This document shows, piece after piece, positions 1-64,000 of a stretch of 64,000 nucleotides of DNA; within the stretch, counting starts at the first letter, position 1, and each line of letters begins with the position of its first letter. A program made the translations under genes and the position numbers. Below the pieces are notes generated by a model. The model saw only the letters and a program-made list of their open reading frames with translations, did no database searches and was not told where the DNA came from. The stretch is from Candidatus Nomurabacteria bacterium (lineage in GTDB: Bacteria > Patescibacteriota > Minisyncoccia > Phycocordibacterales > UBA9973), in NCBI GenBank assembly GCA_026396015.1, contig JAPLXP010000004.1, positions 1,546 through 65,545 on the forward strand. The letters are read 5' to 3'.

Positions 1-366
1 CTCAGAGCGTACTTGATCCACTGGTTTACCTTCTCTATCCGCAACTCTACCAGTACGAGAATCAAAATCACAATCCAATTTTATCTTGAATGAATCAGGG
101 ACAAAGTACCAAGCCAACCGACTCTCAAAAATAAAGTTGTCATGACTCTCTCCGTATCGTTTTGTATTGTCATCCAAGTCTCTGTCGTATTTATCAGTTG
201 TCTTTGATAATACTTCAAATTCATTCAGGGTCATACCTAGATTTTTTGCGACTTCTCGGAACATGTTGCCAGTAGAAATATACTCGTACCCAAGTTTTTC
301 AGTGAGCATTTTAGCTGTAGTACTCTTGCCAGTCCCCGCCAACCCAAAAATAGTTATCTTTGCCAT
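1..366 (-). CDS. cmk: cytidylate kinase-like P-loop kinase (archaeal/CPR-type), 3' end truncated by window edge
   Basis: Reverse-strand ATG at 366..364. Translation is MAKITIFGLAGTGKSTTAKMLTEKLGYEYISTGNMFREVAK... with a Walker A motif. The ORF runs off the window start. Confidence 0.6.
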   Translation of the reverse strand, partial: MAKITIFGLAGTGKSTTAKMLTEKLGYEYISTGNMFREVAKNLGMTLNEFEVLSKTTDKYDRDLDDNTKRYGESHDNFIFESRLAWYFVPDSFKIKLDCDFDSRTGRVADREGKPVDQVRSE

Positions 367-413
367 ATATAGACATACTACCAAAAAAGCCATATATTTG
401 CTATATTCTAAAA

Positions 414-1715
414 ATGAAGATTCTAGCAATAGAGACATCCTGTGATGATACAGGCATAGCGATACTAGACGCGAAAAAACGCGGAAAGAAAAGTCATTGC
501 CTACACATGATGGCAAATGTAATACAATCCCAACCCATTCATACGAACTATGGAGGTGTATTCCCTATGATGGCAAAGCGCGAGCACGGCAAAAATATCG
601 TGCCTGTTTTTGAAAAGGCATTAAGAGATGCAGAATTGTTTACTCCCTCGGCCTCCGGCCACTCCCCCTTTGCAGAGCGAGAAGGACTCAAACTCAAATC
701 AAAAATTCTAAAAATCCTAGAAAGAGAGAATAATTTAGGTGAAGTATTCCTAGAGCATATAGTAAAAATTAAAAAACCAAAGATTGACGCCATAGCTGTG
801 ACAGTGGGCCCAGGCCTCGAGCCAGCACTATGGGTAGGTATCAGCTTTGCTAAAGCCTTATCACTAGCATGGGATCTACCACTACTACCAGTGAACCATA
901 TGGAGGGGCACATACTATCCATATTGATGACAGACGAAGGGAAAATACCAGAGATACAATTCCCTGCTCTTTCATTACTCGTATCTGGTGGACACACAGA
1001 ACTAGTACTCATAAAGGATTTCGGCAAATACAAAATCATCGGCCAGACCAGAGACGATGCAGCCGGTGAAGCCTTTGATAAGGTGGCCCGAATGCTAGCC
1101 CTACCATACCCCGGTGGACCAGAGATTTCAAAACTAGCAAATGCGCAACGAAGGAATATTGTTACAGGAAGCCTTGCGCAGGCTGGCGAGACGAGCAGAG
1201 AAATTTTTCAGCAGAAAAATATTCGTGCTGACGGAAATAACATGCAGAGTGGAGAACTTAAAATTTCATTACCTCGCCCAATGATACACTCTGGGGATTT
1301 TGATTTTTCGTTCTCAGGCCTCAAGACAGCTGTCCTATATCTAATCCGTGATTTAGAAAAAGAACATTCTGATATTCTCAAGAATGTCAGAATGTCGCAA
1401 GCTATTGCCTGTGAAGTGGAGGATTCGATAGTGGAGGTACTGACACACAAAACCATCAAGGCAATAGAGAAACACAAAATACAGACACTAATAGTAGGTG
1501 GTGGAGTATCTGCGAATACACATTTACAAAAAACTCTCAGAGAAAAAGTGAAGAAGACAAATCCTGACACTACTGTATACTTCCCTACAAAAAAACTTTC
1601 CACTGACAACGGTCTGATGATCGCTATCGCCGGCTACTTTAATGCACTCAAAAAACCAATAAAAAAATCCCGTTCACTCTCATCTCTGAAAGCAAACGGG
1701 AATTTAGGGTTTTAA
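414..1715 (+). CDS. tsaD: tRNA N6-adenosine threonylcarbamoyltransferase TsaD/Kae1 family, with internal insertions
   Basis: MKILAIETSCDDTGIAILD... matches the Kae1/TsaD N-terminus, and the protein has a GVSAN..L C-terminal region. Start is the ATG at 414 inside the longer TTG-initiated ORF. At ~430 aa it is longer than the usual ~340 aa because of two inserted segments. Confidence 0.8.
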   Translation: MKILAIETSCDDTGIAILDAKKRGKKSHCLHMMANVIQSQPIHTNYGGVFPMMAKREHGKNIVPVFEKALRDAELFTPSASGHSPFAEREGLKLKSKILKILERENNLGEVFLEHIVKIKKPKIDAIAVTVGPGLEPALWVGISFAKALSLAWDLPLLPVNHMEGHILSILMTDEGKIPEIQFPALSLLVSGGHTELVLIKDFGKYKIIGQTRDDAAGEAFDKVARMLALPYPGGPEISKLANAQRRNIVTGSLAQAGETSREIFQQKNIRADGNNMQSGELKISLPRPMIHSGDFDFSFSGLKTAVLYLIRDLEKEHSDILKNVRMSQAIACEVEDSIVEVLTHKTIKAIEKHKIQTLIVGGGVSANTHLQKTLREKVKKTNPDTTVYFPTKKLSTDNGLMIAIAGYFNALKKPIKKSRSLSSLKANGNLGF

Positions 1716-2312
1716 TTAATCTGTTCTTATTTTATTCAACTTTTCCTCAATATTAAACAGATAATCCATAGATTTCTTGTTATTCTCCCTAACAAAATCA
1801 GGCTTATCCAACCTGAAAGACAATGCAATTCTTGACATTTTTTTTATTTCTTTAATAGGCATATTAGATTGGTAGCATCCGAAATGGAAAATACCATCGA
1901 ATGATTCATTCAAAATAGGCAATGAGTCCAAAAAATCCTCTACATCTAAAAAACCACAACTCTTAAGACTAAAAACATCAATACGATACATAATTATACC
2001 AAAACAACCATACATATCTTCTTTAATCATTTTAAAAAGATTATGTTTTTCATCTTTAGGGTTTTCGGGTACTTCAAAAGAAAAATTATATTCAAAAAAT
2101 TTAATAAATTTTTCAGGTATTTTACTTTTTATTTCATTCAATAACGGAACAAAAGCCTCCTCCTGTTTTCTCTTTTTTAGTTTTTCAACTCTTATTTGCA
2201 GCTCCCTTGCATATGAATTATATTCATAGCACATATTTAAAGCTCTACCCAAAGAATAAGCAGAATAGGCTGATGTTTTCGAAGTATTAACTTCATCTAT
2301 CTTGTCTTCCAT
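1716..2312 (-). CDS. hypothetical protein
   Basis: 198-aa ORF abutting the tsaD stop, with no recognisable motifs. Confidence 0.45.
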   Translation of the reverse strand: MEDKIDEVNTSKTSAYSAYSLGRALNMCYEYNSYARELQIRVEKLKKRKQEEAFVPLLNEIKSKIPEKFIKFFEYNFSFEVPENPKDEKHNLFKMIKEDMYGCFGIIMYRIDVFSLKSCGFLDVEDFLDSLPILNESFDGIFHFGCYQSNMPIKEIKKMSRIALSFRLDKPDFVRENNKKSMDYLFNIEEKLNKIRTD

Positions 2313-2416
2313 ATTAATTTAATATTAAATTTTCTTTCAGAATACCACTTTAAAATATTAAGTCAAAGTACTTTGAAATCATTGGAAATATGGCTTGAAA
2401 ATGCTATATTTTATAG

Positions 2417-4591
2417 ATGGAATACAAGGAACCAAATATTGATAAAAAACTATTACAACCATATAATCCTGCGGAAACAGAGGATCGTATTTACAAGCAA
2501 TGGGAAGAAAGCGGATTCTTCAATCCTGATGTATGTATTGAAAAGGGTGCGACATCTCCTGATGCAAAACATTTCTCTATTATTATGCCCCCACCAAATG
2601 CAAATGGGCGTCTTCATGCTGGCCATAGTCTCGTGATGACACTACAAGACATCATGACTCGCTACCACAGAATGAAAGGTGAAAAGACTCTCTGGGTACC
2701 TGGAGCAGATCATGCTGGATTTGAGACTCAAATAGTATACGAGAGAAAACTAGAAAAAGAAGGCCGTTCACGATTTGACATGAAGCCAGAGGATCTCTAC
2801 AAAGAAATTTATGACTTTACAATTGAAAGTAAAAAATTCATGGAAGCTGACGTGCGTCGCATTGGTGCCTCTTGCGATTGGTCACGTGAAAAATTCACGC
2901 TCGATCCTAGTGTTGTAAAAACGGTACAACAAACTTTTGACAAAATGTTCAAAGACGATTTGATCTACCGAGGTGATCGTATTGTAAACTGGTGCGCAAA
3001 GCATCAGACTTCCCTTTCTGACCTAGAAACAGAATTTAAAGAAAAAGCTGATAAATTTTATTATTTCAAATATGGACCTTTTACAATAGGTACAGCTCGC
3101 CCTGAGACAAAGTTTGGAGATAAATATGTCGTTATGCATCCAGATGATAAAAGGTACGCAGAATACGAGCACGGAGATAAATTCATAGCTGAGTGGATCA
3201 ATGGACCGATAGAGGCGACTATAATAAAGGACGATAGTATCGATATGGAATTCGGAACAGGTGTGATGACTATAACACCATGGCACTCAAATGTTGACTT
3301 TGATATCGCAGAAAAATACAAATTAGACAAGGAGCAGATTATAGACTGGAAAGGAAAACTCATGCCAATAGCTGGCGAGTTTGAAGGTCAGCATATATCC
3401 AAAGCACGCGCTCAAATAGTAGAGAAATTAAAAGAAAAAGGACTACTTGTAAAAGTTGATGATGAGTACAAACACAATGTAAAGGTATGCTACAAATGTG
3501 AGACAGTCATAGAACCACAAATAAAAGACCAGTGGTTCGTAAAAATGGCACCACTTGCAAAAAGAGCACTGGAGGTAGTAGAAGCTGGAAAAATAAAATT
3601 CTACCCAAGTAACTATGAAAAGATTTTCAAATACTGGATGGAAAATACAATAGACTGGAATATTTCAAGACAAATCATCTGGGGAATTCCAATTCCTGCA
3701 AAGATTTGTGAAAAGTGCAAGAAGGGTTATTCTGATCTTGAAGATGAACTTACTACTTGTGATTGTGGTGGTAATCTACAAAAAGATACAGATACTTTTG
3801 ATACATGGTTCTCATCAGGACAGTGGACACTGCTCGCACTAGGATACCCAGATTTGAAGGATGTAAATATTTATCACCCAACTAGTGTGATGGAGACTGG
3901 TGCTGATCTAATTTTCAAATGGATTCCTCGAATGGTTATTTTTGCGCTTTATCTAAAAGATGAAATTGCTTTTCAAGATGTATACCTAAACGGAATGGTA
4001 AATGATGAAAAGAATCAAAAAATGAGCAAATCAAAAGGCAACGTAATCAGTCCGGTTGATTTGATAGATATTTACGGAGCAGATGCCCTACGTATGGCAT
4101 TGATAGTTGGCAACACACCAGGGACTGACATCGCACTATCAAAAGATAAAATCAAAGCATATAAACACTTTGCAAATAAGCTCTGGAACATCGCACGCTT
4201 TACCCTATCAGCAACAGAAGGTATCGTATGTGATCCAACATTCAATGAATACACAGACAGTGAAAAATCTTTAATTGAGGAAAGAGATAATTTAATTTCT
4301 GAAATTACAAAGGAAATGGATGAATACAAATTCTATCTAGTCGGAGAAAAGCTCTACGCATACGCATGGACACGATTCGCTGATGTGATAATCGAAGAGA
4401 GTAAATCAATACTAAATGGCGAGGATGTGAATGCAAAAATGGCTCGTGCACAATTCCTACTGAATACTCTTGAAAAGATTACGACAGTACTACACCCATT
4501 CATGCCATTCGTCACAGAAGAATTATGGTCCATTATTCATAAAGACACAGGCCTACTAATGGTAGAAAAATGGCCAAAAATAAATAACTAA
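2417..4591 (+). CDS. valS: valyl-tRNA synthetase (short form lacking C-terminal coiled-coil)
   Basis: Class I HIGH motif (PPPNANGRLHAGHSL), WVPGADHAGFETQ, and KMSKSKGN. LeuS lies elsewhere in the window, so this is ValRS-like. It is 724 aa. Confidence 0.8.
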   Translation: MEYKEPNIDKKLLQPYNPAETEDRIYKQWEESGFFNPDVCIEKGATSPDAKHFSIIMPPPNANGRLHAGHSLVMTLQDIMTRYHRMKGEKTLWVPGADHAGFETQIVYERKLEKEGRSRFDMKPEDLYKEIYDFTIESKKFMEADVRRIGASCDWSREKFTLDPSVVKTVQQTFDKMFKDDLIYRGDRIVNWCAKHQTSLSDLETEFKEKADKFYYFKYGPFTIGTARPETKFGDKYVVMHPDDKRYAEYEHGDKFIAEWINGPIEATIIKDDSIDMEFGTGVMTITPWHSNVDFDIAEKYKLDKEQIIDWKGKLMPIAGEFEGQHISKARAQIVEKLKEKGLLVKVDDEYKHNVKVCYKCETVIEPQIKDQWFVKMAPLAKRALEVVEAGKIKFYPSNYEKIFKYWMENTIDWNISRQIIWGIPIPAKICEKCKKGYSDLEDELTTCDCGGNLQKDTDTFDTWFSSGQWTLLALGYPDLKDVNIYHPTSVMETGADLIFKWIPRMVIFALYLKDEIAFQDVYLNGMVNDEKNQKMSKSKGNVISPVDLIDIYGADALRMALIVGNTPGTDIALSKDKIKAYKHFANKLWNIARFTLSATEGIVCDPTFNEYTDSEKSLIEERDNLISEITKEMDEYKFYLVGEKLYAYAWTRFADVIIEESKSILNGEDVNAKMARAQFLLNTLEKITTVLHPFMPFVTEELWSIIHKDTGLLMVEKWPKINN

Positions 4592-5301
4592 TGAATAATA
4601 TATTTAATGATCCTAAAACATTAATATACGCGATACTCGGAGGATTACTACCAGCGATAGCATGGCTATGGTTCTGGCTAAAAGAAGAAGATGGTGATGA
4701 CAATGAGCCCACAGGATTAATCATTATGTCGTTTATACTCGGGGGAACAATGGTACTACTGGCTATATTCCTTGAAAAATATTCTTTGAATTTTATAACA
4801 GATAAGACATGGCAGATCATAGCATGGGCGGGAATCGAGGAAATACTAAAACTATTAGGAGTAGCTCTTATACTATTCGGTAGTGGCATGGCAGATAGGC
4901 CGATAGACTACCCTATGTACTTTATCGCTGTAGCACTCGGATTCGCTGCTCTTGAAAATATTTTCTTTTTGATCAACCCACTCCAAGTCAGTGGTGCAGT
5001 CGTAGGATTGATAACTGGTAATTTAAGATTCCTTGGATCCACACTCCTACACGCAATCGCTAGCAGTATGATTGGTAGTGCACTCGGCTTAGCATTCTAT
5101 TTGAGGAATTATCGTATGACTTATTTATTCATCGGAATAATTTGCGCAGTCACCTTGCACAGTATATTTAATTTCTTTATAATGGAAGGAAGCGGTGAAA
5201 ATTTCCTCTCTGTTTTTGGTTTCCTATGGGTCGTCGCGATTATAAATATTCTTATTTTTGAAAAACTAAGAAGAATGAGTCCGCAAACTGCGGCACACTA
5301 A
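4591..5301 (+). CDS. polytopic membrane protein, possible PrsW-like intramembrane protease
   Basis: Multiple transmembrane segments, with EEILK and FAALENIFF motifs reminiscent of the PrsW family. Its start overlaps the valS stop as TAATG. Confidence 0.4.
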   Translation: MNNIFNDPKTLIYAILGGLLPAIAWLWFWLKEEDGDDNEPTGLIIMSFILGGTMVLLAIFLEKYSLNFITDKTWQIIAWAGIEEILKLLGVALILFGSGMADRPIDYPMYFIAVALGFAALENIFFLINPLQVSGAVVGLITGNLRFLGSTLLHAIASSMIGSALGLAFYLRNYRMTYLFIGIICAVTLHSIFNFFIMEGSGENFLSVFGFLWVVAIINILIFEKLRRMSPQTAAH

Positions 5302-5308
5302 AAATATT

Positions 5309-5806
5309 ATGTTAAAAAAGAAATCATTTTTTGAAAAATTAACTGGAAGTATCAAATTCGACGAAGAAGATGATTTTTTGCAAGACGATGAAAAACACGC
5401 AAAAAAATCTACTCCTGAATTAAAGAAACACATACACGAAAAGGAAGAAGAAGCTGCAGTAGTTGAAGAAGAGGAAGAAGGACAGCTAACCATAGATGTA
5501 TATCAGACAAATGGTGAGATCGTAGTTCAGAGTATGATCGCAGGAGTCCTACCAGAGAATCTTTCAATCATGATCACTCGCGACATGATCACAATCAAAG
5601 GCAAGCGCGAAGAAAATAGAACAATCAAAGAGGGAGACTACTACGTGAGAGAACTCTATTGGGGAAGCTTTTCAAGAACTATCAACCTCCCTGAAGAAGT
5701 AGATCCTGAAGAAGCCGAAGCTATCGAAAAGCATGGCCTCCTCATCATCAAACTCCCAAAGATAAATAAGAACAAGCAAACAAATCTAAAGGTGAAATCT
5801 ATATAA
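5309..5806 (+). CDS. Hsp20/alpha-crystallin family small heat-shock protein
   Basis: Acidic N-terminus followed by an alpha-crystallin domain (LTIDVYQT..., GLLIIKLPK). Confidence 0.85.
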   Translation: MLKKKSFFEKLTGSIKFDEEDDFLQDDEKHAKKSTPELKKHIHEKEEEAAVVEEEEEGQLTIDVYQTNGEIVVQSMIAGVLPENLSIMITRDMITIKGKREENRTIKEGDYYVRELYWGSFSRTINLPEEVDPEEAEAIEKHGLLIIKLPKINKNKQTNLKVKSI

Positions 5807-5810
5807 ATAA

Positions 5811-5836
5811 AAGCCTGCAATTGCAGGCTTTTATTT
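5811..5836 (+). terminator. Rho-independent terminator
   Basis: Hairpin GCCTGCAATTGCAGGC followed by a T-run, directly after Hsp20. Confidence 0.7.
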
Positions 5837-5841
5837 ATATA

Positions 5842-5870
5842 TTGATAATTATCAAAAAATCTGATAATAT
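5842..5870 (+). promoter_or_regulatory. candidate sigma70-like promoter upstream of tRNA-Phe
   Basis: TTGATA, 17-nt spacer, TAATAT. Confidence 0.35.
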
Positions 5871-5954
5871 CAATACACAGATGAATAAGGTTTTAGATAT
5901 GCCTAGATAGCTGTTTTGGTGGATAACGCCAAATAGATTATTAAGGTTAAAATT

Positions 5955-6027
5955 GCCTAGATAGCTCAGTTGGTAGAGCGCTCCCCTGAAGAGGGATAGG
6001 TCCCCAGTTCAAATCTGGGTCTAGGCA
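5955..6027 (+). tRNA. tRNA-Phe (GAA)
   Basis: Manual cloverleaf: acceptor GCCTAGA/TCTAGGC, D-arm GCTC..GAGC, anticodon loop CTGAAGA, T-arm CCCAG TTCAAAT CTGGG. No CCA is encoded. Confidence 0.9.
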
Positions 6028-6097
6028 CAAAAGTATTACATAGCATCTATAAAGTTGGAATCATTTTAATCTGAGTCTAGGAACCAATAAACAGAAA

Positions 6098-6123
6098 TAA
6101 AACACCCATATGGGTGCTTTATT
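6098..6123. terminator. bidirectional terminator hairpin
   Basis: CACCCATATGGGTG palindrome with A/T runs on both sides. Confidence 0.55.
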
Positions 6124-6421
6124 TCTGTAATCCGTTTAGTATTCCTTGGACGCTTTTCAAGTCTGGTACAGCACCACTGTTGAGGCCTGCTTTTTGTTGT
6201 TGTAATAATTCTGATGAACTATTATACATATCAAAAACTCCTCCGATATATGGCTGTACAAAATAGTATGCACCATACGAAGCTCCAATAATCACGATCC
6301 AATACAAAATACGGTAGATCTGAGCCATGCGCTGTGCATTGCGGATCTTTTTGAGCATCTCATTGTTCTCTCGAGAAAGCTCAAGATTTGCTTCTAACAA
6401 TTGCTTTATATCTGGTTCCAT
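6119..6421 (-). CDS. hypothetical small membrane/coiled-coil protein
   Basis: 100-aa ORF with one predicted transmembrane segment. Confidence 0.4.
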   Translation of the reverse strand: MEPDIKQLLEANLELSRENNEMLKKIRNAQRMAQIYRILYWIVIIGASYGAYYFVQPYIGGVFDMYNSSSELLQQQKAGLNSGAVPDLKSVQGILNGLQK

Positions 6422-6460
6422 TATTTTTTAATTATACCAAATATAAAAATAAAAACGAGT

Positions 6461-6588
6461 GTGCCCTCAGCGGGAATATCGAAACTTACAGTTTCAGTAC
6501 ACCGTTTCCATTCGCGAGTACGCTCATATGGAAAAGGTCTTCGATTCCCGCACGCAATCAAAGCAGTTTGATTGCTTTCGGGCACAAA
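6461..6588 (-). other. tRNA-Arg 'echo' structured element (tRNA-like, non-canonical)
   Basis: Read in tRNA sense, it has a GCAATCAAA-CUGC-UUUGAUUGC hairpin. It also has GGGAATCGAA, which is antisense to the T-arm, and a TTTTCCAT...ATGGAAA hairpin. It ends with TTTCGATATTCCCGCTGAGGGCAC, a near-copy of the 3' end of the adjacent tRNA-Arg. Confidence 0.5.
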
Positions 6589-6622
6589 TTAAAAAATCCC
6601 CCTAAGGAGATTTTTTAATTTG

Positions 6623-6694
6623 TGCCCTCAGCGGGAATCGAACCTACATCTATCCCTTAGGACGGGACTGTTCTATCCATTGAACTATGAGGGC
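6623..6694 (-). tRNA. tRNA-Arg (CCU)
   Basis: Reverse complement is GCCCTCA..GTCCC GTCCTAA GGGAT..TTCGATT..TGAGGGCA. The acceptor has 7 bp and the anticodon is CCT. There is one A:C mismatch in the T-stem. Confidence 0.75.
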
Positions 6695-6746
6695 ATAAAA
6701 GCGCCTATATAGGCGCCTTTATAATACTATAGAAAGAATATTTTTA

Positions 6747-6986
6747 CTACTCTGCGATATTCAATAAGTCAGCAATCTTTGGCTTGTTGAAACCAACGAT
6801 TACATTATTATCAATAATTATTACAGGTACACCCATCTGACCAGTCTTGTCCACCATCTCCTTTCTCTTGCCTAGATCCATAGATACATCAAAATCTTCA
6901 AATGCTACATTATTCTCCTTGAAATAATCTTTTGCCATGTGGCAAAAATGACATGTTGGTGTGCTATATACTGTGACTTTACTCAT
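6747..6986 (-). CDS. glutaredoxin/NrdH-like redoxin
   Basis: 79-aa protein with a CHFC active-site motif near the N-terminus. Confidence 0.8.
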   Translation of the reverse strand: MSKVTVYSTPTCHFCHMAKDYFKENNVAFEDFDVSMDLGKRKEMVDKTGQMGVPVIIIDNNVIVGFNKPKIADLLNIAE

Positions 6987-7095
6987 AAATATTTTCTTGG
7001 CCGACCTATTAGGGTTTAGGCATAATTATTAATAATAAGTTTGGAAATTTATTATATCATAAAAAATTTTCATGCAACACTTGACACAAGAGCAT

Positions 7096-7479
7096 CTAAA
7101 TCAGACCATCAAATCCCCCCTTGTACTGCACGGCCTGCACATCAGCATTATCTATCCACACATAATTCCCTCCTCTTGGTTTTCCAAATACAATCCCGTG
7201 ATATTTGAATCCGTGATTATTCAGCCATGATTCAGTCGCGTCTCTATGATCTTCTTTTCGTGAAGTAAAGAATGTAATAATATGACCATTTAAATGTAGA
7301 TTATTTACAAATTCTAATGCACCTGGTAGCTCGTATGCTGTTGCAAATCTTTCAGGCTCTTCATTAGGAATGTCTTCACACACAGTACCATCGATATCTA
7401 TCAGATAATTTTTCATCCCTACTGGCAATACAGGACTACCTTTCTTTCCATCTTCATTTTTTACTTCTTGTAGATTCAT
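7096..7479 (-). CDS. HAD-superfamily hydrolase, 5'(3')-deoxyribonucleotidase-like
   Basis: DIDGTV motif I. The start may be the internal MKNY. Confidence 0.55.
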   Translation of the reverse strand: MNLQEVKNEDGKKGSPVLPVGMKNYLIDIDGTVCEDIPNEEPERFATAYELPGALEFVNNLHLNGHIITFFTSRKEDHRDATESWLNNHGFKYHGIVFGKPRGGNYVWIDNADVQAVQYKGGFDGLI

Positions 7480-7486
7480 ATTAAAA

Positions 7487-7870
7487 TTAACTTTTATTAA
7501 AAATATTTTTAAACCAATTCACAAAACCATGCTCTTTCAGTGATTCTGATGGGGCAGTATTTGTATCATTAGGATCGACAATGATTAGCATCTTCTCCCC
7601 TGGCTTTACTACTTGGTATTTTTCTCTAATCACATCTTCTGTGCCCTTTTCTGTTTTTAATTTTTCTATAGATGAGTTTAGAGACTTTTCTCGGTCCTCT
7701 AATCTACCCACTTTATCCAATACTAAAGATTTTGTATTAGCAGTCTCTCTTTCTTTTTTGAATAATCCAACCATATTGAAAGAAAAAATCACCAATATCA
7801 AAAATAGCACGATTAGTGATAACGGTGAGTGCCAAAATGTATTTGTACTTTTTCTCTTGAATTCTGCCAT
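7487..7870 (-). CDS. septum formation initiator FtsB/DivIC-like protein
   Basis: N-terminal transmembrane segment, a coiled coil, and a conserved VIREKYQVVKPGE-type tail. Confidence 0.5.
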   Translation of the reverse strand: MAEFKRKSTNTFWHSPLSLIVLFLILVIFSFNMVGLFKKERETANTKSLVLDKVGRLEDREKSLNSSIEKLKTEKGTEDVIREKYQVVKPGEKMLIIVDPNDTNTAPSESLKEHGFVNWFKNIFNKS

Positions 7871-8013
7871 ATTTCTGCTATGATTATAGCATGATTTTCA
7901 GCGCGAAAGGCCAAAAGAGAATGCGTACAGCTTTTTCAGTAGTAGCAATACTAGTGATCATAAGCATGATACTGCTTTATATCCCAACACTTAAATAATA
8001 GGAATACAGGGGA

Positions 8014-9834
8014 TTATTTATCCCCTCCACTTCTCATCATTTTCAGAAAGACATCCTGTGTGATGTTTACTTTTCCGTTGGCAGCCTGGCGAGCCTTACC
8101 TTTCTTTTGCTTTTCCAATAGTTTCTTTTTGCGACTGATATCCCCACCTCCTACAACCTTACTGCCATGCATCAGCACATCCTTACGATAAGCAGATACA
8201 GATTCAGATGCGATAATACGTCCAAGAGCTTTACCTTGAATTTTAAAAGCGAATTGATGACGAGGAATTACCTTTTTCAGACGGTCCACTTGATCACGAG
8301 CCTCCTCCTCTGCACGACGACGAGATACGACACGACAGAATGCTACTACAGGTTCATCAGCGACGATGATATCTAGCCGCACTACATCTGCCTCACGATA
8401 TTCATCCATCTCATAAGAGATAGATCCATATCCTGATGTTAGAGATTTTAAATCATCAAAGAAATTTCTCATCAATTCACGTAGTGGCATATCTACTGTA
8501 ACCTGAGTTCTGTTGTCTCCAAAATTTTCAGTCATCTTGATATCTGCCTCATGCTCAAATAGAAATGGCATCAATACACCCACATACAAGAGTGGTGCGA
8601 TGATTTTTACATGAATCCATGGCTCGAATACTTTTACTACACTACTATCATCAGGGAAAAGGTGCGGTGAATATATAGTCTCTTCTTTTCCATTTCGTAG
8701 CAATACTTTGTAAGTGATAGACGGCATCGTCACGATCAATTGAAGATCGAATTCACGAGAAAGTCTTTCTGTAATAATCTCAAGATGTAGCATACCCAGG
8801 AATCCACAACGAAAACCACGGCCCAGGGTTCCAGATGTCTCCTCTTCATATGAAAAAGCAGAATCAGAAAGACGCAGCTTGCCTAGTGCGGCTTTGAGAT
8901 TTGTAAAATCATCTGCAGATTCAGGATACACAGAAGCCCATACTACAGGACGAGGATTCATATATCCAGGCAATGCAGTCGCACCATTTTTGGAATTTGT
9001 AACTGTGTCTCCTACAGATGCGATACCAGGTTTTTTGATACCTGTGACAATATATCCGATCTCACCACTACTTAGACTTTCTTTTGGATTTTCTTCAGGA
9101 GAAAATGTACCTACTTCCAGAGCGATGAATTGCTCGTCTGATACTGCGAATTTAAGATAGTCACCTTTTTTAAATGACCCACCAAAAATACGAACATACA
9201 CGATAACTCCGCGATGGTTGTCGTATTTAAAATCAAAAACGAGAGCGCTGTTTGTATTCTTGTCAGTCAGCACTTCAAATGTCGGAGCTGGGACACGAGT
9301 CACTATTTCACTCAGTAATTCTGCTACACCCTCGCCAGTCTTTCCTGATACGAGCATGATAGTGTCTGGATCGATATCTAGGAGTATTGCTACCTCCATT
9401 TTGACCTCATCCACACGAGACAGAGGTGAGTCAATCTTGGACAATACCGGGATGATGACTAAGCCTGAATCGCGTGCCATTTGTAGTGTTGTCAGTGTTT
9501 GAGCCTGGACACCCTGAGTCGAATCTACGAGCAATATAGAGCCTTCTACAGCCTTTAAAGCACGTGATACCTCGTAAGAGAAATCTATGTGACCTGGTGT
9601 ATCAATAAGGTTTAAAATATAGTTTTCATTGTCAACTTTATGTTCCATACGGACAGGCTGCATCTTGATAGTGATACCTCGCTCGCGTTCCAATTCCATA
9701 GAATCTAGGACCTGATCCTTCATTTTACGCGCCTCGATAGTACCCGTCACTTCTAACATGCGGTCTGCAAGAGTACTCTTACCATGATCAATATGAGCGA
9801 TGATACTAAAATTTCTTATATGCTTGATATCCAT
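8014..9834 (-). CDS. lepA: elongation factor 4 (LepA)
   Basis: IIAHIDHGKSTLADR G-domain. The protein is 606 aa. Confidence 0.95.
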   Translation of the reverse strand: MDIKHIRNFSIIAHIDHGKSTLADRMLEVTGTIEARKMKDQVLDSMELERERGITIKMQPVRMEHKVDNENYILNLIDTPGHIDFSYEVSRALKAVEGSILLVDSTQGVQAQTLTTLQMARDSGLVIIPVLSKIDSPLSRVDEVKMEVAILLDIDPDTIMLVSGKTGEGVAELLSEIVTRVPAPTFEVLTDKNTNSALVFDFKYDNHRGVIVYVRIFGGSFKKGDYLKFAVSDEQFIALEVGTFSPEENPKESLSSGEIGYIVTGIKKPGIASVGDTVTNSKNGATALPGYMNPRPVVWASVYPESADDFTNLKAALGKLRLSDSAFSYEEETSGTLGRGFRCGFLGMLHLEIITERLSREFDLQLIVTMPSITYKVLLRNGKEETIYSPHLFPDDSSVVKVFEPWIHVKIIAPLLYVGVLMPFLFEHEADIKMTENFGDNRTQVTVDMPLRELMRNFFDDLKSLTSGYGSISYEMDEYREADVVRLDIIVADEPVVAFCRVVSRRRAEEEARDQVDRLKKVIPRHQFAFKIQGKALGRIIASESVSAYRKDVLMHGSKVVGGGDISRKKKLLEKQKKGKARQAANGKVNITQDVFLKMMRSGGDK

Positions 9835-9878
9835 TATTCCCCTATCCTACCAGAAAAACACTTAAATTAAAAGGAGTA

Positions 9879-11636
9879 TTATTCTATAAATCCACCGACT
9901 TGATGATTCCAAAGTTCGGCATATTTACCATTCTTATCTATTAAATCTGTATGACTTCCTTCTTCTGCTATTTTACCCCCTTCTAGTACAATAATACGGT
10001 CCATCTTTTGAATCGTTGATAGGCGGTGAGCTATCACAATAGTAGTCTTGCCTTCCATCAATTTATTAAAAGCTTCCTGAATATATTGCTCTGAAATACT
10101 ATCAAGTGAACTCGTAGCCTCATCTAGTATTAGCACAGGCGCATGCTTGAGCATCGCACGAGCGATAGCGACACGCTGGCGCTCTCCACCAGAAAGTTTT
10201 ACTCCACGTTCACCAACGAGAGTATCATATCCATATTGTAAATTTGAAATAAAGTCATGAGCATGAGCTTGCTTTGCAGCTTCAACTATTTCTTTGTTTT
10301 TTGCTTTTGGATTTGCATATGCAATATTCTCTTTAATAGTTCGATGAAAAAGGATCGGTTCCTGAGGTACGTATGATATAGCGCTACGCAAATCGTCCTG
10401 TTTTATATTTTTGATATCCTGACCATCTATCAGAATAGAACCTTTTGTTACGTCAGAGAATCTAAGTAATAATTTTGTGATTGTAGATTTACCAGATCCA
10501 GAGTGACCTACGAGACCAATGCGCTCACCAGACTTTATGTCCAGATTAAAATTAGAAAAAACTTCACGATCTTCTATATATTCGAAACATACATCCTTGA
10601 ATTCTATATGTCCATTTTTAATTTTCAATTTTTCTGGTTTTTCTGGGTCCAAAATTTCAGGAACTTGATCAAAAATATCTGTGACTTCCTTCATATCTGT
10701 AGATGCTTTAACAAATTTTGTCATTGCTTTTACTATTCCCCACAACTTATCAAAAAGGTTCACCATATATGACTGAACAAGAACAAAAACCCCTGCTGTA
10801 ACTAGTCCGTCTACCCAGCTGTGTGCCAACATATATAATATAGATATATTTATACTCACCATGAATACACCCTGAGCAGCATCCTGGATATTCCCCCAGT
10901 ACCATGCGTTACTCCTGTGCTTCTTTTCATCTTCAGTGACTTCTTTATATCTGTCTATTTCAGAGGAACGAGCAGAGAAAATCTTCATTGTTACAATATT
11001 CGAAATAACGTCTGCTAGTGAACCTCCAACTTTCGAATCTGCCTCTGCTTCTAGCAAATCGTACTTCATCTTGTATTTAACAAAGAACAAAGTAAAAATT
11101 ACATATACAACAGCCCATATCATAAATGCTACTGCAATCTTTGGAACTTCTCTAAACAGCACATAAAAGATACCAACAACAGAGAGAAACGTGACGTAAA
11201 ATTCAAAAATCAAAAGATCGTGCATTGTCTCAAACCCACGAACAAAACGCTTAGTTTTTGCAACTAATCCTCCAGCAAATTGATTTGTAAAGAAATTGTA
11301 AGAATGTTTTGTTAATTTCTCAAAAGCATAATTATGTAAATCCCGCATTACATTACTCTGGAAATATGTTGTTGCAGATCCAGTGATACGATTCATAAAA
11401 TAACCCAAAATTATTACTGCAGATAAGAGAAAAATATAATGAAATAACACAGCTGAATTCTGCATACGATCACCACCATTAGATAATAGGTCTAAAATAT
11501 TTTTTAAAATAATAGGAGGAAGGAGCACTGAAGTGAAAACTCTGACAGTCTGCGTGAAGAAAAGTAGATAGAATGAGAACTTATATTTATTTATATGAGG
11601 CCATATATGCCTAAAAATATTTTTAAATGAAAACAT
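9879..11636 (-). CDS. ABC transporter, fused permease/ATP-binding exporter (MsbA-like)
   Basis: N-terminal six-helix transmembrane domain plus Walker A (GHSGSGKST), the LSGGERQRVAIARA signature, and a Walker B motif. Confidence 0.85.
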   Translation of the reverse strand: MFSFKNIFRHIWPHINKYKFSFYLLFFTQTVRVFTSVLLPPIILKNILDLLSNGGDRMQNSAVLFHYIFLLSAVIILGYFMNRITGSATTYFQSNVMRDLHNYAFEKLTKHSYNFFTNQFAGGLVAKTKRFVRGFETMHDLLIFEFYVTFLSVVGIFYVLFREVPKIAVAFMIWAVVYVIFTLFFVKYKMKYDLLEAEADSKVGGSLADVISNIVTMKIFSARSSEIDRYKEVTEDEKKHRSNAWYWGNIQDAAQGVFMVSINISILYMLAHSWVDGLVTAGVFVLVQSYMVNLFDKLWGIVKAMTKFVKASTDMKEVTDIFDQVPEILDPEKPEKLKIKNGHIEFKDVCFEYIEDREVFSNFNLDIKSGERIGLVGHSGSGKSTITKLLLRFSDVTKGSILIDGQDIKNIKQDDLRSAISYVPQEPILFHRTIKENIAYANPKAKNKEIVEAAKQAHAHDFISNLQYGYDTLVGERGVKLSGGERQRVAIARAMLKHAPVLILDEATSSLDSISEQYIQEAFNKLMEGKTTIVIAHRLSTIQKMDRIIVLEGGKIAEEGSHTDLIDKNGKYAELWNHQVGGFIE

Positions 11637-11695
11637 TATTCCATGATACCAAAAAAATGCTTATTTTAGAAGCATTTTTAAAATATCATTGAAAA

Positions 11696-13381
11696 CTATA
11701 GCTCTCCTTGCTCTGGGGCGACTGGCTTCGAATGCCAGAATTTCTTTTGTATTGCACGATATATATCTACCAATTCTTCATTTTTTACAACTACGAGAAC
11801 TGCCCCACCCACAGCTATACCGATGATTCCAGAGAAGAATCCTTGAGCAAATATTCCCAATCCTGTATGAGTAGTAAAGATATCATCAAATATATTTAGC
11901 ATCATATATGCAACTGCGCCCATAGACACAGAGGCGAAAAATGATTGCATAAAAGTCTTGAAAATTCCAGACTTAATATCTTTCAAAAAATCTCTCTTAA
12001 ACATAGTCCAGATCAAAAAGAAATTTAAAACTGATCCCAAAACAAAAGCTATAGGCAATGCAAACATTTCTGTACCTGGCACTCCATGTACGCGCATAAA
12101 TCCCTCTATCCAATACAGCAACGATGAATCATTTTTAAATAGATGAATCAAGAAAAAAGCAAATATAATAGTAGCGACAGATGAAGATATATTCACAAAT
12201 AATGGCTTCATTGTATTACCAGATGCATAGTACCCTCTCACAAATAGTAGCACTAAACTCTGAGTCACCAATGATACTACAAACAATGCTGCAGCTGCTG
12301 CCGTCAGACGAGTATCAGCCCAGGAAAAAGTATTCGTACCTAGGGCCACACGGACAATTTGCGCACGGAGGACAATCACGAGAGAGATAACAGGCAGCGA
12401 CCAGAATATAATTTGCTTTGCAGATCCCACCACATGATTGATAAATGTATCCATATCTTTTGAAGAAAATGAACGCACAAGAACAGGAAATGCAGCAACA
12501 GAATATGATATACCGATGACTCCCACAGGAACAGATTGCAAATTAAAAGCAAAATTAAATAGTGATATAGATCCAGATTTTAAAGTAGAAGCGATAGCTA
12601 TAAGAGACAAGAAGGCCAAACTACCACAGGATAATGTGAGTGTTCGTGGTAATGATATCTTTATCACAGACCATATTTCCTTCCAATTTACTTTTTTAAA
12701 TGAAGGGAAAAATCCATGAGAAAATACGACTGGGATTTGGACACATAGATGCAATAATGCACCAATCACTACACCAAAAGCTAGGCCATAAACTCCAAAT
12801 ATAGGATACAAGAAAAATATTCCGCATAGTATTCCAATATTATAAAAAATTGGGGATAATGAAAAAACAAAGAAATTCTTGAATAGCTGTGTCACTGTAC
12901 CAATCAAATTTGAAAGTCCAATAAACAATGGAGACAATAGCATCCATCTACTTGTAGTGACCAATAGAGACAACTGTTCTGAATTAAATCCTGGAGCTAT
13001 GCGCGGTGCTAAAAATGGCATCAATAAATAAATCACAACACATATCAAGACCATGAACATCATATATGCACTAAAAATATTATTTATGAATTTTTGCGCG
13101 GACAACTTGCCCTCTTTTCCATTATGAATCTTGTCCACTAAAAATGGCATCAAAACTGTAATAGATGCAAGTGACGCTATAGATACATATAGAAAATCTG
13201 GCACACGAAATGCAGCATAATACACATCAAGTACAGGCCCTGGTCCAATTACATGAGCCAACACACGATCCCTATACAGACCCAGGAGCTGTGACACAAA
13301 TGTAAATGAGCCGAGCAGTAGCGCGGCCTCATTTACACCATGAAATTCTTTATTAATTAATTTAAATAATTTCTTGACCAT
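11696..13381 (-). CDS. murJ: lipid II flippase MurJ/MviN
   Basis: GSFTFVSQLLGLYRDRVLAHVIG N-terminal signature. Polytopic, 561 aa. Confidence 0.85.
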   Translation of the reverse strand: MVKKLFKLINKEFHGVNEAALLLGSFTFVSQLLGLYRDRVLAHVIGPGPVLDVYYAAFRVPDFLYVSIASLASITVLMPFLVDKIHNGKEGKLSAQKFINNIFSAYMMFMVLICVVIYLLMPFLAPRIAPGFNSEQLSLLVTTSRWMLLSPLFIGLSNLIGTVTQLFKNFFVFSLSPIFYNIGILCGIFFLYPIFGVYGLAFGVVIGALLHLCVQIPVVFSHGFFPSFKKVNWKEIWSVIKISLPRTLTLSCGSLAFLSLIAIASTLKSGSISLFNFAFNLQSVPVGVIGISYSVAAFPVLVRSFSSKDMDTFINHVVGSAKQIIFWSLPVISLVIVLRAQIVRVALGTNTFSWADTRLTAAAAALFVVSLVTQSLVLLFVRGYYASGNTMKPLFVNISSSVATIIFAFFLIHLFKNDSSLLYWIEGFMRVHGVPGTEMFALPIAFVLGSVLNFFLIWTMFKRDFLKDIKSGIFKTFMQSFFASVSMGAVAYMMLNIFDDIFTTHTGLGIFAQGFFSGIIGIAVGGAVLVVVKNEELVDIYRAIQKKFWHSKPVAPEQGEL

Positions 13382-13395
13382 TTATATTTTAAATT

Positions 13396-15741
13396 CTATT
13401 TTTTACTTGGGATAGTTAGTTTACTATTTTTTACTGGTTTTTTTATTAGATCAACTTTTACATCAGGCGTAGTACTTGTTCCTAACATTGCATCTTGAAT
13501 ATCTTTATTATTAGGAATCATCTGATTCAAAATTTTAAATTGAGCCACTGATTCTTCATTTCTTCCAGCTTTTTGATATGATTTTGCAAGGTAGAATCTA
13601 GTGCTAGCGTCAGATAGATCTAATGTTAGAGCTCTTTCAAATGCACCTACTGCATCTTCGTATGATTGATTATTGTATCTGTACACCCCCAACTGGAAAA
13701 ACACAGAAGGAATGTTAGGGCTTGCTGTAGCTGCATTCTCAGCTTGAGATATAGCAGTATTCAAATCTCCTTCACCAGAAGCAATCTGAGCTAATGCTAG
13801 ATATGCATCTACATAATCTGACTTCATTACAACAGCTTGATTCAAATATTCTTTTGCTTTTGAGTTATTTTTATTTACAACCTCTAATTGAGCTTTTGCA
13901 AGTAAAATAGATGGATTATTTGGTGTCAATAATTGAGTCTTGTCATATGCAATATTTGCATTTTCATAAGCATTACTTACACCCAATGGAACTAGGGCAG
14001 AATATACATTTCCAAGATTCATCAAATTTAAATACTGTTTTGGATTTTGTGCCACAGCAGCTGTAGCAGCAGATTCAGCACTATTCACCAATGATTGAAT
14101 ATTTGATTTTAGGGTATCTTTTGATTCATTCTTATCTTTCAATAATGCAGCCATTTCAGCTATATAAACCTGCGACAAGGATCTGTAATAGAAATCATTC
14201 TTGTCCAGCAATATAGCCTCAGAAATTAATTTATCTGATTGGGCCAGTGAGTTTATATCTGTGTACTTAACAGCAATACCTTTTGAAAAATATATTACAG
14301 ATGTAAATTTTTCTACATAGATATAGATCATGCTGATAGAAGAAAACATCAATACAACAAGTGCAAGTATAGAGAAAAAACTACTCCTTGGATCATTCAA
14401 AAATGAAAAATTGTACACAGGTAGAATCTTTTTAGTTACTAGAACTGCCAAGAATAACCCAGTAGAAGCAAAGGTTAACATTGTTAGCAATATACTTGGC
14501 GTATACATTATCATAACTATAAAACCATACAGAGAAAAAATAAAAGAAGTAACAAAGAAATAATTTGATGTACTCTTCTGGAATACGAATTTTAAAGCTT
14601 GTGATCCACGAACTATAAACATTATTATAAACACCAACCACGCCAATACCCCCAAAATACCAGCAGTAGCAAGATATGTAGGAATAAGTCCAACACCGTT
14701 TGTAAAATCTGTATTCCAATAAATTGTATTCTTAACTGCAGCTGGCTTCCACAAACTCCAGTCTAGATTAAAAGTATTTGGACCTGTACCAAAAAATGGA
14801 TTGTGCTTTATAGCATGCCATCCTATATTCAATGTAGCTGAAGTAGAAGGTCTGATGTCTGGATTGTAAACGTTTACATATTTTGACACTAAAACACCCA
14901 ATGATCCACTACCGATCAAGAACAAAAGAGAAACAATCATAACAACCAAAGATGTTACAGGTAGCTTTCTTGGAGCATAATCTTCCTCCTTTTTAGAATG
15001 GATCTGATTAGTAGATATTGAATATACAAAAATGATAAGAGAAAAGATACCAACTAACAACCAAACCAACGGTGTGTTTATAACTATCAAAAAAAATAAT
15101 CCAACTGCGACAATGATATATAGAACTATCCTTGCAGGCAATTTGTTGTTCAAAAACTCAAGAGTAAACAACGACAATATAACCATTAATCCAAAGAATA
15201 AAACAAAGTCATTCCATGAACCAATCAGATTACCTGAAGACATACCACTAAATAGTGTCGGGGATAGCTTACTGACATCAACAAAAAGATATATGATCTG
15301 GAAAATAGAGAGAACTAATGTTCCCAAGAAAAGTGCTTTGAAAAAATGAGATATTCTTTTTTCTGATTGGAAATGTATAGAAGATAAGAACAACACTAAA
15401 AACAATACTAGCATTGAGCCAAATGTCCCAAGCTCAAATCCCCCACCAAACAAAGAAGTGTAAGGTGACGAAGAGAAAAAAGATGCAATAAGAAAAACCA
15501 AAGGGATAGACAATGCAGCAAAAATTATACGATCCTTTGGTATCAGAAATTTTCCATCAAGCAACCTTGCAATCAACCAGAAGAAAACAGACACAGCGAC
15601 CCCCACAGATACGAGGAAGCCCTTACTAGCATCTAGTGTGACAGGAATGAAAGGCACAAAAAAGAAAATTGATAAAAAGAATGTTGAGATAAGCGAATAA
15701 AAAGATATCTTATCCAAGAAACTAACTTTAGGTGAATCCAT
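13396..15741 (-). CDS. O-antigen ligase-like polytopic membrane protein with C-terminal TPR repeats
   Basis: About 12 transmembrane helices followed by a ~270-aa TPR-like region. Confidence 0.6.
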   Translation of the reverse strand: MDSPKVSFLDKISFYSLISTFFLSIFFFVPFIPVTLDASKGFLVSVGVAVSVFFWLIARLLDGKFLIPKDRIIFAALSIPLVFLIASFFSSSPYTSLFGGGFELGTFGSMLVLFLVLFLSSIHFQSEKRISHFFKALFLGTLVLSIFQIIYLFVDVSKLSPTLFSGMSSGNLIGSWNDFVLFFGLMVILSLFTLEFLNNKLPARIVLYIIVAVGLFFLIVINTPLVWLLVGIFSLIIFVYSISTNQIHSKKEEDYAPRKLPVTSLVVMIVSLLFLIGSGSLGVLVSKYVNVYNPDIRPSTSATLNIGWHAIKHNPFFGTGPNTFNLDWSLWKPAAVKNTIYWNTDFTNGVGLIPTYLATAGILGVLAWLVFIIMFIVRGSQALKFVFQKSTSNYFFVTSFIFSLYGFIVMIMYTPSILLTMLTFASTGLFLAVLVTKKILPVYNFSFLNDPRSSFFSILALVVLMFSSISMIYIYVEKFTSVIYFSKGIAVKYTDINSLAQSDKLISEAILLDKNDFYYRSLSQVYIAEMAALLKDKNESKDTLKSNIQSLVNSAESAATAAVAQNPKQYLNLMNLGNVYSALVPLGVSNAYENANIAYDKTQLLTPNNPSILLAKAQLEVVNKNNSKAKEYLNQAVVMKSDYVDAYLALAQIASGEGDLNTAISQAENAATASPNIPSVFFQLGVYRYNNQSYEDAVGAFERALTLDLSDASTRFYLAKSYQKAGRNEESVAQFKILNQMIPNNKDIQDAMLGTSTTPDVKVDLIKKPVKNSKLTIPSKK

Positions 15742-15817
15742 TGTAAAAAAATAATATAAATTAATAATATTACTGCATTAGTAATTCTTATATTATATCC
15801 TATTTTAAAGTAGAAAA

Positions 15818-18295
15818 CTAGACAACAATATTCACGAGTCTACCTTTTATGTAGATAAAACGCTTTATTTCCCCGCTTGAAATCCAATTTTTAATTGATT
15901 CATTACCCAAGACCATCTCTTTTACTTTTTCTTCAGATTCTTCTGGGTTTATTTTAATTTCAGCGCGAACTTTGCCATTCACCTGGACAGCAATAGTAAT
16001 ACTATCTTCAATTATTTTTTTTGGATTATATTTTGGCCAACCAGAAACATGAATTGATTTCTTCTCCCCCATCTCATGCCATAGCTCCTCGGTAAAGTGT
16101 GGTGCAAAAGGTGCGAGAATCTGTAGGAACATTTTCAAATCACTAACAGATATAAACTCGTGCTTTTCTGCCTCATTTACGAAGATCATCATAGAGGAAA
16201 TAGCCGTATTGAAAGCAAAATTTTCTATATCTTCATTTACCTTTTTGATTGTCTTATGTAAAACCTTCTCTAGCTCAGAATTAGTTTTTTTATCCTTAGA
16301 TGACTTTGATGCCAATCGGTACACTCGCTCGATAAATCTACGTGAGCCAATAATACTCTCTGTACTCCAAGGCAGACTCTGATCAAATGGACCCATGAAC
16401 ATCTCATATACACGCAGGGTATCTGCACCATATGTTTTTACTATTTCATCTGGATTGATCACATTGCCCCAGCGCTTACTCATCTTGCGGTTATCAGATG
16501 CTAGAATCATACCCTGATTCTTCATCTTCTTGAATGGCTCCTCTGTCGCGGCTATTCCGATATCCTTTAGGAATTTATGCCAGAAACGAGAATACAAAAG
16601 GTGCCCAGTAGCATGCTCTGCTCCACCGACATACATATCTACATTTTTCCAGTAATTCATCTCTCCATCCCCCACTAGATTTTTACTATTCTTTGGATCC
16701 ATATATCGTAGGAAGTACCAAGAAGAACCAGCCCATCCAGGCATAGTATTAGTCTCATAACCTTCTTTTACCCAAGCCTTCACTCCTGCGAGTGGCCCCT
16801 CTGCCTTTCCTGTAGGCTCATATGAAGTAACCTTTGGAAGTTCAAGTGGCAACTTTTTCACAGCTGATATGATCCCATTCTTATCTCTCTTCAATGGAAT
16901 TGGTTCACCCCAGTATCTCTGACGTGCAAAAATAGCATCACGCATTTTATACTTTGTGACTATTTTTCCTCCAACAGCTTCTGTGATCTCATTTTTATCA
17001 ACCAGAGGTTTATCAACAACAGGAAGATTATATTTAAGCGCAAATTGATTATCCCTCTCGTCATACATAGGCACTGCCATCACAGCACCGGTGCCATATG
17101 AAGACAATACATAATCAGCAACCCATACAGGAACTTCTTCGTTGTTAGCAGGATTGATAGCATATACACCTTCGAGAACTACTCCTGTTTTTTCTTTTGC
17201 TGCATTGTTTCGATCCTCTTCTGGTTTATTCTTTACATCGCTTATATACTTCTCTACTTCTTTTTTGTTTTTTATTTGATCAGATAATTTTTCTATCAAA
17301 TAACTCTCTGGAGCCAGCACTACATATGTCACACCAAAAAGAGTATCAGGACGAGTAGTGAATACTTTTATCTTTTCATCATTATTTTTTAATTTAAATT
17401 CAATCTCACTTCCTGCACTTTCCCCTATCCAATTCTTCTGAATCTCCTTTATATGACTGGACCACTCAAGTGTCTCTAAGCCTTTAATCAGACGATCTGC
17501 ATAAGCAGTAATACGCATAGACCATTGCCTGATAATCATTTTTTCGACAGGGAAACCTCCGCGCTCGGAGACTTGCTTACCATCTTTGCCATCTACTATC
17601 TCATCATTGGCCAGCACTGTACCGAGACCTTCACACCAGTTCACCTCACTCTCAGCTTCGTAAGCTAGTCTGTAATTCATCAAAATTTCTTGCTTCTTTA
17701 GAGAATCAAAAGATTTCCACTCTTTTCCTGAAAAGATTATTTTACAAGTATGATATGCATTTATTTTTGCATTGCCACTTTTTTCAAAAACTTTTATTAG
17801 ATTATCTATGCTCTCTGCTTTATTTTTCTTTGTATCATAATATGAACTGAAAAGCTGAAGAAAAATCCATTGAGTCCATCGATAGTATTCTGGGTCTGTA
17901 GTATTTACCCGGCGAGACCAATCATATGAAAGACCTATGATTGAAAGCTGTTTTTCAAAAGTTTTTACATTTATATCTACAGCCTTTCTAGGATGAATCT
18001 TGTGTTCGATAGCATACTGCTCTGCAGGTAGACCAAAGGCATCATAACCCATAGGATGAAGTACATTAAATCCTTGCATTCGCTTTACTCGAGCATATAC
18101 ATCACTACCGATATATCCACGTGGATGACCTACATGAAGACCAGCACCAGATGGATATGGAAACATATCTAGAACATAAAAAGGTTTTAGTTTCTTTACC
18201 TTAGCTTTTTTTGAATCAAGAGTCTTGTATATATTGTTCTCATCCCAATCCTTCTGCCATTTCTTTTCAATTTTACTGTGATCGTATTCTTTCAT
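15818..18295 (-). CDS. leuS: leucyl-tRNA synthetase
   Basis: PYPSGAGLHVGHPRGY HIGH region and KMSKRWGN. Confidence 0.95.
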   Translation of the reverse strand: MKEYDHSKIEKKWQKDWDENNIYKTLDSKKAKVKKLKPFYVLDMFPYPSGAGLHVGHPRGYIGSDVYARVKRMQGFNVLHPMGYDAFGLPAEQYAIEHKIHPRKAVDINVKTFEKQLSIIGLSYDWSRRVNTTDPEYYRWTQWIFLQLFSSYYDTKKNKAESIDNLIKVFEKSGNAKINAYHTCKIIFSGKEWKSFDSLKKQEILMNYRLAYEAESEVNWCEGLGTVLANDEIVDGKDGKQVSERGGFPVEKMIIRQWSMRITAYADRLIKGLETLEWSSHIKEIQKNWIGESAGSEIEFKLKNNDEKIKVFTTRPDTLFGVTYVVLAPESYLIEKLSDQIKNKKEVEKYISDVKNKPEEDRNNAAKEKTGVVLEGVYAINPANNEEVPVWVADYVLSSYGTGAVMAVPMYDERDNQFALKYNLPVVDKPLVDKNEITEAVGGKIVTKYKMRDAIFARQRYWGEPIPLKRDKNGIISAVKKLPLELPKVTSYEPTGKAEGPLAGVKAWVKEGYETNTMPGWAGSSWYFLRYMDPKNSKNLVGDGEMNYWKNVDMYVGGAEHATGHLLYSRFWHKFLKDIGIAATEEPFKKMKNQGMILASDNRKMSKRWGNVINPDEIVKTYGADTLRVYEMFMGPFDQSLPWSTESIIGSRRFIERVYRLASKSSKDKKTNSELEKVLHKTIKKVNEDIENFAFNTAISSMMIFVNEAEKHEFISVSDLKMFLQILAPFAPHFTEELWHEMGEKKSIHVSGWPKYNPKKIIEDSITIAVQVNGKVRAEIKINPEESEEKVKEMVLGNESIKNWISSGEIKRFIYIKGRLVNIVV

Positions 18296-18333
18296 ATTTC
18301 TTGTCCGCCTAAATGTTTAATCTTTTGGCGTGA

Positions 18334-18891
18334 TTATTTATTAAATCTTTTTATTGTAATCCAGATCAGCAGACACAATGCGAGTCCGAGAATGATGAGC
18401 TTTGCCCAAGTATCAGCATCTGACCAGTAGCGCATTGATGCGATCAATAGTGACAATATTCCACTCCATGCAAAGGCGATAGATAGTAGAGATACGCCGA
18501 TAAATGATGATAATACTAGCATGAGCACACCCACAATAACTAGTGTGATAAATACATTACGATTGTATACCTTCATCGCAGCATCGTAAACTTTTTGTTT
18601 TGTATAACCTTCAAAACAAGACCCTGTGATCTCAGTCTTACCCCTTTCAATCGGAGAGATACTCTCTGTCCATTGACCACCCACCATGACACATTTTTCT
18701 TTTGAAAGAATAGGCTCCACTATTTGAGGATTGATTGCATAAGTATCGTTTACTGGTTCATTGAAAATCAGTGATACTGCATAATTAAAAAATAAATTAG
18801 ACACAATTACTATTGCGACGATAACTGCTATTTTAATAAAAGAGTGTGTTTTCTTATCGCTATTTTGCTGTGAATTGTTTATATTTTCCAT
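18334..18891 (-). CDS. hypothetical membrane protein
   Basis: 185 aa with two hydrophobic segments. Confidence 0.4.
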   Translation of the reverse strand: MENINNSQQNSDKKTHSFIKIAVIVAIVIVSNLFFNYAVSLIFNEPVNDTYAINPQIVEPILSKEKCVMVGGQWTESISPIERGKTEITGSCFEGYTKQKVYDAAMKVYNRNVFITLVIVGVLMLVLSSFIGVSLLSIAFAWSGILSLLIASMRYWSDADTWAKLIILGLALCLLIWITIKRFNK

Positions 18892-18935
18892 ATATAAATT
18901 AGATTATAGCAAAAAAATGAGTTATAATAAATACC

Positions 18936-19511
18936 ATGTTGCAACAAGTCAAAAAACGTCAGATTGACGCAATTGAGCGCTTTGCTATAAAAGCGACACA
19001 GTCAATTGGATCCACTAATTCTATACTCGTACATACAGCACTATTCATGATGTCATTCATGATGTATTTTATTGGTTTTGATTTGAACAACATATTGCTT
19101 GTACTAACGACTATCGTATCCCTCGAAGCAATATACCTTTCAATATTTATTCAAATGAGTGTGAATAGACAAGCCAGAAAACTCCATGCCGTATCCAAAG
19201 ATATCGAAGAGATTCAGGAAGACGTAGAGGAAATTCAGGAGGATGTGGAAGAGATTCAGGAAGACGTGGATGAAATCGGTAAGGACGTCGAAGAGATTCA
19301 AGAAGATGTGGATGAAATTCAAAAAGATGTGGATGAGATTCAAGAAGACGTTGACGAGATATCTGAAGATATAGAAGACCATACAGAAGAAGAAAAAACT
19401 AATGACGAAAAAATGTTATCTCAAATCGAAAAGACTCTCGGACTACTAATAACTGAGATTGCAGATCTAAAAAAGCAGCACTCTGAATTGATAAATAAAA
19501 AGAAAAAATAA
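18936..19511 (+). CDS. DUF1003-family membrane protein with acidic tandem-repeat tail
   Basis: SLEAIYLSIFIQMSVNRQ resembles the DUF1003 core. This is followed by (EIQEDVEE)n repeats. Confidence 0.55.
   Translation: MLQQVKKRQIDAIERFAIKATQSIGSTNSILVHTALFMMSFMMYFIGFDLNNILLVLTTIVSLEAIYLSIFIQMSVNRQARKLHAVSKDIEEIQEDVEEIQEDVEEIQEDVDEIGKDVEEIQEDVDEIQKDVDEIQEDVDEISEDIEDHTEEEKTNDEKMLSQIEKTLGLLITEIADLKKQHSELINKKKK
19199..19380 (+). repeat. 24-nt tandem repeat (~7.5 copies), in-frame coding for EIQEDV(E/D)E units
   Basis: GAAGAGATTCAGGAAGACGTNGAN units seen directly in the sequence. Confidence 0.8.
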
Positions 19512-19538
19512 AACACCCTATGGGTGTTTTATTTTTTC
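19511..19538. terminator. bidirectional Rho-independent terminator
   Basis: CACCCTATGGGTG hairpin flanked by A-runs and T-runs. Confidence 0.65.
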
Positions 19539-20099
19539 TTTACCTTGTCTTAAAATATCTATCTTGCCTTTTGATAAATCTACGAGAGTCGATGGATGCC
19601 CCTCTCTCGTGCCATAACATATATAAGTATCCACATTATCATCAAAATATTTCCTTGCCTCTTTCCTATTCCTAGCTGGTGGCAAACCCTGAGGATTTGC
19701 AGATGGAGCGATGATTGGCCCCAGCTTTTTAATCAAATCCAAAAGATGCTTATTCCTGCTGCCAATCATACGTACTGCCACTGTATTTGTTCCTCGATGT
19801 AGATATTCAAACTTTTTTAAATTACAAGGCAAAACAACACTGAGGACTGCTGGCCAATTGTTATCTAAAAACTCTTTCTGATTTTTATCCAATTTAATAC
19901 CAAGAGCTATCAGGTCACCAAAGCTAGATACTAATAGTATACATGGCTTTTTCTCATCTCTACCGCGGACAGAATACACATGCTCTACAGCTTTTTTATC
20001 CAGAGCCCTAGCCACAATACCATAAATAGTATCAGTAGGAATAACTGCGATTCCGCCATCCATCAAAACCTCTTCAACTTTTTTCCAATCAGATTTCAT
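19518..20099 (-). CDS. tsaC: L-threonylcarbamoyladenylate synthase (TsaC/YrdC/Sua5 family)
   Basis: IAVIPTDTIYGIVARA motif. Start taken at the internal MKSDW, reverse-strand ATG at 20099. Confidence 0.75.
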   Translation of the reverse strand: MKSDWKKVEEVLMDGGIAVIPTDTIYGIVARALDKKAVEHVYSVRGRDEKKPCILLVSSFGDLIALGIKLDKNQKEFLDNNWPAVLSVVLPCNLKKFEYLHRGTNTVAVRMIGSRNKHLLDLIKKLGPIIAPSANPQGLPPARNRKEARKYFDDNVDTYICYGTREGHPSTLVDLSKGKIDILRQGKEKIKHP

Positions 20100-20167
20100 A
20101 AACAGACAATAACACATATTTAGGTAAAATAAAAAGCGAGTATTCTGAGATACTCGCTTTTTTAAAT

Positions 20168-20584
20168 TTAATAACAATCACTGTGATCATTATTTGTTCT
20201 AAAATCTTTTTTTAATTTTGAAATATGAAAAGGCTTTTTTTCTGTTTTTATTATTTTTAAAACAGAGTCTTCTGGTCGTGAAGTAAAATCATGATCATCA
20301 AAAATTTTTTGATGATCAATAGTCTTTTGATTATCAATTTCTTGATAATTTACAGTAAAATCAACTGGCATATCACCCAGTTCATAATGAGTTGGATGTA
20401 GGTCACTCATTTGTTTGGTCGTATTATTTTCATCTACGACACTTTTTGATTGAAATTTTTCCGGAAAATGTCCGTGAAAATTTTTTTCAAAAATTTCAAG
20501 TGGTAAATCATGTTTTGCCACATTTTTACCAAATTCCACTTCTTCAGTAGAAGTGGTAATTTTCAAGTTGTCATTGTTTTCCAT
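20168..20584 (-). CDS. hypothetical protein
   Basis: ORF starting at MENNDNL. Confidence 0.35.
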   Translation of the reverse strand: MENNDNLKITTSTEEVEFGKNVAKHDLPLEIFEKNFHGHFPEKFQSKSVVDENNTTKQMSDLHPTHYELGDMPVDFTVNYQEIDNQKTIDHQKIFDDHDFTSRPEDSVLKIIKTEKKPFHISKLKKDFRTNNDHSDCY

Positions 20585-20801
20585 GGTTTTTAGTTTTAAA
20601 GGTACAAAAATTAATGAGCAAAAAAAATGAGCTTCTAACACGATGTTAGAGAGCTCATTTTTTTGTTTTTTAGTAGTTTAAAAAAACACAAAAATTAACC
20701 CTCTAACTGATAATCCAGCAGGTTAATATAAATGACGTTTATATTTTTTAAACTTTGTCTCATATTTTATAATATATCAAAAAATAATTTTAATTGCAAG
20801 A

Positions 20802-21911
20802 CTACACCTTAAACTCCATGACATCCCCATCTTTTACTATATATTCCTTGCCTTCTGTTCGAACTTTACCTTTTGCACGAGCATCACCGTAACTACCTGC
20901 TGCTAGCAAATCATTCCAGAATACCACCTCTGCACGTATAAATCTATCTTTAAAATCTGTATGTATAGCCATACCAGCTACTGGTGCTGTAGATCCTGTC
21001 TTAATAGTCCATGCACGAGTCTCTTCTACTCCTGTAGTAAAATACGTATCGAGCCCTAGTAGCTTGTAGCATCCACCAATCAGATCATTGATACCATCAT
21101 GCTCGCCGCCGAGTTCACGGCGGAATATCTCTTTTTCTTCGCCTTCAAAATCTTTCAACTCATCTTCAATCTTTGCATCAATCAGAATAAATTGTGACCC
21201 CCCGGCGACAATCTCATTGGTCATCTCTTTAAAATATTCCGGCTTCTCTTCATCCAGATTCACCACACCTGCTTTTTTATTTAGTCCATAGATCATAGGC
21301 TTGCTGGTGAGCAAATTTAAACTTTTTATTTTTTTGAATTCTTCTTCTGTGTACTCCAAGCTATTTGCGAGCTTACCTGCTTCTAATACTTTTTCTACTC
21401 GGCGCAAAATATCATCCTCCATTACAGCTTCTTTGTCGCCTTTCTTTACATCTTTTTGAAGATTGCTGAGTCTCTTTGTGACAGTTTCGAAGTCAGCGAG
21501 AATCAACTCTAGATTGATCACTGCAATATCTCTCATCGGATCGACATTGCCATAGACATGGGCAATTTCTTTATCTCCACCAGATAATGGGAATAGGCGT
21601 ACCATATGGAGTATGGCATCAGTCTCACGAATGTTTGCTAGGAATTTATTACCCAAACCTTCACCTTTACTTGCACCCTCTACTAGGCCTGCGATATCTA
21701 CAAATTCTACGACAGCTGGGATAGTACGATTTGTCTTTGAAAAATCAGCTAGCTTATACAGGCGATCATCAGGTACAGGAACTACACCCACAGATGGGTC
21801 AATAGTACAGAAAGGATAATTTTCTGCTGGTACACTCTTTTTAGTCAGAGCGTTGAATAATGTTGATTTTCCTACGTTTGGTAGACCTACAATTCCTATA
21901 GATAGTGACAT
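20802..21911 (-). CDS. ychF: ribosome-binding ATPase YchF (Obg-family GTPase)
   Basis: GIVGLPNVGKSTLFNALT, and a TGS-like C-terminus. Confidence 0.9.
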   Translation of the reverse strand: MSLSIGIVGLPNVGKSTLFNALTKKSVPAENYPFCTIDPSVGVVPVPDDRLYKLADFSKTNRTIPAVVEFVDIAGLVEGASKGEGLGNKFLANIRETDAILHMVRLFPLSGGDKEIAHVYGNVDPMRDIAVINLELILADFETVTKRLSNLQKDVKKGDKEAVMEDDILRRVEKVLEAGKLANSLEYTEEEFKKIKSLNLLTSKPMIYGLNKKAGVVNLDEEKPEYFKEMTNEIVAGGSQFILIDAKIEDELKDFEGEEKEIFRRELGGEHDGINDLIGGCYKLLGLDTYFTTGVEETRAWTIKTGSTAPVAGMAIHTDFKDRFIRAEVVFWNDLLAAGSYGDARAKGKVRTEGKEYIVKDGDVMEFKV

Positions 21912-21934
21912 GGAGATAATATAACAGAAATAAA

Positions 21935-24487
21935 TTATTTCACCAATTTTTTAATCTTTGCGCGAGTTTGTGGACCAAATATACCTGTAGCAGGCAGGCC
22001 ATTTTTACCCTGCCATTCTTTTAATGCAGCCTTAGTTAAATTACCAAAACTACTTGTCGCTCCATTTGATCTAAGTTCTTTTGCTTTTGGACCTTTAGCT
22101 TGTGATATTAAAAATTCTTGTAAAGTCTTTACGCTATCACCCACTACACCAGTTTCCAGAGTAATATTTATTTTCCTAATAGAAACAACAACCAAGTTAG
22201 AAAAATGTGCTAATTCTGTATTTGTGGGGTTATTAAAAGGTAATGAATTATTTACTAAAGACACTTTGATTTCTTTTTTATTATTTATATTTTCAGTAAA
22301 CGAAGAGACAACAGAGGCGGCTACATGCATAACTGGTGCAAAATTTGGATGACCGCTACTAACTACAGGGATGACTGGTGGTGATACAAACAAGCTCGGA
22401 TCAATAATATAGGCAAAAGTAGCTGTGGAAGAATTATTCAAAATATCACAAGCACGGACATATATAGTCCCCGTAGTAGACACTGTTATTGCATTTGAAT
22501 AAAGATTACCACTACTACAATCAGTAGGGATACCGGTTGTAGAATAACGAATTGAATCAGAGCCAACAGCTGTGATTAAAACGCTTCTCTCTGTTGGATA
22601 TGAACCCGCCACAGGATTTGCTATTGGTATTTCAGGTGGGGTCGTGTCTATGACATAAACAAAAGACGCAGTAGATGAATTTCCAGCTGTATCACAAGCT
22701 CTGACATATACAGTCTCTGAAATTGAAACAGAAATTGCTCCTGTATATAGAGTTCCACTACTACAATCTGTTGGTGTATTTGAAATTGAGTATTTTATCA
22801 AATCACTCCCCGTAGCAGATAAAATTACAGATTGAGTAGAGTTATATAGTCCAGCAACTGGTGATACGACAGGTGTTGATGGTGGTGTAGTATCAATAGT
22901 GTAAGTAAATGAAGTCGTCGATGAATTGCCTGCTAGATCACAAGCACGGACATATATAGTCTGTGAACTTGATACTGAAATATTTGTTGAGTATAAAGTT
23001 CCAGATGAACAGTCTGCTGGAGCACCAGATGTAGAGTATCTAATTGAATCAGAACCAGATTCACATGCGAGTGTGTAGATAGTCTGTGAAGTAGATACAG
23101 ATATTGCTCCTGTGTATAGAGTGCCACTACTACAATTTGCTGGTGTACCAGATGTTGAGTATCGAATTGAATCTGAGCCGGTAGCAGAGAGTGATACTGA
23201 TTGAGTAGAGTTGTAAAGTCCGGCAACGGGATTTGACACAGGAATACTAGGTGGCACAGTATCGATAGTATATACAAAACTTGCAGTACTTGAATTCCCA
23301 GCTAGATCACAAGCACGTACATATATTGTTTGTGTTGTGGATACAGATATAGCAGTTGAATACAAATTATCTGAAACACAAGATGCTGGTATACCAGACG
23401 TAGAATATCGAATTGAATCCGAGCCAGATGCAGATAAAGTAATAGACTGAGTACTATTGTATAAACCTGCAGGAATAGATACTGTCGGTGTTGATGGTGG
23501 TGTAGTATCAATAGTATAAGTAAATGAAGTCGTAGATGAGTTCCCTGCTAAATCACAAGCTCTGACATAAATAGTCTGTGTTGTTGATACTGAGATTGAT
23601 GTTGAATACAAAGTTCCAGATGAACAGTCCGATGGAGTACTAGATGTAGAGTAGCGGATTGAATCACTTCCACTTGCTGAGAGAGTCACTGATTGAGTTG
23701 AATTAAATAGTCCGGAATCAGGTAGAGCAGTAGCACTCGATGGTGCAATAGTATCGATAGTGTATGCAAATGAAGCAGTGGATGAATTCCCAGCTAAGTC
23801 ACAAGCACGTACATAGATTGTCTGTGAACTTGATACTGAGATATTTGTTGAATACAAAGTTCCACTTGAACAATCAGCTGGTGTACTAGATGTAGAGTAG
23901 CGAATTGAATCTGAACCGATAGCCGACAAAGATACAGATTGCGTTGAATTAAATAATCCAGCACCTGGAGAAGCTACAGGTGTAGACGGCGGCACAGTAT
24001 CAATGGTGTATGTAAATGAAGCAGTGGATGAATTCCCCGCTAGATCACAAGCGCGAACATTTATAGTATGACTAATAGAGATTGAAATATTGGTTGAGTA
24101 TAAAGTTCCACTTGAACAATCTGCGACAGCAGAATCTAGAGCATAGCGAATCAAATCAGAGCCGAGAGCAGAGAGTGATACTGATTGAGTTGAATTAAAT
24201 AATCCAGCAGTGGGTGTTGCCACAGGAGTACTCGGCGGCACAGTATCGATAGTATATGCAAAACTTGTGGTACTTGAATTACCAGCTAGGTCACATGCAC
24301 GCACATATATTGTGGATGTTGTTGATACTGAGATTGATGTTGAATACAAAGTTCCAGATGAACAGTCCGCTGGAATGCCAGATGTTGAGTAGCGGATTGA
24401 ATCACTTCCACTTGCTGAGAGAGTCACTGATTGAGTTGCATTGTAAAGTCCTGCCGAGGGTGTTGCCACAGGAGTACTCGGCGGCAC
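21935..24487 (-). CDS. C-terminal fragment of giant surface protein: ~10 CHB_HEX_C-like repeats plus PG_binding_1 domain
   Basis: ~80-aa units of the form GLYNSTQSV.LSA.GSDSIRYST.G.PADCSSGTLYS..ISVS..QTIYVRACDLAGNSS. The terminal LQEFLI...NGLPATGIFGPQT is a peptidoglycan-binding motif. Confidence 0.6.
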   Translation of the reverse strand: MPPSTPVATPSAGLYNATQSVTLSASGSDSIRYSTSGIPADCSSGTLYSTSISVSTTSTIYVRACDLAGNSSTTSFAYTIDTVPPSTPVATPTAGLFNSTQSVSLSALGSDLIRYALDSAVADCSSGTLYSTNISISISHTINVRACDLAGNSSTASFTYTIDTVPPSTPVASPGAGLFNSTQSVSLSAIGSDSIRYSTSSTPADCSSGTLYSTNISVSSSQTIYVRACDLAGNSSTASFAYTIDTIAPSSATALPDSGLFNSTQSVTLSASGSDSIRYSTSSTPSDCSSGTLYSTSISVSTTQTIYVRACDLAGNSSTTSFTYTIDTTPPSTPTVSIPAGLYNSTQSITLSASGSDSIRYSTSGIPASCVSDNLYSTAISVSTTQTIYVRACDLAGNSSTASFVYTIDTVPPSIPVSNPVAGLYNSTQSVSLSATGSDSIRYSTSGTPANCSSGTLYTGAISVSTSQTIYTLACESGSDSIRYSTSGAPADCSSGTLYSTNISVSSSQTIYVRACDLAGNSSTTSFTYTIDTTPPSTPVVSPVAGLYNSTQSVILSATGSDLIKYSISNTPTDCSSGTLYTGAISVSISETVYVRACDTAGNSSTASFVYVIDTTPPEIPIANPVAGSYPTERSVLITAVGSDSIRYSTTGIPTDCSSGNLYSNAITVSTTGTIYVRACDILNNSSTATFAYIIDPSLFVSPPVIPVVSSGHPNFAPVMHVAASVVSSFTENINNKKEIKVSLVNNSLPFNNPTNTELAHFSNLVVVSIRKINITLETGVVGDSVKTLQEFLISQAKGPKAKELRSNGATSSFGNLTKAALKEWQGKNGLPATGIFGPQTRAKIKKLVK

Positions 24488-25150
24488 AGTATCAATAGTG
24501 TATGAAAATGAAGCTGTGGATGAATTGCCTGCTAGATCACAAGCACGGACATATATAGTCTGTGAACTTGATACTGAAATATTTGTTGAGTATAAAGTTC
24601 CAGATGAACAGTCTGCTGGAGCACCAGATGTAGAGTATCTAATTGAATCAGAACCAGATAGCTAGGTCACATGCGAGTGTGTAGATAGTCTGTGAAGTAG
24701 ATACAGATATTGCTCCTGTGTATAGAGTGCCACTACTACAATTTGCTGGTGTACCAGATGTAGAGTATCGAATTGAATCTGAACCTGAAGCAGATAATGT
24801 GATTGATTGAGTTGAATTGTAATATCCAGCTATAGGACTAGCCACAGCCGCAGATGGTGGAGTCGTATCTATTGTATAAGCAAAAGAGGCAATCGTAGAA
24901 TTATTTGAAATATCACAAGCACGTACATATATTGTTTGTGAACTTGATACAGATATTGCACCATTATATAGCGTACCACTACTACAATCTGCAGGATAAC
25001 CACTATTTATTGAATACCGAATAAAACTACTACCAGTGGCAGATAATGACACAGATTGAGTTCCATTATAAATACCAGCAGGTACGGACGATACTGGATC
25101 AGGACATCCAGCCGTGTGAAAAGTATTATCTCCAGATACAGTATTATTCC
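22380..25150 (-). repeat. tandem ~240-bp coding repeats (CHB_HEX_C-like units), 85-100% nucleotide identity between units
   Basis: Near-identical blocks, e.g. 24481-24660 matches 22893-23072. Confidence 0.8.
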
Positions 25151-25775
25151 CTACTAGATCACGAGATGAAATTCTATAATGATAAATAGTGCAGACAGTC
25201 AGACTAGATAAAGATGTATCATGAGTCATGACAGTAGATCCGGAGCTCAGACTTCCAGAAGAAGAACCATACGAAGAAGTCAAACCATAATCAACTAAAC
25301 TATAGGTATTCTCTTGAGTAATCCAAGTCACATCTGCTGTCGTACTAGTGGTGGTAGTATTGATGCTACTCTGAACTGGAGATTTATAATCTACACTCAC
25401 AGCAGAGCTTTGATAATAATTTCCAGTCTGACCAGAACTACTATGAGGCAAGAGCCTAAGATAAAAAGATCCTTCTTGATTTACTAAATCAGTAAGACCG
25501 TCCCATACAAAACGATGAGAAATACCAGATGGAGAAGAAGTTAACCCCGTAATGCCACTATGCGTACCGTCGCTTGATTTTGGTGTGGCAGTATGCTGTT
25601 CACCACCAAATGCTCCAGTACTGGAATATTCATAAGTAGGAAAATCTATAGTACCACTATTATCATCTTTTAAATTATAATCAAAATCTACTAAACCACT
25701 CAATTGACTCCTCAAAGAAGAAGAACTAAAAGTTAAAGACGGTTTTGCTGGTGTAACCTCACTAATATCAATCAC
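24648..25775 (-). CDS. middle fragment of the same giant surface protein (S/T-rich linker plus CHB_HEX_C-like repeats)
   Basis: Reading frame continuous with the repeats. It is separated from its neighbours by frameshifts at ~24655 and ~25770. Confidence 0.5.
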   Translation of the reverse strand: MIDISEVTPAKPSLTFSSSSLRSQLSGLVDFDYNLKDDNSGTIDFPTYEYSSTGAFGGEQHTATPKSSDGTHSGITGLTSSPSGISHRFVWDGLTDLVNQEGSFYLRLLPHSSSGQTGNYYQSSAVSVDYKSPVQSSINTTTTSTTADVTWITQENTYSLVDYGLTSSYGSSSGSLSSGSTVMTHDTSLSSLTVCTIYHYRISSRDLVGNNTVSGDNTFHTAGCPDPVSSVPAGIYNGTQSVSLSATGSSFIRYSINSGYPADCSSGTLYNGAISVSSSQTIYVRACDISNNSTIASFAYTIDTTPPSAAVASPIAGYYNSTQSITLSASGSDSIRYSTSGTPANCSSGTLYTGAISVSTSQTIYTLACDLAIWF

Positions 25776-27855
25776 ATTTATTGGTGTAATTCTCCAAGCT
25801 GTTCCAGGTCATAAATACTATTCCACTTGAATTCGGTGTCACAGAATTAAAAGTAGCAGTAGCACAAGAAGATGTACAAGCAGACCCACCTGTAGATAGT
25901 GATACATTTGCACCTACGTTATTATAGAATTGCAGTGGTCCCTGAGTAGATACAGAACCTGATCCTTGTACTGTAAAATAGCCTTGGGTCAATCCACCAT
26001 TTTGATTTTTTGTAGAACCAAATAAAATAACTTTATAATATTTTGCTGGATCTAAATGTCGAATTTCAATTTTACCAGGAGATTCAGTCCCAGAATAAAC
26101 AACTATATCTTTTGCTATTTTAGCATTTGGATACAAGCCTGTTCCATCTGTAGTAGCTTGTGCACCTTCCATAGAAGCTGAGCCTGTTTTTAAATTGTCA
26201 TTATTTGTATTTGTCGCTTGTGGCAAGGCTACAGTCAAAGATGAAGATACATTGCTAGTATCTACCAATGACTGAGAGACTTTTTCTGCAGAAAATGAAT
26301 CGTTGGTATTTACTTCATTCCAATACATTCCATTTGTGGAACTACCAGACACGCTATCTAGTGCAGTCGTAGCACTATTAACCCCGAGATTTATGAGCCA
26401 TCTCCTACCGACGGGAACAATATTATTAATACGAGAAACAAAAGCATTTTTTTCAACACTAGCCGGCAGGAAATTTGCGAAGGTTGTAGCAGTGTCGATG
26501 TCTGTTTGAGAGCGACTAGCCTCTGCTGTAGATACCACAGTCTCTACGTGTGTAAAATCATTAGAAGTAAACACAGCTCCCCAATCAACGTTAATCAATC
26601 CAGTATTCAGATTTTCACTATGTGCAGTAAATTCCCCATTTGCATAAGAGATAGATTGAATATCTGCATTTGATGTCACTTTCAAAGAAAGAGCATCTCG
26701 TCTCAATCCAGCCGGAACACTACTGGTGTCCAATGTAATAGTCAAAACATTACCAACTAGATTTGTAGATACTCCAGTATTTTGTTTTACTGCTAAATAT
26801 TCATAAACTTCTTGAGCTGGTGCAACCCATGCAGTATCATTACCAACACGTCCATATGTATTTGAAATATGATCCATTAAAGCTTTATAATCAGTCCAAT
26901 TCATACTACCACCAGTAGCAACACCAACGCGATGAGTAAAACCAATACCCCACAATTTAGTGCTACCAGTACTGTTTGTAGCGAGAGTATCAACAAAATC
27001 ATTTACCGTAGTAGCACCAGTAAAACGATCACTACTATAAAAATATCGATAAGCAAAAAGATGATTCAAATCTATATTCGAAGTCACATCCATACCAGTA
27101 GTAGAAGGATTTACTGTTCCTCCAGAATAAGTAAAGGAAGAACTTTCACTGGCAAAAAGTTTGTACCCATGATTGAAAGCAGGGTCGGCATAATTTCCAT
27201 CCCCAGCAGGAGGTACAAATTCTGATGTCGCAGGGATACTACTATTTGAAGATAACAAAGAAAGATTTTGCTCTATTTCATAATTGTAATCAATAGTACT
27301 TGCGCCATGTGGAGCAGGATATGAATATACGTAATTTGCACCTAAGGTAAGAGCTGACGCATGAGACCAACTATGGTTTGCAATATCAAAACCTTTATTA
27401 TAAATATCAGTAAGATTTGCCCATGTAAATAAATTCACCCCCGTATGAATGTCTGCATATCCATTATTATAATTTGTACTATTCCAAATCATATCACCTA
27501 AAAACGGATGACTTGAAAGTGCCGCAGATCTACCAGACCCATCAGTATAAAAAATACCGCCATAGGATTCACTACGTAAAGCGCTAGTACCACCATATAA
27601 ATATTTAAACCCGTTTTCATACTGATCATAACTACCATCATCAAACTGAAAACTGAAGGCAAAATTCTTATTATATTTAAGTGGAGTCTTTATAATAGTG
27701 GGAGATGCTGGTGTAGTAGCAAAAGTCACAGTGATAACCTTACTATTTGAAGCACCAGTTGTAGATGGCTTCTCAATAAAAAAACCACAAACAATCACAA
27801 GTGTGGCAAATATTGAAAGTATAAAAATTTGAGATAATGTTTTTTTCATGAACAA
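25768..27855 (-). CDS. N-terminal fragment of giant surface protein: signal peptide plus polysaccharide deacetylase (CE4/NodB)-like domain
   Basis: MKKTLSQIFILSIFATLVIV signal peptide. FQFDDGSYDQ and NHSWSH resemble NodB motifs. Confidence 0.55.
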   Translation of the reverse strand: MFMKKTLSQIFILSIFATLVIVCGFFIEKPSTTGASNSKVITVTFATTPASPTIIKTPLKYNKNFAFSFQFDDGSYDQYENGFKYLYGGTSALRSESYGGIFYTDGSGRSAALSSHPFLGDMIWNSTNYNNGYADIHTGVNLFTWANLTDIYNKGFDIANHSWSHASALTLGANYVYSYPAPHGASTIDYNYEIEQNLSLLSSNSSIPATSEFVPPAGDGNYADPAFNHGYKLFASESSSFTYSGGTVNPSTTGMDVTSNIDLNHLFAYRYFYSSDRFTGATTVNDFVDTLATNSTGSTKLWGIGFTHRVGVATGGSMNWTDYKALMDHISNTYGRVGNDTAWVAPAQEVYEYLAVKQNTGVSTNLVGNVLTITLDTSSVPAGLRRDALSLKVTSNADIQSISYANGEFTAHSENLNTGLINVDWGAVFTSNDFTHVETVVSTAEASRSQTDIDTATTFANFLPASVEKNAFVSRINNIVPVGRRWLINLGVNSATTALDSVSGSSTNGMYWNEVNTNDSFSAEKVSQSLVDTSNVSSSLTVALPQATNTNNDNLKTGSASMEGAQATTDGTGLYPNAKIAKDIVVYSGTESPGKIEIRHLDPAKYYKVILFGSTKNQNGGLTQGYFTVQGSGSVSTQGPLQFYNNVGANVSLSTGGSACTSSCATATFNSVTPNSSGIVFMTWNSLENYTNKCD

Positions 27856-27905
27856 TAATATAGAACATACAAATTATAGCATATTCATAGTTTATAAAAC
27901 AAAAA

Positions 27906-27940
27906 AATCCTAGCGTTAAAGCTAAGATTTTTTGTTTTGT
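27906..27940. terminator. bidirectional terminator hairpin
   Basis: ATCCTAGCG..AGCTAAGAT hairpin between A-runs and T-runs. Confidence 0.5.
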
Positions 27941-27945
27941 AAAGT

Positions 27946-28248
27946 TTATTTTTGCATTAATTGAAACAGTGGCATCAATGCTTCGCGATGCTTCATCACT
28001 TCGTTCTTGTATTTACCCATTACAAGAACAGCAGCATACTGTTCGTCGAGTCCTCCTTTCTTTTTTTCCTCAATCTCCTTCTGAATATTTTCAAAAAGTT
28101 CTTTCACTTCTTTATTTGATTCTAATACTTTTAAACTCTCTGCAATTTCTGGATTATTTGCGAGTTTTTCTGCTAATGCTTCAGCTTGGTCTTTTGACAC
28201 ACCCTTTGCACGAAGCGCTGTGGACATTAAAAATGATTTAATTGACAT
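27946..28248 (-). CDS. hypothetical protein
   Basis: 100-aa helical, charged ORF. Confidence 0.4.
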   Translation of the reverse strand: MSIKSFLMSTALRAKGVSKDQAEALAEKLANNPEIAESLKVLESNKEVKELFENIQKEIEEKKKGGLDEQYAAVLVMGKYKNEVMKHREALMPLFQLMQK

Positions 28249-28278
28249 ATTATGGATATTAGCATAAAAATAAGGTGT

Positions 28279-29208
28279 ATGAAAGGCAAAACTAAAATCA
28301 TCGTGATCCTAGGCCAGACTGCCACAGGCAAGAGTGATTTTGCAGTGGAAATTGCAAAAAATATTGGCGGGGAAGTCATATCTGCTGATTCACGCCAAGT
28401 ATATACAGGTATGGATATTGGTACAGGCAAAATCACTAAAAAAGAAATGCAGGGAGTGTCACATCATCTACTAGATGTCGCCTCACCTACCACAATTTTT
28501 TCTGTATCAAAATTTAAAAAGATGGCTGATAAAAAAATAATAGAAATTAGTAAAAATGGCCATATTCCAATCATCTGTGGTGGTACTGGTTTTTATATTG
28601 ATGCATTAATAGACAATGTAATCCTCCCCTCTGTAAAACCAGACAAAAAACTAAGAACTGAATTAGAAAAAAAATCTACTGATGAGTTATATTCAATACT
28701 AAAAGAGCTAGATGAAAATCGAGCAGAGAATATAGATAAAAAAAATCCGGTGCGTCTTATCCGAGCCATTGAGATAGCGAAAGTCTTAGGCTCTGTCCCC
28801 TCTATATCTAAAAATCCAGAATCAAAATACGATGTGTTAAAAATAGGGCTGGCACTGCCAGATGAAATACTAAAAGAACGCATAAACAAACGTCTACATG
28901 CTCGAATAAAGTCTGGCATGATCAAAGAGGTACAAAATCTTTATGATCAAAATATCTCATGGAGAAAATTAGAAAATTTCGGTCTTGAATACAGGTACTG
29001 TGCACAATTTTTGCAAGGAAAATTTGGAGATACCAAGAAAAAAGAATCGAAAGAAAAAATGATTGAACTACTCAATACTGAAATCTGGCATTATGCAAAG
29101 CGCCAAAAGACATGGTTCAAAAGAGATAAAGACACTATATGGATAAACCCCCTAGAAACTCATGAGAGAGCGAGAGCATTAAAAAAAGTAAAAGATTTTA
29201 TTAAATAA
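28279..29208 (+). CDS. miaA: tRNA dimethylallyltransferase
   Basis: IVILGQTATGKSDFAVEIAK P-loop and ISADSRQVYTGMDIGT. Confidence 0.9.
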   Translation: MKGKTKIIVILGQTATGKSDFAVEIAKNIGGEVISADSRQVYTGMDIGTGKITKKEMQGVSHHLLDVASPTTIFSVSKFKKMADKKIIEISKNGHIPIICGGTGFYIDALIDNVILPSVKPDKKLRTELEKKSTDELYSILKELDENRAENIDKKNPVRLIRAIEIAKVLGSVPSISKNPESKYDVLKIGLALPDEILKERINKRLHARIKSGMIKEVQNLYDQNISWRKLENFGLEYRYCAQFLQGKFGDTKKKESKEKMIELLNTEIWHYAKRQKTWFKRDKDTIWINPLETHERARALKKVKDFIK

Positions 29209-29210
29209 AA

Positions 29211-29240
29211 ATAGCCCCGATCGGGGCTATTTTTATTTTA
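29211..29240 (+). terminator. Rho-independent terminator
   Basis: ATAGCCCCGATCGGGGCTAT followed by a T-run. Confidence 0.7.
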
Positions 29241-29243
29241 GAA

Positions 29244-29936
29244 TTATTTCAACAAGAAACGTAGGGTAGATACGAGGCGGATTTTCTTCCATTCTGGAGA
29301 TCCTGGATCCTTGTTTACGATATCAAATACTCCTTGATTCCCTCTGTTTACAGTACCCAATTTTGCACCAGAATTTGTGGCGAATTGTGTAGCTGTGTCC
29401 TGGGCATTTTTGATAGCTTCAGCTAACATCTCTGGCTTTACACTATTGAGATCAGAGAATTCAAAAGAGATATTGTTCTGAGTGAGTACTACGCCCTTCT
29501 TTACAAGATTTAGTGTATCATTTGAAGCTGCCTTGGCTAGGTCGACTTTCTTTGTGTACACAGATACTTGGTTTGTAGAATTATAGCGGAATGCAGCCTC
29601 CTTGTATGTATCTTGATAAAGATTTACTGGTGCGACATTGATTTCTGTATCCTCAAAACCTTTTTCCTTCAAGAAAGCTTTTATTGAAGTGATATTTTTC
29701 TCTGTATCAGAATAGAGAGAGTCAATACTGTTAGATTTTACCTCAAAAGTGAGGGCCCAGATAGCGGTATCAGATTTTACGATTTTCTCAGATAGACCTT
29801 TTACCTCGACATATGCATTTTGCTTTGAAAAATTTTGTGCAGCAAAAAAGAATAACAACCCAAAGACAACGACTGCTAGGCTAATAACCCAAAGACTGTT
29901 GTTTTTTAATGTTTCCATATTTATAGTATACCACAT
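29244..29936 (-). CDS. SIMPL-domain (DUF541) secreted/periplasmic protein
   Basis: N-terminal transmembrane/signal segment and a SIMPL-like core. An alternative start at METLKNN is 18 nt downstream. Confidence 0.6.
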   Translation of the reverse strand: MWYTINMETLKNNSLWVISLAVVVFGLLFFFAAQNFSKQNAYVEVKGLSEKIVKSDTAIWALTFEVKSNSIDSLYSDTEKNITSIKAFLKEKGFEDTEINVAPVNLYQDTYKEAAFRYNSTNQVSVYTKKVDLAKAASNDTLNLVKKGVVLTQNNISFEFSDLNSVKPEMLAEAIKNAQDTATQFATNSGAKLGTVNRGNQGVFDIVNKDPGSPEWKKIRLVSTLRFLLK

Positions 29937-29985
29937 TTTAGAGATTAATGACAGAATCCAAATTAGTATATTACGATATAAAGAA

Positions 29986-30016
29986 ATAATAATAACCTAT
30001 CATTGATAGGTTATTA
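29986..30016. terminator. bidirectional terminator hairpin
   Basis: AATAACCTATCAttgATAGGTTATT. Confidence 0.55.
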
Positions 30017-37487: not shown

Positions 37488-38525
37488 CTAGTTGTTTTTT
37501 ATTACCTCAGGCTCTTGTTCAAGTGTAATACCAAATTTATCAAATACAATCTTAATGATCTGATCACGAGCATTTGCAAAATCCTGCCCAGTAGCCCCGC
37601 CATTGTTCACCAGCACCAGAGCATTCTTTTCATATACAGATACATTACCAAAATTGTGCCCCTTTAGGCCTGCATTCTCAATCAGCCATCCAGCTGGAAT
37701 TTTTACTTTTGAATTGTCTAATTCAAAACAAATAACATTAGGATAATTTTCTTTTATCTTTTCAAATATACTTTTATCTACAATCGGATTTTCGAAGAAT
37801 GATCCTACATTGGGAATCTGATTTGGATTTGGCAATTTAGATGCACGGATATTTATAATCGCATTGCGAATATCCACCAGACTCGGACTAGTGATATTTT
37901 TTTCATCAAAATATTTCTTCACCCCTGGATAGTTCGGCATTTCTGGTGTTTTTTTAGAAAGGCGTAGAGTCACACTCGTGATAAAATATCGTCCTTTTTC
38001 TTCTGTCTTGAAGATACTATCTCTGTATCTAAAATTGCACTCTTCTTTTAATAGAGTCTTGTATTTTAGATTAATAGTATCAAATATATCCACATATATC
38101 AGTGTATCCTTGATCTCCTGACCGTAGGCACCCACATTCTGTACAGGAGTAGCACCCACTGTACCAGGAATAGCAGACATAGCCTCTACACCTGAAAGAC
38201 CCATACTGCAGACCCTCTCTACGAATTTATCCCAATTCTCTCCAGCACCAATTTTCAAAGTTGTAGAATCGTCATCTTCAGCAAGAATATCAAAGCCAAG
38301 AATTTCATCCTTCAGTGCCAATACATTCAACACATCATCATTGAAAACAAGGTTGGACCCGCCGCCGATCGGAAGAACGCGAATATCTTTTTCATGAGCA
38401 AATACATAAACCTGCTTTAAATCAACAGGATCAGACACCCTAGCCATATAGCGAAATTTACCACCACTGTGTAATGTGCAGAAATCACGAACATCCACAT
38501 TTTCTAGTATTTCCATATATTGCAA
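37488..38525 (-). CDS. murB: UDP-N-acetylenolpyruvoylglucosamine reductase
   Basis: FAD-binding LPIGGGSNLVF motif and a MurB C-terminal domain. Confidence 0.9.
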   Translation of the reverse strand: MQYMEILENVDVRDFCTLHSGGKFRYMARVSDPVDLKQVYVFAHEKDIRVLPIGGGSNLVFNDDVLNVLALKDEILGFDILAEDDDSTTLKIGAGENWDKFVERVCSMGLSGVEAMSAIPGTVGATPVQNVGAYGQEIKDTLIYVDIFDTINLKYKTLLKEECNFRYRDSIFKTEEKGRYFITSVTLRLSKKTPEMPNYPGVKKYFDEKNITSPSLVDIRNAIINIRASKLPNPNQIPNVGSFFENPIVDKSIFEKIKENYPNVICFELDNSKVKIPAGWLIENAGLKGHNFGNVSVYEKNALVLVNNGGATGQDFANARDQIIKIVFDKFGITLEQEPEVIKNN

Positions 38526-38686
38526 TTATATCATATATGAGATATACTGCAATACATAGTGAAGTAAAAGATATTGTTTTGAGAACCCTTGCGCAGGCGG
38601 GTAGCCGAGCAGAGCAATTTTTCAACAGAAAAATATGCGTGGTGAAAAAAATAATAACTTTTACGTAACGTAATCAAAAAAATATT

Positions 38687-40198
38687 ATGAAAAAACCAAA
38701 TGATACACAAAAAATTGGGTATTTTATCAAAGAACTCCGCGAGCGTCGTGGTATGACACAGGACGAACTAGCAATTGCACTATCTACCTCTCAATCAGCA
38801 GTAGCCCGTATGGAAAAGGGTGAGCAAAATTTTAGCACTGAAATACTAGGCAAAATATCTGAAGTCCTCGAGCATCAGATAGTATCTATCAACAATTCTA
38901 TAGACTTTCAGATCACGGGGGGCAAGAAGCTCCACGGATCAATCGATACAAATTTCTCAAAGAATGGATCTGTGGGATTGCTATGCGCATCCCTATTGAA
39001 TAAGGGAAGGACGACTCTCCACGGTATAGCCCGCATCGAAGAAGTGAATCGTGTGATAGAGATACTCGAGAGTATCGGAGTAGAGATCAAATGGATAGAC
39101 AAGAATTCTATCACTATCACTCCTCCAAAGACACTAAGCTTAAACAAGATAAATGTAGAATCTGCGATACGTACCAGATCTATCGTCATGCTCATGGGCC
39201 CACTACTACATTTATTCCCTGCTTTTTCACTACCTCATGCATCTGGGTGCAAGCTCGGCAAGCGTACTATCAGTGCACACACATATGCCCTCGAAGAGCT
39301 AGGAGTAAAGATCAAGACTACAAACAATAGCTACGATGTATCTGCTAAAAAATTAAAGGCGGCAGACATTGTCATGTATGAAGCCGGAGATACAGCATGT
39401 GAGAATATATTGACTGCAGCATCAAAAATAAAAGGTACGACCACTATATCATTTGCCAGTGCAAACTACATGGTCCAAGAGATCTGCTTCTTCCTCGAGA
39501 CTCTCGGTGTAAAGATTGATGGTATCGGATCATCCACCCTCGTAGTACACGGAGTACCAGATATCAACATGGATGTAGAATATACAAACAGCGAGGATCC
39601 TATCGAGTCTATGATGTTCATCTCTGCTGCTATCGCCACTGATTCCACACTACAGATAAATAGATGCCCTATCGACTTCCTATCACTCGAACTATATAAA
39701 TTAAAAAAGATGGGTTTGAAATATAAAATATTAAAAAATTATGTTTCTTACAATGGCCGTACAAAGCTCGCTGATATACAGATATTGCCATCTACTCTCA
39801 CAGCACCAGAAGACAAGATTCATGCGAATCCATACCCAGGCATAAATATGGACAACCTGCCATTCTTTGTACCGATCTGTATAAAGGCAAAAGGTACTAC
39901 ACTCATCCATGACTGGGTATATGAAAATCGTGCGATATATTTCACAGAGCTCAATCGCCTCGGAGCGAGCATCAATCTGATCGATCCTCACCGTGTGTAT
40001 GTCACAGGAGGTGCCAAGCTCAAGGCTGCCCAGGTAGTCTGCCCACCAGCACTGCGTCCATCGATGATCATACTCATCGGGATGCTAGCAGCACCAGGGG
40101 TATCAATCCTCCGTAATGTATACATGATCAAACGCGGATACGAAGAGATTGCCGAGCGTCTAAATAGCATCGGGGCAGATATTAAAATATTGAAATAA
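38687..40198 (+). CDS. murA: XRE-family HTH domain fused to UDP-N-acetylglucosamine 1-carboxyvinyltransferase (MurA/EPT family)
   Basis: N-terminal LRERRGMTQDELAIALSTSQSAVARMEKGEQ helix-turn-helix. This is followed by an EPT fold with the catalytic Cys in the ASGCKLGKRT context. Confidence 0.8.
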   Translation: MKKPNDTQKIGYFIKELRERRGMTQDELAIALSTSQSAVARMEKGEQNFSTEILGKISEVLEHQIVSINNSIDFQITGGKKLHGSIDTNFSKNGSVGLLCASLLNKGRTTLHGIARIEEVNRVIEILESIGVEIKWIDKNSITITPPKTLSLNKINVESAIRTRSIVMLMGPLLHLFPAFSLPHASGCKLGKRTISAHTYALEELGVKIKTTNNSYDVSAKKLKAADIVMYEAGDTACENILTAASKIKGTTTISFASANYMVQEICFFLETLGVKIDGIGSSTLVVHGVPDINMDVEYTNSEDPIESMMFISAAIATDSTLQINRCPIDFLSLELYKLKKMGLKYKILKNYVSYNGRTKLADIQILPSTLTAPEDKIHANPYPGINMDNLPFFVPICIKAKGTTLIHDWVYENRAIYFTELNRLGASINLIDPHRVYVTGGAKLKAAQVVCPPALRPSMIILIGMLAAPGVSILRNVYMIKRGYEEIAERLNSIGADIKILK

Positions 40199-40200
40199 TA

Positions 40201-40235
40201 AAAAATCCTTACCGTAATGGTAAGGATTTTTTATT
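40201..40235. terminator. bidirectional terminator
   Basis: TCCTTACCgtaaTGGTAAGGA between A-runs and T-runs. Confidence 0.65.
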
Positions 40236-41039
40236 TTAAAATTTTGTAGCTTCGATACACATGAACATGGGGATCTCTTTGCGGGCGCGGTCTTCAGCAG
40301 CTGCACGAGGACCAGATTGAGATTTCTTATGAGATATCCATTCCTCTAGGTGTGTGATGGCTAGGCCATTCTTGGAAAGCAATTTTACATAATATTGGAG
40401 TGGTCGGTGGAATGATATAGTCTTGATCTTCATCCGTGGGTCACTCTCGCCTGGAGTCATATCTATAGAGAGCTTTGATTCAGACATGTATTTGTCTACG
40501 ATACGAGATTGTATCCCCTCTGCAAAATACCAGTCACTAGCCTGAGGTACACGGAATGCTGGATGATTCAATACTAGTACGATGCGTCCACCCTTCTTCA
40601 GTACACGATTACACTCGGCGAATACTTGGGATACGTTTTCGATATTCTGGATTGCTAGGACTACTACGACAGTATTTACAGATTCATCTGGCAGGAATGG
40701 TGACTTGTGCGCAGGTGATACATAAAAATCTACACTCTCAGTTCTAGCTGAAGCTTTTTCGACTAGATTGCGAGAGATGTCAGAAGCTATGATATGCACG
40801 TTCTTTTGTCTTGCAAAAAGATTTGAAAAATATCCCTGACCACAAGCCAAATCAAATACAACTTCACCTGCACGTAAATCAAGCACACGTAATAGATTCG
40901 GCGCGATGACTTTTGCTTGATAGCTGTCAGTATCCTTTTCTAGTAGCTCGTCGTACCACCCTGAAACGCGATTCCATGAAGTGTCTTTTTTATTAGTATT
41001 TTTGTCGTTATGTAACATTATGGGAGTATTATAGCACAA
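40236..41039 (-). CDS. class I SAM-dependent methyltransferase
   Basis: VLDLACGQGYF motif I. Confidence 0.75.
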   Translation of the reverse strand: MCYNTPIMLHNDKNTNKKDTSWNRVSGWYDELLEKDTDSYQAKVIAPNLLRVLDLRAGEVVFDLACGQGYFSNLFARQKNVHIIASDISRNLVEKASARTESVDFYVSPAHKSPFLPDESVNTVVVVLAIQNIENVSQVFAECNRVLKKGGRIVLVLNHPAFRVPQASDWYFAEGIQSRIVDKYMSESKLSIDMTPGESDPRMKIKTISFHRPLQYYVKLLSKNGLAITHLEEWISHKKSQSGPRAAAEDRARKEIPMFMCIEATKF

Positions 41040-41057
41040 AAATACCGAAAAATCAAG

Positions 41058-42533
41058 TTATTCGATTATGTCTATATCTCTTGCATTTATTGGGTTTTCT
41101 AGGCCCTCATCATGATGCTTGTGATTCTGTATATATCGGATACTGTACACAGCAGACAAGGCCACAATCATGACGGCTATCCATCCAAATACAGGCCATG
41201 ATACACGAGGACCTGCATCCCCCGCACTAGCAGCTATGTCATTTAGATTTATAACATTATTATTTTTTTCTTTTTTACCTAGTGAAATTGTGGGGAACGT
41301 TTTTTCTATATTATTATTTTCTCTTGGTGCAGATTCAATTTTATTATTTATAACTTGTGAAGGATTTTGATCTTTTGCAGGAGTAGGAATATCTATAAAT
41401 GGAAATCCTGCTATGACTTCCCCGCTCGGAGATATGATAGATATATTACTCAAATCATCAAAACTAAATTTTGTCACTCGTGGTGAAATTTTTATTTTCT
41501 TGCCGGACATGATAATAGTACCGTCAGGAATAACAAAAGAATTACTTTTGCCTCTCAAAACCCAATTCGACAATGTCGTCTCGTAGCTAGACTTATTTTC
41601 CAATTCAATATATGGATCAGTGGCCGTACCCACAGAAGATATGACGACGCTCGCAGGTATTACCTTTATGATCATCTTGTCTGTGGCATCAATATTGCTA
41701 CCATAATAATTCTGAAAATAAGATAGTGTCATAAGATACTCCCCAGGGTAGTCATATCGATACAAGAATGAGCTATTCTGATTTGGTATTTCTCGAGACA
41801 TACCATCCCCAAAATTCCAGATGAATCTACCATATGAAAGATTCTCCTTGCTGTATCCAGTAGTCTTTTGGTCAACCTTAAAATCAATCCCTGAGATTAC
41901 TACATTTTTAGATATTATCTCTGTACTTATCTTTGGTGGTGCTACCTCTTTTTTGGGAACAATTACAGAGCTACTAGAAGAACTAAATGACGAGCCACCA
42001 CCAGAACCTGAAGAAACCTGATTCTGATTTGATACATCAGGCACAGTAGCAAGTCCAGGAGTAGGTAATGAGGCAACCCACGAAGAACCTGATTTCTGTA
42101 AAGAATTTCCATCTTCACTGGCGCCGAGAGATGAAACATAAGCCACGCTATCTATTGTAGTGCCATCATTTATGAGTGACACATTGCCGCTGTCCTTATC
42201 CAATACCATCACAGTATCTATAGCTGTACCAGGAAAACTAGCATGGTCAGCCAGAAAAGTATTCTTGTCCCCCGTTAGGATAAAGTAAGACTGGGCAGGC
42301 ACAGAGAAATCAACTTTGTTGTTCAGATAGTGTGAGGCACCATCATTGAATCGCCACTTGAGCGCATCTATAGATGCAGGAGCAGATCCATTGTTGTAAA
42401 CTTCAATCCATTGATGATTCGTATTCGCACCTTTTGGGTCATACATTATCTCAGTAATCTCAAGTGAGGCCGATACTATGTATGGTACACAAAATACAAT
42501 AAACAAACCAAAACAGATTAAAATTCTTTTCAT
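41058..42533 (-). CDS. secreted lamin-tail-domain (LTD) protein with C-terminal membrane anchor
   Basis: Signal peptide, ITEIMYDPKG..QWIEVYNNG LTD motif, and a C-terminal transmembrane segment. Confidence 0.55.
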   Translation of the reverse strand: MKRILICFGLFIVFCVPYIVSASLEITEIMYDPKGANTNHQWIEVYNNGSAPASIDALKWRFNDGASHYLNNKVDFSVPAQSYFILTGDKNTFLADHASFPGTAIDTVMVLDKDSGNVSLINDGTTIDSVAYVSSLGASEDGNSLQKSGSSWVASLPTPGLATVPDVSNQNQVSSGSGGGSSFSSSSSSVIVPKKEVAPPKISTEIISKNVVISGIDFKVDQKTTGYSKENLSYGRFIWNFGDGMSREIPNQNSSFLYRYDYPGEYLMTLSYFQNYYGSNIDATDKMIIKVIPASVVISSVGTATDPYIELENKSSYETTLSNWVLRGKSNSFVIPDGTIIMSGKKIKISPRVTKFSFDDLSNISIISPSGEVIAGFPFIDIPTPAKDQNPSQVINNKIESAPRENNNIEKTFPTISLGKKEKNNNVINLNDIAASAGDAGPRVSWPVFGWIAVMIVALSAVYSIRYIQNHKHHDEGLENPINARDIDIIE

Positions 42534-42574
42534 AGATTTTTATTTAACCGTAAAAATATGACGGTCTTTTTATT

Positions 42575-44938
42575 TTATTCTAATATTTTTTTCAATACTT
42601 CCTCGGGTACTTCTTTTGATGGGACACGCTTCTGCCAGGAGTCATTTTGATTCACTACAGGATCTGCACTCTGTGTATTATCCACTTCTGTTTTTTCTGG
42701 AGTACTCAAGATTGTTTCAATCTCTTTTTCTACAACAGGATTTGGAAATGCTTCTGGAATTTTTTCTATTACTTTTACTTCTTCAGTTGTAACTGGTATT
42801 TCCTTTGGAATATTTTTTACTTCCACTTCTGTTTTAATCTCTTCTACAACAGGAGCAATCAGGGCATCCACTACTTTTACTTCTGGTGCAGTATGCGCAG
42901 GCTCTACTGTAGTCTTTGTGGTTGTAGTTGTCGTAGTTGTAGTAGTCTGTGGTGTAGCCACTTTTGCAAGAAGATCTTTTAGTGCATTTTTATTTTCTTC
43001 AGATGCCTCACGGGTAAGGAGAACGGTCTTGGGCTTTATTGGTGCATTTACTACAGGATTTGAAGAGGCCACCTTGAGCGCAGAAAGAGACATGGGTTTT
43101 TGTTCCACCCGCTTTACCTCTACTACCTCCGGTACTTTTTGAGTATCTAATTTTTCAGACTTTTCATTCTTTATCTTTTCCAATAGACCTCTGAGTAACG
43201 GAGAAGGAGATCCTATTTTTTTAATGAACGGCTTTGGTGTGAATTTTGAATCTGGATTATTTGCGGGTTGACCCTTTTGGTAATTATTTTTTGGAATAAA
43301 TGGTTTACCTGGGACAACTAGTGGAGCAGAATCTTTTTGGGGAATACTCTCCCTATTTGCAGTGAATGCAGTAGTCAGACGTGATCCATCTTGGTTGAAT
43401 TCAATACCCAATGCTGCCAGTGGTGCAGAATTTACAGTATCTTGCTTGAATGCCTTTGGTGTAATGAATCCTTTTGCGGCCTCAAGATTTCCTTCTTTTA
43501 TCTTGAAAAGACACTCCTTACAATAGATTGGTTTCTTTGGGTCTGGCTCGAATGGAACCATTATTTCCTTTCCACAATTTAGACATGTAGCTTTGAATTT
43601 ACCTATAGCTTCAGGGTTGTCTGTAGCCTGGAGTGTACCACTCCAACGCATAATCTCGTTCTCTACTTCTTCACGAGGTTTTGTGTAAAGTGCACGAGAT
43701 GATTCAATGATTTTCTCTTTTACATTATCTGTCAGATCCACCTTGATTGGAGGAAGAGTACTCGCAGAAAATGGACGACTAGTCACCCCGTCGATCATCA
43801 ACTTTAGATATACGTGATAGTTTGGCAGGTTTACTAAATCCTGAGCCATGAATTCTGGCTCGAATTCTTTTTCTAGAAAATCTGCGTCATCAGCACCAAC
43901 ACGGAAGATAATCATCGTACCCACGTTGCCGAATACAGCATCACGAACTTTACTACCATCCTTGTTTTCAAGTTGGGCAGTGTACTGGTGGGCGATTATA
44001 AGATTTAAACGATATTTGCGGGCCTCAGAGAGGATGTTTGCAAATGAGTCTGTAGCAAAATTCTGGAACTCGTCGACATATAGATAAAAGTCTTTACGAT
44101 CATTCTCAGGAATACGCACACGCTCCATAGCAGCGAGCTGAATCTTGGTGATGAGCATTCCTCCGAGCAAAGCAGAGTTGTCTTCTCCGACGCGACCCTT
44201 GGACACGTTCACGAGGAATATTTTTCCTTCATTCATAATATCAAAGATATCGATTGTAGATTTTTGTTGACCGAGGACATTACGGATAATAGAAGTGGAT
44301 AGGAATTGTCCTACCTTGTTTTGAATCGGAGCTATGGCTTCATTTCTGAATTGATCACGCCACTGCTCGTATTCGTGCACCCAAAATGCCTTGACCACTG
44401 GGTCCTTTAGATTGTTCACAATCATCTGACGATAATCCTTGTCCACTAGGATACGAGGAATACCGAGTAGTGTAGTTCCAGGAGTATCGAGCAATGCGAG
44501 AATGGCATTGTTTAGAATGTACTCCATACGACTACTCCATGCATTGGCCCAAATCTTGGTAAAGATTCCCATGAGTCCTGACGCTACGAGGTGCTTGTAT
44601 TTTGGATCGTCGATCTGCAACACATTGAATCCAATATGAAAATCCGTATCAGCCGGATTGAAGTAGATAACATCTTTTACGCGATGCTCTGGGATGAGAC
44701 TGAGAATTTCCTCGACGAGCTCGCCGTGTGGATCCACCACGCAGACACCCTCGCCATTTTGAATATTCTGCACGATTAGATTCGAAAGGAGTACTGATTT
44801 ACCAGTACCAGATTTTCCCAGCACATACATATGCTGACGGCGGTCTTTTCTCTTTATACCAAAAACATTCCCGGTATTACGAAAGTTTGTCTTACCAAAA
44901 TATGTAATATCTCGATTGTGTGGGATTCCTGTATCCAT
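42575..44938 (-). CDS. TraG/VirD4-like P-loop ATPase (T4 coupling-protein superfamily) with long low-complexity C-terminus and CxxC..CxxC zinc ribbon
   Basis: Walker A (GKSGTGKS), VVDPHGE, and Walker B (YLYVDEFQN). No N-terminal transmembrane segment. C-terminal T-run and acidic tail, with CLNCGKEI..YCKECL. Confidence 0.6.
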   Translation of the reverse strand: MDTGIPHNRDITYFGKTNFRNTGNVFGIKRKDRRQHMYVLGKSGTGKSVLLSNLIVQNIQNGEGVCVVDPHGELVEEILSLIPEHRVKDVIYFNPADTDFHIGFNVLQIDDPKYKHLVASGLMGIFTKIWANAWSSRMEYILNNAILALLDTPGTTLLGIPRILVDKDYRQMIVNNLKDPVVKAFWVHEYEQWRDQFRNEAIAPIQNKVGQFLSTSIIRNVLGQQKSTIDIFDIMNEGKIFLVNVSKGRVGEDNSALLGGMLITKIQLAAMERVRIPENDRKDFYLYVDEFQNFATDSFANILSEARKYRLNLIIAHQYTAQLENKDGSKVRDAVFGNVGTMIIFRVGADDADFLEKEFEPEFMAQDLVNLPNYHVYLKLMIDGVTSRPFSASTLPPIKVDLTDNVKEKIIESSRALYTKPREEVENEIMRWSGTLQATDNPEAIGKFKATCLNCGKEIMVPFEPDPKKPIYCKECLFKIKEGNLEAAKGFITPKAFKQDTVNSAPLAALGIEFNQDGSRLTTAFTANRESIPQKDSAPLVVPGKPFIPKNNYQKGQPANNPDSKFTPKPFIKKIGSPSPLLRGLLEKIKNEKSEKLDTQKVPEVVEVKRVEQKPMSLSALKVASSNPVVNAPIKPKTVLLTREASEENKNALKDLLAKVATPQTTTTTTTTTTKTTVEPAHTAPEVKVVDALIAPVVEEIKTEVEVKNIPKEIPVTTEEVKVIEKIPEAFPNPVVEKEIETILSTPEKTEVDNTQSADPVVNQNDSWQKRVPSKEVPEEVLKKILE

Positions 44939-45221
44939 GTTGGTTTTATTATAACATATATGATAGAATCAAAACACTAAATTTATACTCTGATACATAA
45001 AGCTATATATCAGCAAAATAAACAATTTGTTCATTTAAAAAATCAATACGAAATATGAGAAAAATCATCTTAAATCCATTTAAATGGTTCGGCATCTGGG
45101 TTGTTGTCTGCTTATTAATTTTTGTATATATTCTATATTGGATTATATCAAAAATATTTAGAATCAAAACAAAAGAGCAGGCCTACACCGGTTGGGCAAA
45201 TCAAAAGTGTTTTAGTTAACT

Positions 45222-45250
45222 AAAAAAGGAGCATATGCTCCTTTTTATTT
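45222..45250. terminator. terminator hairpin
   Basis: GGAGCATATGCTCC followed by a T-run. Confidence 0.6.
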
Positions 45251-45555
45251 TACCCAAATAATTCTTTTTTCTTTAATTCTAATTTTGAGATTATTTCAGG
45301 GTCTGTGACTTTTGAAAATCTTTCAAAAGTTTTCCTCTCGCGCATCACTATCTCTGTAAAATTATCTAAAGATCTGACAAATACCTTCATATGACTACCC
45401 TTTAAAATATCCACTTCATAAAGTGGTTTGTAAAACAAAACTTCACAGTCTTTTTCTGCGTCAAGTCCAAATCCTTCTACCACATATGAGTGATCGTATA
45501 CATCACCCTGATCGTGTTTGAAATGATAATAAAATTCTCCTATTTGTGGTTTCAT
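45250..45555 (-). CDS. DUF1653-like small protein
   Basis: GEFYYHFKHD..YDHSYVVEG..VLFYKPLY pattern. Confidence 0.45.
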   Translation of the reverse strand: MKPQIGEFYYHFKHDQGDVYDHSYVVEGFGLDAEKDCEVLFYKPLYEVDILKGSHMKVFVRSLDNFTEIVMRERKTFERFSKVTDPEIISKLELKKKELFG

Positions 45556-45606
45556 AATATAATTTTATCACTAATTCAAAATATAAATAAATGATACAAT
45601 ACATTA

Positions 45607-46185
45607 ATGATTCCAGACTACATATCATATATCACAATTCCAATAGGACTAATCGGAATATATTTATATATAAAAGAAATAATTCTCGGTAAAACAAGAC
45701 CAAACATAGTCACTTGGATTTTTTGGTCTATAGCACCACTAGTAGGAGTATTTATAAACTACAAAAGTGGAGTATCAATATCATTATTAGCTTCGACATT
45801 TATAGCAGGATTTGGACCACTACTAGTAGTCCTATTTTCAATATTCAATAAAAATTCCTATTACATAATTACTAAATTTGATATTCTCTGTGGTATCTTA
45901 TCTGTACTTTCAATAATACTTTGGATAACCACAAAGAATGTTATACTTTCACTTTCTTTTGCTATATTTGCAGATTTTACAGCAGGACTACCTACAATTA
46001 TTAAATCATGGACTCATAGTGATACAGAGAGTCATGCACCATACTCTATAGGAATACTAAATCAAATAATAACCTTTTTAGTTATTACAGATTTTTCTTA
46101 CATCAACACAGCCTTCCCTATTTATTTTGTAATAGCGAATGGAGTAATAATCCTAGGCATTTATCACAAAAAATTATTCAAATAA
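45607..46185 (+). CDS. hypothetical polytopic membrane protein
   Basis: Six hydrophobic segments. Confidence 0.45.
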   Translation: MIPDYISYITIPIGLIGIYLYIKEIILGKTRPNIVTWIFWSIAPLVGVFINYKSGVSISLLASTFIAGFGPLLVVLFSIFNKNSYYIITKFDILCGILSVLSIILWITTKNVILSLSFAIFADFTAGLPTIIKSWTHSDTESHAPYSIGILNQIITFLVITDFSYINTAFPIYFVIANGVIILGIYHKKLFK

Positions 46186-46208
46186 CACAATATTCCCAAT
46201 TACTAAAA

Positions 46209-46244
46209 ATGACATTCGGACATTCTTGAGAATGTCCGAATGTC
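46209..46244. promoter_or_regulatory. 36-bp perfect palindrome (copy 1 of 3)
   Basis: TGACATTCGGACATTCT TGA GAATGTCCGAATGTCA, 3' of the first Cys-rich gene. Confidence 0.6.
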
Positions 46245-46253
46245 ATTTTTGTT

Positions 46254-47945
46254 TTAGATTACTTCATTCTGATAACATTTTTCACAATATACGATCTCGG
46301 GTCGGTCGGGGGAATAAGATGCCTTGATATCTATTCCACATTCTGCACAATTTCGATCAAAAGATGTAGGTGGCAATGCACGAGAGAATCTTTCCCCTCT
46401 TCTGCAGTCTGAACATTTTCGAGGTATTGATAAATTTAATTTATTCAATATATCTATTTCTCCATCTACGATTTTAAAACATCGTCCGCAATCACATCTC
46501 ACAACGTAATTCAAAATAGTATTTCGATCAGATCTTTTATCTGGCAAATCTTTTGATTCTATATTGTGCACATACTCATTGGGTTGTACTTCTACCCATT
46601 TATATCCAAAATCAATAGCTTGGTCTTTTGTCTTGGGGTAATACACACTTGCAAATGTCTCATTGTATCCAAATGAAGAAGCTTGAAACGGCAAAAATTC
46701 ACCATATTTATATATCCTGCCTTTTGAATCTATATATGGATTCACCTTCATATCCTCTATTATTTTATTTTTCAAGATATCAAAATCCTCTTTTGAATAT
46801 TCTTTATTTAAAATAAAATACGATTTCCTCTTTAAATTTGCACAACCAAATACATTCTTGCAAGAAGATGCATAATAGCAATATTCATGATTCAAACAAT
46901 CAGGATATGAACCAATGGAAAACTTTATATTAGAGGACCCATGCCCAGCAATCAGTGTCTCATAGATGAGCTCTGCTCCACCGCCCCAACATGTATAGTC
47001 ATAGGCATCCTTAGTCTTTTCTACTGAAATCAATTGTACGAATCTAGAATCCTCTGTACTAGTGATCATATATGAGTCTCTGGCATTTTTTGATTCGAAA
47101 ATATATTCCCCGGAGACATTTACATTCAGACTATTCCCATACATTGATTTCACTGGATTCTTCAACCAAAAATCTCTAGCCTCTTTTTTGTAATGCTCAA
47201 AATTTGAATATGACGACAAATCTGCATTTTTAATAAATTCAAAATATTCTTCTTTTGTGTATTGCTCATTATAAATGCAATAAGATTTCTTTCTTAAATT
47301 AATACACCCAAAACAATCATTGCAACCAGAACAATTTTTAGAAAAGTATAAATTTATAGAGTTGTCACATTCATCACAAGATACACAACCAAAGCATTTA
47401 TATATACCTACGCAATCATAACACTTTTCTGATTCACGAATTCGAAAACAATCCGAGCTATCTTTTAAGGTATTCAAAAAATCACAATAAAAAGAATTTT
47501 CTGCATAGTCAGCAAAAAATAAACCATAACAATTATTTAGATGTGAAGAATAATTTGTATACGAGGTATTAATCAAAGAAGAATACAATGTATCCAATGC
47601 CATCATTGGGGTATTGTTTTTAAATTCAATATATTGCTCCAAGAAATTCCTATTTGGATCATAATCCACCCCATACTCTGTACCATCCCAATCATCCGCC
47701 CACCAACATTTTGAGCAGAAAACTTTTTTACCACTATCCTTGTGATACATGGATATTATATTTGAATTACATTTATCACATACCCCCTTGTATAGTGAAT
47801 ATATATTCATAAAAGCCAAACGTCTTTCAAATCGACATGTAGGGCAAAATGTCGGTGATGGAACTTTTATCTTTTCATAGAATGAAAAATCATCTGGTTC
47901 TATGTTGAAATCTTTTTTACAATTTTGGCAGTTACGTGTTTCCAT
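46254..47945 (-). CDS. large Cys-rich multi-zinc-ribbon protein (paralogue 1)
   Basis: Start at METRNCQNCKK, reverse-strand ATG at 47945; the upstream-extended ORF merely translates the palindrome. N-terminal and C-terminal CxxC..CxxC ribbons, with a central C..C.GC.NL..K.YC repeat core. Confidence 0.55.
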   Translation of the reverse strand: METRNCQNCKKDFNIEPDDFSFYEKIKVPSPTFCPTCRFERRLAFMNIYSLYKGVCDKCNSNIISMYHKDSGKKVFCSKCWWADDWDGTEYGVDYDPNRNFLEQYIEFKNNTPMMALDTLYSSLINTSYTNYSSHLNNCYGLFFADYAENSFYCDFLNTLKDSSDCFRIRESEKCYDCVGIYKCFGCVSCDECDNSINLYFSKNCSGCNDCFGCINLRKKSYCIYNEQYTKEEYFEFIKNADLSSYSNFEHYKKEARDFWLKNPVKSMYGNSLNVNVSGEYIFESKNARDSYMITSTEDSRFVQLISVEKTKDAYDYTCWGGGAELIYETLIAGHGSSNIKFSIGSYPDCLNHEYCYYASSCKNVFGCANLKRKSYFILNKEYSKEDFDILKNKIIEDMKVNPYIDSKGRIYKYGEFLPFQASSFGYNETFASVYYPKTKDQAIDFGYKWVEVQPNEYVHNIESKDLPDKRSDRNTILNYVVRCDCGRCFKIVDGEIDILNKLNLSIPRKCSDCRRGERFSRALPPTSFDRNCAECGIDIKASYSPDRPEIVYCEKCYQNEVI

Positions 47946-47957
47946 TTTTTTAATTTT

Positions 47958-47991
47958 GACATTCTCACATTCTGCAGAATACGAGAATGTC
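47958..47991. promoter_or_regulatory. 34-bp palindrome (copy 2), 12 nt upstream of Cys-rich paralogue 1 start
   Basis: GACATTCTCACATTCTGCAGAATACGAGAATGTC. Confidence 0.55.
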
Positions 47992-48000
47992 ATTTTAATT

Positions 48001-49701
48001 TTAAATTACTTCATTTTGATAACATTTTTTACAAAAAATAACAGGTGCACTCTCTAATGTGTAATGCGTCCTAAAATTTATACCACATTTATCACACACC
48101 CTATCTTTTAATGACATATTGTCTACCCATAGATTAAACTTCTTATTTATTCTACAAAAATGACATTCTCTGGGGATTGGCAAATTCATCTTTTTCAAGA
48201 AAGAATATTCCTGCCCTATGATTCTATACCCTTTTGAACACTCTCTGCAAGATATTATCTCTTTCAAAATATCTTCACCTACTTCATTGATATCATCTTT
48301 TAAATCAGACCAATCTAGACTTATACTATGATCATTTGAGTTGTCCTTCTCAAAATTTAAACCATAATCTTTTATATCTTTTTCTGAAAGTTTATTGAAA
48401 AATTGTGCAAGTGTCTTGTTATAAGCAAACGGTGATATTTCCATTGGGAAGAATTCACCGTATTTATATACATGACCCAAACTATTGATATAAGGAACAT
48501 CATTCATCTGAATTTTTATTTTTTCCATCAACTCAAAATATTGGTCTTTACTATACTCTTTATTCAAGATGACGTACTTACCATTGCGTACAGACACTCC
48601 ACCAAAAACATACGATGATCCAAAAACTAATTTTGAATATTCGATATCCATACTCCCAATACCCGTTTCTTGAGTAAACTTTAGGTTTGAGGCATTCTCC
48701 CCAATATTATTCCCTTCATATGAAGAAGAAAGATTTCCTCCCCAGCTTGATATATCATATACATCTCGAACTGGCTTGTTGTACAACATCAAAAGGAATT
48801 TACCATTCTCTACTCCAGTCACGTCATAGCACTCCTTACAATTCTTTGAATCAAAAACATAGCTACCAGTATGATCCACTGACATATCGTCATATGCTGG
48901 CTTTGGTATTTGAGTCTTCCAAAAAATATTAGAATCTTCCTCTAATTTTTTATATCCAGACCATGTATTTATTTTTAAAGATTCTTTTATTTGTAAGTAT
49001 TCCTCTCTAGAATATTGTTGATTAAAAATACAATATTTTTTATTTTTCAAATTAGTACAGCCAATACAATCAGTACAATTATCGCAATCCCTACAGAAAA
49101 AACAATCCAAATTAAATCTAGCATTACCTCTTGTTCCTACACATCCATTACTCTTAAAAATATTCATGCAGTCATAGCATGAATCACAATTCATAACCAT
49201 GGAGCAATCGACAACGTCTTTGTTCCCAGTGACTAGTACACCATAGGCAGAATTCTCGTTGTAGCTAGTCAAAAAAGTCAGGTAACAATTTTTTAAATCT
49301 TGTGCATGATTATTATATGGTGAACCATTTGTAGTACTAGTATTAATAGAAAGACCACATAATGGAGTTGATTTCAATAAACTAGAAAACTGATCAAGGA
49401 AACTTTTTGTTTCATCAAAATCTATACCATAATCTCGCCAATCCCATTTATCACCCCACCAGCATTTTGGGCAGTACACAGTATATTCAGAATCTGGACT
49501 GTACATAGATATAAAATTTTCATTACACAAATCACACTCTCTTTTATATAAATTCAATAGATTCATCCATGCTAGTCTACGGACACGTCTGCAATCCGGG
49601 CAAAAAGTCGGAGCAGGAACACCCATCTTTTTATAAAATGAAAAATCATCAGGTTCGATGTTGAAATCTTTTTTACAATTCTGACAGTTTTTTGTTTCCA
49701 T
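48001..49701 (-). CDS. large Cys-rich multi-zinc-ribbon protein (paralogue 2)
   Basis: METKNCQNCKKDFNIEPDDFSFY... is the same architecture as paralogue 1, with ~40% identity. Confidence 0.55.
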   Translation of the reverse strand: METKNCQNCKKDFNIEPDDFSFYKKMGVPAPTFCPDCRRVRRLAWMNLLNLYKRECDLCNENFISMYSPDSEYTVYCPKCWWGDKWDWRDYGIDFDETKSFLDQFSSLLKSTPLCGLSINTSTTNGSPYNNHAQDLKNCYLTFLTSYNENSAYGVLVTGNKDVVDCSMVMNCDSCYDCMNIFKSNGCVGTRGNARFNLDCFFCRDCDNCTDCIGCTNLKNKKYCIFNQQYSREEYLQIKESLKINTWSGYKKLEEDSNIFWKTQIPKPAYDDMSVDHTGSYVFDSKNCKECYDVTGVENGKFLLMLYNKPVRDVYDISSWGGNLSSSYEGNNIGENASNLKFTQETGIGSMDIEYSKLVFGSSYVFGGVSVRNGKYVILNKEYSKDQYFELMEKIKIQMNDVPYINSLGHVYKYGEFFPMEISPFAYNKTLAQFFNKLSEKDIKDYGLNFEKDNSNDHSISLDWSDLKDDINEVGEDILKEIISCRECSKGYRIIGQEYSFLKKMNLPIPRECHFCRINKKFNLWVDNMSLKDRVCDKCGINFRTHYTLESAPVIFCKKCYQNEVI

Positions 49702-49713
49702 ATTTTAGATTTC

Positions 49714-49747
49714 GACATTCTCACATTCTTGAGAATGTCCGAATGTC
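49714..49747. promoter_or_regulatory. 34-bp palindrome (copy 3), 13 nt upstream of Cys-rich paralogue 2 start
   Basis: GACATTCTCACATTCTTGAGAATGTCCGAATGTC. Confidence 0.55.
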
Positions 49748-49758
49748 ATTTTTTATTT

Positions 49759-51237
49759 TTAGATTAGAGGTTCGGAGGGTTTTTGTTCTACTACATCTAC
49801 ATTACCTTCTGACCCTTCCTCGCCTTTACCTTTTCTCATAATAGCGGCCTTTTCTTGTGCTGATCGTACTATAGTATTTTCCTCCTCTTCAATCAACCTC
49901 TGGGCATCACCCATAGGAATAGCGAATTTATGTCGTGATGAAGCGATAACCTCTGCTCTATATGATGGATGTGTCGGTGGGAGCACGCGAAGAGTCTCGG
50001 CAGAAAATGGGTCATAGCTCTCGCCATCAATAGTCATCTTGATATAGAATTCTCCGACACCTAGATTGATCATGTCTTTGACGTCGAAAATCGGTGCAAA
50101 TTCAGGCTTCAATTTTACAGCATCATCACCTCCTACACGGAAAGAAATAATAGAACCCACGTTACCGAGTACTGCCTGCTGAACCTTTGGCAATAGCTGG
50201 CCTACGTATTGATGCGCCATAGTCAGATTCAGTCCGTACTTGCGAGCCTCGGAAAGAATATTTTCAAATGTATCTGTCACAATATTTTGGAACTCATCGA
50301 CGTACAGATAAAAATCCTTTCTTTCTGAATTGGGAAGTTTTGCACGGGCCATACCAGCCTGCTTGATCTTGGTGATGAACATCGCACCAAAGAATGAAGA
50401 GTTCTCCTCACCTATGCGACCCTTGGAAAGGTTAATCAAAATAATCTTCTGCCCATTCATCAATCTCTCGATATCTATTTTATTTTCTTTTTGTCCAAAA
50501 ATATTGCGGAGCATCGGATCAGACAGGAATTGTCCTAGCTTGTTCACAAGCGGGATGATAGCATCAGTGTCGAATTTTTCGGACCAGTCCGCGAATTCAA
50601 TAGCCCAGAATCTCTTGACCATGTCGTCCTCGATATATTCGACTACTTTTTGACGATAATTTCTGTCTGTCAGCATCGAGATCATCCCACGCATAGTAGC
50701 GTGCGGATAGTCGAGCAGTGCGAGTACTGTAAAGCGAAATACGTGCTCGAGACGTGGAGTCCAGTTCGCACCGAATTGCTTGCGCAATACCTCGATCAAC
50801 CCCTGAGTGAGTTGATGCTTGAAGGTCGGATCCACATTCGATAATGGATTGAATGATGCAGGATATTCTACGTCACCTGGATCTAGAATACACACATCTT
50901 CGATGCGTTCCTTGGGTACGAAATCTAAAATATCATCGATGAACTCTCCGTGCGGATCAATTACACACACACCATAGCCGTAGGCTATATCCTGGCGAAC
51001 CATGAGTTCTTGAATCTTGGACTTACCTACTCCTGATTTACCTATGATATACAGATGGCGGCGGCGATCTACACGCTTGATACCAAAGACGAATTTCTTC
51101 TCTTCCAATGATGCCACATAATTTGTACGGCCGATAAATGACACATCAAGTGGATCATCTTTACCTAGTACTGGTAGATCTGGTGGTGGTGGAGCGTATT
51201 TAACTATTTGAATTTTATTTGGCTTGTTGAAAGACAT
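49759..51237 (-). CDS. TraG/VirD4-like P-loop ATPase (paralogue of 42575..44938, no C-terminal extension)
   Basis: GKSGVGKS, VIDPHGE, and YLYVDEFQN. The ~300-aa core aligns with the 787-aa paralogue. Confidence 0.6.
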   Translation of the reverse strand: MSFNKPNKIQIVKYAPPPPDLPVLGKDDPLDVSFIGRTNYVASLEEKKFVFGIKRVDRRRHLYIIGKSGVGKSKIQELMVRQDIAYGYGVCVIDPHGEFIDDILDFVPKERIEDVCILDPGDVEYPASFNPLSNVDPTFKHQLTQGLIEVLRKQFGANWTPRLEHVFRFTVLALLDYPHATMRGMISMLTDRNYRQKVVEYIEDDMVKRFWAIEFADWSEKFDTDAIIPLVNKLGQFLSDPMLRNIFGQKENKIDIERLMNGQKIILINLSKGRIGEENSSFFGAMFITKIKQAGMARAKLPNSERKDFYLYVDEFQNIVTDTFENILSEARKYGLNLTMAHQYVGQLLPKVQQAVLGNVGSIISFRVGGDDAVKLKPEFAPIFDVKDMINLGVGEFYIKMTIDGESYDPFSAETLRVLPPTHPSYRAEVIASSRHKFAIPMGDAQRLIEEEENTIVRSAQEKAAIMRKGKGEEGSEGNVDVVEQKPSEPLI

Positions 51238-51313
51238 ATATAAATATATTGTAGCAAATTAGTAATAAAAAAAGTACCCCTAATAGAGTACTTTTATTTT
51301 GAGTTTGCAAAAA

Positions 51314-51814
51314 TTACATTTTAACTACCGAAGAAAAAGGTAAAACTTTTTGAAGTCTAATCATCTGTGCTTCATTTAAAAAATCTGCATTAATTTCAAA
51401 TATATGGTAATCCCTAGAATCGAGTTCATTGTCGACACCGGAACCAAAATTTGAAATACGGAATTGACCATGATCAATGACAGCTCTTGATTTATGTGAC
51501 CCCGTCTGTTCTTGAAAATCTTCCATAAAATGACCCAGATGAGTATTGTGCTTTACAAGGATGAATCTCAAAAGTGGTGCATCGTCATCTGACAACATAA
51601 CAATAAATTCTTCTTTCAAATCACAATGATGTGAGATAGAGCTGTCTACTGTATGAAAGATTCCAGCATGAATGTTTGCAGGATAGCTCACAATTCTCAA
51701 ACCTATTCGTTTTTCAGAATTTGCGATAATTGCGTCTTTTAATTCCCTGTGTTCAGGGGTCTTGCCTTCTTTTGAAATAAAGGCAGCAGAAAGTTCAGTT
51801 TTCTTTTTTAGCAT
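51314..51814 (-). CDS. hypothetical protein
   Basis: 166-aa His-rich ORF with a terminator hairpin at 51270-51300. Confidence 0.4.
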   Translation of the reverse strand: MLKKKTELSAAFISKEGKTPEHRELKDAIIANSEKRIGLRIVSYPANIHAGIFHTVDSSISHHCDLKEEFIVMLSDDDAPLLRFILVKHNTHLGHFMEDFQEQTGSHKSRAVIDHGQFRISNFGSGVDNELDSRDYHIFEINADFLNEAQMIRLQKVLPFSSVVKM

Positions 51815-51915
51815 AATTTTAGATTTATTTATTTTTTACGAAAAAATTTCTATACAGTATACTCCAAACTCACACTATGTCAATCAATAAAAAAATAGTA
51901 TAATACCTGGTATCT

Positions 51916-53292
51916 ATGGCAAAAAAGAAAAGTATATTTGAAGATGTTCTAGAAGCTCCATCCATAGCACTCGAAAAGACTGCAGAAATGGCTGAAAAAA
52001 TAGAGCACTCAATCACAGATCAGAAAATTATTAAAGGTAGCGGAGATTATTTTAAAAAATTAGGGCCAGGCCTAGTATCTGGGGCAGCAGATGATGATCC
52101 ATCTGGTATCGCCACATATTCACAGACAGGTGCGCAATATGGCACGTCACTACTATGGCTCGCAGCTTGGACATTCCCATTGATGGCTGTAATACAAGAG
52201 ATGTGTGCACGTATTGCACTTGTGACGGGTCGTGGTTTAGCTTCTAATATCAAAAGCAATTATTCAAAGAAAATTCTCTACTTTTGTACAGCCCTCCTAT
52301 TCCTAGCAAACACTTTGAACATCGGAGCTGATCTAGGTGCTATGGCAAAGGCTATCCAGCTAATCTTGCCAATGCTGAATTTTACGTCGCTCATAATCAT
52401 CATCGGACTATTTGGATTATTACTCCAAGTATTCATCCCTTATCAAAAATACGCTGGTTATTTAAAATGGCTATCTATAGCACTGCTATCCTACGTAGCT
52501 ACAGGCATCATCATACATATGGATTGGAGTGTGCTACTGCACGATGCATTCATCCCGAATATGCACTTTGGAAAGAGTGAAATACTACTAGTAGTCGGAA
52601 TACTAGGAACTACAATATCCCCTTACCTATTCTTTTGGGAGACTGGTCAGGAGGTAGAAGAACAAATAGCCGAAGGCAAGACTACAGCACTATCACGAAA
52701 AGGTACAAATGATGAGGAGATCAAAAAAATGCGTATCGATATATGGAGTGGGATGTTCCTCTCAAATATTGTGATGTTCTTTATCATCGCAGTATGTGCT
52801 ACTACATTATTTAAAAATGGAATTACCAATATCGGCACAGCAGCAGACGCAGCGCAAGCTCTAGCACCCCTAGCAGGCCAATGGGCATTCCTATTATTTA
52901 CAATCGGAATCATCGGCACTGGAATGCTAGCAATACCGGTACTCGCAGGATCTACATCATATGCGATATCAGAATGTTTTGGATGGAAGGAGGGGTTATA
53001 CAGAAAGCTCAACGAGGCTCGTGCATTCTACGGAGTTATAATTATATCGACAATATTAGGCATAGCAATAAACTTTATAGGAATAGATCCAATCAAGGCG
53101 CTAATCTACTCTGCGATATTCAACGGAATGGTGGCTCCAGTGATACTATTCTTTATCGTCCGCCTCAGTAGTAACCACAAGATAATGGGTAAATACAAAA
53201 ACTCAAAATTATCAAGTGCTGTTGGGTGGTTCATTATGATCATCATGAAGATAGCATCAGTAGCAGCGATGATATCACTCATATTTGGATAA
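51916..53292 (+). CDS. mntH: NRAMP-family divalent metal transporter
   Basis: GPGLVSGAADDDPSGIATYSQTGAQYG consensus. About 11 transmembrane helices. Confidence 0.85.
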   Translation: MAKKKSIFEDVLEAPSIALEKTAEMAEKIEHSITDQKIIKGSGDYFKKLGPGLVSGAADDDPSGIATYSQTGAQYGTSLLWLAAWTFPLMAVIQEMCARIALVTGRGLASNIKSNYSKKILYFCTALLFLANTLNIGADLGAMAKAIQLILPMLNFTSLIIIIGLFGLLLQVFIPYQKYAGYLKWLSIALLSYVATGIIIHMDWSVLLHDAFIPNMHFGKSEILLVVGILGTTISPYLFFWETGQEVEEQIAEGKTTALSRKGTNDEEIKKMRIDIWSGMFLSNIVMFFIIAVCATTLFKNGITNIGTAADAAQALAPLAGQWAFLLFTIGIIGTGMLAIPVLAGSTSYAISECFGWKEGLYRKLNEARAFYGVIIISTILGIAINFIGIDPIKALIYSAIFNGMVAPVILFFIVRLSSNHKIMGKYKNSKLSSAVGWFIMIIMKIASVAAMISLIFG

Positions 53293-53330
53293 AATAAAAA
53301 GAGATGCGTTATGCATCTCTTTTTATTTCT
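53293..53330. terminator. bidirectional terminator
   Basis: AGAGATGCgttaGCATCTCT. Confidence 0.65.
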
Positions 53331-53715
53331 TAAAAATTTTATTTGTGAACCAAAATGCGACACTTCCGAGCATACCTGCGAAGATATCTGTCAGCGTATC
53401 ATTCAAATCTCCACCACTGAACCAATGCACAATCCATCGTGGAGCAAATAATGTCGAGCATCGCTCTGCATACTCCCAGAATACTGCGACTAAGCATGTG
53501 GCTGCCACTACTATAATAAATTTTTTGAATGAAGTCATAGATAAATCCTTTAAAGAAAAAAACATATAAAAAAACCACCCCAGAGCCACCCCTCCCATAA
53601 AATGGAAAACTTTATCTATGTGTGGGAATTTTGTATATAAATCAAAAATATCAGAGAAATAAACTCCGACGAGAAAGATAACTATTCCAAGAAAAATTGG
53701 ATACAAGTATTTCAA
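53323..53715 (-). CDS. hypothetical membrane protein (VanZ/DUF2238-like)
   Basis: Four hydrophobic segments. Its start is 2 nt from the tRNA-Cys 3' end. Confidence 0.4.
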   Translation of the reverse strand: MKYLYPIFLGIVIFLVGVYFSDIFDLYTKFPHIDKVFHFMGGVALGWFFYMFFSLKDLSMTSFKKFIIVVAATCLVAVFWEYAERCSTLFAPRWIVHWFSGGDLNDTLTDIFAGMLGSVAFWFTNKIFKK

Positions 53716-53716
53716 G

Positions 53717-53789
53717 TGGACCGTACAGGACTCGAACCTGCCACCCCGTCATTGCAAATGACGTGCTCTACCAGATGAGCTAACGGCCC
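53717..53789 (-). tRNA. tRNA-Cys (GCA)
   Basis: Reverse complement is GGGCCGT TA GCTC ATCTGGTA GAGC A CGTCA TTTGCAA TGACG ..GCAGG TTCGAGT CCTGT ACGGTCC A. Confidence 0.85.
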
Positions 53790-53970
53790 AAACTAAACAT
53801 TTACTTAAACCAATTGACTTATCTATTGCCATGCATCGCGCTACAGATGAGCTAACGGCCCATGAATATCGAGTAAAAACTCAATAGACTATATATTACC
53901 TTATTTAATAATTTTTGCAACTATTTAGGCAAAAAAATAAGAGCTGCCAAATAATGACAGCTCATAATGA

Positions 53971-54414
53971 TTACTTAAACGAATACAAAGTATTAATAGC
54001 GGTTACCCCATAACTATCGCGCAATACTGAATCCATGGCGCAGAATTCATCCATACTCAATCCGTGAATATCGTACAATTTTTGGAAATCTATACCTGTT
54101 TCAAGAGTATAGACGGTTCCCACACACCAGGTATTCACAGTGGTCATGGCATGCATCTCTGTTGGCAACTGCCCTGACCAGCACACGAATTTCTTACCAT
54201 TCAGTTTAGATTCATGAATATGGAATCCATCAAGTAAATCAGATTTACCATCTATGGAAATTATTTCAAAATCATAATGAGTATGATTTGATTCCATCCA
54301 TTTTGAATAGAATTCAGGCTCAATTTGCCTGTCTTCCTTTTTTAATGATTTATGAATATTGAAACAAAATTCATAATCTTTTTCTTTTGAACTTACATTA
54401 ACTTTTCCGTACAT
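53971..54414 (-). CDS. hypothetical protein
   Basis: 147-aa ORF. Confidence 0.4.
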   Translation of the reverse strand: MYGKVNVSSKEKDYEFCFNIHKSLKKEDRQIEPEFYSKWMESNHTHYDFEIISIDGKSDLLDGFHIHESKLNGKKFVCWSGQLPTEMHAMTTVNTWCVGTVYTLETGIDFQKLYDIHGLSMDEFCAMDSVLRDSYGVTAINTLYSFK

Positions 54415-54593
54415 AATTTATTTGGTTTAAAATATTTCATTCACAATATCATATAATATTGACAATGTCAATTAATTATGCTATTATACCTATAGTTCTT
54501 TCTGTACAGAAAGATTGTCTCACGACTCCAGGGTAATCGTTGTCCCCTGTGAAAGTACAAAGAAGTTCTTTAAATTTTAATCAACATCGTACG

Positions 54594-54932
54594 ATGTCAC
54601 AAACAATTCAAATTTTAAATGGCCCCTCAAGAGAAGAGCTATTCGATGGTTTAAGACTTTTTGCCGAAAAAAGAGAAGTTGGTTTCAATCTTGAAAGCAA
54701 TGGTAGAGAAATAACATTACCATTCATTATGCAAAGCATTGAACCAGAAGACGGTAGTGGTAATTCTTGGAATACCAAAATGAATTTACATGTTGATTCA
54801 TTAGGTAAAGATTTTTACCAGATTCCACTAGAAATTAGAAAAGCTTTTTTGGGCACACCAACAAAAAAAGTAATTCAGGTAAAAACCTACTATTCAACCA
54901 AAACTAGAAAGGGTGTAATTACACTCGAGTAA
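54594..54932 (+). CDS. hypothetical protein
   Basis: Start at MSQTIQILNG. Followed by a terminator. Confidence 0.4.
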   Translation: MSQTIQILNGPSREELFDGLRLFAEKREVGFNLESNGREITLPFIMQSIEPEDGSGNSWNTKMNLHVDSLGKDFYQIPLEIRKAFLGTPTKKVIQVKTYYSTKTRKGVITLE

Positions 54933-54947
54933 AGTTTAATTTATTTT

Positions 54948-54980
54948 CAAAAACCCATCATTGCGATGGGTTTTTTATTT
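54948..54980. terminator. bidirectional terminator
   Basis: CCCATCattgcGATGGG followed by a T-run. Confidence 0.65.
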
Positions 54981-55979
54981 TCTCTCCAATGCCAATCCTA
55001 ATACATGATCTATGAATTCGGCCATATTAGACCCGATAGCATAGAGTGCACGAGGGGTTAGGGATTGATCTGTCAGACCTGGGAGAGTGTTCACTTCGAG
55101 GGCATATATCCCCCGTTCTCGTGTGACAATAAAATCACTACGTGAATAGTGTGCGAGGCCGAGCTCTTTGTGTATCAATTTTGCAAGGCGAGACAATTCA
55201 GCTTTTTCATCATGAGTAAAATTTCCAGGGCAGACCTCTTCAGACTGACCAGAATATTTTGCTTCATAGTCAAAAAAAGATTTCTTCTTTGGGATACGAA
55301 TCTCGACTGGTGGCAGACTATAGTGATCCTCTCCACGGAACCCCTCTATCACACCGACACTAGCCTCCTTACCATTTATCAATTCCTCGACAAGTAATCC
55401 CATCTTTGAATGAGCATGTTCGTGGAAGACACGTATTAGATCGTCCATGGTATGACATACATGTATGCCGATAGATGACCCAGCAGATACTGGCTTTGTG
55501 ACCCAAGATGGAGGCATATTGCGTAGTACATGCAGTGCGCATCTCTGTGCGTAAATATTTACCTCACCATCGATATCAGGCATATATACCGGAAATAACA
55601 TATGCTTTGGGGTACGAATACCAAATTGTGAAAATCGCTGCTTTGTCAGAGCTTTGTTGTAACCTACAGCAGAAGCAAAAGCACCTGATCCAGTGTATCG
55701 TACTCCAAGTTCTCCAAATAGCTGCTGTATCTTGCCATCTTCTCCGTAGTCGCCATGCAAAGCATTCCAGACTACATCGACCTTATGAATGAGCTGATGT
55801 GGATCCAGAGGCATGCCATTGATATGCCATGCACCCTCGCGATCAATCAATATATCGAGAGCTTTATATTTATCGTTTAGTTTATGTCCACGGAGATGAG
55901 ACAGGACAGAGCCACCAGTATCGAGAGATACCTTGTATTCGGGACTTATTCCACCTCGTACTACTCCGACTATTATCAT
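54975..55979 (-). CDS. ddl: D-alanine--D-alanine ligase
   Basis: ATP-grasp fold with Ddl N-terminal domain motifs (MIIVGVVRGGISPEYKVSLDTG). Confidence 0.9.
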   Translation of the reverse strand: MIIVGVVRGGISPEYKVSLDTGGSVLSHLRGHKLNDKYKALDILIDREGAWHINGMPLDPHQLIHKVDVVWNALHGDYGEDGKIQQLFGELGVRYTGSGAFASAVGYNKALTKQRFSQFGIRTPKHMLFPVYMPDIDGEVNIYAQRCALHVLRNMPPSWVTKPVSAGSSIGIHVCHTMDDLIRVFHEHAHSKMGLLVEELINGKEASVGVIEGFRGEDHYSLPPVEIRIPKKKSFFDYEAKYSGQSEEVCPGNFTHDEKAELSRLAKLIHKELGLAHYSRSDFIVTRERGIYALEVNTLPGLTDQSLTPRALYAIGSNMAEFIDHVLGLALERK

Positions 55980-56156
55980 GTATTTATTATAGCAAACAAA
56001 TAGTGAATAATAAAAAAATAGCAGAATAGTTCTTGAAAAAAGTCTTGCACAGGAGCTTAGAAAATAAATGAGTTTACGAATATTATTTTATTGAGCGACG
56101 AGCAGAGAAATTTTATACCAATAAAATATTCGTGCTTTTTAAGAGAAGCTATTCTG

Positions 56157-57341
56157 TTATTTTTTCCTCCACAAATCCCAAACATTCTTTGCGATATTGA
56201 TATGCTCGCCTTCGAGTGAGAAATAATGAAGATCTATAAATGGCATAGAATTGCATTCTATGATTCCCCATCTCTGTTCATCTGGGTCCTTTGTAGGGTC
56301 ATCTATAATCAAATCAAATCCAGCTACAGGAATATCTACGAGCTTGCCTGCACGTTCAAAATAGCTGTGCATCTTTGGATGAACCTCGGGTAGCATCTCC
56401 CGTGTATACCCACCATAGAATCTACCAGTCTTGGCAGACAGGTTCACGACTCTATCCTTCTCTATGACACTATCTAGATTTAAATTTTGTCTTTCGAGGA
56501 ATGCTAATACATCATCATTGACCTTGATGTCAGACAATAATTCATGACGACTCTTATTCTTTATATCTATTAGTTCTTGTACAGTATGAGTACCATCACC
56601 AGTGACAGATGGAGGATCCGCTCGGAAGAATCCTACGAGCTTGCCATCTACTACAGTGGCACGATATACAGATCCAAATAAATGCTCCTCTACTACGACG
56701 ACAGGTGCTATAACATGAGCCAAGCTTAAAGCATCACGTAATTCTTTTTCAGTATTTATATTTGTAGTAGTATGACGTCCGCGTGATCCAGAGCGTGGCT
56801 TGATAATCACAGGCTTACTCAAGCTATTAAAAGCTCGCAACGCAGATCCGTATGTCATCGCTTCTTTTGTCTTTGGGGCTGGGATACCCTCTGCTATTAA
56901 TTTTTCTGACAATATAAATTTATTATCAACCCATAGATACCCGCTCCTAGGTAGGTGTAACGGAACAGGAAGACTTTCAAAATTAAAATATTTTCCATCA
57001 ATAAGGGCACGATAAGATTCAATAGGTTTACCAAAAACTAAAACTTGTTCCATCTTTATTCCTCGCTCTTCTGCTTCGTCCCAGATAAGTCGTGATCTGC
57101 CAGTGATGGCTTTTTCTTTATCTGAGCTATAACTAATTATTTTTAAAATTCGAGCGAGAGATGAAATAATTCTTTCTGAATATTTAAATAGTGGGTGAGA
57201 TTCATTTACAGCAAAAACTTTCAAAGAGTATCGACCGAGTCGACCAATAGTCTCTTCTAGTATTCCAGTAGTGAGGAGCAATCTATGACTTACATCACTA
57301 GTACCGCAAGCACTGCATTTTATTTTTCCGGTGTATTTCAT
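56157..57341 (-). CDS. ATP-grasp domain protein (RimK/cyanophycin-synthetase-like) with N-terminal CxxC
   Basis: KPRSGSRGRHT and an ATP-grasp C-terminal half. Adjacent to ddl. Confidence 0.55.
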   Translation of the reverse strand: MKYTGKIKCSACGTSDVSHRLLLTTGILEETIGRLGRYSLKVFAVNESHPLFKYSERIISSLARILKIISYSSDKEKAITGRSRLIWDEAEERGIKMEQVLVFGKPIESYRALIDGKYFNFESLPVPLHLPRSGYLWVDNKFILSEKLIAEGIPAPKTKEAMTYGSALRAFNSLSKPVIIKPRSGSRGRHTTTNINTEKELRDALSLAHVIAPVVVVEEHLFGSVYRATVVDGKLVGFFRADPPSVTGDGTHTVQELIDIKNKSRHELLSDIKVNDDVLAFLERQNLNLDSVIEKDRVVNLSAKTGRFYGGYTREMLPEVHPKMHSYFERAGKLVDIPVAGFDLIIDDPTKDPDEQRWGIIECNSMPFIDLHYFSLEGEHINIAKNVWDLWRKK

Positions 57342-57496
57342 ATATAAACAAAAAAATCCAAAAAACAGAGATAGAAAGCTGTTTTTTGGATTTTTTCTTT
57401 TTAGTGTCCTCCGAGTATCATAATATAACTTGTAAATTAAGTACTAATGAATCGACTACGTATATTATAACATAGCGTTTTTAAATACCACAAGCC

Positions 57497-58759
57497 CTAT
57501 AGAAAAGCCTTATTCCTCTTGCTCCTATGGAACGTGATAGCAAATCTATGAGACTCAACGTTTGCCAATATTATAACCTTTTTAAATTTTACAATAATAT
57601 TTTCATCACCCAATAATGCTTTTGCTTTATGACGATCATCCTTGATCACTCCTACTACTGGGATTTCAAATTGATAACGAGAGAGCACTCTCTTTGCGGT
57701 ATTCACCTGAGCTACTCCACCATCCACTACTACCAGATCGGGCATCCCCCACTCTGTATGACGAAAACGACGAGATAAAACTTCTTCGAGTGCTCCAGTA
57801 TCATTCGCATCTTTTTGAGTCTCGATAATAAATTTCCTGTATTCACTATTCTCACTCTGACCATTCATTACCACAGTCATCACACCCACCATATTTTTCC
57901 CTGACATATGCGCTATGTCATAGGCCTCAATGCGATACGCAGACGGGAAGTGATTTTGAAAATGGTCTGGCCGAGCACCCTTCTTTTTTCCCTCGCGAGG
58001 AGATCCGAGGACCTTTTCAAAGGCACTTACTGTCGGAGATACTAAATCATCCTTGATGAGCGCAACATCATTGATATGCTCGAGAGCGAAAATCTTTTTC
58101 TTTATTTCTCCTGCGCGTTCAAATTCTTTTTTCTTTGCATAGGCCATCATGTCTTTTCGCAATCCTACGATGACCTGCTTTTTCTTTCCTTGGAAAAATA
58201 ATATTAAATTCCTAATATTTTTTTCTTGGTCTTTTTCTGGAATCAATGATAGCTGTTTGTAGAATTGGAAATTCTGCTTCTTATCTGAGTGATTGTCAAA
58301 ATAAGGGAAAATTTTTCGGACGATTCTCATCGCCTCACGAAGCTGTAATCCATTTGGGAATGGACCAAAAACCTTTTTATAATTTTTCTTGTCCAATTTT
58401 CTACCACGAACAACTAGTACCTTGGACACTTTGTCTTTTGTGAAAACAACATAATTGAAGCTCTTATTGTCTTTTTCTTTTGTATTGTATCTAGGCTGAT
58501 GTTTCTTTATCAATTCAGCTTCTAGTATCAATGCCTCCAATACACTATCAGTTCCTTGATATTCAATACGATCAGCAGATACGACCATGTCCACTAGTAG
58601 CGGTCCACGAGTAGCAATGAGGTCGCGACCAAAATAGCTCTTTACCCTATCACGTAGAGACGTAGCTTTGCCGATATACAGGATATCCTTTCCTTTGTAG
58701 AAGAAATAAACACCAGGATTGTCTGGTAGATTAAACTTTTTAAGTTCTTGACTTTTCAT
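57497..58759 (-). CDS. uvrC: excinuclease ABC subunit C (short form lacking C-terminal HhH)
   Basis: GIY-YIG (GVYFFYKGKDILYIGKATSLRDR) and an RNase H-like UvrC domain. 420 aa. Confidence 0.75.
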   Translation of the reverse strand: MKSQELKKFNLPDNPGVYFFYKGKDILYIGKATSLRDRVKSYFGRDLIATRGPLLVDMVVSADRIEYQGTDSVLEALILEAELIKKHQPRYNTKEKDNKSFNYVVFTKDKVSKVLVVRGRKLDKKNYKKVFGPFPNGLQLREAMRIVRKIFPYFDNHSDKKQNFQFYKQLSLIPEKDQEKNIRNLILFFQGKKKQVIVGLRKDMMAYAKKKEFERAGEIKKKIFALEHINDVALIKDDLVSPTVSAFEKVLGSPREGKKKGARPDHFQNHFPSAYRIEAYDIAHMSGKNMVGVMTVVMNGQSENSEYRKFIIETQKDANDTGALEEVLSRRFRHTEWGMPDLVVVDGGVAQVNTAKRVLSRYQFEIPVVGVIKDDRHKAKALLGDENIIVKFKKVIILANVESHRFAITFHRSKRNKAFL

Positions 58760-58799
58760 AGATTTACTATATTATAAAATTAAAATAAATCAAAATAAT

Positions 58800-59243
58800 A
58801 TGAAAATAGCAGTATTAAAGCAAGTCCCTATTTTGAGTGACGAACTTAAAAAACGTATCATTGACCATGCATTGTACATGAAAAATACCCACAACATCAA
58901 CATTGATATTGATGGGGTTCATGGAATAAACAAGCATACGTATGTAGCACTCAATAATTGGATAATTGACGAGGCTCGAGTGAGAGCCTTAGGGAAAGTT
59001 TTAATTTCACAAGAAATTACTTTAATAGAGAGTAATTTAGACAAGGAAATTGAAGAAGGAAATACTGCTAGATTTAGTGGTAGCTATGAATTTTTCAAAA
59101 TTAAAGATACTGAAACACCGATGAAAGATGGTACTGAAGTTTTTTTACTCACAATTATCCTGAAGGATATGGAGTCAAAAGATTATATGGTCATCACAAA
59201 AGACGGTGAACAAATTAAGGTATTAAAACCCTGTGGTGAATAA
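58800..59243 (+). CDS. hypothetical protein
   Basis: 147-aa ORF. Confidence 0.4.
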   Translation: MKIAVLKQVPILSDELKKRIIDHALYMKNTHNINIDIDGVHGINKHTYVALNNWIIDEARVRALGKVLISQEITLIESNLDKEIEEGNTARFSGSYEFFKIKDTETPMKDGTEVFLLTIILKDMESKDYMVITKDGEQIKVLKPCGE

Positions 59244-59295
59244 ATTCATCACACAAAAGCAAAAACTAGTTGATATAATTTATCAACTAGTTTTT

Positions 59296-62007
59296 TTATT
59301 TCCTCTTCAATACTTTTTTCAAATATTTACCAGTGTGAGATTTTGGATTGTTTGCAACTTCTTCGGGAGTTCCCTTTGCTACAATCTTTCCACCACCTGT
59401 ACCACCCTCGGGTCCGATATCGATAAGATAATCAGAACATTTGATAATATCCATATTGTGCTCGATCAATACTACTGTATTACCTTTGTCTACGAGCTTG
59501 TTGAGTACTTCCAATAGCTTGGCCACATCATCGTAGTGCAGTCCTACTGTAGGCTCGTCCAATAGATAGATAGTCTTCTCTAAGTGAGGACGATAAAGCT
59601 CGCTAGAAATCTTTACACGCTGAGCCTCTCCTCCTGATAGTGTCGTCGCAGATTGACCGAGAGTCAGATATCCTAGACCCACATCCATCAATGTACGAAC
59701 GCGGTCGTACACAGCAGGAATATCTTCAAAGAACACTAGAGATTCCTCGACTGTCATTTGTAATACTTCGTAAACATTTTTCTTTTTATATTTTACAGTC
59801 AGAGTCTCCTTGTCGAAGCGCTTGCCCATACATACATCACAAGTCACGTAGACCGTAGGTAGGAAGTGCATTTCTACTGCAATCTCACCATTACCCTCAC
59901 AGGCTTCACAGCGACCACCTTTTACATTGAAAGAGAATCTGTTGGACTTCCATCCACGAAGACGTGCATCCTCAGTAGCAGCAAATAGATCACGTATATG
60001 AGTGAACGCACCTGTATAGGTAGCTAGGTTTGAACGAGGTGTTCGCCCAATTGGAGATTGATCTATCAAGATCGCACGAGAAAGATATTCTGACCCAGTA
60101 AATGAGGCACAGTTATATGTCTTGGCAGTTCGGAATTTTCTATCATATTTACCCTGCAGATTCTTGTGCAATATCTCGTACATAAATGAACTCTTACCAG
60201 ATCCAGACACACCAGTGATGGTGACCATCTTGCCCAGTGGCACATCCGCATTCATATTATCAATGTTGAAAACTTTTCCACCTACGATCTTGATCATACC
60301 CTTGTCTTTACTGCGGCGCTCTTCGGGCACCTCGATGCGAGTCTCGTTTCTTAAATACGAAAGTGTACGGCTGCCTGATTTATTTTTTGGAGCGTCTAGC
60401 AATTCTTGAAGATATCCAGATACTACAACCTGCCCACCATGAACACCAGCCTTTGGACCGATATCGATAATATAGTCTGAAGCGTATATAGTATCCTCAT
60501 CGTGTTCTACTACAATAATAGTATTGCCTAGGTCACGAAGATTTTCAAGAGTTCTGATTAATTTTTCATTGTCGCGTTGATGCAGACCGATAGTAGGTTC
60601 GTCGAGCACATACAGTGCACCCACGAGGCGTGATCCTAGTTGTGATGCGAGACGAATACGCTGAGCTTCACCTCCAGACAATGTATTGGCTTTTCTATTT
60701 AGAGACAAATATTCAAGTCCTACATTCAACAAGAATTGAATACGCGCTTCGATCTCTTTGATTACTACTTTTGAGATTTCTTTTTCTTGTTCATTAAGTT
60801 CTAATTCTACAAAAAAGTCTGCGACTTTCTCAATTGAAAGTTCTGTAATATTCAAGATATTTGTTTTACCTTTTCCGAGATATACATGTAGTGCCTCGAT
60901 ACGTAGACGTGCACCGTTACACTTTTCACATTCATCGAGTGCTCCAAAATATTTTGTACCTAGACCGTTACAATCAGGACACGCACCATACGGACTATTG
61001 AAAGAGAAAAGTCTTGGTTCTATCTCAGGGAAAGAGAACCCATCATTTGAACAAGCAAATTTTGTAGACATTACGAATTCCTCATACGAATCAAGATCCT
61101 TAGAAAAATCCTTCTCTCCGTCATTCGCATTCTGGCCTGGAAGTGCAAGTTCTTTCTGTTCGTTGCGCAGATTCCTACGAGAAGATTTATTCTGCAGATC
61201 TTTAATACCGAATTGTATAGTCACCAATCCGTCAGCTTCATTGATAGCGCGCTCTACTGCCTCGGATAGTCTCATGCGAGCATCACTAGGATTATCGCGG
61301 AATTCATGTACAGCAAAACTATCCACCAATACATCTATATTGTGCGGCTTTGTTTTTGATAGATCAATTCTCTCGCGGAGATTACGAATCTCGCCATCGA
61401 GACGAATCTTTTGATAACCTTTGTTCAGCAGATCATAGAGCATCTGATAGTACTCGCCCTTTCTGCCACGGACTACTGGTGCATAGATAGATACAGGTGT
61501 CTCGTCCCATTCTACACCCATCACCTTTTGCTTCTTTGCTGTTTTTTCAAAAGTTTTTATTTTTTCTAAAATGAAATTTAAAATTTCTTCATTGGAAAGT
61601 TTTTTAATTTCAGCTCCACATTCTGGACAGTGAGGTCGTCCGATACGTGCATAGAGAACACGAAGATAGTCGTATATCTCAGTGATAGTCGCCACTGTAG
61701 AGCGAGGATTGTTTGATCGAGATTTCTGATCAATAGATATAGCTGGAGAAAGACCTGTTATCTCGTCTACATCAGGCTTTGGCATCTGATTGAGGAATTG
61801 GCGAGCGTAGGCAGAAAGAGATTCTACATATCGGCGCTGACCTTCTGCGAAGATAGTATCAAAGGCAAGTGATGATTTACCAGAACCAGACATACCAGTA
61901 ATAACCACCATCTTGTTGCGAGGCATTTCTACACTGATATTCTTTAGGTTATGAGTGCGCGCACCCTTTACTATTATTTTATCTATATTTTTATCTATTT
62001 TAGCCAT
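59296..62007 (-). CDS. uvrA: excinuclease ABC subunit A
   Basis: Two ABC modules ([22 protein letters not shown]) and zinc-finger cysteines. Confidence 0.95.
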
Positions 62008-62225
62008 AATTCAAATTCTCCTTACAGGAGCAGTATACCTTTTGGGTATTTTTTATTCTTCATAAAATACCCAAAAGGTCTTGCGCTTTGGGTCCCTCTC
62101 CCAAAGCTCACCCGCCAACATTCTATGTGGGGGTGTATCAATATTAAACTATTTGTAGTATAGCATTTATTGAAAATTTGACAAACACTGATATTCTTAG
62201 TATATTTTTACAAATCCCAAATAAA

Positions 62226-62651
62226 ATGAAAATAATAGTAGTAGACGATTCAAAATTATTAATAGAAAGTATCAAAAGACTATTTAATACTCAAACAACC
62301 GACAAACATGAATTTTTGGATGTATTGGTATCTAATGACACACCACTATCAAATGTTATTTCTAAAATACTAGAATTCAAGTATGATATTATCTTTATGG
62401 ATGATAACCTAGCAACTTATTATACAGGTAAAGATATCACTGAAAAATTAGAACAATTAGATGAAATAAATTTCGATAAAAATAAATTTATAGGTACTTA
62501 TGGGTTGAGTAGACAGGAGTACTGTGGGCATCAATGGTACGGCAAAACAATCTGGGAAAAACCATCTGGAAAACAAGCTTCATTATTTTTATTATTTAAA
62601 ATATTAGAAAAGATAAAAGTAATAAATGACACAAACTTTTCCATACATTAA
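62226..62651 (+). CDS. CheY-like receiver-domain protein (divergent)
   Basis: MKIIVVDDS...IIFMDDNL. Confidence 0.4.
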   Translation: MKIIVVDDSKLLIESIKRLFNTQTTDKHEFLDVLVSNDTPLSNVISKILEFKYDIIFMDDNLATYYTGKDITEKLEQLDEINFDKNKFIGTYGLSRQEYCGHQWYGKTIWEKPSGKQASLFLLFKILEKIKVINDTNFSIH

Positions 62652-62688
62652 ACAAAAACAGCCTTCTTAGATGAAGGCTGTTTTATAT
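62652..62688. terminator. bidirectional terminator
   Basis: CAGCCTTCttagatGAAGGCTG. Confidence 0.6.
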
Positions 62689-62703
62689 TACACTTGTAAA
62701 ACA

Positions 62704-64000
62704 TTATTTTAAAATCTTCTTAATTTTATTTTTTGTCTTAGTATCGAGCACTCCTGTCACTGATATTTTATTTGCTTTTTGCCATTCGATAAGTGCCTGT
62801 TTGGTGTCATTACCAAAATAATTGGTAACTCCATTTTTTTTCAATGCTTTAGCTTTTGACCCTTTGTTTTGATCAATCAAAAACTGTTGCAATGTTTTAA
62901 CATCATTATTCTTGGAACCAACCTTTAAATCTTTTTTAATATTTTGTATTTCCGGAGTGTTGTGAACAATCTCTATATTTTTTTCAGGAATAATTTGACT
63001 GGCACCATTTGAAGAATCCATCTTAATAACATTTATAGGATTTATCATTTGCATTGGCGGATGTCCACCAGAATGAACAGGAATACTAATTACATAAGAA
63101 AATGATGAATTAGAAAAATTACCAAAACTATTACAAGCTCTTGCATAAATAGTCTGAGAAGACAGAATATCTATTGGTCCAGAATACAAAGTTCCATCCG
63201 AACAACTGCTCAATGAACCAGTAGCAGAATACCTAATATAATCACTACCAGCAGCAGACAGAGATACTTGTTGTGTCTGATGATAGACACCTTCAGGAAT
63301 AGAAGATGTAATTCCAGACTGTGCATCAGTCAATTCTAAGACGATAAAACCATAAGTATTACCATTATAATTATTATCACTTGTAGTTGATAGCATCAAA
63401 TTACCGTCAGACGGAATAATTGAAGCTGGAGTATTTATGTTTTCTGATTCAATAATTTTTACAGCCTTACCGATAAATTTAGAAGGTAATGTGGTTACAT
63501 CATTATTTGCACTTCTATGGAAATCCATATAAACTAAATCACGATTATTTTGATTATTCCAATATGCAGTTTTACCAATATCATATTGTTTTGGATCAAT
63601 CCATTGACGATACGCATATGCATCATAAGTTACATTATTGATGACACCATTATTTCCAACCATCTGAGGGTAAGTTTTTTGAGTTGTGGCTATTGTCCAA
63701 CAAGGATTTCCTGTAGTAAAACAATTTCTATTCTCAGCAGAAGTAGACCCATAAGGACCATAGCCAAAAGCAAAACCAATATCATAATTACTATCAACAT
63801 TTCTCTTTTTAAAAATAATTTCTCTATTTGGAGGATTATTTATATTATCCACATGAGTACTATCAAAATAAACAGGGCTTACTGGGGCAGAATCAAAAAG
63901 TTGTGTAGATTTAAAATCATAACCACCATTTGTTTTTGTTTTTGGTATATAAAAATAAGTATGATCATAAGCAGGAGTTATAGGTGCATTTGTCTGAATT
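62704..64000 (-). CDS. cell-surface protein with one CHB_HEX_C-like unit and C-terminal PG_binding_1 domain, 5' end beyond window
   Basis: The frame stays open to the window edge (the listed GTG is not necessarily the start). The C-terminal LQQFLI..NGV..FG..T..AL..WQ motif is shared with the giant protein at 21935. Confidence 0.6.
   Translation of the reverse strand, partial: IQTNAPITPAYDHTYFYIPKTKTNGGYDFKSTQLFDSAPVSPVYFDSTHVDNINNPPNREIIFKKRNVDSNYDIGFAFGYGPYGSTSAENRNCFTTGNPCWTIATTQKTYPQMVGNNGVINNVTYDAYAYRQWIDPKQYDIGKTAYWNNQNNRDLVYMDFHRSANNDVTTLPSKFIGKAVKIIESENINTPASIIPSDGNLMLSTTSDNNYNGNTYGFIVLELTDAQSGITSSIPEGVYHQTQQVSLSAAGSDYIRYSATGSLSSCSDGTLYSGPIDILSSQTIYARACNSFGNFSNSSFSYVISIPVHSGGHPPMQMINPINVIKMDSSNGASQIIPEKNIEIVHNTPEIQNIKKDLKVGSKNNDVKTLQQFLIDQNKGSKAKALKKNGVTNYFGNDTKQALIEWQKANKISVTGVLDTKTKNKIKKILK

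Follow-up and report, generated by a model that had tools for sequence, protein, structure and literature searches.

What is the hairpin-rich DNA that follows a tRNA gene in a genome with little room for it? Patescibacteria genomes are about 1 Mb in size and have little spare DNA. We analyzed a 64,000-nt stretch of the genome of Candidatus Nomurabacteria bacterium (contig JAPLXP010000004.1; hereafter, the window), in which the 3' end of tRNA-Arg(CCU) recurs in both orientations in the non-coding sequence immediately behind the gene. Three questions follow: whether these echoes exceed chance, whether they belong to a wider family, and whether they act as RNA or as DNA.

The tRNA-Arg(CCU) locus

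The tRNA-Arg(CCU) gene lies on the minus strand and is called at 6622–6694 by ARAGORN and at 6623–6694 by Rfam (58.8 bits); its T stem, GTAGG/CCCGC, contains an A-C mismatch. The locus is organized as follows.

6623–6694, minus strand: tRNA-Arg(CCU) gene, without encoded CCA; discriminator A, then CA
6587–6622, minus strand: tRNA trailer and intrinsic-terminator hairpin (A-run, GGGGGA/TCTCC stem, T-run)
6580–6586, minus strand: guide part 1 (5' arm of P1, TGTGCCC), reverse complement of the acceptor end, discriminator and CA
6554–6575, minus strand: P2, a 9-bp hairpin with a CTGC loop that splits the guide exactly at the acceptor/T-stem junction
6540–6551, minus strand: guide part 2, GCGGGAATCGAA, perfect reverse complement of the tRNA T loop and T-stem 3' strand
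6501–6538, minus strand: P4 hairpin, with a CTTTTC../..GAAAAG-like base and an inner module, GAGCG-TACT-CGCGA, flanked by G-A
6495–6503, minus strand: conserved single-stranded motif GGTGTACTG, between P4 and P5
6482–6494, minus strand: P5 hairpin, AAACT-GTA-AGTTT, with a 5-bp stem and a GTA triloop
6460–6484, minus strand: distal copy of the tRNA-Arg 3' end in direct orientation, comprising the T loop (2 nt inserted), the 3' strands of T stem and acceptor stem, the discriminator and CA

The direct repeat of the tRNA 3' end, first pointed out in the sequence-only reading, is real: 6460–6477 and 6621–6638 are identical over 18 nt, the copies being 161 nt apart, and the repeat runs on to about 25 nt with a single indel, the 2-nt insertion (GGGAATATCGAAA versus GGGAATCGAAC). 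The same reading had placed a T-arm copy within the element such that both orientations are present, and TTCGATTCCCGC at 6540–6551 is indeed a perfect 12-nt inverted repeat of 6631–6642 in the T loop and T stem. The inverted repeat described around the terminator also exists, the proposed 11 bp being an underestimate: its arms are 22 nt long (6580–6601 and 6606–6627) and 95% complementary. This palindrome takes in the last 7 nt of the tRNA and has the terminator hairpin as its tip, with a terminator-like site on the tRNA strand predicted at 6610–6598; equivalent palindromes, with arms of up to 30 nt, are found in 53 other units. Guide part 1 can pair either with the tRNA end or with the distal copy.

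The element folds with z-scores of −6.1 on the tRNA strand and −6.3 on the opposite strand, and the motif CTGC-N15-GAWTCGRA-N3-CTTTTC, which was derived from three units of the window, occurs there four times against 0.10 expected; on these grounds, the Arg echo goes beyond chance. No ORF, tRNA or Rfam family was found within it, apart from spurious short ORFs. The possibility that 6461–6588 is itself a tRNA gene of conventional, permuted or intron-containing type, raised earlier as the competing reading, was rejected, as the ARAGORN and Rfam calls are confined to 6622/6623–6694 and nothing is returned in 6460–6590 even at E ≤ 10.

A family of units tailored to the adjacent tRNA

The window contains four full units (Arg, two Trp, Leu) and several relics. 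Besides the Arg unit, these are:

34511–34635, minus strand: Trp unit 1, directly 3' of tRNA-Trp (34666–34736) and its terminator
32615–32741, minus strand: Trp unit 2, an orphan that lacks an intact upstream tRNA, 1.9 kb from the tRNA-Trp gene
36404–36513, plus strand: Leu unit, 3' of tRNA-Leu(CAA) (36291–36373) and its terminator, without P5
62017–62122, minus strand: scaffold-only relic in the uvrA leader (P2-like hairpin, P4, GTATACTG, P5)
6068–6087, plus strand: decayed echo of the tRNA-Phe 3' end (17/20 match), 56 nt downstream of the original
53844–53862, minus strand: tRNA-Ala 5' end duplicated over 19 nt without mismatch, 72 nt upstream of the gene

As the sequence-only reading had proposed, the Arg element belongs with those at tRNA-Trp and tRNA-Leu: the units are homologous by alignment and score 78–89 bits with covariance model R1. 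The uvrA-leader relic, which has neither the T-arm guide nor the distal copy, scores 25 bits (E = 5e-5). The accompanying idea of one copy per cognate tRNA fails, given the two Trp units of the window, the tandem arrays in relatives and the mere relic duplications at tRNA-Phe and tRNA-Ala. The two Trp units are about 96% identical, and a compensatory C-G to T-A change in P1 between them indicates that pairing of the guide with the distal copy has been maintained.

More than 100 further units were recovered outside the window by a pattern scan and the covariance model, all in Patescibacteria except for two contigs of metagenome-assembled genomes labelled Elusimicrobiaceae and Bacteroides. We found no description of them in the literature searched, and these tRNA-end echo elements apparently constitute a large, undescribed family of non-coding, multi-hairpin elements of Patescibacteria. 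The unit is a hairpin-rich stretch of about 110–170 nt situated immediately 3' of a tRNA gene, in the order intrinsic-terminator hairpin, antisense guide split by P2, scaffold hairpins P4 and P5, and direct copy of the tRNA end. The guide is the reverse complement of the last 22–25 nt of the host tRNA, from the T loop to the discriminator and CA, with P2 interrupting it at the T-stem/acceptor junction.

At least 92 units with a formed P2 were obtained in the pattern scan of genome loci and the window. Among the matches listed, 63 of 92 lie directly 3' of a tRNA gene on the same strand, covering 27 anticodons, with 13–68 nt from the tRNA end to the CTGC loop of P2, and in 55 of these 63 the antisense 12-mer is perfect with respect to the adjacent tRNA; tRNA-linked units are always on the tRNA strand. 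At 15 variable guide positions, the mean match is 13.1/15 to the unit's own tRNA versus 8.0/15 to other tRNAs; each unit is thus tailored to its own tRNA. The full distal copy, including discriminator and CA, is kept in about half of the units (at least 14/17 identity), and orphan units retain a 6–8-nt target match on their left side. About 60% of the tRNA genes (67/109) have one or more units, in a sample biased towards loci that hold them.

Within this plan, some parts are constant and others are not. P2 is 99.4% paired and all nine of its pairs covary (87 units), the P5 loop is GTA in 47 of 66 units, and the CTGC, GTA and TACT loops are conserved together with a bulged T in P4. P2 and P5 are dissimilar, the left-end hairpin is the variable terminator, and the stems differ between units of one genome, their arms being tRNA-specific. 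Other scaffold families, namely family B and a 5'-leader type, follow the same sense/antisense/sense plan; the 5'-type unit is located inside the transcribed leader of tRNA-Leu, downstream of the promoter, and a copy of the whole acceptor stem closes it.

Empty sites, arrays and the nature of the pairing

The sequence-only reading had named a plain intergenic region in close relatives as evidence that would count against the element. Such a region is found in part: in L129, a very close relative (the ORF beside tRNA-Arg is 97% identical), tRNA-Arg is followed directly by the flank that lies beyond the distal copy in the window, without any element, and the same Arg unit is common to the window, L130, L134 and L135. 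The tRNA-Trp site is likewise empty in L137 and L139, where the ATG of the next ORF is 1–3 nt from the ..CCCGCA end of the repeat. In all three empty sites, the discriminator and CA are joined directly to the sequence found beyond the distal copy in filled alleles; the sites are precise and have no short target duplication. Presence is patchy at three loci among relatives sampled from the same metagenomes, and units occur in head-to-tail arrays in L039, L073 and L140. The units are insertions, cleanly missing from some alleles in close relatives, and they stack head-to-tail.

The Arg site has a further complication. The window and L129 have two different T-stem alleles of tRNA-Arg, which implies that the presence/absence difference arose together with a replacement of the T arm; this fits allelic recombination, not simple insertion 3' of an unchanged tRNA. 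An empty site for the orphan Trp unit was sought via Ham1 homologues, the nearest relatives being 72–76% identical and not syntenic. At orthologous loci units are stable over long divergence and the scaffolds at different tRNAs of one genome have diverged, so that the elements either move rarely or persist because of a function.

Neither a transposase nor an integrase or HUH gene was found next to any unit, and none of about 12 window ORFs scanned against Pfam, including the neighbours of units, is a transposase. A search for an autonomous, cargo-bearing version, in which a second tRNA-end copy would lie up to several kb downstream, returned tandem units only. As separate observations, tRNA genes are inverted and T arms swapped among close relatives, and a LAGLIDADG ORF is in the unit's position behind tRNA-Leu in L140.

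Mismatches in the helices bear on whether pairing takes place in DNA or in RNA. P2 contains 767 Watson-Crick pairs, 7 G·T and 3 A·C; the G·T and A·C counts are 10 and 19 in P5, 26 and 18 in the long palindrome, and 18 and 15 in P1/P3. The tRNA stems of the same loci, in contrast, have 62 G·U and 7 A·C. When G·U was set against A·C as an indicator of the transcribed strand, no asymmetry was seen in any unit helix. The unit helices, in contrast to tRNA stems, contain little G·T and no strand bias; their pairing is maintained with mismatch statistics like those of DNA, which points to pairing at the DNA level, and the conserved hairpin loops and bulged T suggest that a single-stranded form matters. 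Neutral decay of dead copies could partly account for the strand-symmetric counts. The apical loops of the terminators have an RNA-type bias, with eight GNRA/UNCG loops on the tRNA strand versus one on the opposite strand.

Candidate explanations and known systems

As presence/absence polymorphism and DNA-like mismatch statistics favour an insertion element over a precursor-RNA device, our leading model, to which we assign a probability of roughly 40%, is that the units are non-autonomous, target-templated insertion elements acting as single-stranded DNA. Such elements would spread at the DNA level in folded form, with the internal guide pairing with the target, either the tRNA end or the copy that closes an earlier unit, and so fixing the insertion point. 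Insertion 3' of the target would leave the tRNA intact, the element bringing a terminator with it; and because the right end reproduces the target, excision would be precise and later units could insert behind the first. Homologous recombination through the tRNA probably contributes to spread between lineages as well. Single-stranded transposon ends are already known to select their targets by base pairing (PMC3201880, PMC5934647). A more specific version, in which a miniature single-stranded element uses a DNA guide of about 22 nt, re-templated for each of at least 20 tRNA species, to recognize a tRNA-gene end or the end of the previous unit and to direct a putative Patescibacteria enzyme to precise insertion or excision, is unlikely as a whole. 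If true, it would represent a programmable, protein-light DNA targeting distinct from CRISPR, TnpB/IscB omega-RNA and the IS110 bridge RNA.

The main rival, rather unlikely in our judgment, is an RNA device that sits in the tRNA trailer and acts in cis. Its antisense segment would, when transcription reads through, capture the T loop and acceptor 3' strand, and the distal copy would release the captured segment or pair with the tRNA 5' acceptor strand. The outcome would be a switch that governs how read-through precursors are matured at the 3' end, quality-checked or degraded, or that insulates downstream genes. The folding of a precursor extending through the element, suggested earlier as a check, comes out in its favour in the model: a 242-nt precursor is predicted to form exactly those pairings (MFE −111 kcal/mol, z = −10). 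The invariable placement on the tRNA strand, the 5'-type unit within a transcribed leader, the terminator-loop bias and the covarying conserved structure are compatible with it as well. A terminator, however, stands between tRNA and unit, there is no space for a promoter of the unit's own, the unit helices have no excess of G·U over A·C such as the tRNA stems of the same loci display, close relatives do without a unit at the same tRNA, and tandem arrays and orphan units are hard to fit to action in cis. A second RNA reading is a tRNA-like decoy: here P1 and P3 would mimic the cognate acceptor/T-stem minihelix, with P2 replacing the D and anticodon arms, as bait for enzymes or toxins acting on acceptor ends. 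The P1-P2-P3 topology does match acceptor, central arm and T stem, and the 5'-type unit is closed by a complete acceptor-stem copy; but in the units base pairs engage the discriminator and trailer, a helix takes in the T loop, no tRNA model gives a match, mismatches in the helices are DNA-like and a promoter is lacking; this is the least credible of the explanations considered.

Two other readings place the units in DNA. Stable hairpins or cruciforms behind very highly transcribed tRNA genes might serve the host as transcription or replication barriers, as priming sites, or as a gene-conversion template for a single-copy tRNA end. The DNA-like pairing, the long retention at orthologous loci (the Arg unit of the window, L130, L134 and L135) and the three tRNA-end copies in alternating orientation, which would permit conversion, agree with such a role; nevertheless, the units are dispensable in close relatives, and conserved loops, modular scaffolds and tandem stacking are left unexplained. 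We know of no precedent for a host function of this kind, and consider it improbable. Still less probable is that the units are inert scars, that is, attL/attR sequences left where a classical integrative element that targets tRNA genes, an island or prophage, has lost its interior. Integrase-mediated insertion is recognized by foreign DNA lying between direct repeats of the 3' part of a tRNA (PMC9897764), the T arm of tRNA-Arg was exchanged along with the insertion, and the L140 LAGLIDADG ORF occupies the same position. Scars, however, would not share a covarying scaffold across the whole phylum and 27 anticodon types, nor a perfect antisense copy; neither integrase nor cargo lies between the repeats, and the family is absent from a viral contig collection.

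The insertion-element model can be set beside several known systems. Like IS200/IS605 elements, PATEs and IS608, the units have hairpin-rich ends that would act as single-stranded DNA (PMC3201880, PMC5934647, PMC5027513). As in IS200/IS605, insertion would be strand- and orientation-specific, 3' of a target recognized by guide pairing; the right end terminates in the cleavage-site sequence, empty sites are precise and without conventional short target duplication, and miniature derivatives without transposase exist (PATEs). The guide of IS608 is 4 nt long (PMC3201880, PMC5934647), whereas that of the units is about 22–25 nt and split by a hairpin. The units further differ from IS200/IS605 in that the right end reproduces the whole target, each unit has its own target tRNA, the two ends lack similar subterminal palindromes (left and right hairpins differ), and no TnpA (Y1/HUH) gene has been linked to them, the analysis covering 64 kb of this genome and 8-kb loci of others.

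In islands, prophages and ICEs that target tRNA genes, attL and attR are partial tRNA duplications (PMC9897764, which cites Williams 2002). The units resemble them in insertion at the tRNA 3' part with a tRNA-end direct repeat on both sides, in leaving the tRNA functional and in tandem accretion at one tRNA; they differ in having only about 130–140 nt between the repeats, no integrase or cargo, and instead an internal inverted target copy and a conserved, covarying hairpin scaffold. In CTX-phage attP(+) and integron attC, two inverted site copies fold into a duplex that mimics a double-stranded target, with extrahelical bases and branches giving strand choice; the sense/antisense/sense order of the units would be the one expected after integration of such a folded hairpin (sense, short loop, antisense, cargo, sense). 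In the units, the guide and target copy are predicted to pair into a duplex from which P2 branches off, and P4 has a conserved bulged T; the target, however, is a tRNA end instead of dif or attI, an R/L box consensus is absent and so is cargo.

With REP/REPIN sequences (RAYT, TnpA-REP) the units share short, non-coding palindromes in many intergenic copies per genome after genes, long vertical persistence, and presumed mobilization in trans by a single-copy HUH enzyme (PMC8266576). Unlike the units, the REPs of a genome have a common sequence, headed by GTAG, and are neither tailored to the neighbouring gene nor provided with a target copy (PMC8266576). A REP/REPIN identity was rejected because unit stems differ within a genome and their arms are tRNA-specific. 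Among RNAs, the H/ACA pseudouridylation pocket is similar in topology only, two guide segments beside a hairpin pairing with one continuous target strand, and T-box leaders also recognize specific tRNAs by pairing, their specifier and T-box bulge binding the anticodon and NCCA; the region targeted here, unlike the targets of both, is buried in the folded tRNA. To our knowledge, H/ACA RNPs are absent from bacteria. A T-box riboswitch was rejected, as the unit is behind a tRNA and not before an aminoacyl-tRNA synthetase gene, Rfam returns no T-box match, and the genes downstream of the window units (a 100-aa ORF, an ART-like ORF, a 271-aa ORF and uvrA) are unrelated.

If the units are mobile, the choice of insertion site would be made by long base pairing built into the element, self-healing since the target is reproduced, and could point to a new enzyme as well as a new principle of programmable insertion. 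Should they prove to be RNA devices, bacteria would have in them a first case of antisense modules that control the 3' ends of specific tRNAs. Either way, they matter for annotation: metagenome-assembled genomes acquire from them tRNA fragments, long palindromes and hazards in assembly or binning, and the units mark rearrangement hot spots.

Several further candidates were tried and rejected. Group I introns of Patescibacteria tRNAs are in the anticodon loop (PMC13011429), a position unrelated to the units, and no intron model matches. A phage attP origin was dismissed because the 10 IMG/VR pattern matches are all chance matches without P2. A hammerhead-like reading of CUGA...CGAAA has an incomplete core, and type-b units lack the motif; the GA-flanked TACT hairpin does not fit the K-turn consensus. 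Curated RNA families (Rfam 15, including group I introns, ribozymes, T-box and tmRNA) gave, at the gathering score, tRNA matches only in the window and 19 related loci, and the same scan returned one cobalamin riboswitch match elsewhere.

The tRNA-Arg(CCU) locus and its unit

The tRNA-Arg(CCU) gene, which has no encoded CCA, is followed on its own strand by a compact unit that consists of a terminator, an antisense guide interrupted by a hairpin (P2), a scaffold of two further hairpins (P4, P5) and a second, distal copy of the tRNA end.

Features of the tRNA-Arg(CCU) locus (window positions)
6623-6694, minus strand: tRNA-Arg(CCU) gene (ARAGORN; Rfam, 58.8 bits)
6587-6622, tRNA (minus) strand: CAAATT trailer and intrinsic-terminator hairpin (terminator prediction)
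6580-6586, tRNA strand: first antisense segment, TGTGCCC, reverse complement of the acceptor end, discriminator and CA
6554-6575, tRNA strand: P2, 9-bp hairpin with CTGC loop
6540-6551, tRNA strand: second antisense segment, GCGGGAATCGAA, perfect reverse complement of the T loop and T-stem 3' strand
6501-6538, tRNA strand: P4 hairpin
Between P4 and P5, tRNA strand: motif GGTGTACTG
6482-6494, tRNA strand: P5, small hairpin with GTA triloop
6460-6484, tRNA strand: second direct copy of the tRNA-Arg end

The direct repeat of the tRNA 3' end that had been noticed in the sequence-only reading is present (18 nt exact, 25 nt counting a 2-nt insertion), as is the T-arm inverted repeat, perfect over 12 nt; the inverted repeat bracketing the terminator also exists, with arms of 22 nt and not the 11 nt assigned to it. 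The 132-nt element folds well beyond shuffled sequences on both strands (z ~ -6). No tRNA predictor calls it a conventional tRNA gene, the alternative that the same reading had named, and an Rfam search of the element returned zero family matches, even at E <= 10. On the other side of the gene, a palindrome with 14-bp arms (AAAAGCGCCTAT/ATAGGCGCCTTT, 6695-6722), kept in all relatives, adjoins the tRNA-Arg 5' end and probably represents the terminator of the glutaredoxin gene set directly against the tRNA.

A family of tRNA-specific units

The Trp, Leu and Arg elements had been proposed to form one family, and their common architecture and conserved motifs bear this out. The motif CTGC-N15-GAWTCGRA-N3-CTTTTC, derived from the window elements, occurs four times in the window (0.1 expected), the fourth match being a second Trp unit (32615-32741, minus strand), 1.9 kb off the tRNA-Trp gene and ~96% identical to the unit adjoining it. 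In the left flank of this orphan (32742-32830), which could be a decayed tRNA-Trp or pseudo-target, only ..CCCGCAG is left of the target, followed by a hairpin. Scanned across one genome per prokaryotic species, the motif was found at at least 118 loci. The listed matches with a formed P2 are nearly all labelled Saccharibacteria, Paceibacteria/Parcubacteria lineages, Minisyncoccia or 'Patescibacteria group', the two exceptions being MAG contigs labelled Elusimicrobiaceae (L028, 16 kb) and Bacteroides (L079, 4.8 kb), of which the latter may be mis-binned. The remaining listed matches, in other phyla, lack P2 and were rejected as chance matches; the viral contig collection that we scanned contained no units. 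A covariance model (R1) built on 87 units scores the four window units at 78-89 bits and yields 100 matches in the first 100 loci, where a unit follows 67 of 109 tRNA genes on the same strand at a distance of no more than 120 nt, in a sample biased towards unit-holding loci. R1 also detects, at 25 bits, a scaffold-only relic in the window (62017-62122, minus strand) with a P2-like hairpin, P4, GTATACTG and P5 and with neither T-arm guide nor distal copy; since it has a sigma-70-like promoter on one side and the uvrA start codon on the other, it would belong to the uvrA leader.

Among the matches listed, 63 of the 92 pattern-defined units lie 13-68 nt behind a same-strand tRNA (distance between the tRNA end and the P2 loop, CTGC), with 27 anticodons represented, and their 12-nt antisense segment matches the adjacent tRNA perfectly in 55 cases and at 11 of 12 positions in the other 8. 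Because the T loop is conserved among tRNAs, a second score was confined to the 15 guide positions that vary (3' strands of T stem and acceptor, discriminator and 2 trailer nt). For the same listed matches, these average 13.1/15 against the unit's own tRNA, with 23 of 63 perfect, compared with 8.0/15 (maximum 13) against tRNAs of other identity, which shows that the units are tRNA-specific. The break that P2 makes in the guide always falls precisely at the T-stem/acceptor junction. If a terminator separates tRNA from unit, the tRNA end, the terminator and the first guide segment form a single long palindrome, with arms of up to 30 nt and a commonest extent of exactly 9 nt into the tRNA call. 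The full distal copy, including the discriminator and the following CA, is kept in about half of the units.

Occupied, empty and stacked sites

The Arg locus was compared with database loci of other genomes (L-numbers) as the arrangement Grx, tRNA-Arg and 100-aa ORF. In L129, whose ORF is 97% identical to that of the window, tRNA-Arg has no unit and directly abuts CACTCGTTTTT.., the sequence found beyond the distal copy in the window. The same Arg unit, with indels within the distal copy, is present in L130, L134 and L135 (65-73% identity), and a different element occupies the site in L131-L133. The T stem GTAGG/CCCGC is common to the filled Arg alleles, whereas the empty and other alleles have CCCCG/CGGAG, and gain or loss of the unit was thus coupled to replacement of the tRNA's T arm; this co-replacement indicates that the units spread in part by homologous recombination between lineages. 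Each of the two T-stem alleles of tRNA-Arg(CCU) has a mismatch.

The Trp and Leu loci flank alr on its two sides. The tRNA-Trp site is filled in the window and L138 and empty in L137 and L139, where the ATG of the next ORF lies 1-3 nt from the ..CCCGCA end; in L136 the gene (5759-5830) is both empty and inverted relative to its neighbours, and in L140 two tandem units stand behind it, a 'family B' scaffold and then a unit of the family described above (A). At tRNA-Leu, the window, L136 and L137 have a unit and L139 has a hybrid A/B unit; in L140 a free-standing LAGLIDADG homing-endonuclease ORF (2781-3464) lies directly behind tRNA-Leu(CAA), at the position of the relatives' unit. Tandem arrays (L039, L073, L140) run head-to-tail, each unit starting immediately after the preceding target copy, and immediately left of the first hairpin of orphan units 6-8 nt still match the target end. 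The units are thereby shown to have insertion-type boundaries with clean empty sites, and to stack; the tRNA loci that bear them seem prone to rearrangement. The tRNA-Leu of L138 (3503-3585) is inverted relative to its neighbours, compared with the window and other relatives. Position 55 of tRNA-Trp (34666-34736) is C in the window, L138, L139 and L140, where the T loop reads TCCGATT; in L136 and L137 it reads TTCGATT. The window Trp unit has a guide that matches the C55 form.

Family B has the order ..AGCCGGA..GAGGCGGGGTCGCGAGA..TTGTGACC, then GAA-[AGYGTACTCRCGG]-T and a tRNA-end copy. It is found at the same site behind tRNAs, is likewise arranged as terminator/antisense/sense, and combines with family A in hybrids and tandems. 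In a further, '5'-type' unit the tRNA start is involved: within the tRNA-Leu leader, downstream of the promoter, a direct copy of nt 1-10 is followed by a CTGC-loop hairpin, a second hairpin, an inverted copy, a 35-nt spacer and the tRNA, the L139 example having direct and inverted copies of the tRNA's first 10 nt around the CTGC-loop hairpin.

Occurrences of family B and 5'-type units
Family B: L132 2830-2965; L140 5185-5330; L141 5865-5960; L037, L083, L102
5'-type, tRNA-Leu leader: reverse complement of L139 2925-3500 (about 3320-3425 on the plus strand); L138 3395-3500

In the window's own tRNA-Leu leader the spacer-like part alone is left. All five window tRNA genes have an end duplication of some kind. 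The 3' end of tRNA-Phe (5955-6028, plus strand; repeat 6012-6031) is echoed 56 nt downstream at 6068-6087 (20 nt, decayed, 85% identity), just ahead of the terminator common to tRNA-Phe and the convergent 100-aa ORF, and this echo is probably the relic of a lost unit. The 5' end of the minus-strand tRNA-Ala (53772-53790; 1 leader nt plus nt 1-18) is copied perfectly over 19 nt at 53844-53862, 72 nt upstream, with no inverted copy in between; this duplication resembles the 5'-type units of the relatives.

Pairing statistics and possible mode of action

P2 is 99.4% paired across 87 units, with both-side changes in all nine pairs and a covariation score of 0.51 (0.15 in shuffles; reached by 0 of 500), and P4 covaries in its first variable pair. 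Conserved loops include CTGC (P2), GTA (P5; 47/66) and TACT; a bulged T at the P4 base and the motifs GTRTACTG/TACCYG are also conserved. In P1, one of the helices between guide and distal copy (P1/P3), the two Trp units of the window are distinguished by a compensatory change from C-G to T-A, and this pairing itself is therefore maintained.

Pairs and mismatches by helix
P2: Watson-Crick 767, G·T 7, A·C 3
P5: Watson-Crick 347, G·T 10, A·C 19
tRNA-end/terminator palindrome: Watson-Crick 833, G·T 26, A·C 18
Guide and distal copy (P1/P3): Watson-Crick 464, G·T 18, A·C 15
tRNA acceptor and T stems, same loci: Watson-Crick 1417, G·T 62, A·C 7

The mismatch spectrum of the unit helices differs from that of RNA helices, in counts to which the decay of some units adds symmetric noise; G·T is therefore treated as a mismatch in the upkeep of pairing, without preference between strands, and the conserved loops indicate that the single-stranded form matters. 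Together these features favour folded single-stranded DNA, or a both-strand function, over an RNA of the tRNA strand, with the caveat that the apical terminator loops are biased towards RNA types (GNRA/UNCG, 8 versus 1), as is expected for a genuine tRNA terminator.

As far as possible, the units were checked against the hallmarks of tRNA genes, Rfam families, T-boxes, integrase islands, IS200/IS605/PATE, REP/RAYT, attC/CTX sites and phage attP; none fits as a family, and several of these hallmarks were tested and did not hold. An integrated folded single-stranded attachment site, as in CTX phage, would have the order target, short hairpin, inverted target, scaffold, target, and the unit order is the same. 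We found no account of such elements in the literature that could be searched, the sole Patescibacteria tRNA paper found being on anticodon-loop group I introns (PMC13011429), and we therefore treat the units as a real, widespread and apparently undescribed class. Their nearest functional analogue is found in guide-directed single-strand transposon ends: at IS200/IS605 ends a hairpin-adjacent 4-nt guide pairs with the cleavage or target site (PMC3201880), and longer guide pairing in a system of this type raised specificity experimentally (PMC5934647). The guide logic is the same, but the guide proposed for the units is ~22 nt long and tRNA-specific.

Our leading, tentative reading (probability about 0.4) is that the units, which have no coding capacity, are non-autonomous elements, work as folded single-stranded DNA and insert under direction of a guide. 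The internal guide would pair with the target over ~22 nt, different for every tRNA, and set the point of insertion on its 3' side; by reproducing the target, the right end would permit precise excision and further insertions, and the left end would supply a terminator that keeps the tRNA properly terminated. The estimate is held down because no enzyme and no autonomous copy came to light, the end hairpins do not resemble one another, the units are long-lived at orthologous sites and the scaffolds at different tRNAs of one genome have diverged.

That the unit acts instead as an RNA trailer switch within a read-through tRNA precursor appears rather unlikely. The predicted fold of such a precursor is striking, the T loop and acceptor 3' strand being captured by the antisense segment (the echo pairing with the T-arm raised in the sequence-only reading) and the 5' acceptor strand pairing with the distal copy, and the 5'-type unit does occupy a transcribed position; but a terminator intervenes between tRNA and unit, a G·U bias is missing, close relatives dispense with the unit, and arrays and orphans occur. 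A host role at the DNA level is improbable, inert integrase scars more so, and tRNA-minihelix decoy RNAs highly improbable, each accounting less well for the observations as a whole.

Two units of one MAG (JAIOQC), at Ser (L021) and Glu (L056), have identical P2 stems (GCACGACAT/ATGTCGTGC) and different P4 modules, and the same few P4 modules turn up in different genomes and with different tRNA types, which suggests module shuffling.

What the first reader, a model, noticed from the sequence alone, without database searches (positions are those of the whole stretch)
42575..51237. Unusual gene cluster: two paralogous TraG/VirD4-like ATPases flanking two paralogous ~570-aa cysteine-rich multi-zinc-ribbon proteins
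On the minus strand lie two P-loop ATPases carrying VirD4/TrwB-like Walker A, a '(V/I)DPHGE' motif and Walker B 'DEFQN'. They are at 42575-44938 (787 aa) and 49759-51237 (492 aa). Neither has the N-terminal membrane anchor typical of coupling proteins. Between them are a DUF1653-like small protein, a 6-TM membrane protein, and two tandem paralogous Cys-rich proteins at 46254-47945 and 48001-49701. Each Cys-rich protein has:
- an N-terminal ribbon C.NCKKDFNIEPDDFSFY.K..VP.PTFCP.CR;
- a second ribbon (C.KC..N...CSKCWW);
- a central block with ~10 spaced cysteines (C.DC..C.GC.NL..K.YCI.N.QY..EEY) that is internally duplicated;
- two more C-terminal ribbons ending YCEKCYQNEVI.

The 787-aa ATPase ends in a low-complexity T9/acidic tail and a related CLNCGKEI...YCKECL ribbon. 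I cannot place the Cys-rich proteins in a described family. The duplicated pairing (ATPase+ribbon protein, twice) suggests a bespoke system, e.g. DNA/nucleoprotein translocation, a conjugation-like or symbiont-attachment apparatus, or a defence module.
Basis: partly seen in the sequence, partly recalled or inferred. Interest (0 to 1): 0.8.

Follow-up and report, generated by a model that had tools for sequence, protein, structure and literature searches.

The report
Orphan VirD4-like ATPases with zinc-ribbon solenoid proteins
A chromosomal gene cluster of an ultra-small (Parcubacteria/CPR) bacterium pairs two membrane-anchor-less VirD4-like motor ATPases with two members of a very large, undescribed family of zinc-ribbon/beta-solenoid proteins; the pairing recurs across this bacterial group and may explain what its many "orphan" coupling-protein genes do.

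Summary
The window comes from a Candidatus Nomurabacteria MAG. All six genes are intact at the stated coordinates. The two ATPases are 46% identical and the two Cys-rich proteins 39% identical.

The Cys-rich proteins belong to an unannotated family with about 4,700 representatives at 50% identity. By source and record names it appears confined to Parcubacteria-type Patescibacteria. Its architecture is new: a double zinc ribbon, two homologous 12-residue-coil beta-solenoids, then a second double zinc ribbon (AF2 pLDDT 89; no PDB relative).

Members form tandem arrays of up to 11 ancient, differentiated paralogues. 26 of 80 species-level loci also carry the ATPase, against about 2.5 expected. 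One of the family's ribbons recurs, outside the family, only in the C-terminal extension of the long ATPases.

The ATPases are not canonical coupling proteins. They have no membrane anchor, and no VirB4 or relaxase was found in the window. Elsewhere their core partner is the 2-TM protein DUF8128, which is fused to the ATPase in SPO1-like Bacillus phages.

Best reading, at moderate confidence: a translocase motor with zinc-ribbon clients or adaptors. The function is unproven. A defence role and classical conjugation are both unlikely.

The parts
49759..51237 (-). ATPase-B: short-form soluble VirD4/TraD-like P-loop ATPase (492 aa). First gene of the operon ATPase-B-Cys2-Cys1.
   Evidence: Pfam DUF87, TrwB_AAD_bind, T4SS-DNA_transf and TraG-D_C above cut-off. 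phrog_5156 E 7e-52. No TM segment. NCBI name 'type IV secretion system DNA-binding domain-containing protein', MCX6756135.1.
48001..49701 (-). Cys2 (566 aa), subfamily 'D' of the ZnR2-solenoid2-ZnR2 family. N-terminal double ribbon aa 4-83 (nt 49453-49692). Solenoid 1 aa 131-242 (48976-49311). Solenoid 2 aa 280-395 (48517-48864). C-terminal double ribbon aa 483-563 (48013-48255).
   Evidence: AF2 pLDDT 89.2, pTM 0.88. Internal homologies by hhalign. More than 4,850 homologues. The D subfamily is typically the first gene after the short ATPase.
46254..47945 (-). Cys1 (563 aa), subfamily 'B' of the same family.
   Evidence: 39% identical to Cys2 over the full length. Sub-threshold zf_Tbcl_2 at the C-terminus. 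NCBI start at 47945, MCX6756133.1. Subfamily assignment.
46204..46251 (.). Perfect 20-bp-stem palindrome with T/A runs on both sides. Acts as a bidirectional terminator-like hairpin between convergent Cys1 and the PQ-loop gene.
51270..51295 (-). Terminator-like hairpin (11-bp stem) between the 166-aa ORF and ATPase-B. Marks the upstream end of the ATPase-B operon.
45607..46185 (+). 7-helix membrane protein with PQ-loop/SWEET-type fold (192 aa). A lineage-restricted neighbour on the opposite strand, probably a small-solute transporter and not a core part.
45250..45555 (-). DUF1653 small protein (101 aa).
   Evidence: PF07866 E 1e-8. Found in only 2 of 87 loci, so linkage is weak.
42575..44938 (-). 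ATPase-A: long-form paralogue (787 aa). ATPase core aa ~26-434. Zb-type zinc ribbon aa 448-477 (nt 43508-43597). Roughly 300-aa low-complexity tail with a T9 run.
   Evidence: Pfam TrwB_AAD_bind 7.8e-16 and zf_Tbcl_2 1.3e-11. TIGR04272 2e-12. phrog_5156 2.5e-63. Ribbon matched by HMMs built from the Cys family. Members of its 90%-identity cluster range from 764 to 883 aa.
41058..42533 (-). Lamin-tail-domain + PKD protein with an N-terminal signal/TM and a C-terminal TM. Recurrent gene immediately downstream of long-form ATPases.
   Evidence: Pfam LTD 3.4e-22, PKD. Hydrophobic segments at 4-22 and 444-468. The ATPase-long-LTD pair also occurs in L005, L035, L046, L100, L119, L157 and L163.
51314..51814 (-). 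166-aa ORF of unknown function upstream of ATPase-B. Membership in the module is doubtful.
   Evidence: No Pfam, NCBIfam, PADLOC or PHROG hit. No homologue in 86 related loci.
51916..53292 (+). NRAMP divalent-metal transporter. Lies upstream of ATPase-B on the opposite strand, beyond the 166-aa ORF. Synteny is conserved in the closest lineages only.
   Evidence: Pfam Nramp 6.8e-87. Same position in L009, L035, L036 and L046.

Best explanation
The locus is a chromosomal, vertically inherited module of Parcubacteria-type Patescibacteria. It combines two things.

First, two paralogous hexamer-type P-loop motors of a distinct VirD4/TraD-like branch of the FtsK-HerA superfamily. I call this the 'DUF8128-associated' clade. 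Its members have no membrane anchor of their own.

Second, two members of a large family of cytoplasmic zinc proteins. Each is built as double Zn ribbon, beta-solenoid, beta-solenoid, double Zn ribbon.

Proposed mechanism:
- The ATPase is probably held at the membrane by separately encoded TM partners, DUF8128 and a 1-TM protein. Neither is in this window.
- It engages the Cys-rich proteins through their conserved terminal ribbon modules. One of these ribbons is also carried by the long ATPase itself.
- It spends ATP to translocate them, to load or unload them, or to use them as substrate-selecting adaptors. The differentiated paralogues would provide different specificities.

Shown:
- gene content, paralogy, architecture and zinc-ribbon signatures;
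- operon structure;
- conserved and statistically enriched linkage;
- a ribbon domain shared between the two families;
- the DUF8128-ATPase fusion in phages.

Inferred:
- physical interaction between ATPase and Cys-rich proteins;
- the client or adaptor role;
- membrane docking;
- the nature of what is moved (protein or nucleic acid).
For: - ATPase identity and absence of an anchor.
- Operon ATPase-B-Cys2-Cys1: gaps of 55-57 nt, bracketed by hairpins.
- Linkage from the Cys side: 26 of 80 species-level loci hold the ATPase, 21 within two genes, against about 2.5 expected (binomial P 2e-19).
- Linkage from the ATPase side: 11 of 15 loci of at least 8 kb anchored on close relatives carry the family.
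- Adjacency survives in three different flanking contexts (SecDF-...-DUF8128, dnaK...dnaJ, NRAMP...LTD). This argues against mere residual synteny.
- HMMs of the Zb ribbon built from the Cys family hit, among about 3,000 genes in 166 loci, only long-form ATPases outside the family: 30 proteins, plus one 182-aa ATPase fragment.
- Paralogues are ancient and differentiated. Best identity within a locus is 43%, against 59% across genomes, and 93% have a closer relative in another genome.
- DUF8128 has 2 TM helices and c6 has 1 TM helix.
- The soluble domain of DUF8128 is fused N-terminally to the ATPase in SPO1-like phages (phrog_5156; hhalign prob 99.4, E 1e-21).
- The CxxC-x17-CxxC domain binds zinc experimentally (PMC12704099).
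- Patescibacterial T4CP homologues are known to be mostly unlinked to virB4 and of unexplained function (PMC12102498).
Against: - 54 of 80 Cys-family loci have no ATPase within about 10 kb. These include long arrays and a conserved single-copy site between a pseudouridine synthase gene and rplS.
- More distant ATPase relatives keep DUF8128 and the HTH protein, but only 5 of 40 have the Cys-rich family.
- There is no DUF8128 in this window.
- I found no complementarity between ribbon-bearing ATPases and Cys-gene adjacency (Fisher p 0.23).
- No interaction was modelled or measured.
- The proteins have no signal peptide and no recognisable secretion signal.
Confidence: 0.4

Rival explanations
1. 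DNA-handling machine. The ATPases pump DNA (uptake, export or segregation). The Cys-rich proteins are nucleic-acid-binding accessory factors that use their four zinc ribbons and Arg-rich helices to bind or pilot the DNA.
For: - The closest annotated relatives are DNA translocases: TraD/VirD4, CedD and HerA.
- The conserved upstream partner is a Sigma70_r4+HARE-HTH DNA-binding protein.
- The phage fusion protein lies between ParM-like and 'plasmid replication-relaxation' genes.
- Long ATPases are followed by an extracellular lamin-tail-domain protein. That domain is predicted by others to bind extracellular DNA or polysaccharide.
- R38, R41/R42 and R517 after the zinc knuckles are conserved, and the C-terminal ribbon pair is basic.
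Against: - The family is overall acidic to neutral (median pI 6.3; Cys1 and Cys2 are 5.5).
- Up to 11 differentiated paralogues per array is unusual for a DNA-binding cofactor.
- No recognised nucleic-acid-binding domain scores above threshold.
- No nuclease, relaxase or ComEC is adjacent in the window.
Confidence: 0.22
2. Neighbours without a joint mechanism. The Cys-rich proteins are autonomous cytoplasmic zinc/metal-binding or scaffold (polymer-forming beta-solenoid) proteins, and their proximity to the ATPase is inherited synteny.
For: - Most family loci lack the ATPase (54 of 80).
- There is a conserved ATPase-free site next to rluA-type and rplS genes.
- Each protein has 32-36 Cys, with CxxC ladders in 12-residue coils.
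- Recurrent neighbours include CutA1, NRAMP and DnaJ.
Against: - Tenfold enrichment of the ATPase near the family.
- Adjacency is retained across rearranged contexts.
- Co-transcription signals in the window.
- A ribbon is shared exclusively with long ATPases.
- Central Cys positions are only 30-86% conserved, so a metal-storage role is not a family-wide constraint.
Confidence: 0.2
3. Classical type IV secretion or conjugation. The ATPases are coupling proteins that feed the patescibacterial VirB4-type T4SS encoded elsewhere. The Cys-rich proteins are its effectors.
For: - Pfam T4CP domains and the NCBI annotation.
- Patescibacteria encode a T4SS essential for epibiotic growth in Saccharimonadia (PMC12102498, PMC12857230).
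- The basic C-terminal module of the Cys-rich proteins resembles positively charged T4SS signals. This last point is my own inference.
Against: - No N-terminal TM anchor.
- Scores are far below the curated TraD/VirD4 equivalog cut-offs, for example 53 against 366 bits.
- No VirB4, relaxase or other T4SS gene was found among the window ORFs scanned.
- Only 148 of 5,713 T4CP homologues lie near virB4, and the T4CP gene is non-essential where the T4SS is essential (PMC12102498).
Confidence: 0.08
4. Anti-phage defence module: a HerA/mad8-like ATPase with zinc-finger sensors or effectors.
For: Weak PADLOC hits of both ATPases to mad8 (1.4e-16 and 2e-10) and to HerA models.
Against: - No other MADS, HerA-partner or effector gene was found, and the Cys-rich proteins have no PADLOC hit.
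- The genes sit among housekeeping genes: murA, murB, ddl, uvrA, tRNA synthetases.
- Paralogues are ancient orthologous lineages rather than a patchy, fast-turnover island.
- No nuclease or toxin domain is present.
Confidence: 0.04

Closest known systems
Type IV coupling proteins (VirD4 / TrwB / TraD / TraG)
   Same: Same P-loop NTPase branch. Has Walker A, DPHGE and DEFQN motifs. Pfam TrwB_AAD_bind, T4SS-DNA_transf and TraG-D_C all score above their gathering cut-offs. May likewise couple selected substrates to a membrane channel.
   Different: No N-terminal transmembrane domain. Far below curated equivalog cut-offs. No VirB4 or relaxase context (PMC12102498). Two paralogues per locus, one with a zinc ribbon plus a disordered tail. 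The membrane element is apparently supplied in trans by DUF8128.
phrog_5156 proteins of SPO1-like Bacillus phages and phage G (e.g. CampHawk_129, gp156), function unknown
   Same: By far the strongest profile match of both ATPases (215 and 178 bits). The N-terminal half of these proteins is homologous to the soluble domain of DUF8128, the ATPase's usual patescibacterial neighbour.
   Different: In phages the two parts form one polypeptide without TM helices. The gene sits among ParM-like and replication-relaxation genes. No Cys-rich family member was found in phage collections.
Type VII secretion (EccC/EssC FtsK-like ATPase with tandem arrays of paralogous substrates). Analogy only, from general knowledge.
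   Same: An FtsK-superfamily ATPase is encoded next to arrays of paralogous, signal-peptide-less proteins in a monoderm.
   Different: No homology beyond the P-loop fold. No WXG100/LXG-type substrates and no EccB/D/E-type genes were seen. Secretion of the Cys-rich proteins is unproven.
Narrow beta-solenoids: Tenebrio antifreeze protein, ryegrass ice-binding protein, CsgA curli, bactofilin, left-handed beta-helix acyltransferases
   Different: Only generic fold resemblance. Foldseek gives nothing at E<1e-3 and TM<0.1. No sequence relation. Here two solenoids are capped by helices and flanked by four zinc ribbons in one rigid 566-aa body (pTM 0.88).
CxxC-x17-CxxC (TIGR04272 / PF23477 zf_Tbcl_2) zinc-binding domain, e.g. 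Methanosarcina mazei small proteins
   Same: The ATPase-A ribbon passes both curated cut-offs. The second and fourth ribbons of the Cys-rich proteins are of this type. Zinc binding of the domain was shown by ICP-MS (PMC12704099).
   Different: There the domain is a stand-alone small protein of unknown role. Here it is one of four ribbons in a large multidomain protein and an appendage of an ATPase.

Membership tests
Type IV coupling protein (VirD4/TraG/TrwB) | FtsK/HerA-type nucleotide-binding domain matching T4CP profiles | tested here: met
   ATPase-A: TrwB_AAD_bind 58.4 bits (cut-off 20.5), T4SS-DNA_transf 37.2 (20.1), TraG-D_C 35.9 (22). ATPase-B also passes all three.
Type IV coupling protein (VirD4/TraG/TrwB) | N-terminal transmembrane anchor | tested here: not met
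   No 19-residue window with Kyte-Doolittle mean of 1.6 or more in either ATPase.
Type IV coupling protein (VirD4/TraG/TrwB) | Encoded with VirB4/mating-pair-formation genes and/or a relaxase | tested here: not met
   No such domain in the 38 window ORFs scanned, which cover all ORFs of 300 aa or more. Literature: 148 of 5,713 patescibacterial T4CP homologues lie near virB4 (PMC12102498).
Type IV coupling protein (VirD4/TraG/TrwB) | Reaches curated equivalog/subfamily scores (NCBIfam TraD, CD1115 VirD4-like) | tested here: not met
   Best scores are 53.3 bits against a cut-off of 366 (SXT_TraD) and 52.4 against 250 (CD1115).
DUF8128-associated ATPase clade (phrog_5156-like) | Strong full-length match of the ATPase core to phrog_5156 | tested here: met
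   E 2.5e-63 for ATPase-A and 7.3e-52 for ATPase-B, over profile positions ~390-817 of 824.
DUF8128-associated ATPase clade (phrog_5156-like) | DUF8128 encoded immediately upstream, or fused | tested here: not met
   Not in this window. Met in relatives: the DUF8128-(c6)-ATPase string recurs, and the fusion in phage CampHawk_129 gives hhalign prob 99.4.
HerA (DUF87) helicases | DUF87 central domain above the Pfam cut-off | tested here: met
   36.2 and 35.2 bits against a cut-off of 23.2. NCBIfam and PADLOC HerA models score only weakly. The HAS-barrel and a NurA partner were not examined.
zf_Tbcl_2 / CxxC-x17-CxxC zinc ribbon | Profile match above curated cut-off | tested here: met
   Met for ATPase-A: 44.4 bits against 27, and TIGR04272 46.6 against 36. 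Cys1 is below cut-off (23.1 against 27) and Cys2 is not detected. Their ribbons 2 and 4 are nevertheless homologous to each other (E 3e-15) and to the ATPase ribbon.
Known anti-phage defence systems (PADLOC) | Complete set of system proteins in the neighbourhood | tested here: not met
   Only the ATPases hit (mad8, HerA). The Cys-rich proteins, DUF1653, the PQ-loop protein and the 166-aa ORF have no hit.
Characterised beta-solenoid families (antifreeze, LbH acyltransferase, bactofilin, curli) | Significant structural or sequence match of the central domain | tested here: inconclusive
PQ-loop / SWEET / KDEL-receptor fold (for the 192-aa membrane protein) | Seven-helix 3+1+3 fold match | tested here: met

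The most novel reading that the evidence does not exclude
The DUF8128-type ATPases, their small TM partners and the arrays of ZnR2-solenoid2-ZnR2 proteins together form a previously unrecognised translocation system of Parcubacteria. It would be functionally analogous to T7SS or T4SS with effector repertoires. It would place an ancient set of differentiated beta-solenoid zinc proteins at the cell surface or into host cells. This would account for the thousands of 'orphan' coupling-protein genes in Patescibacteria.
Probability: 0.15. Interest if true: 0.9.

Novelty: new variant of a known kind. Interest (0 to 1): 0.62.

Why it matters
Patescibacteria carry about two VirD4-like genes per genome. 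These genes are almost never near a T4SS, and their role is an acknowledged open question (PMC12102498).

This locus and its relatives give those ATPases concrete candidate partners:
- a 2-TM DUF8128 protein, fused to the ATPase in phages;
- a family of thousands of zinc-ribbon/beta-solenoid proteins that can occupy about 20 kb of contigs from Patescibacteria, whose genomes are typically under 1 Mb.

If the link is functional, it defines a lineage-specific molecular machine in organisms whose host-dependent biology is largely unexplained. Independently of function, the Cys-rich family is a sizeable, structurally distinct protein family with no Pfam or NCBIfam model of its own in the copies searched here.

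Tried and rejected
- **PDB searches.** A sequence-profile search of PDB with the family gave only LIM-like noise, E 0.025 or worse. phmmer of ATPase-B against PDB gave nothing.
- **Fold searches.** The afdb50 library was unavailable. Foldseek against PDB gave nothing significant.
- **Segment-wise Pfam.** Relaxed E-values gave only sub-threshold generic zinc-ribbon hits.
- **Phage origin of the Cys-rich family.** No tblastn hit in 50,697 phage records. No relative in IMG/VR. Only a weak phrog_15341 hit, E 5e-5.
- **Ribbon supplied in trans.** I tested whether the neighbouring Cys-rich gene supplies the ribbon when the ATPase lacks one. There was no significant complementarity (Fisher p 0.23).
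- **Recent lineage-specific expansion or antigenic variation.** Rejected, because 93% of paralogues have a closer relative in another genome.
- **Mobile element or defence island.** Rejected on housekeeping context and PADLOC results.
- **Enzymatic role for the Cys-rich proteins.** The conserved polar residues repeat between the two solenoids and look structural. No catalytic signature was seen. This is inference only.
- **Literature.** Searches for the family, DUF8128, or Cys-rich arrays in CPR found no description.

Full report
**What is there**

The window is chromosomal DNA of a Candidatus Nomurabacteria (Parcubacteria/Patescibacteria) MAG. Cys2 is 100% identical to NCBI protein NTX85_02245 on a 66-kb contig, and the other genes match MCX67561xx entries. 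The surrounding genes are housekeeping: TsaD, tRNA synthetases, LepA, MurJ, UvrA/UvrC, alanine racemase, MiaA and five tRNAs. By their translations there are also MurB-, MurA- and Ddl-like genes (read by eye). GC content is unremarkable across the locus.

On the minus strand lie:
- ATPase-B (49759-51237)
- Cys2 (48001-49701)
- Cys1 (46254-47945)
- a DUF1653 protein (45250-45555)
- ATPase-A (42575-44938)
- a lamin-tail-domain/PKD membrane protein (41058-42533)

A 192-aa membrane protein lies on the plus strand at 45607-46185.

**The ATPases**

The two are 46% identical (E 2e-136). They share Walker A, (V/I)DPHGE and YVDEFQN motifs (invariant columns).
- They pass the Pfam cut-offs for TrwB_AAD_bind, T4SS-DNA_transf, TraG-D_C and DUF87.
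- They fall far below every curated NCBIfam TraD/VirD4 threshold.
- They have no hydrophobic segment.
- NCBI calls both 'type IV secretion system DNA-binding domain-containing protein'.
- ATPase-A adds a CxxC-x17-CxxC ribbon (aa 448-477; PF23477 E 1e-11, TIGR04272 E 2e-12) and a ~300-aa low-complexity tail. The length of that tail varies, giving proteins of 764-883 aa among >=90%-identical relatives.
- None of the 38 window ORFs scanned with Pfam shows a VirB4, relaxase or other T4SS domain. That set includes every ORF of 300 aa or more.

This matches a published survey. It found 5,713 VirD4-type T4CP homologues in 2,918 patescibacterial genomes, only 148 of them near virB4. The authors state that exaptation of t4cp 'cannot be ruled out' (PMC12102498).

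**The ATPases' wider context**

I anchored on the ATPase and scanned metagenome contigs. I also clustered all ORFs of the Cys-anchored loci. The most widely conserved string is SecD-SecF-[Sigma70_r4+HARE-HTH protein]-DUF8128-c6-ATPase.
- DUF8128 proteins have two N-terminal TM helices and a ~400-aa soluble domain. c6 has one TM helix.
- Both window ATPases match phrog_5156 far better than any annotated family (E 2.5e-63 and 7e-52). This is a family of unknown function in SPO1-like Bacillus phages and phage G.
- A DUF8128 protein matches the N-terminal part of the same profile.
- A 36-sequence DUF8128 profile aligns to residues 78-381 of CampHawk_129, upstream of its ATPase domain and GTGKT-type P-loop (hhalign prob 99.4, E 1e-21).

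This is a Rosetta-stone fusion. DUF8128 and the ATPase are two parts of one unit, and in Patescibacteria DUF8128 plausibly supplies the missing membrane anchor. In the phage, the fusion gene lies between a ParM-like gene and a 'plasmid replication-relaxation' gene.

This window contains no DUF8128. Here, and in the closest lineages, an NRAMP gene lies upstream of the short ATPase on the opposite strand.

**The Cys-rich proteins**

Cys1 and Cys2 are 39% identical end to end and have 36 and 32 cysteines. They have no TM segment and no N-terminal hydrophobic segment of the kind a signal peptide would need.

Family size and annotation:
- More than 4,850 clusters at 90% identity share words and score E<=1e-3.
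- An exhaustive profile search of 1.84 billion representatives finds 4,723 at E<=1e-3 and 1,940 at E<=1e-30. Most complete hits are 545-600 aa.
- Names from sources are 'hypothetical' or generic zinc-ribbon labels.
- All named organisms are Parcubacteria-type lineages: Nomura-, Jorgensen-, Lipton-, Giovannoni-, Niyogi-, Staskawicz-, Moranii- and Sungiibacteria, and Paceibacterota. A few records carry other labels: 'uncultured Saccharibacteria', Burkholderiales, Gammaproteobacteria and Bdellovibrionales. I did not verify these; they may be mislabelled bins.

Zinc sites: sixteen cysteines in four CxxC...CxxC sets are invariant (C6/9/34/37, C56/59/77/80, C485/488/513/516, C536/539/557/560).

Structure: an AlphaFold2 model of Cys2 is confident (pLDDT 89.2, pTM 0.88). 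It shows two N-terminal ribbons, two beta-solenoid segments each capped by a long helix, and two C-terminal ribbons.

Internal homology (hhalign):
- The N-terminal ribbon pair is homologous to the C-terminal pair (prob 99.8, E 2e-27).
- Solenoid 1 is homologous to solenoid 2 (prob 99.9, E 7e-36).
- The coils have a 12-residue period and partly conserved CxxC ladders (the period is read from the sequence).

Closest known structures and families:
- Foldseek against PDB finds nothing.
- Pfam, NCBIfam and PADLOC give nothing above threshold.
- The zf_Tbcl_2-type ribbon has been shown to bind zinc in Methanosarcina small proteins (PMC12704099).

**Arrays and age of the paralogues**

In 80 species-representative genome loci the family occurs as 1 to 11 copies per ~17-kb stretch. 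Half of the loci have two or more copies. One 621-kb contig has 11 copies within 22 kb, interrupted only by an M17 peptidase gene.

Paralogues within a locus are old:
- Best within-locus identity has a median of 43%, against 59% for the best match in another genome.
- 93% of proteins have their closest relative elsewhere.

The arrays are therefore sets of long-differentiated subfamilies, not recent expansions. Cys2 belongs to the subfamily that usually follows the short ATPase directly. Cys1 belongs to the subfamily that also occupies a conserved ATPase-free site between a pseudouridine-synthase gene and rplS.

**Linkage**

- 26 of the 80 loci contain the ATPase, 21 within two genes of a family member.
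- About 2.5 would be expected if ~2 ATPase genes per 1-Mb genome were placed at random (binomial P 2e-19). The null uses the published copy number and an assumed genome size.
- From the other side, 11 of 15 loci of at least 8 kb anchored on close relatives of ATPase-B (>=65% identity) carry the family. Only 5 of 40 anchored on distant relatives do.
- Adjacency is kept in at least three different surroundings: after SecDF-HTH-DUF8128-c6, between dnaK and dnaJ, and the window type with NRAMP and LTD.
- The exact window layout recurs in L009, L035, L036, L046 and L087.
- Ribbon HMMs built from the Cys family hit, among ~3,000 genes in 166 loci, only long-form ATPases outside the family. That is 30 proteins, plus one 182-aa fragment. 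The first-type ribbon and the solenoids hit nothing else.
- In the window, gaps of 57 and 55 nt separate ATPase-B, Cys2 and Cys1. Terminator-like hairpins at 51295-51270 and 46204-46251 (a perfect 20-bp stem) bracket these three genes. Terminator-like sites are about twice as frequent as in shuffled sequence, while promoter-like sites are not enriched.

**Other genes**

- Its family is small, with 79 hits, and lineage-restricted. The gene is on the opposite strand, so I treat it as a neighbour.
- DUF1653 is confirmed but rarely linked.
- The LTD/PKD protein repeatedly follows long-form ATPases.
- CutA1 (13 loci), a cytidylyltransferase-like protein and M17 peptidase are recurrent array neighbours of unclear meaning.

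**Interpretation**

The best-supported reading is a functional partnership. A VirD4/FtsK-type motor of the DUF8128 clade works on, or through, zinc-ribbon/solenoid proteins that dock by their conserved terminal ribbon modules. The differentiated paralogues would provide specificity. I put this at about 0.4.

The alternatives, in order:
- The substrate that is moved could be DNA, with the Cys-rich proteins as nucleic-acid-binding accessories (0.22). This is supported by the HTH partner, the phage context and the LTD protein. It is weakened by the acidic pI and the number of paralogues.
- The two families could be unrelated neighbours (0.2), since most family loci lack the ATPase.
- Classical T4SS coupling (0.08) and defence (0.04) fit poorly.

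No interaction, localisation or activity has been tested, so function remains inferred.

**Novelty**

The ATPases are a known, though unexplained, kind. Three things were not found described in the literature I could search:
- the Cys-rich family, its architecture and its arrays;
- its link to the orphan T4CP-like ATPases;
- the DUF8128-ATPase fusion.

I rate the finding a new variant of a known kind, an FtsK/VirD4-type motor with cognate partner proteins. There is a modest chance, about 0.15, that it is a new translocation system.

Noticed in passing
L005 and L006, 17311-17707: A bAvd gene followed by a reverse transcriptase (RVT_1), i.e. a diversity-generating-retroelement signature, lies about 6 kb downstream of a three-copy Cys-family array in a Niyogibacteria contig. 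I did not check whether any Cys-family gene is a DGR target.
   Followed up: no
L167 (Bacillus phage CampHawk) 4747-7467, and phage G gp156: SPO1-like Bacillus phages and phage G encode proteins of roughly 900 aa of unknown function. They fuse a DUF8128-like domain to this ATPase type. In CampHawk the gene is flanked by ParM-like and 'plasmid replication-relaxation' genes. This offers a tractable system for finding the ATPase's substrate.
   Followed up: partly
window 42575-43450 (tail of ATPase-A): The low-complexity tail (T9 run, imperfect 9/15-nt repeats at 42908-42957) varies in length among >=90%-identical relatives. Cluster members are 764, 765, 779, 787 and 883 aa.
   Followed up: partly
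window 21935-24487, 24648-25775, 62704-63852: Three large proteins carry multiple chitobiase/beta-hexosaminidase C-terminal (CHB_HEX_C_1), Big_13 and Fn3-associated repeats. Two of them end in a peptidoglycan-binding domain. They are likely surface or cell-wall-associated proteins.
   Followed up: no
window 33616-34461: A 281-aa ORF has a sub-threshold match to ART-PolyVal, the ADP-ribosyltransferase of polyvalent proteins (E 8.5e-5, 23.8 bits against a cut-off of 31.2).
   Followed up: no
window 51916-53292; L009, L035, L036, L046: In the closest lineages an NRAMP divalent-metal transporter lies upstream of the short ATPase on the opposite strand. CutA1, a 'divalent ion tolerance' protein, sits between the ATPase and the first Cys-family gene in 13 other loci. 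This may hint at a metal connection, or it may be coincidence.
   Followed up: partly
L045, L047, L048, L058, L089, L090, L093, L103: In one group of genomes the ATPase-long / Cys-array / ATPase-short block lies between dnaK and dnaJ, genes that are usually adjacent.
   Followed up: partly
window 46204-46251: A perfect 20-bp-stem palindrome (AAAAATGACATTCGGACATTC-TTGA-GAATGTCCGAATGTCATTTTT) lies between the convergent Cys1 and PQ-loop genes. It is unusually long for a terminator.
   Followed up: partly
window 360-1715: The TsaD-family protein is 451 aa, and its Pfam TsaD match begins only at residue 135. It therefore has an N-terminal extension or fusion that I did not characterise.
   Followed up: no
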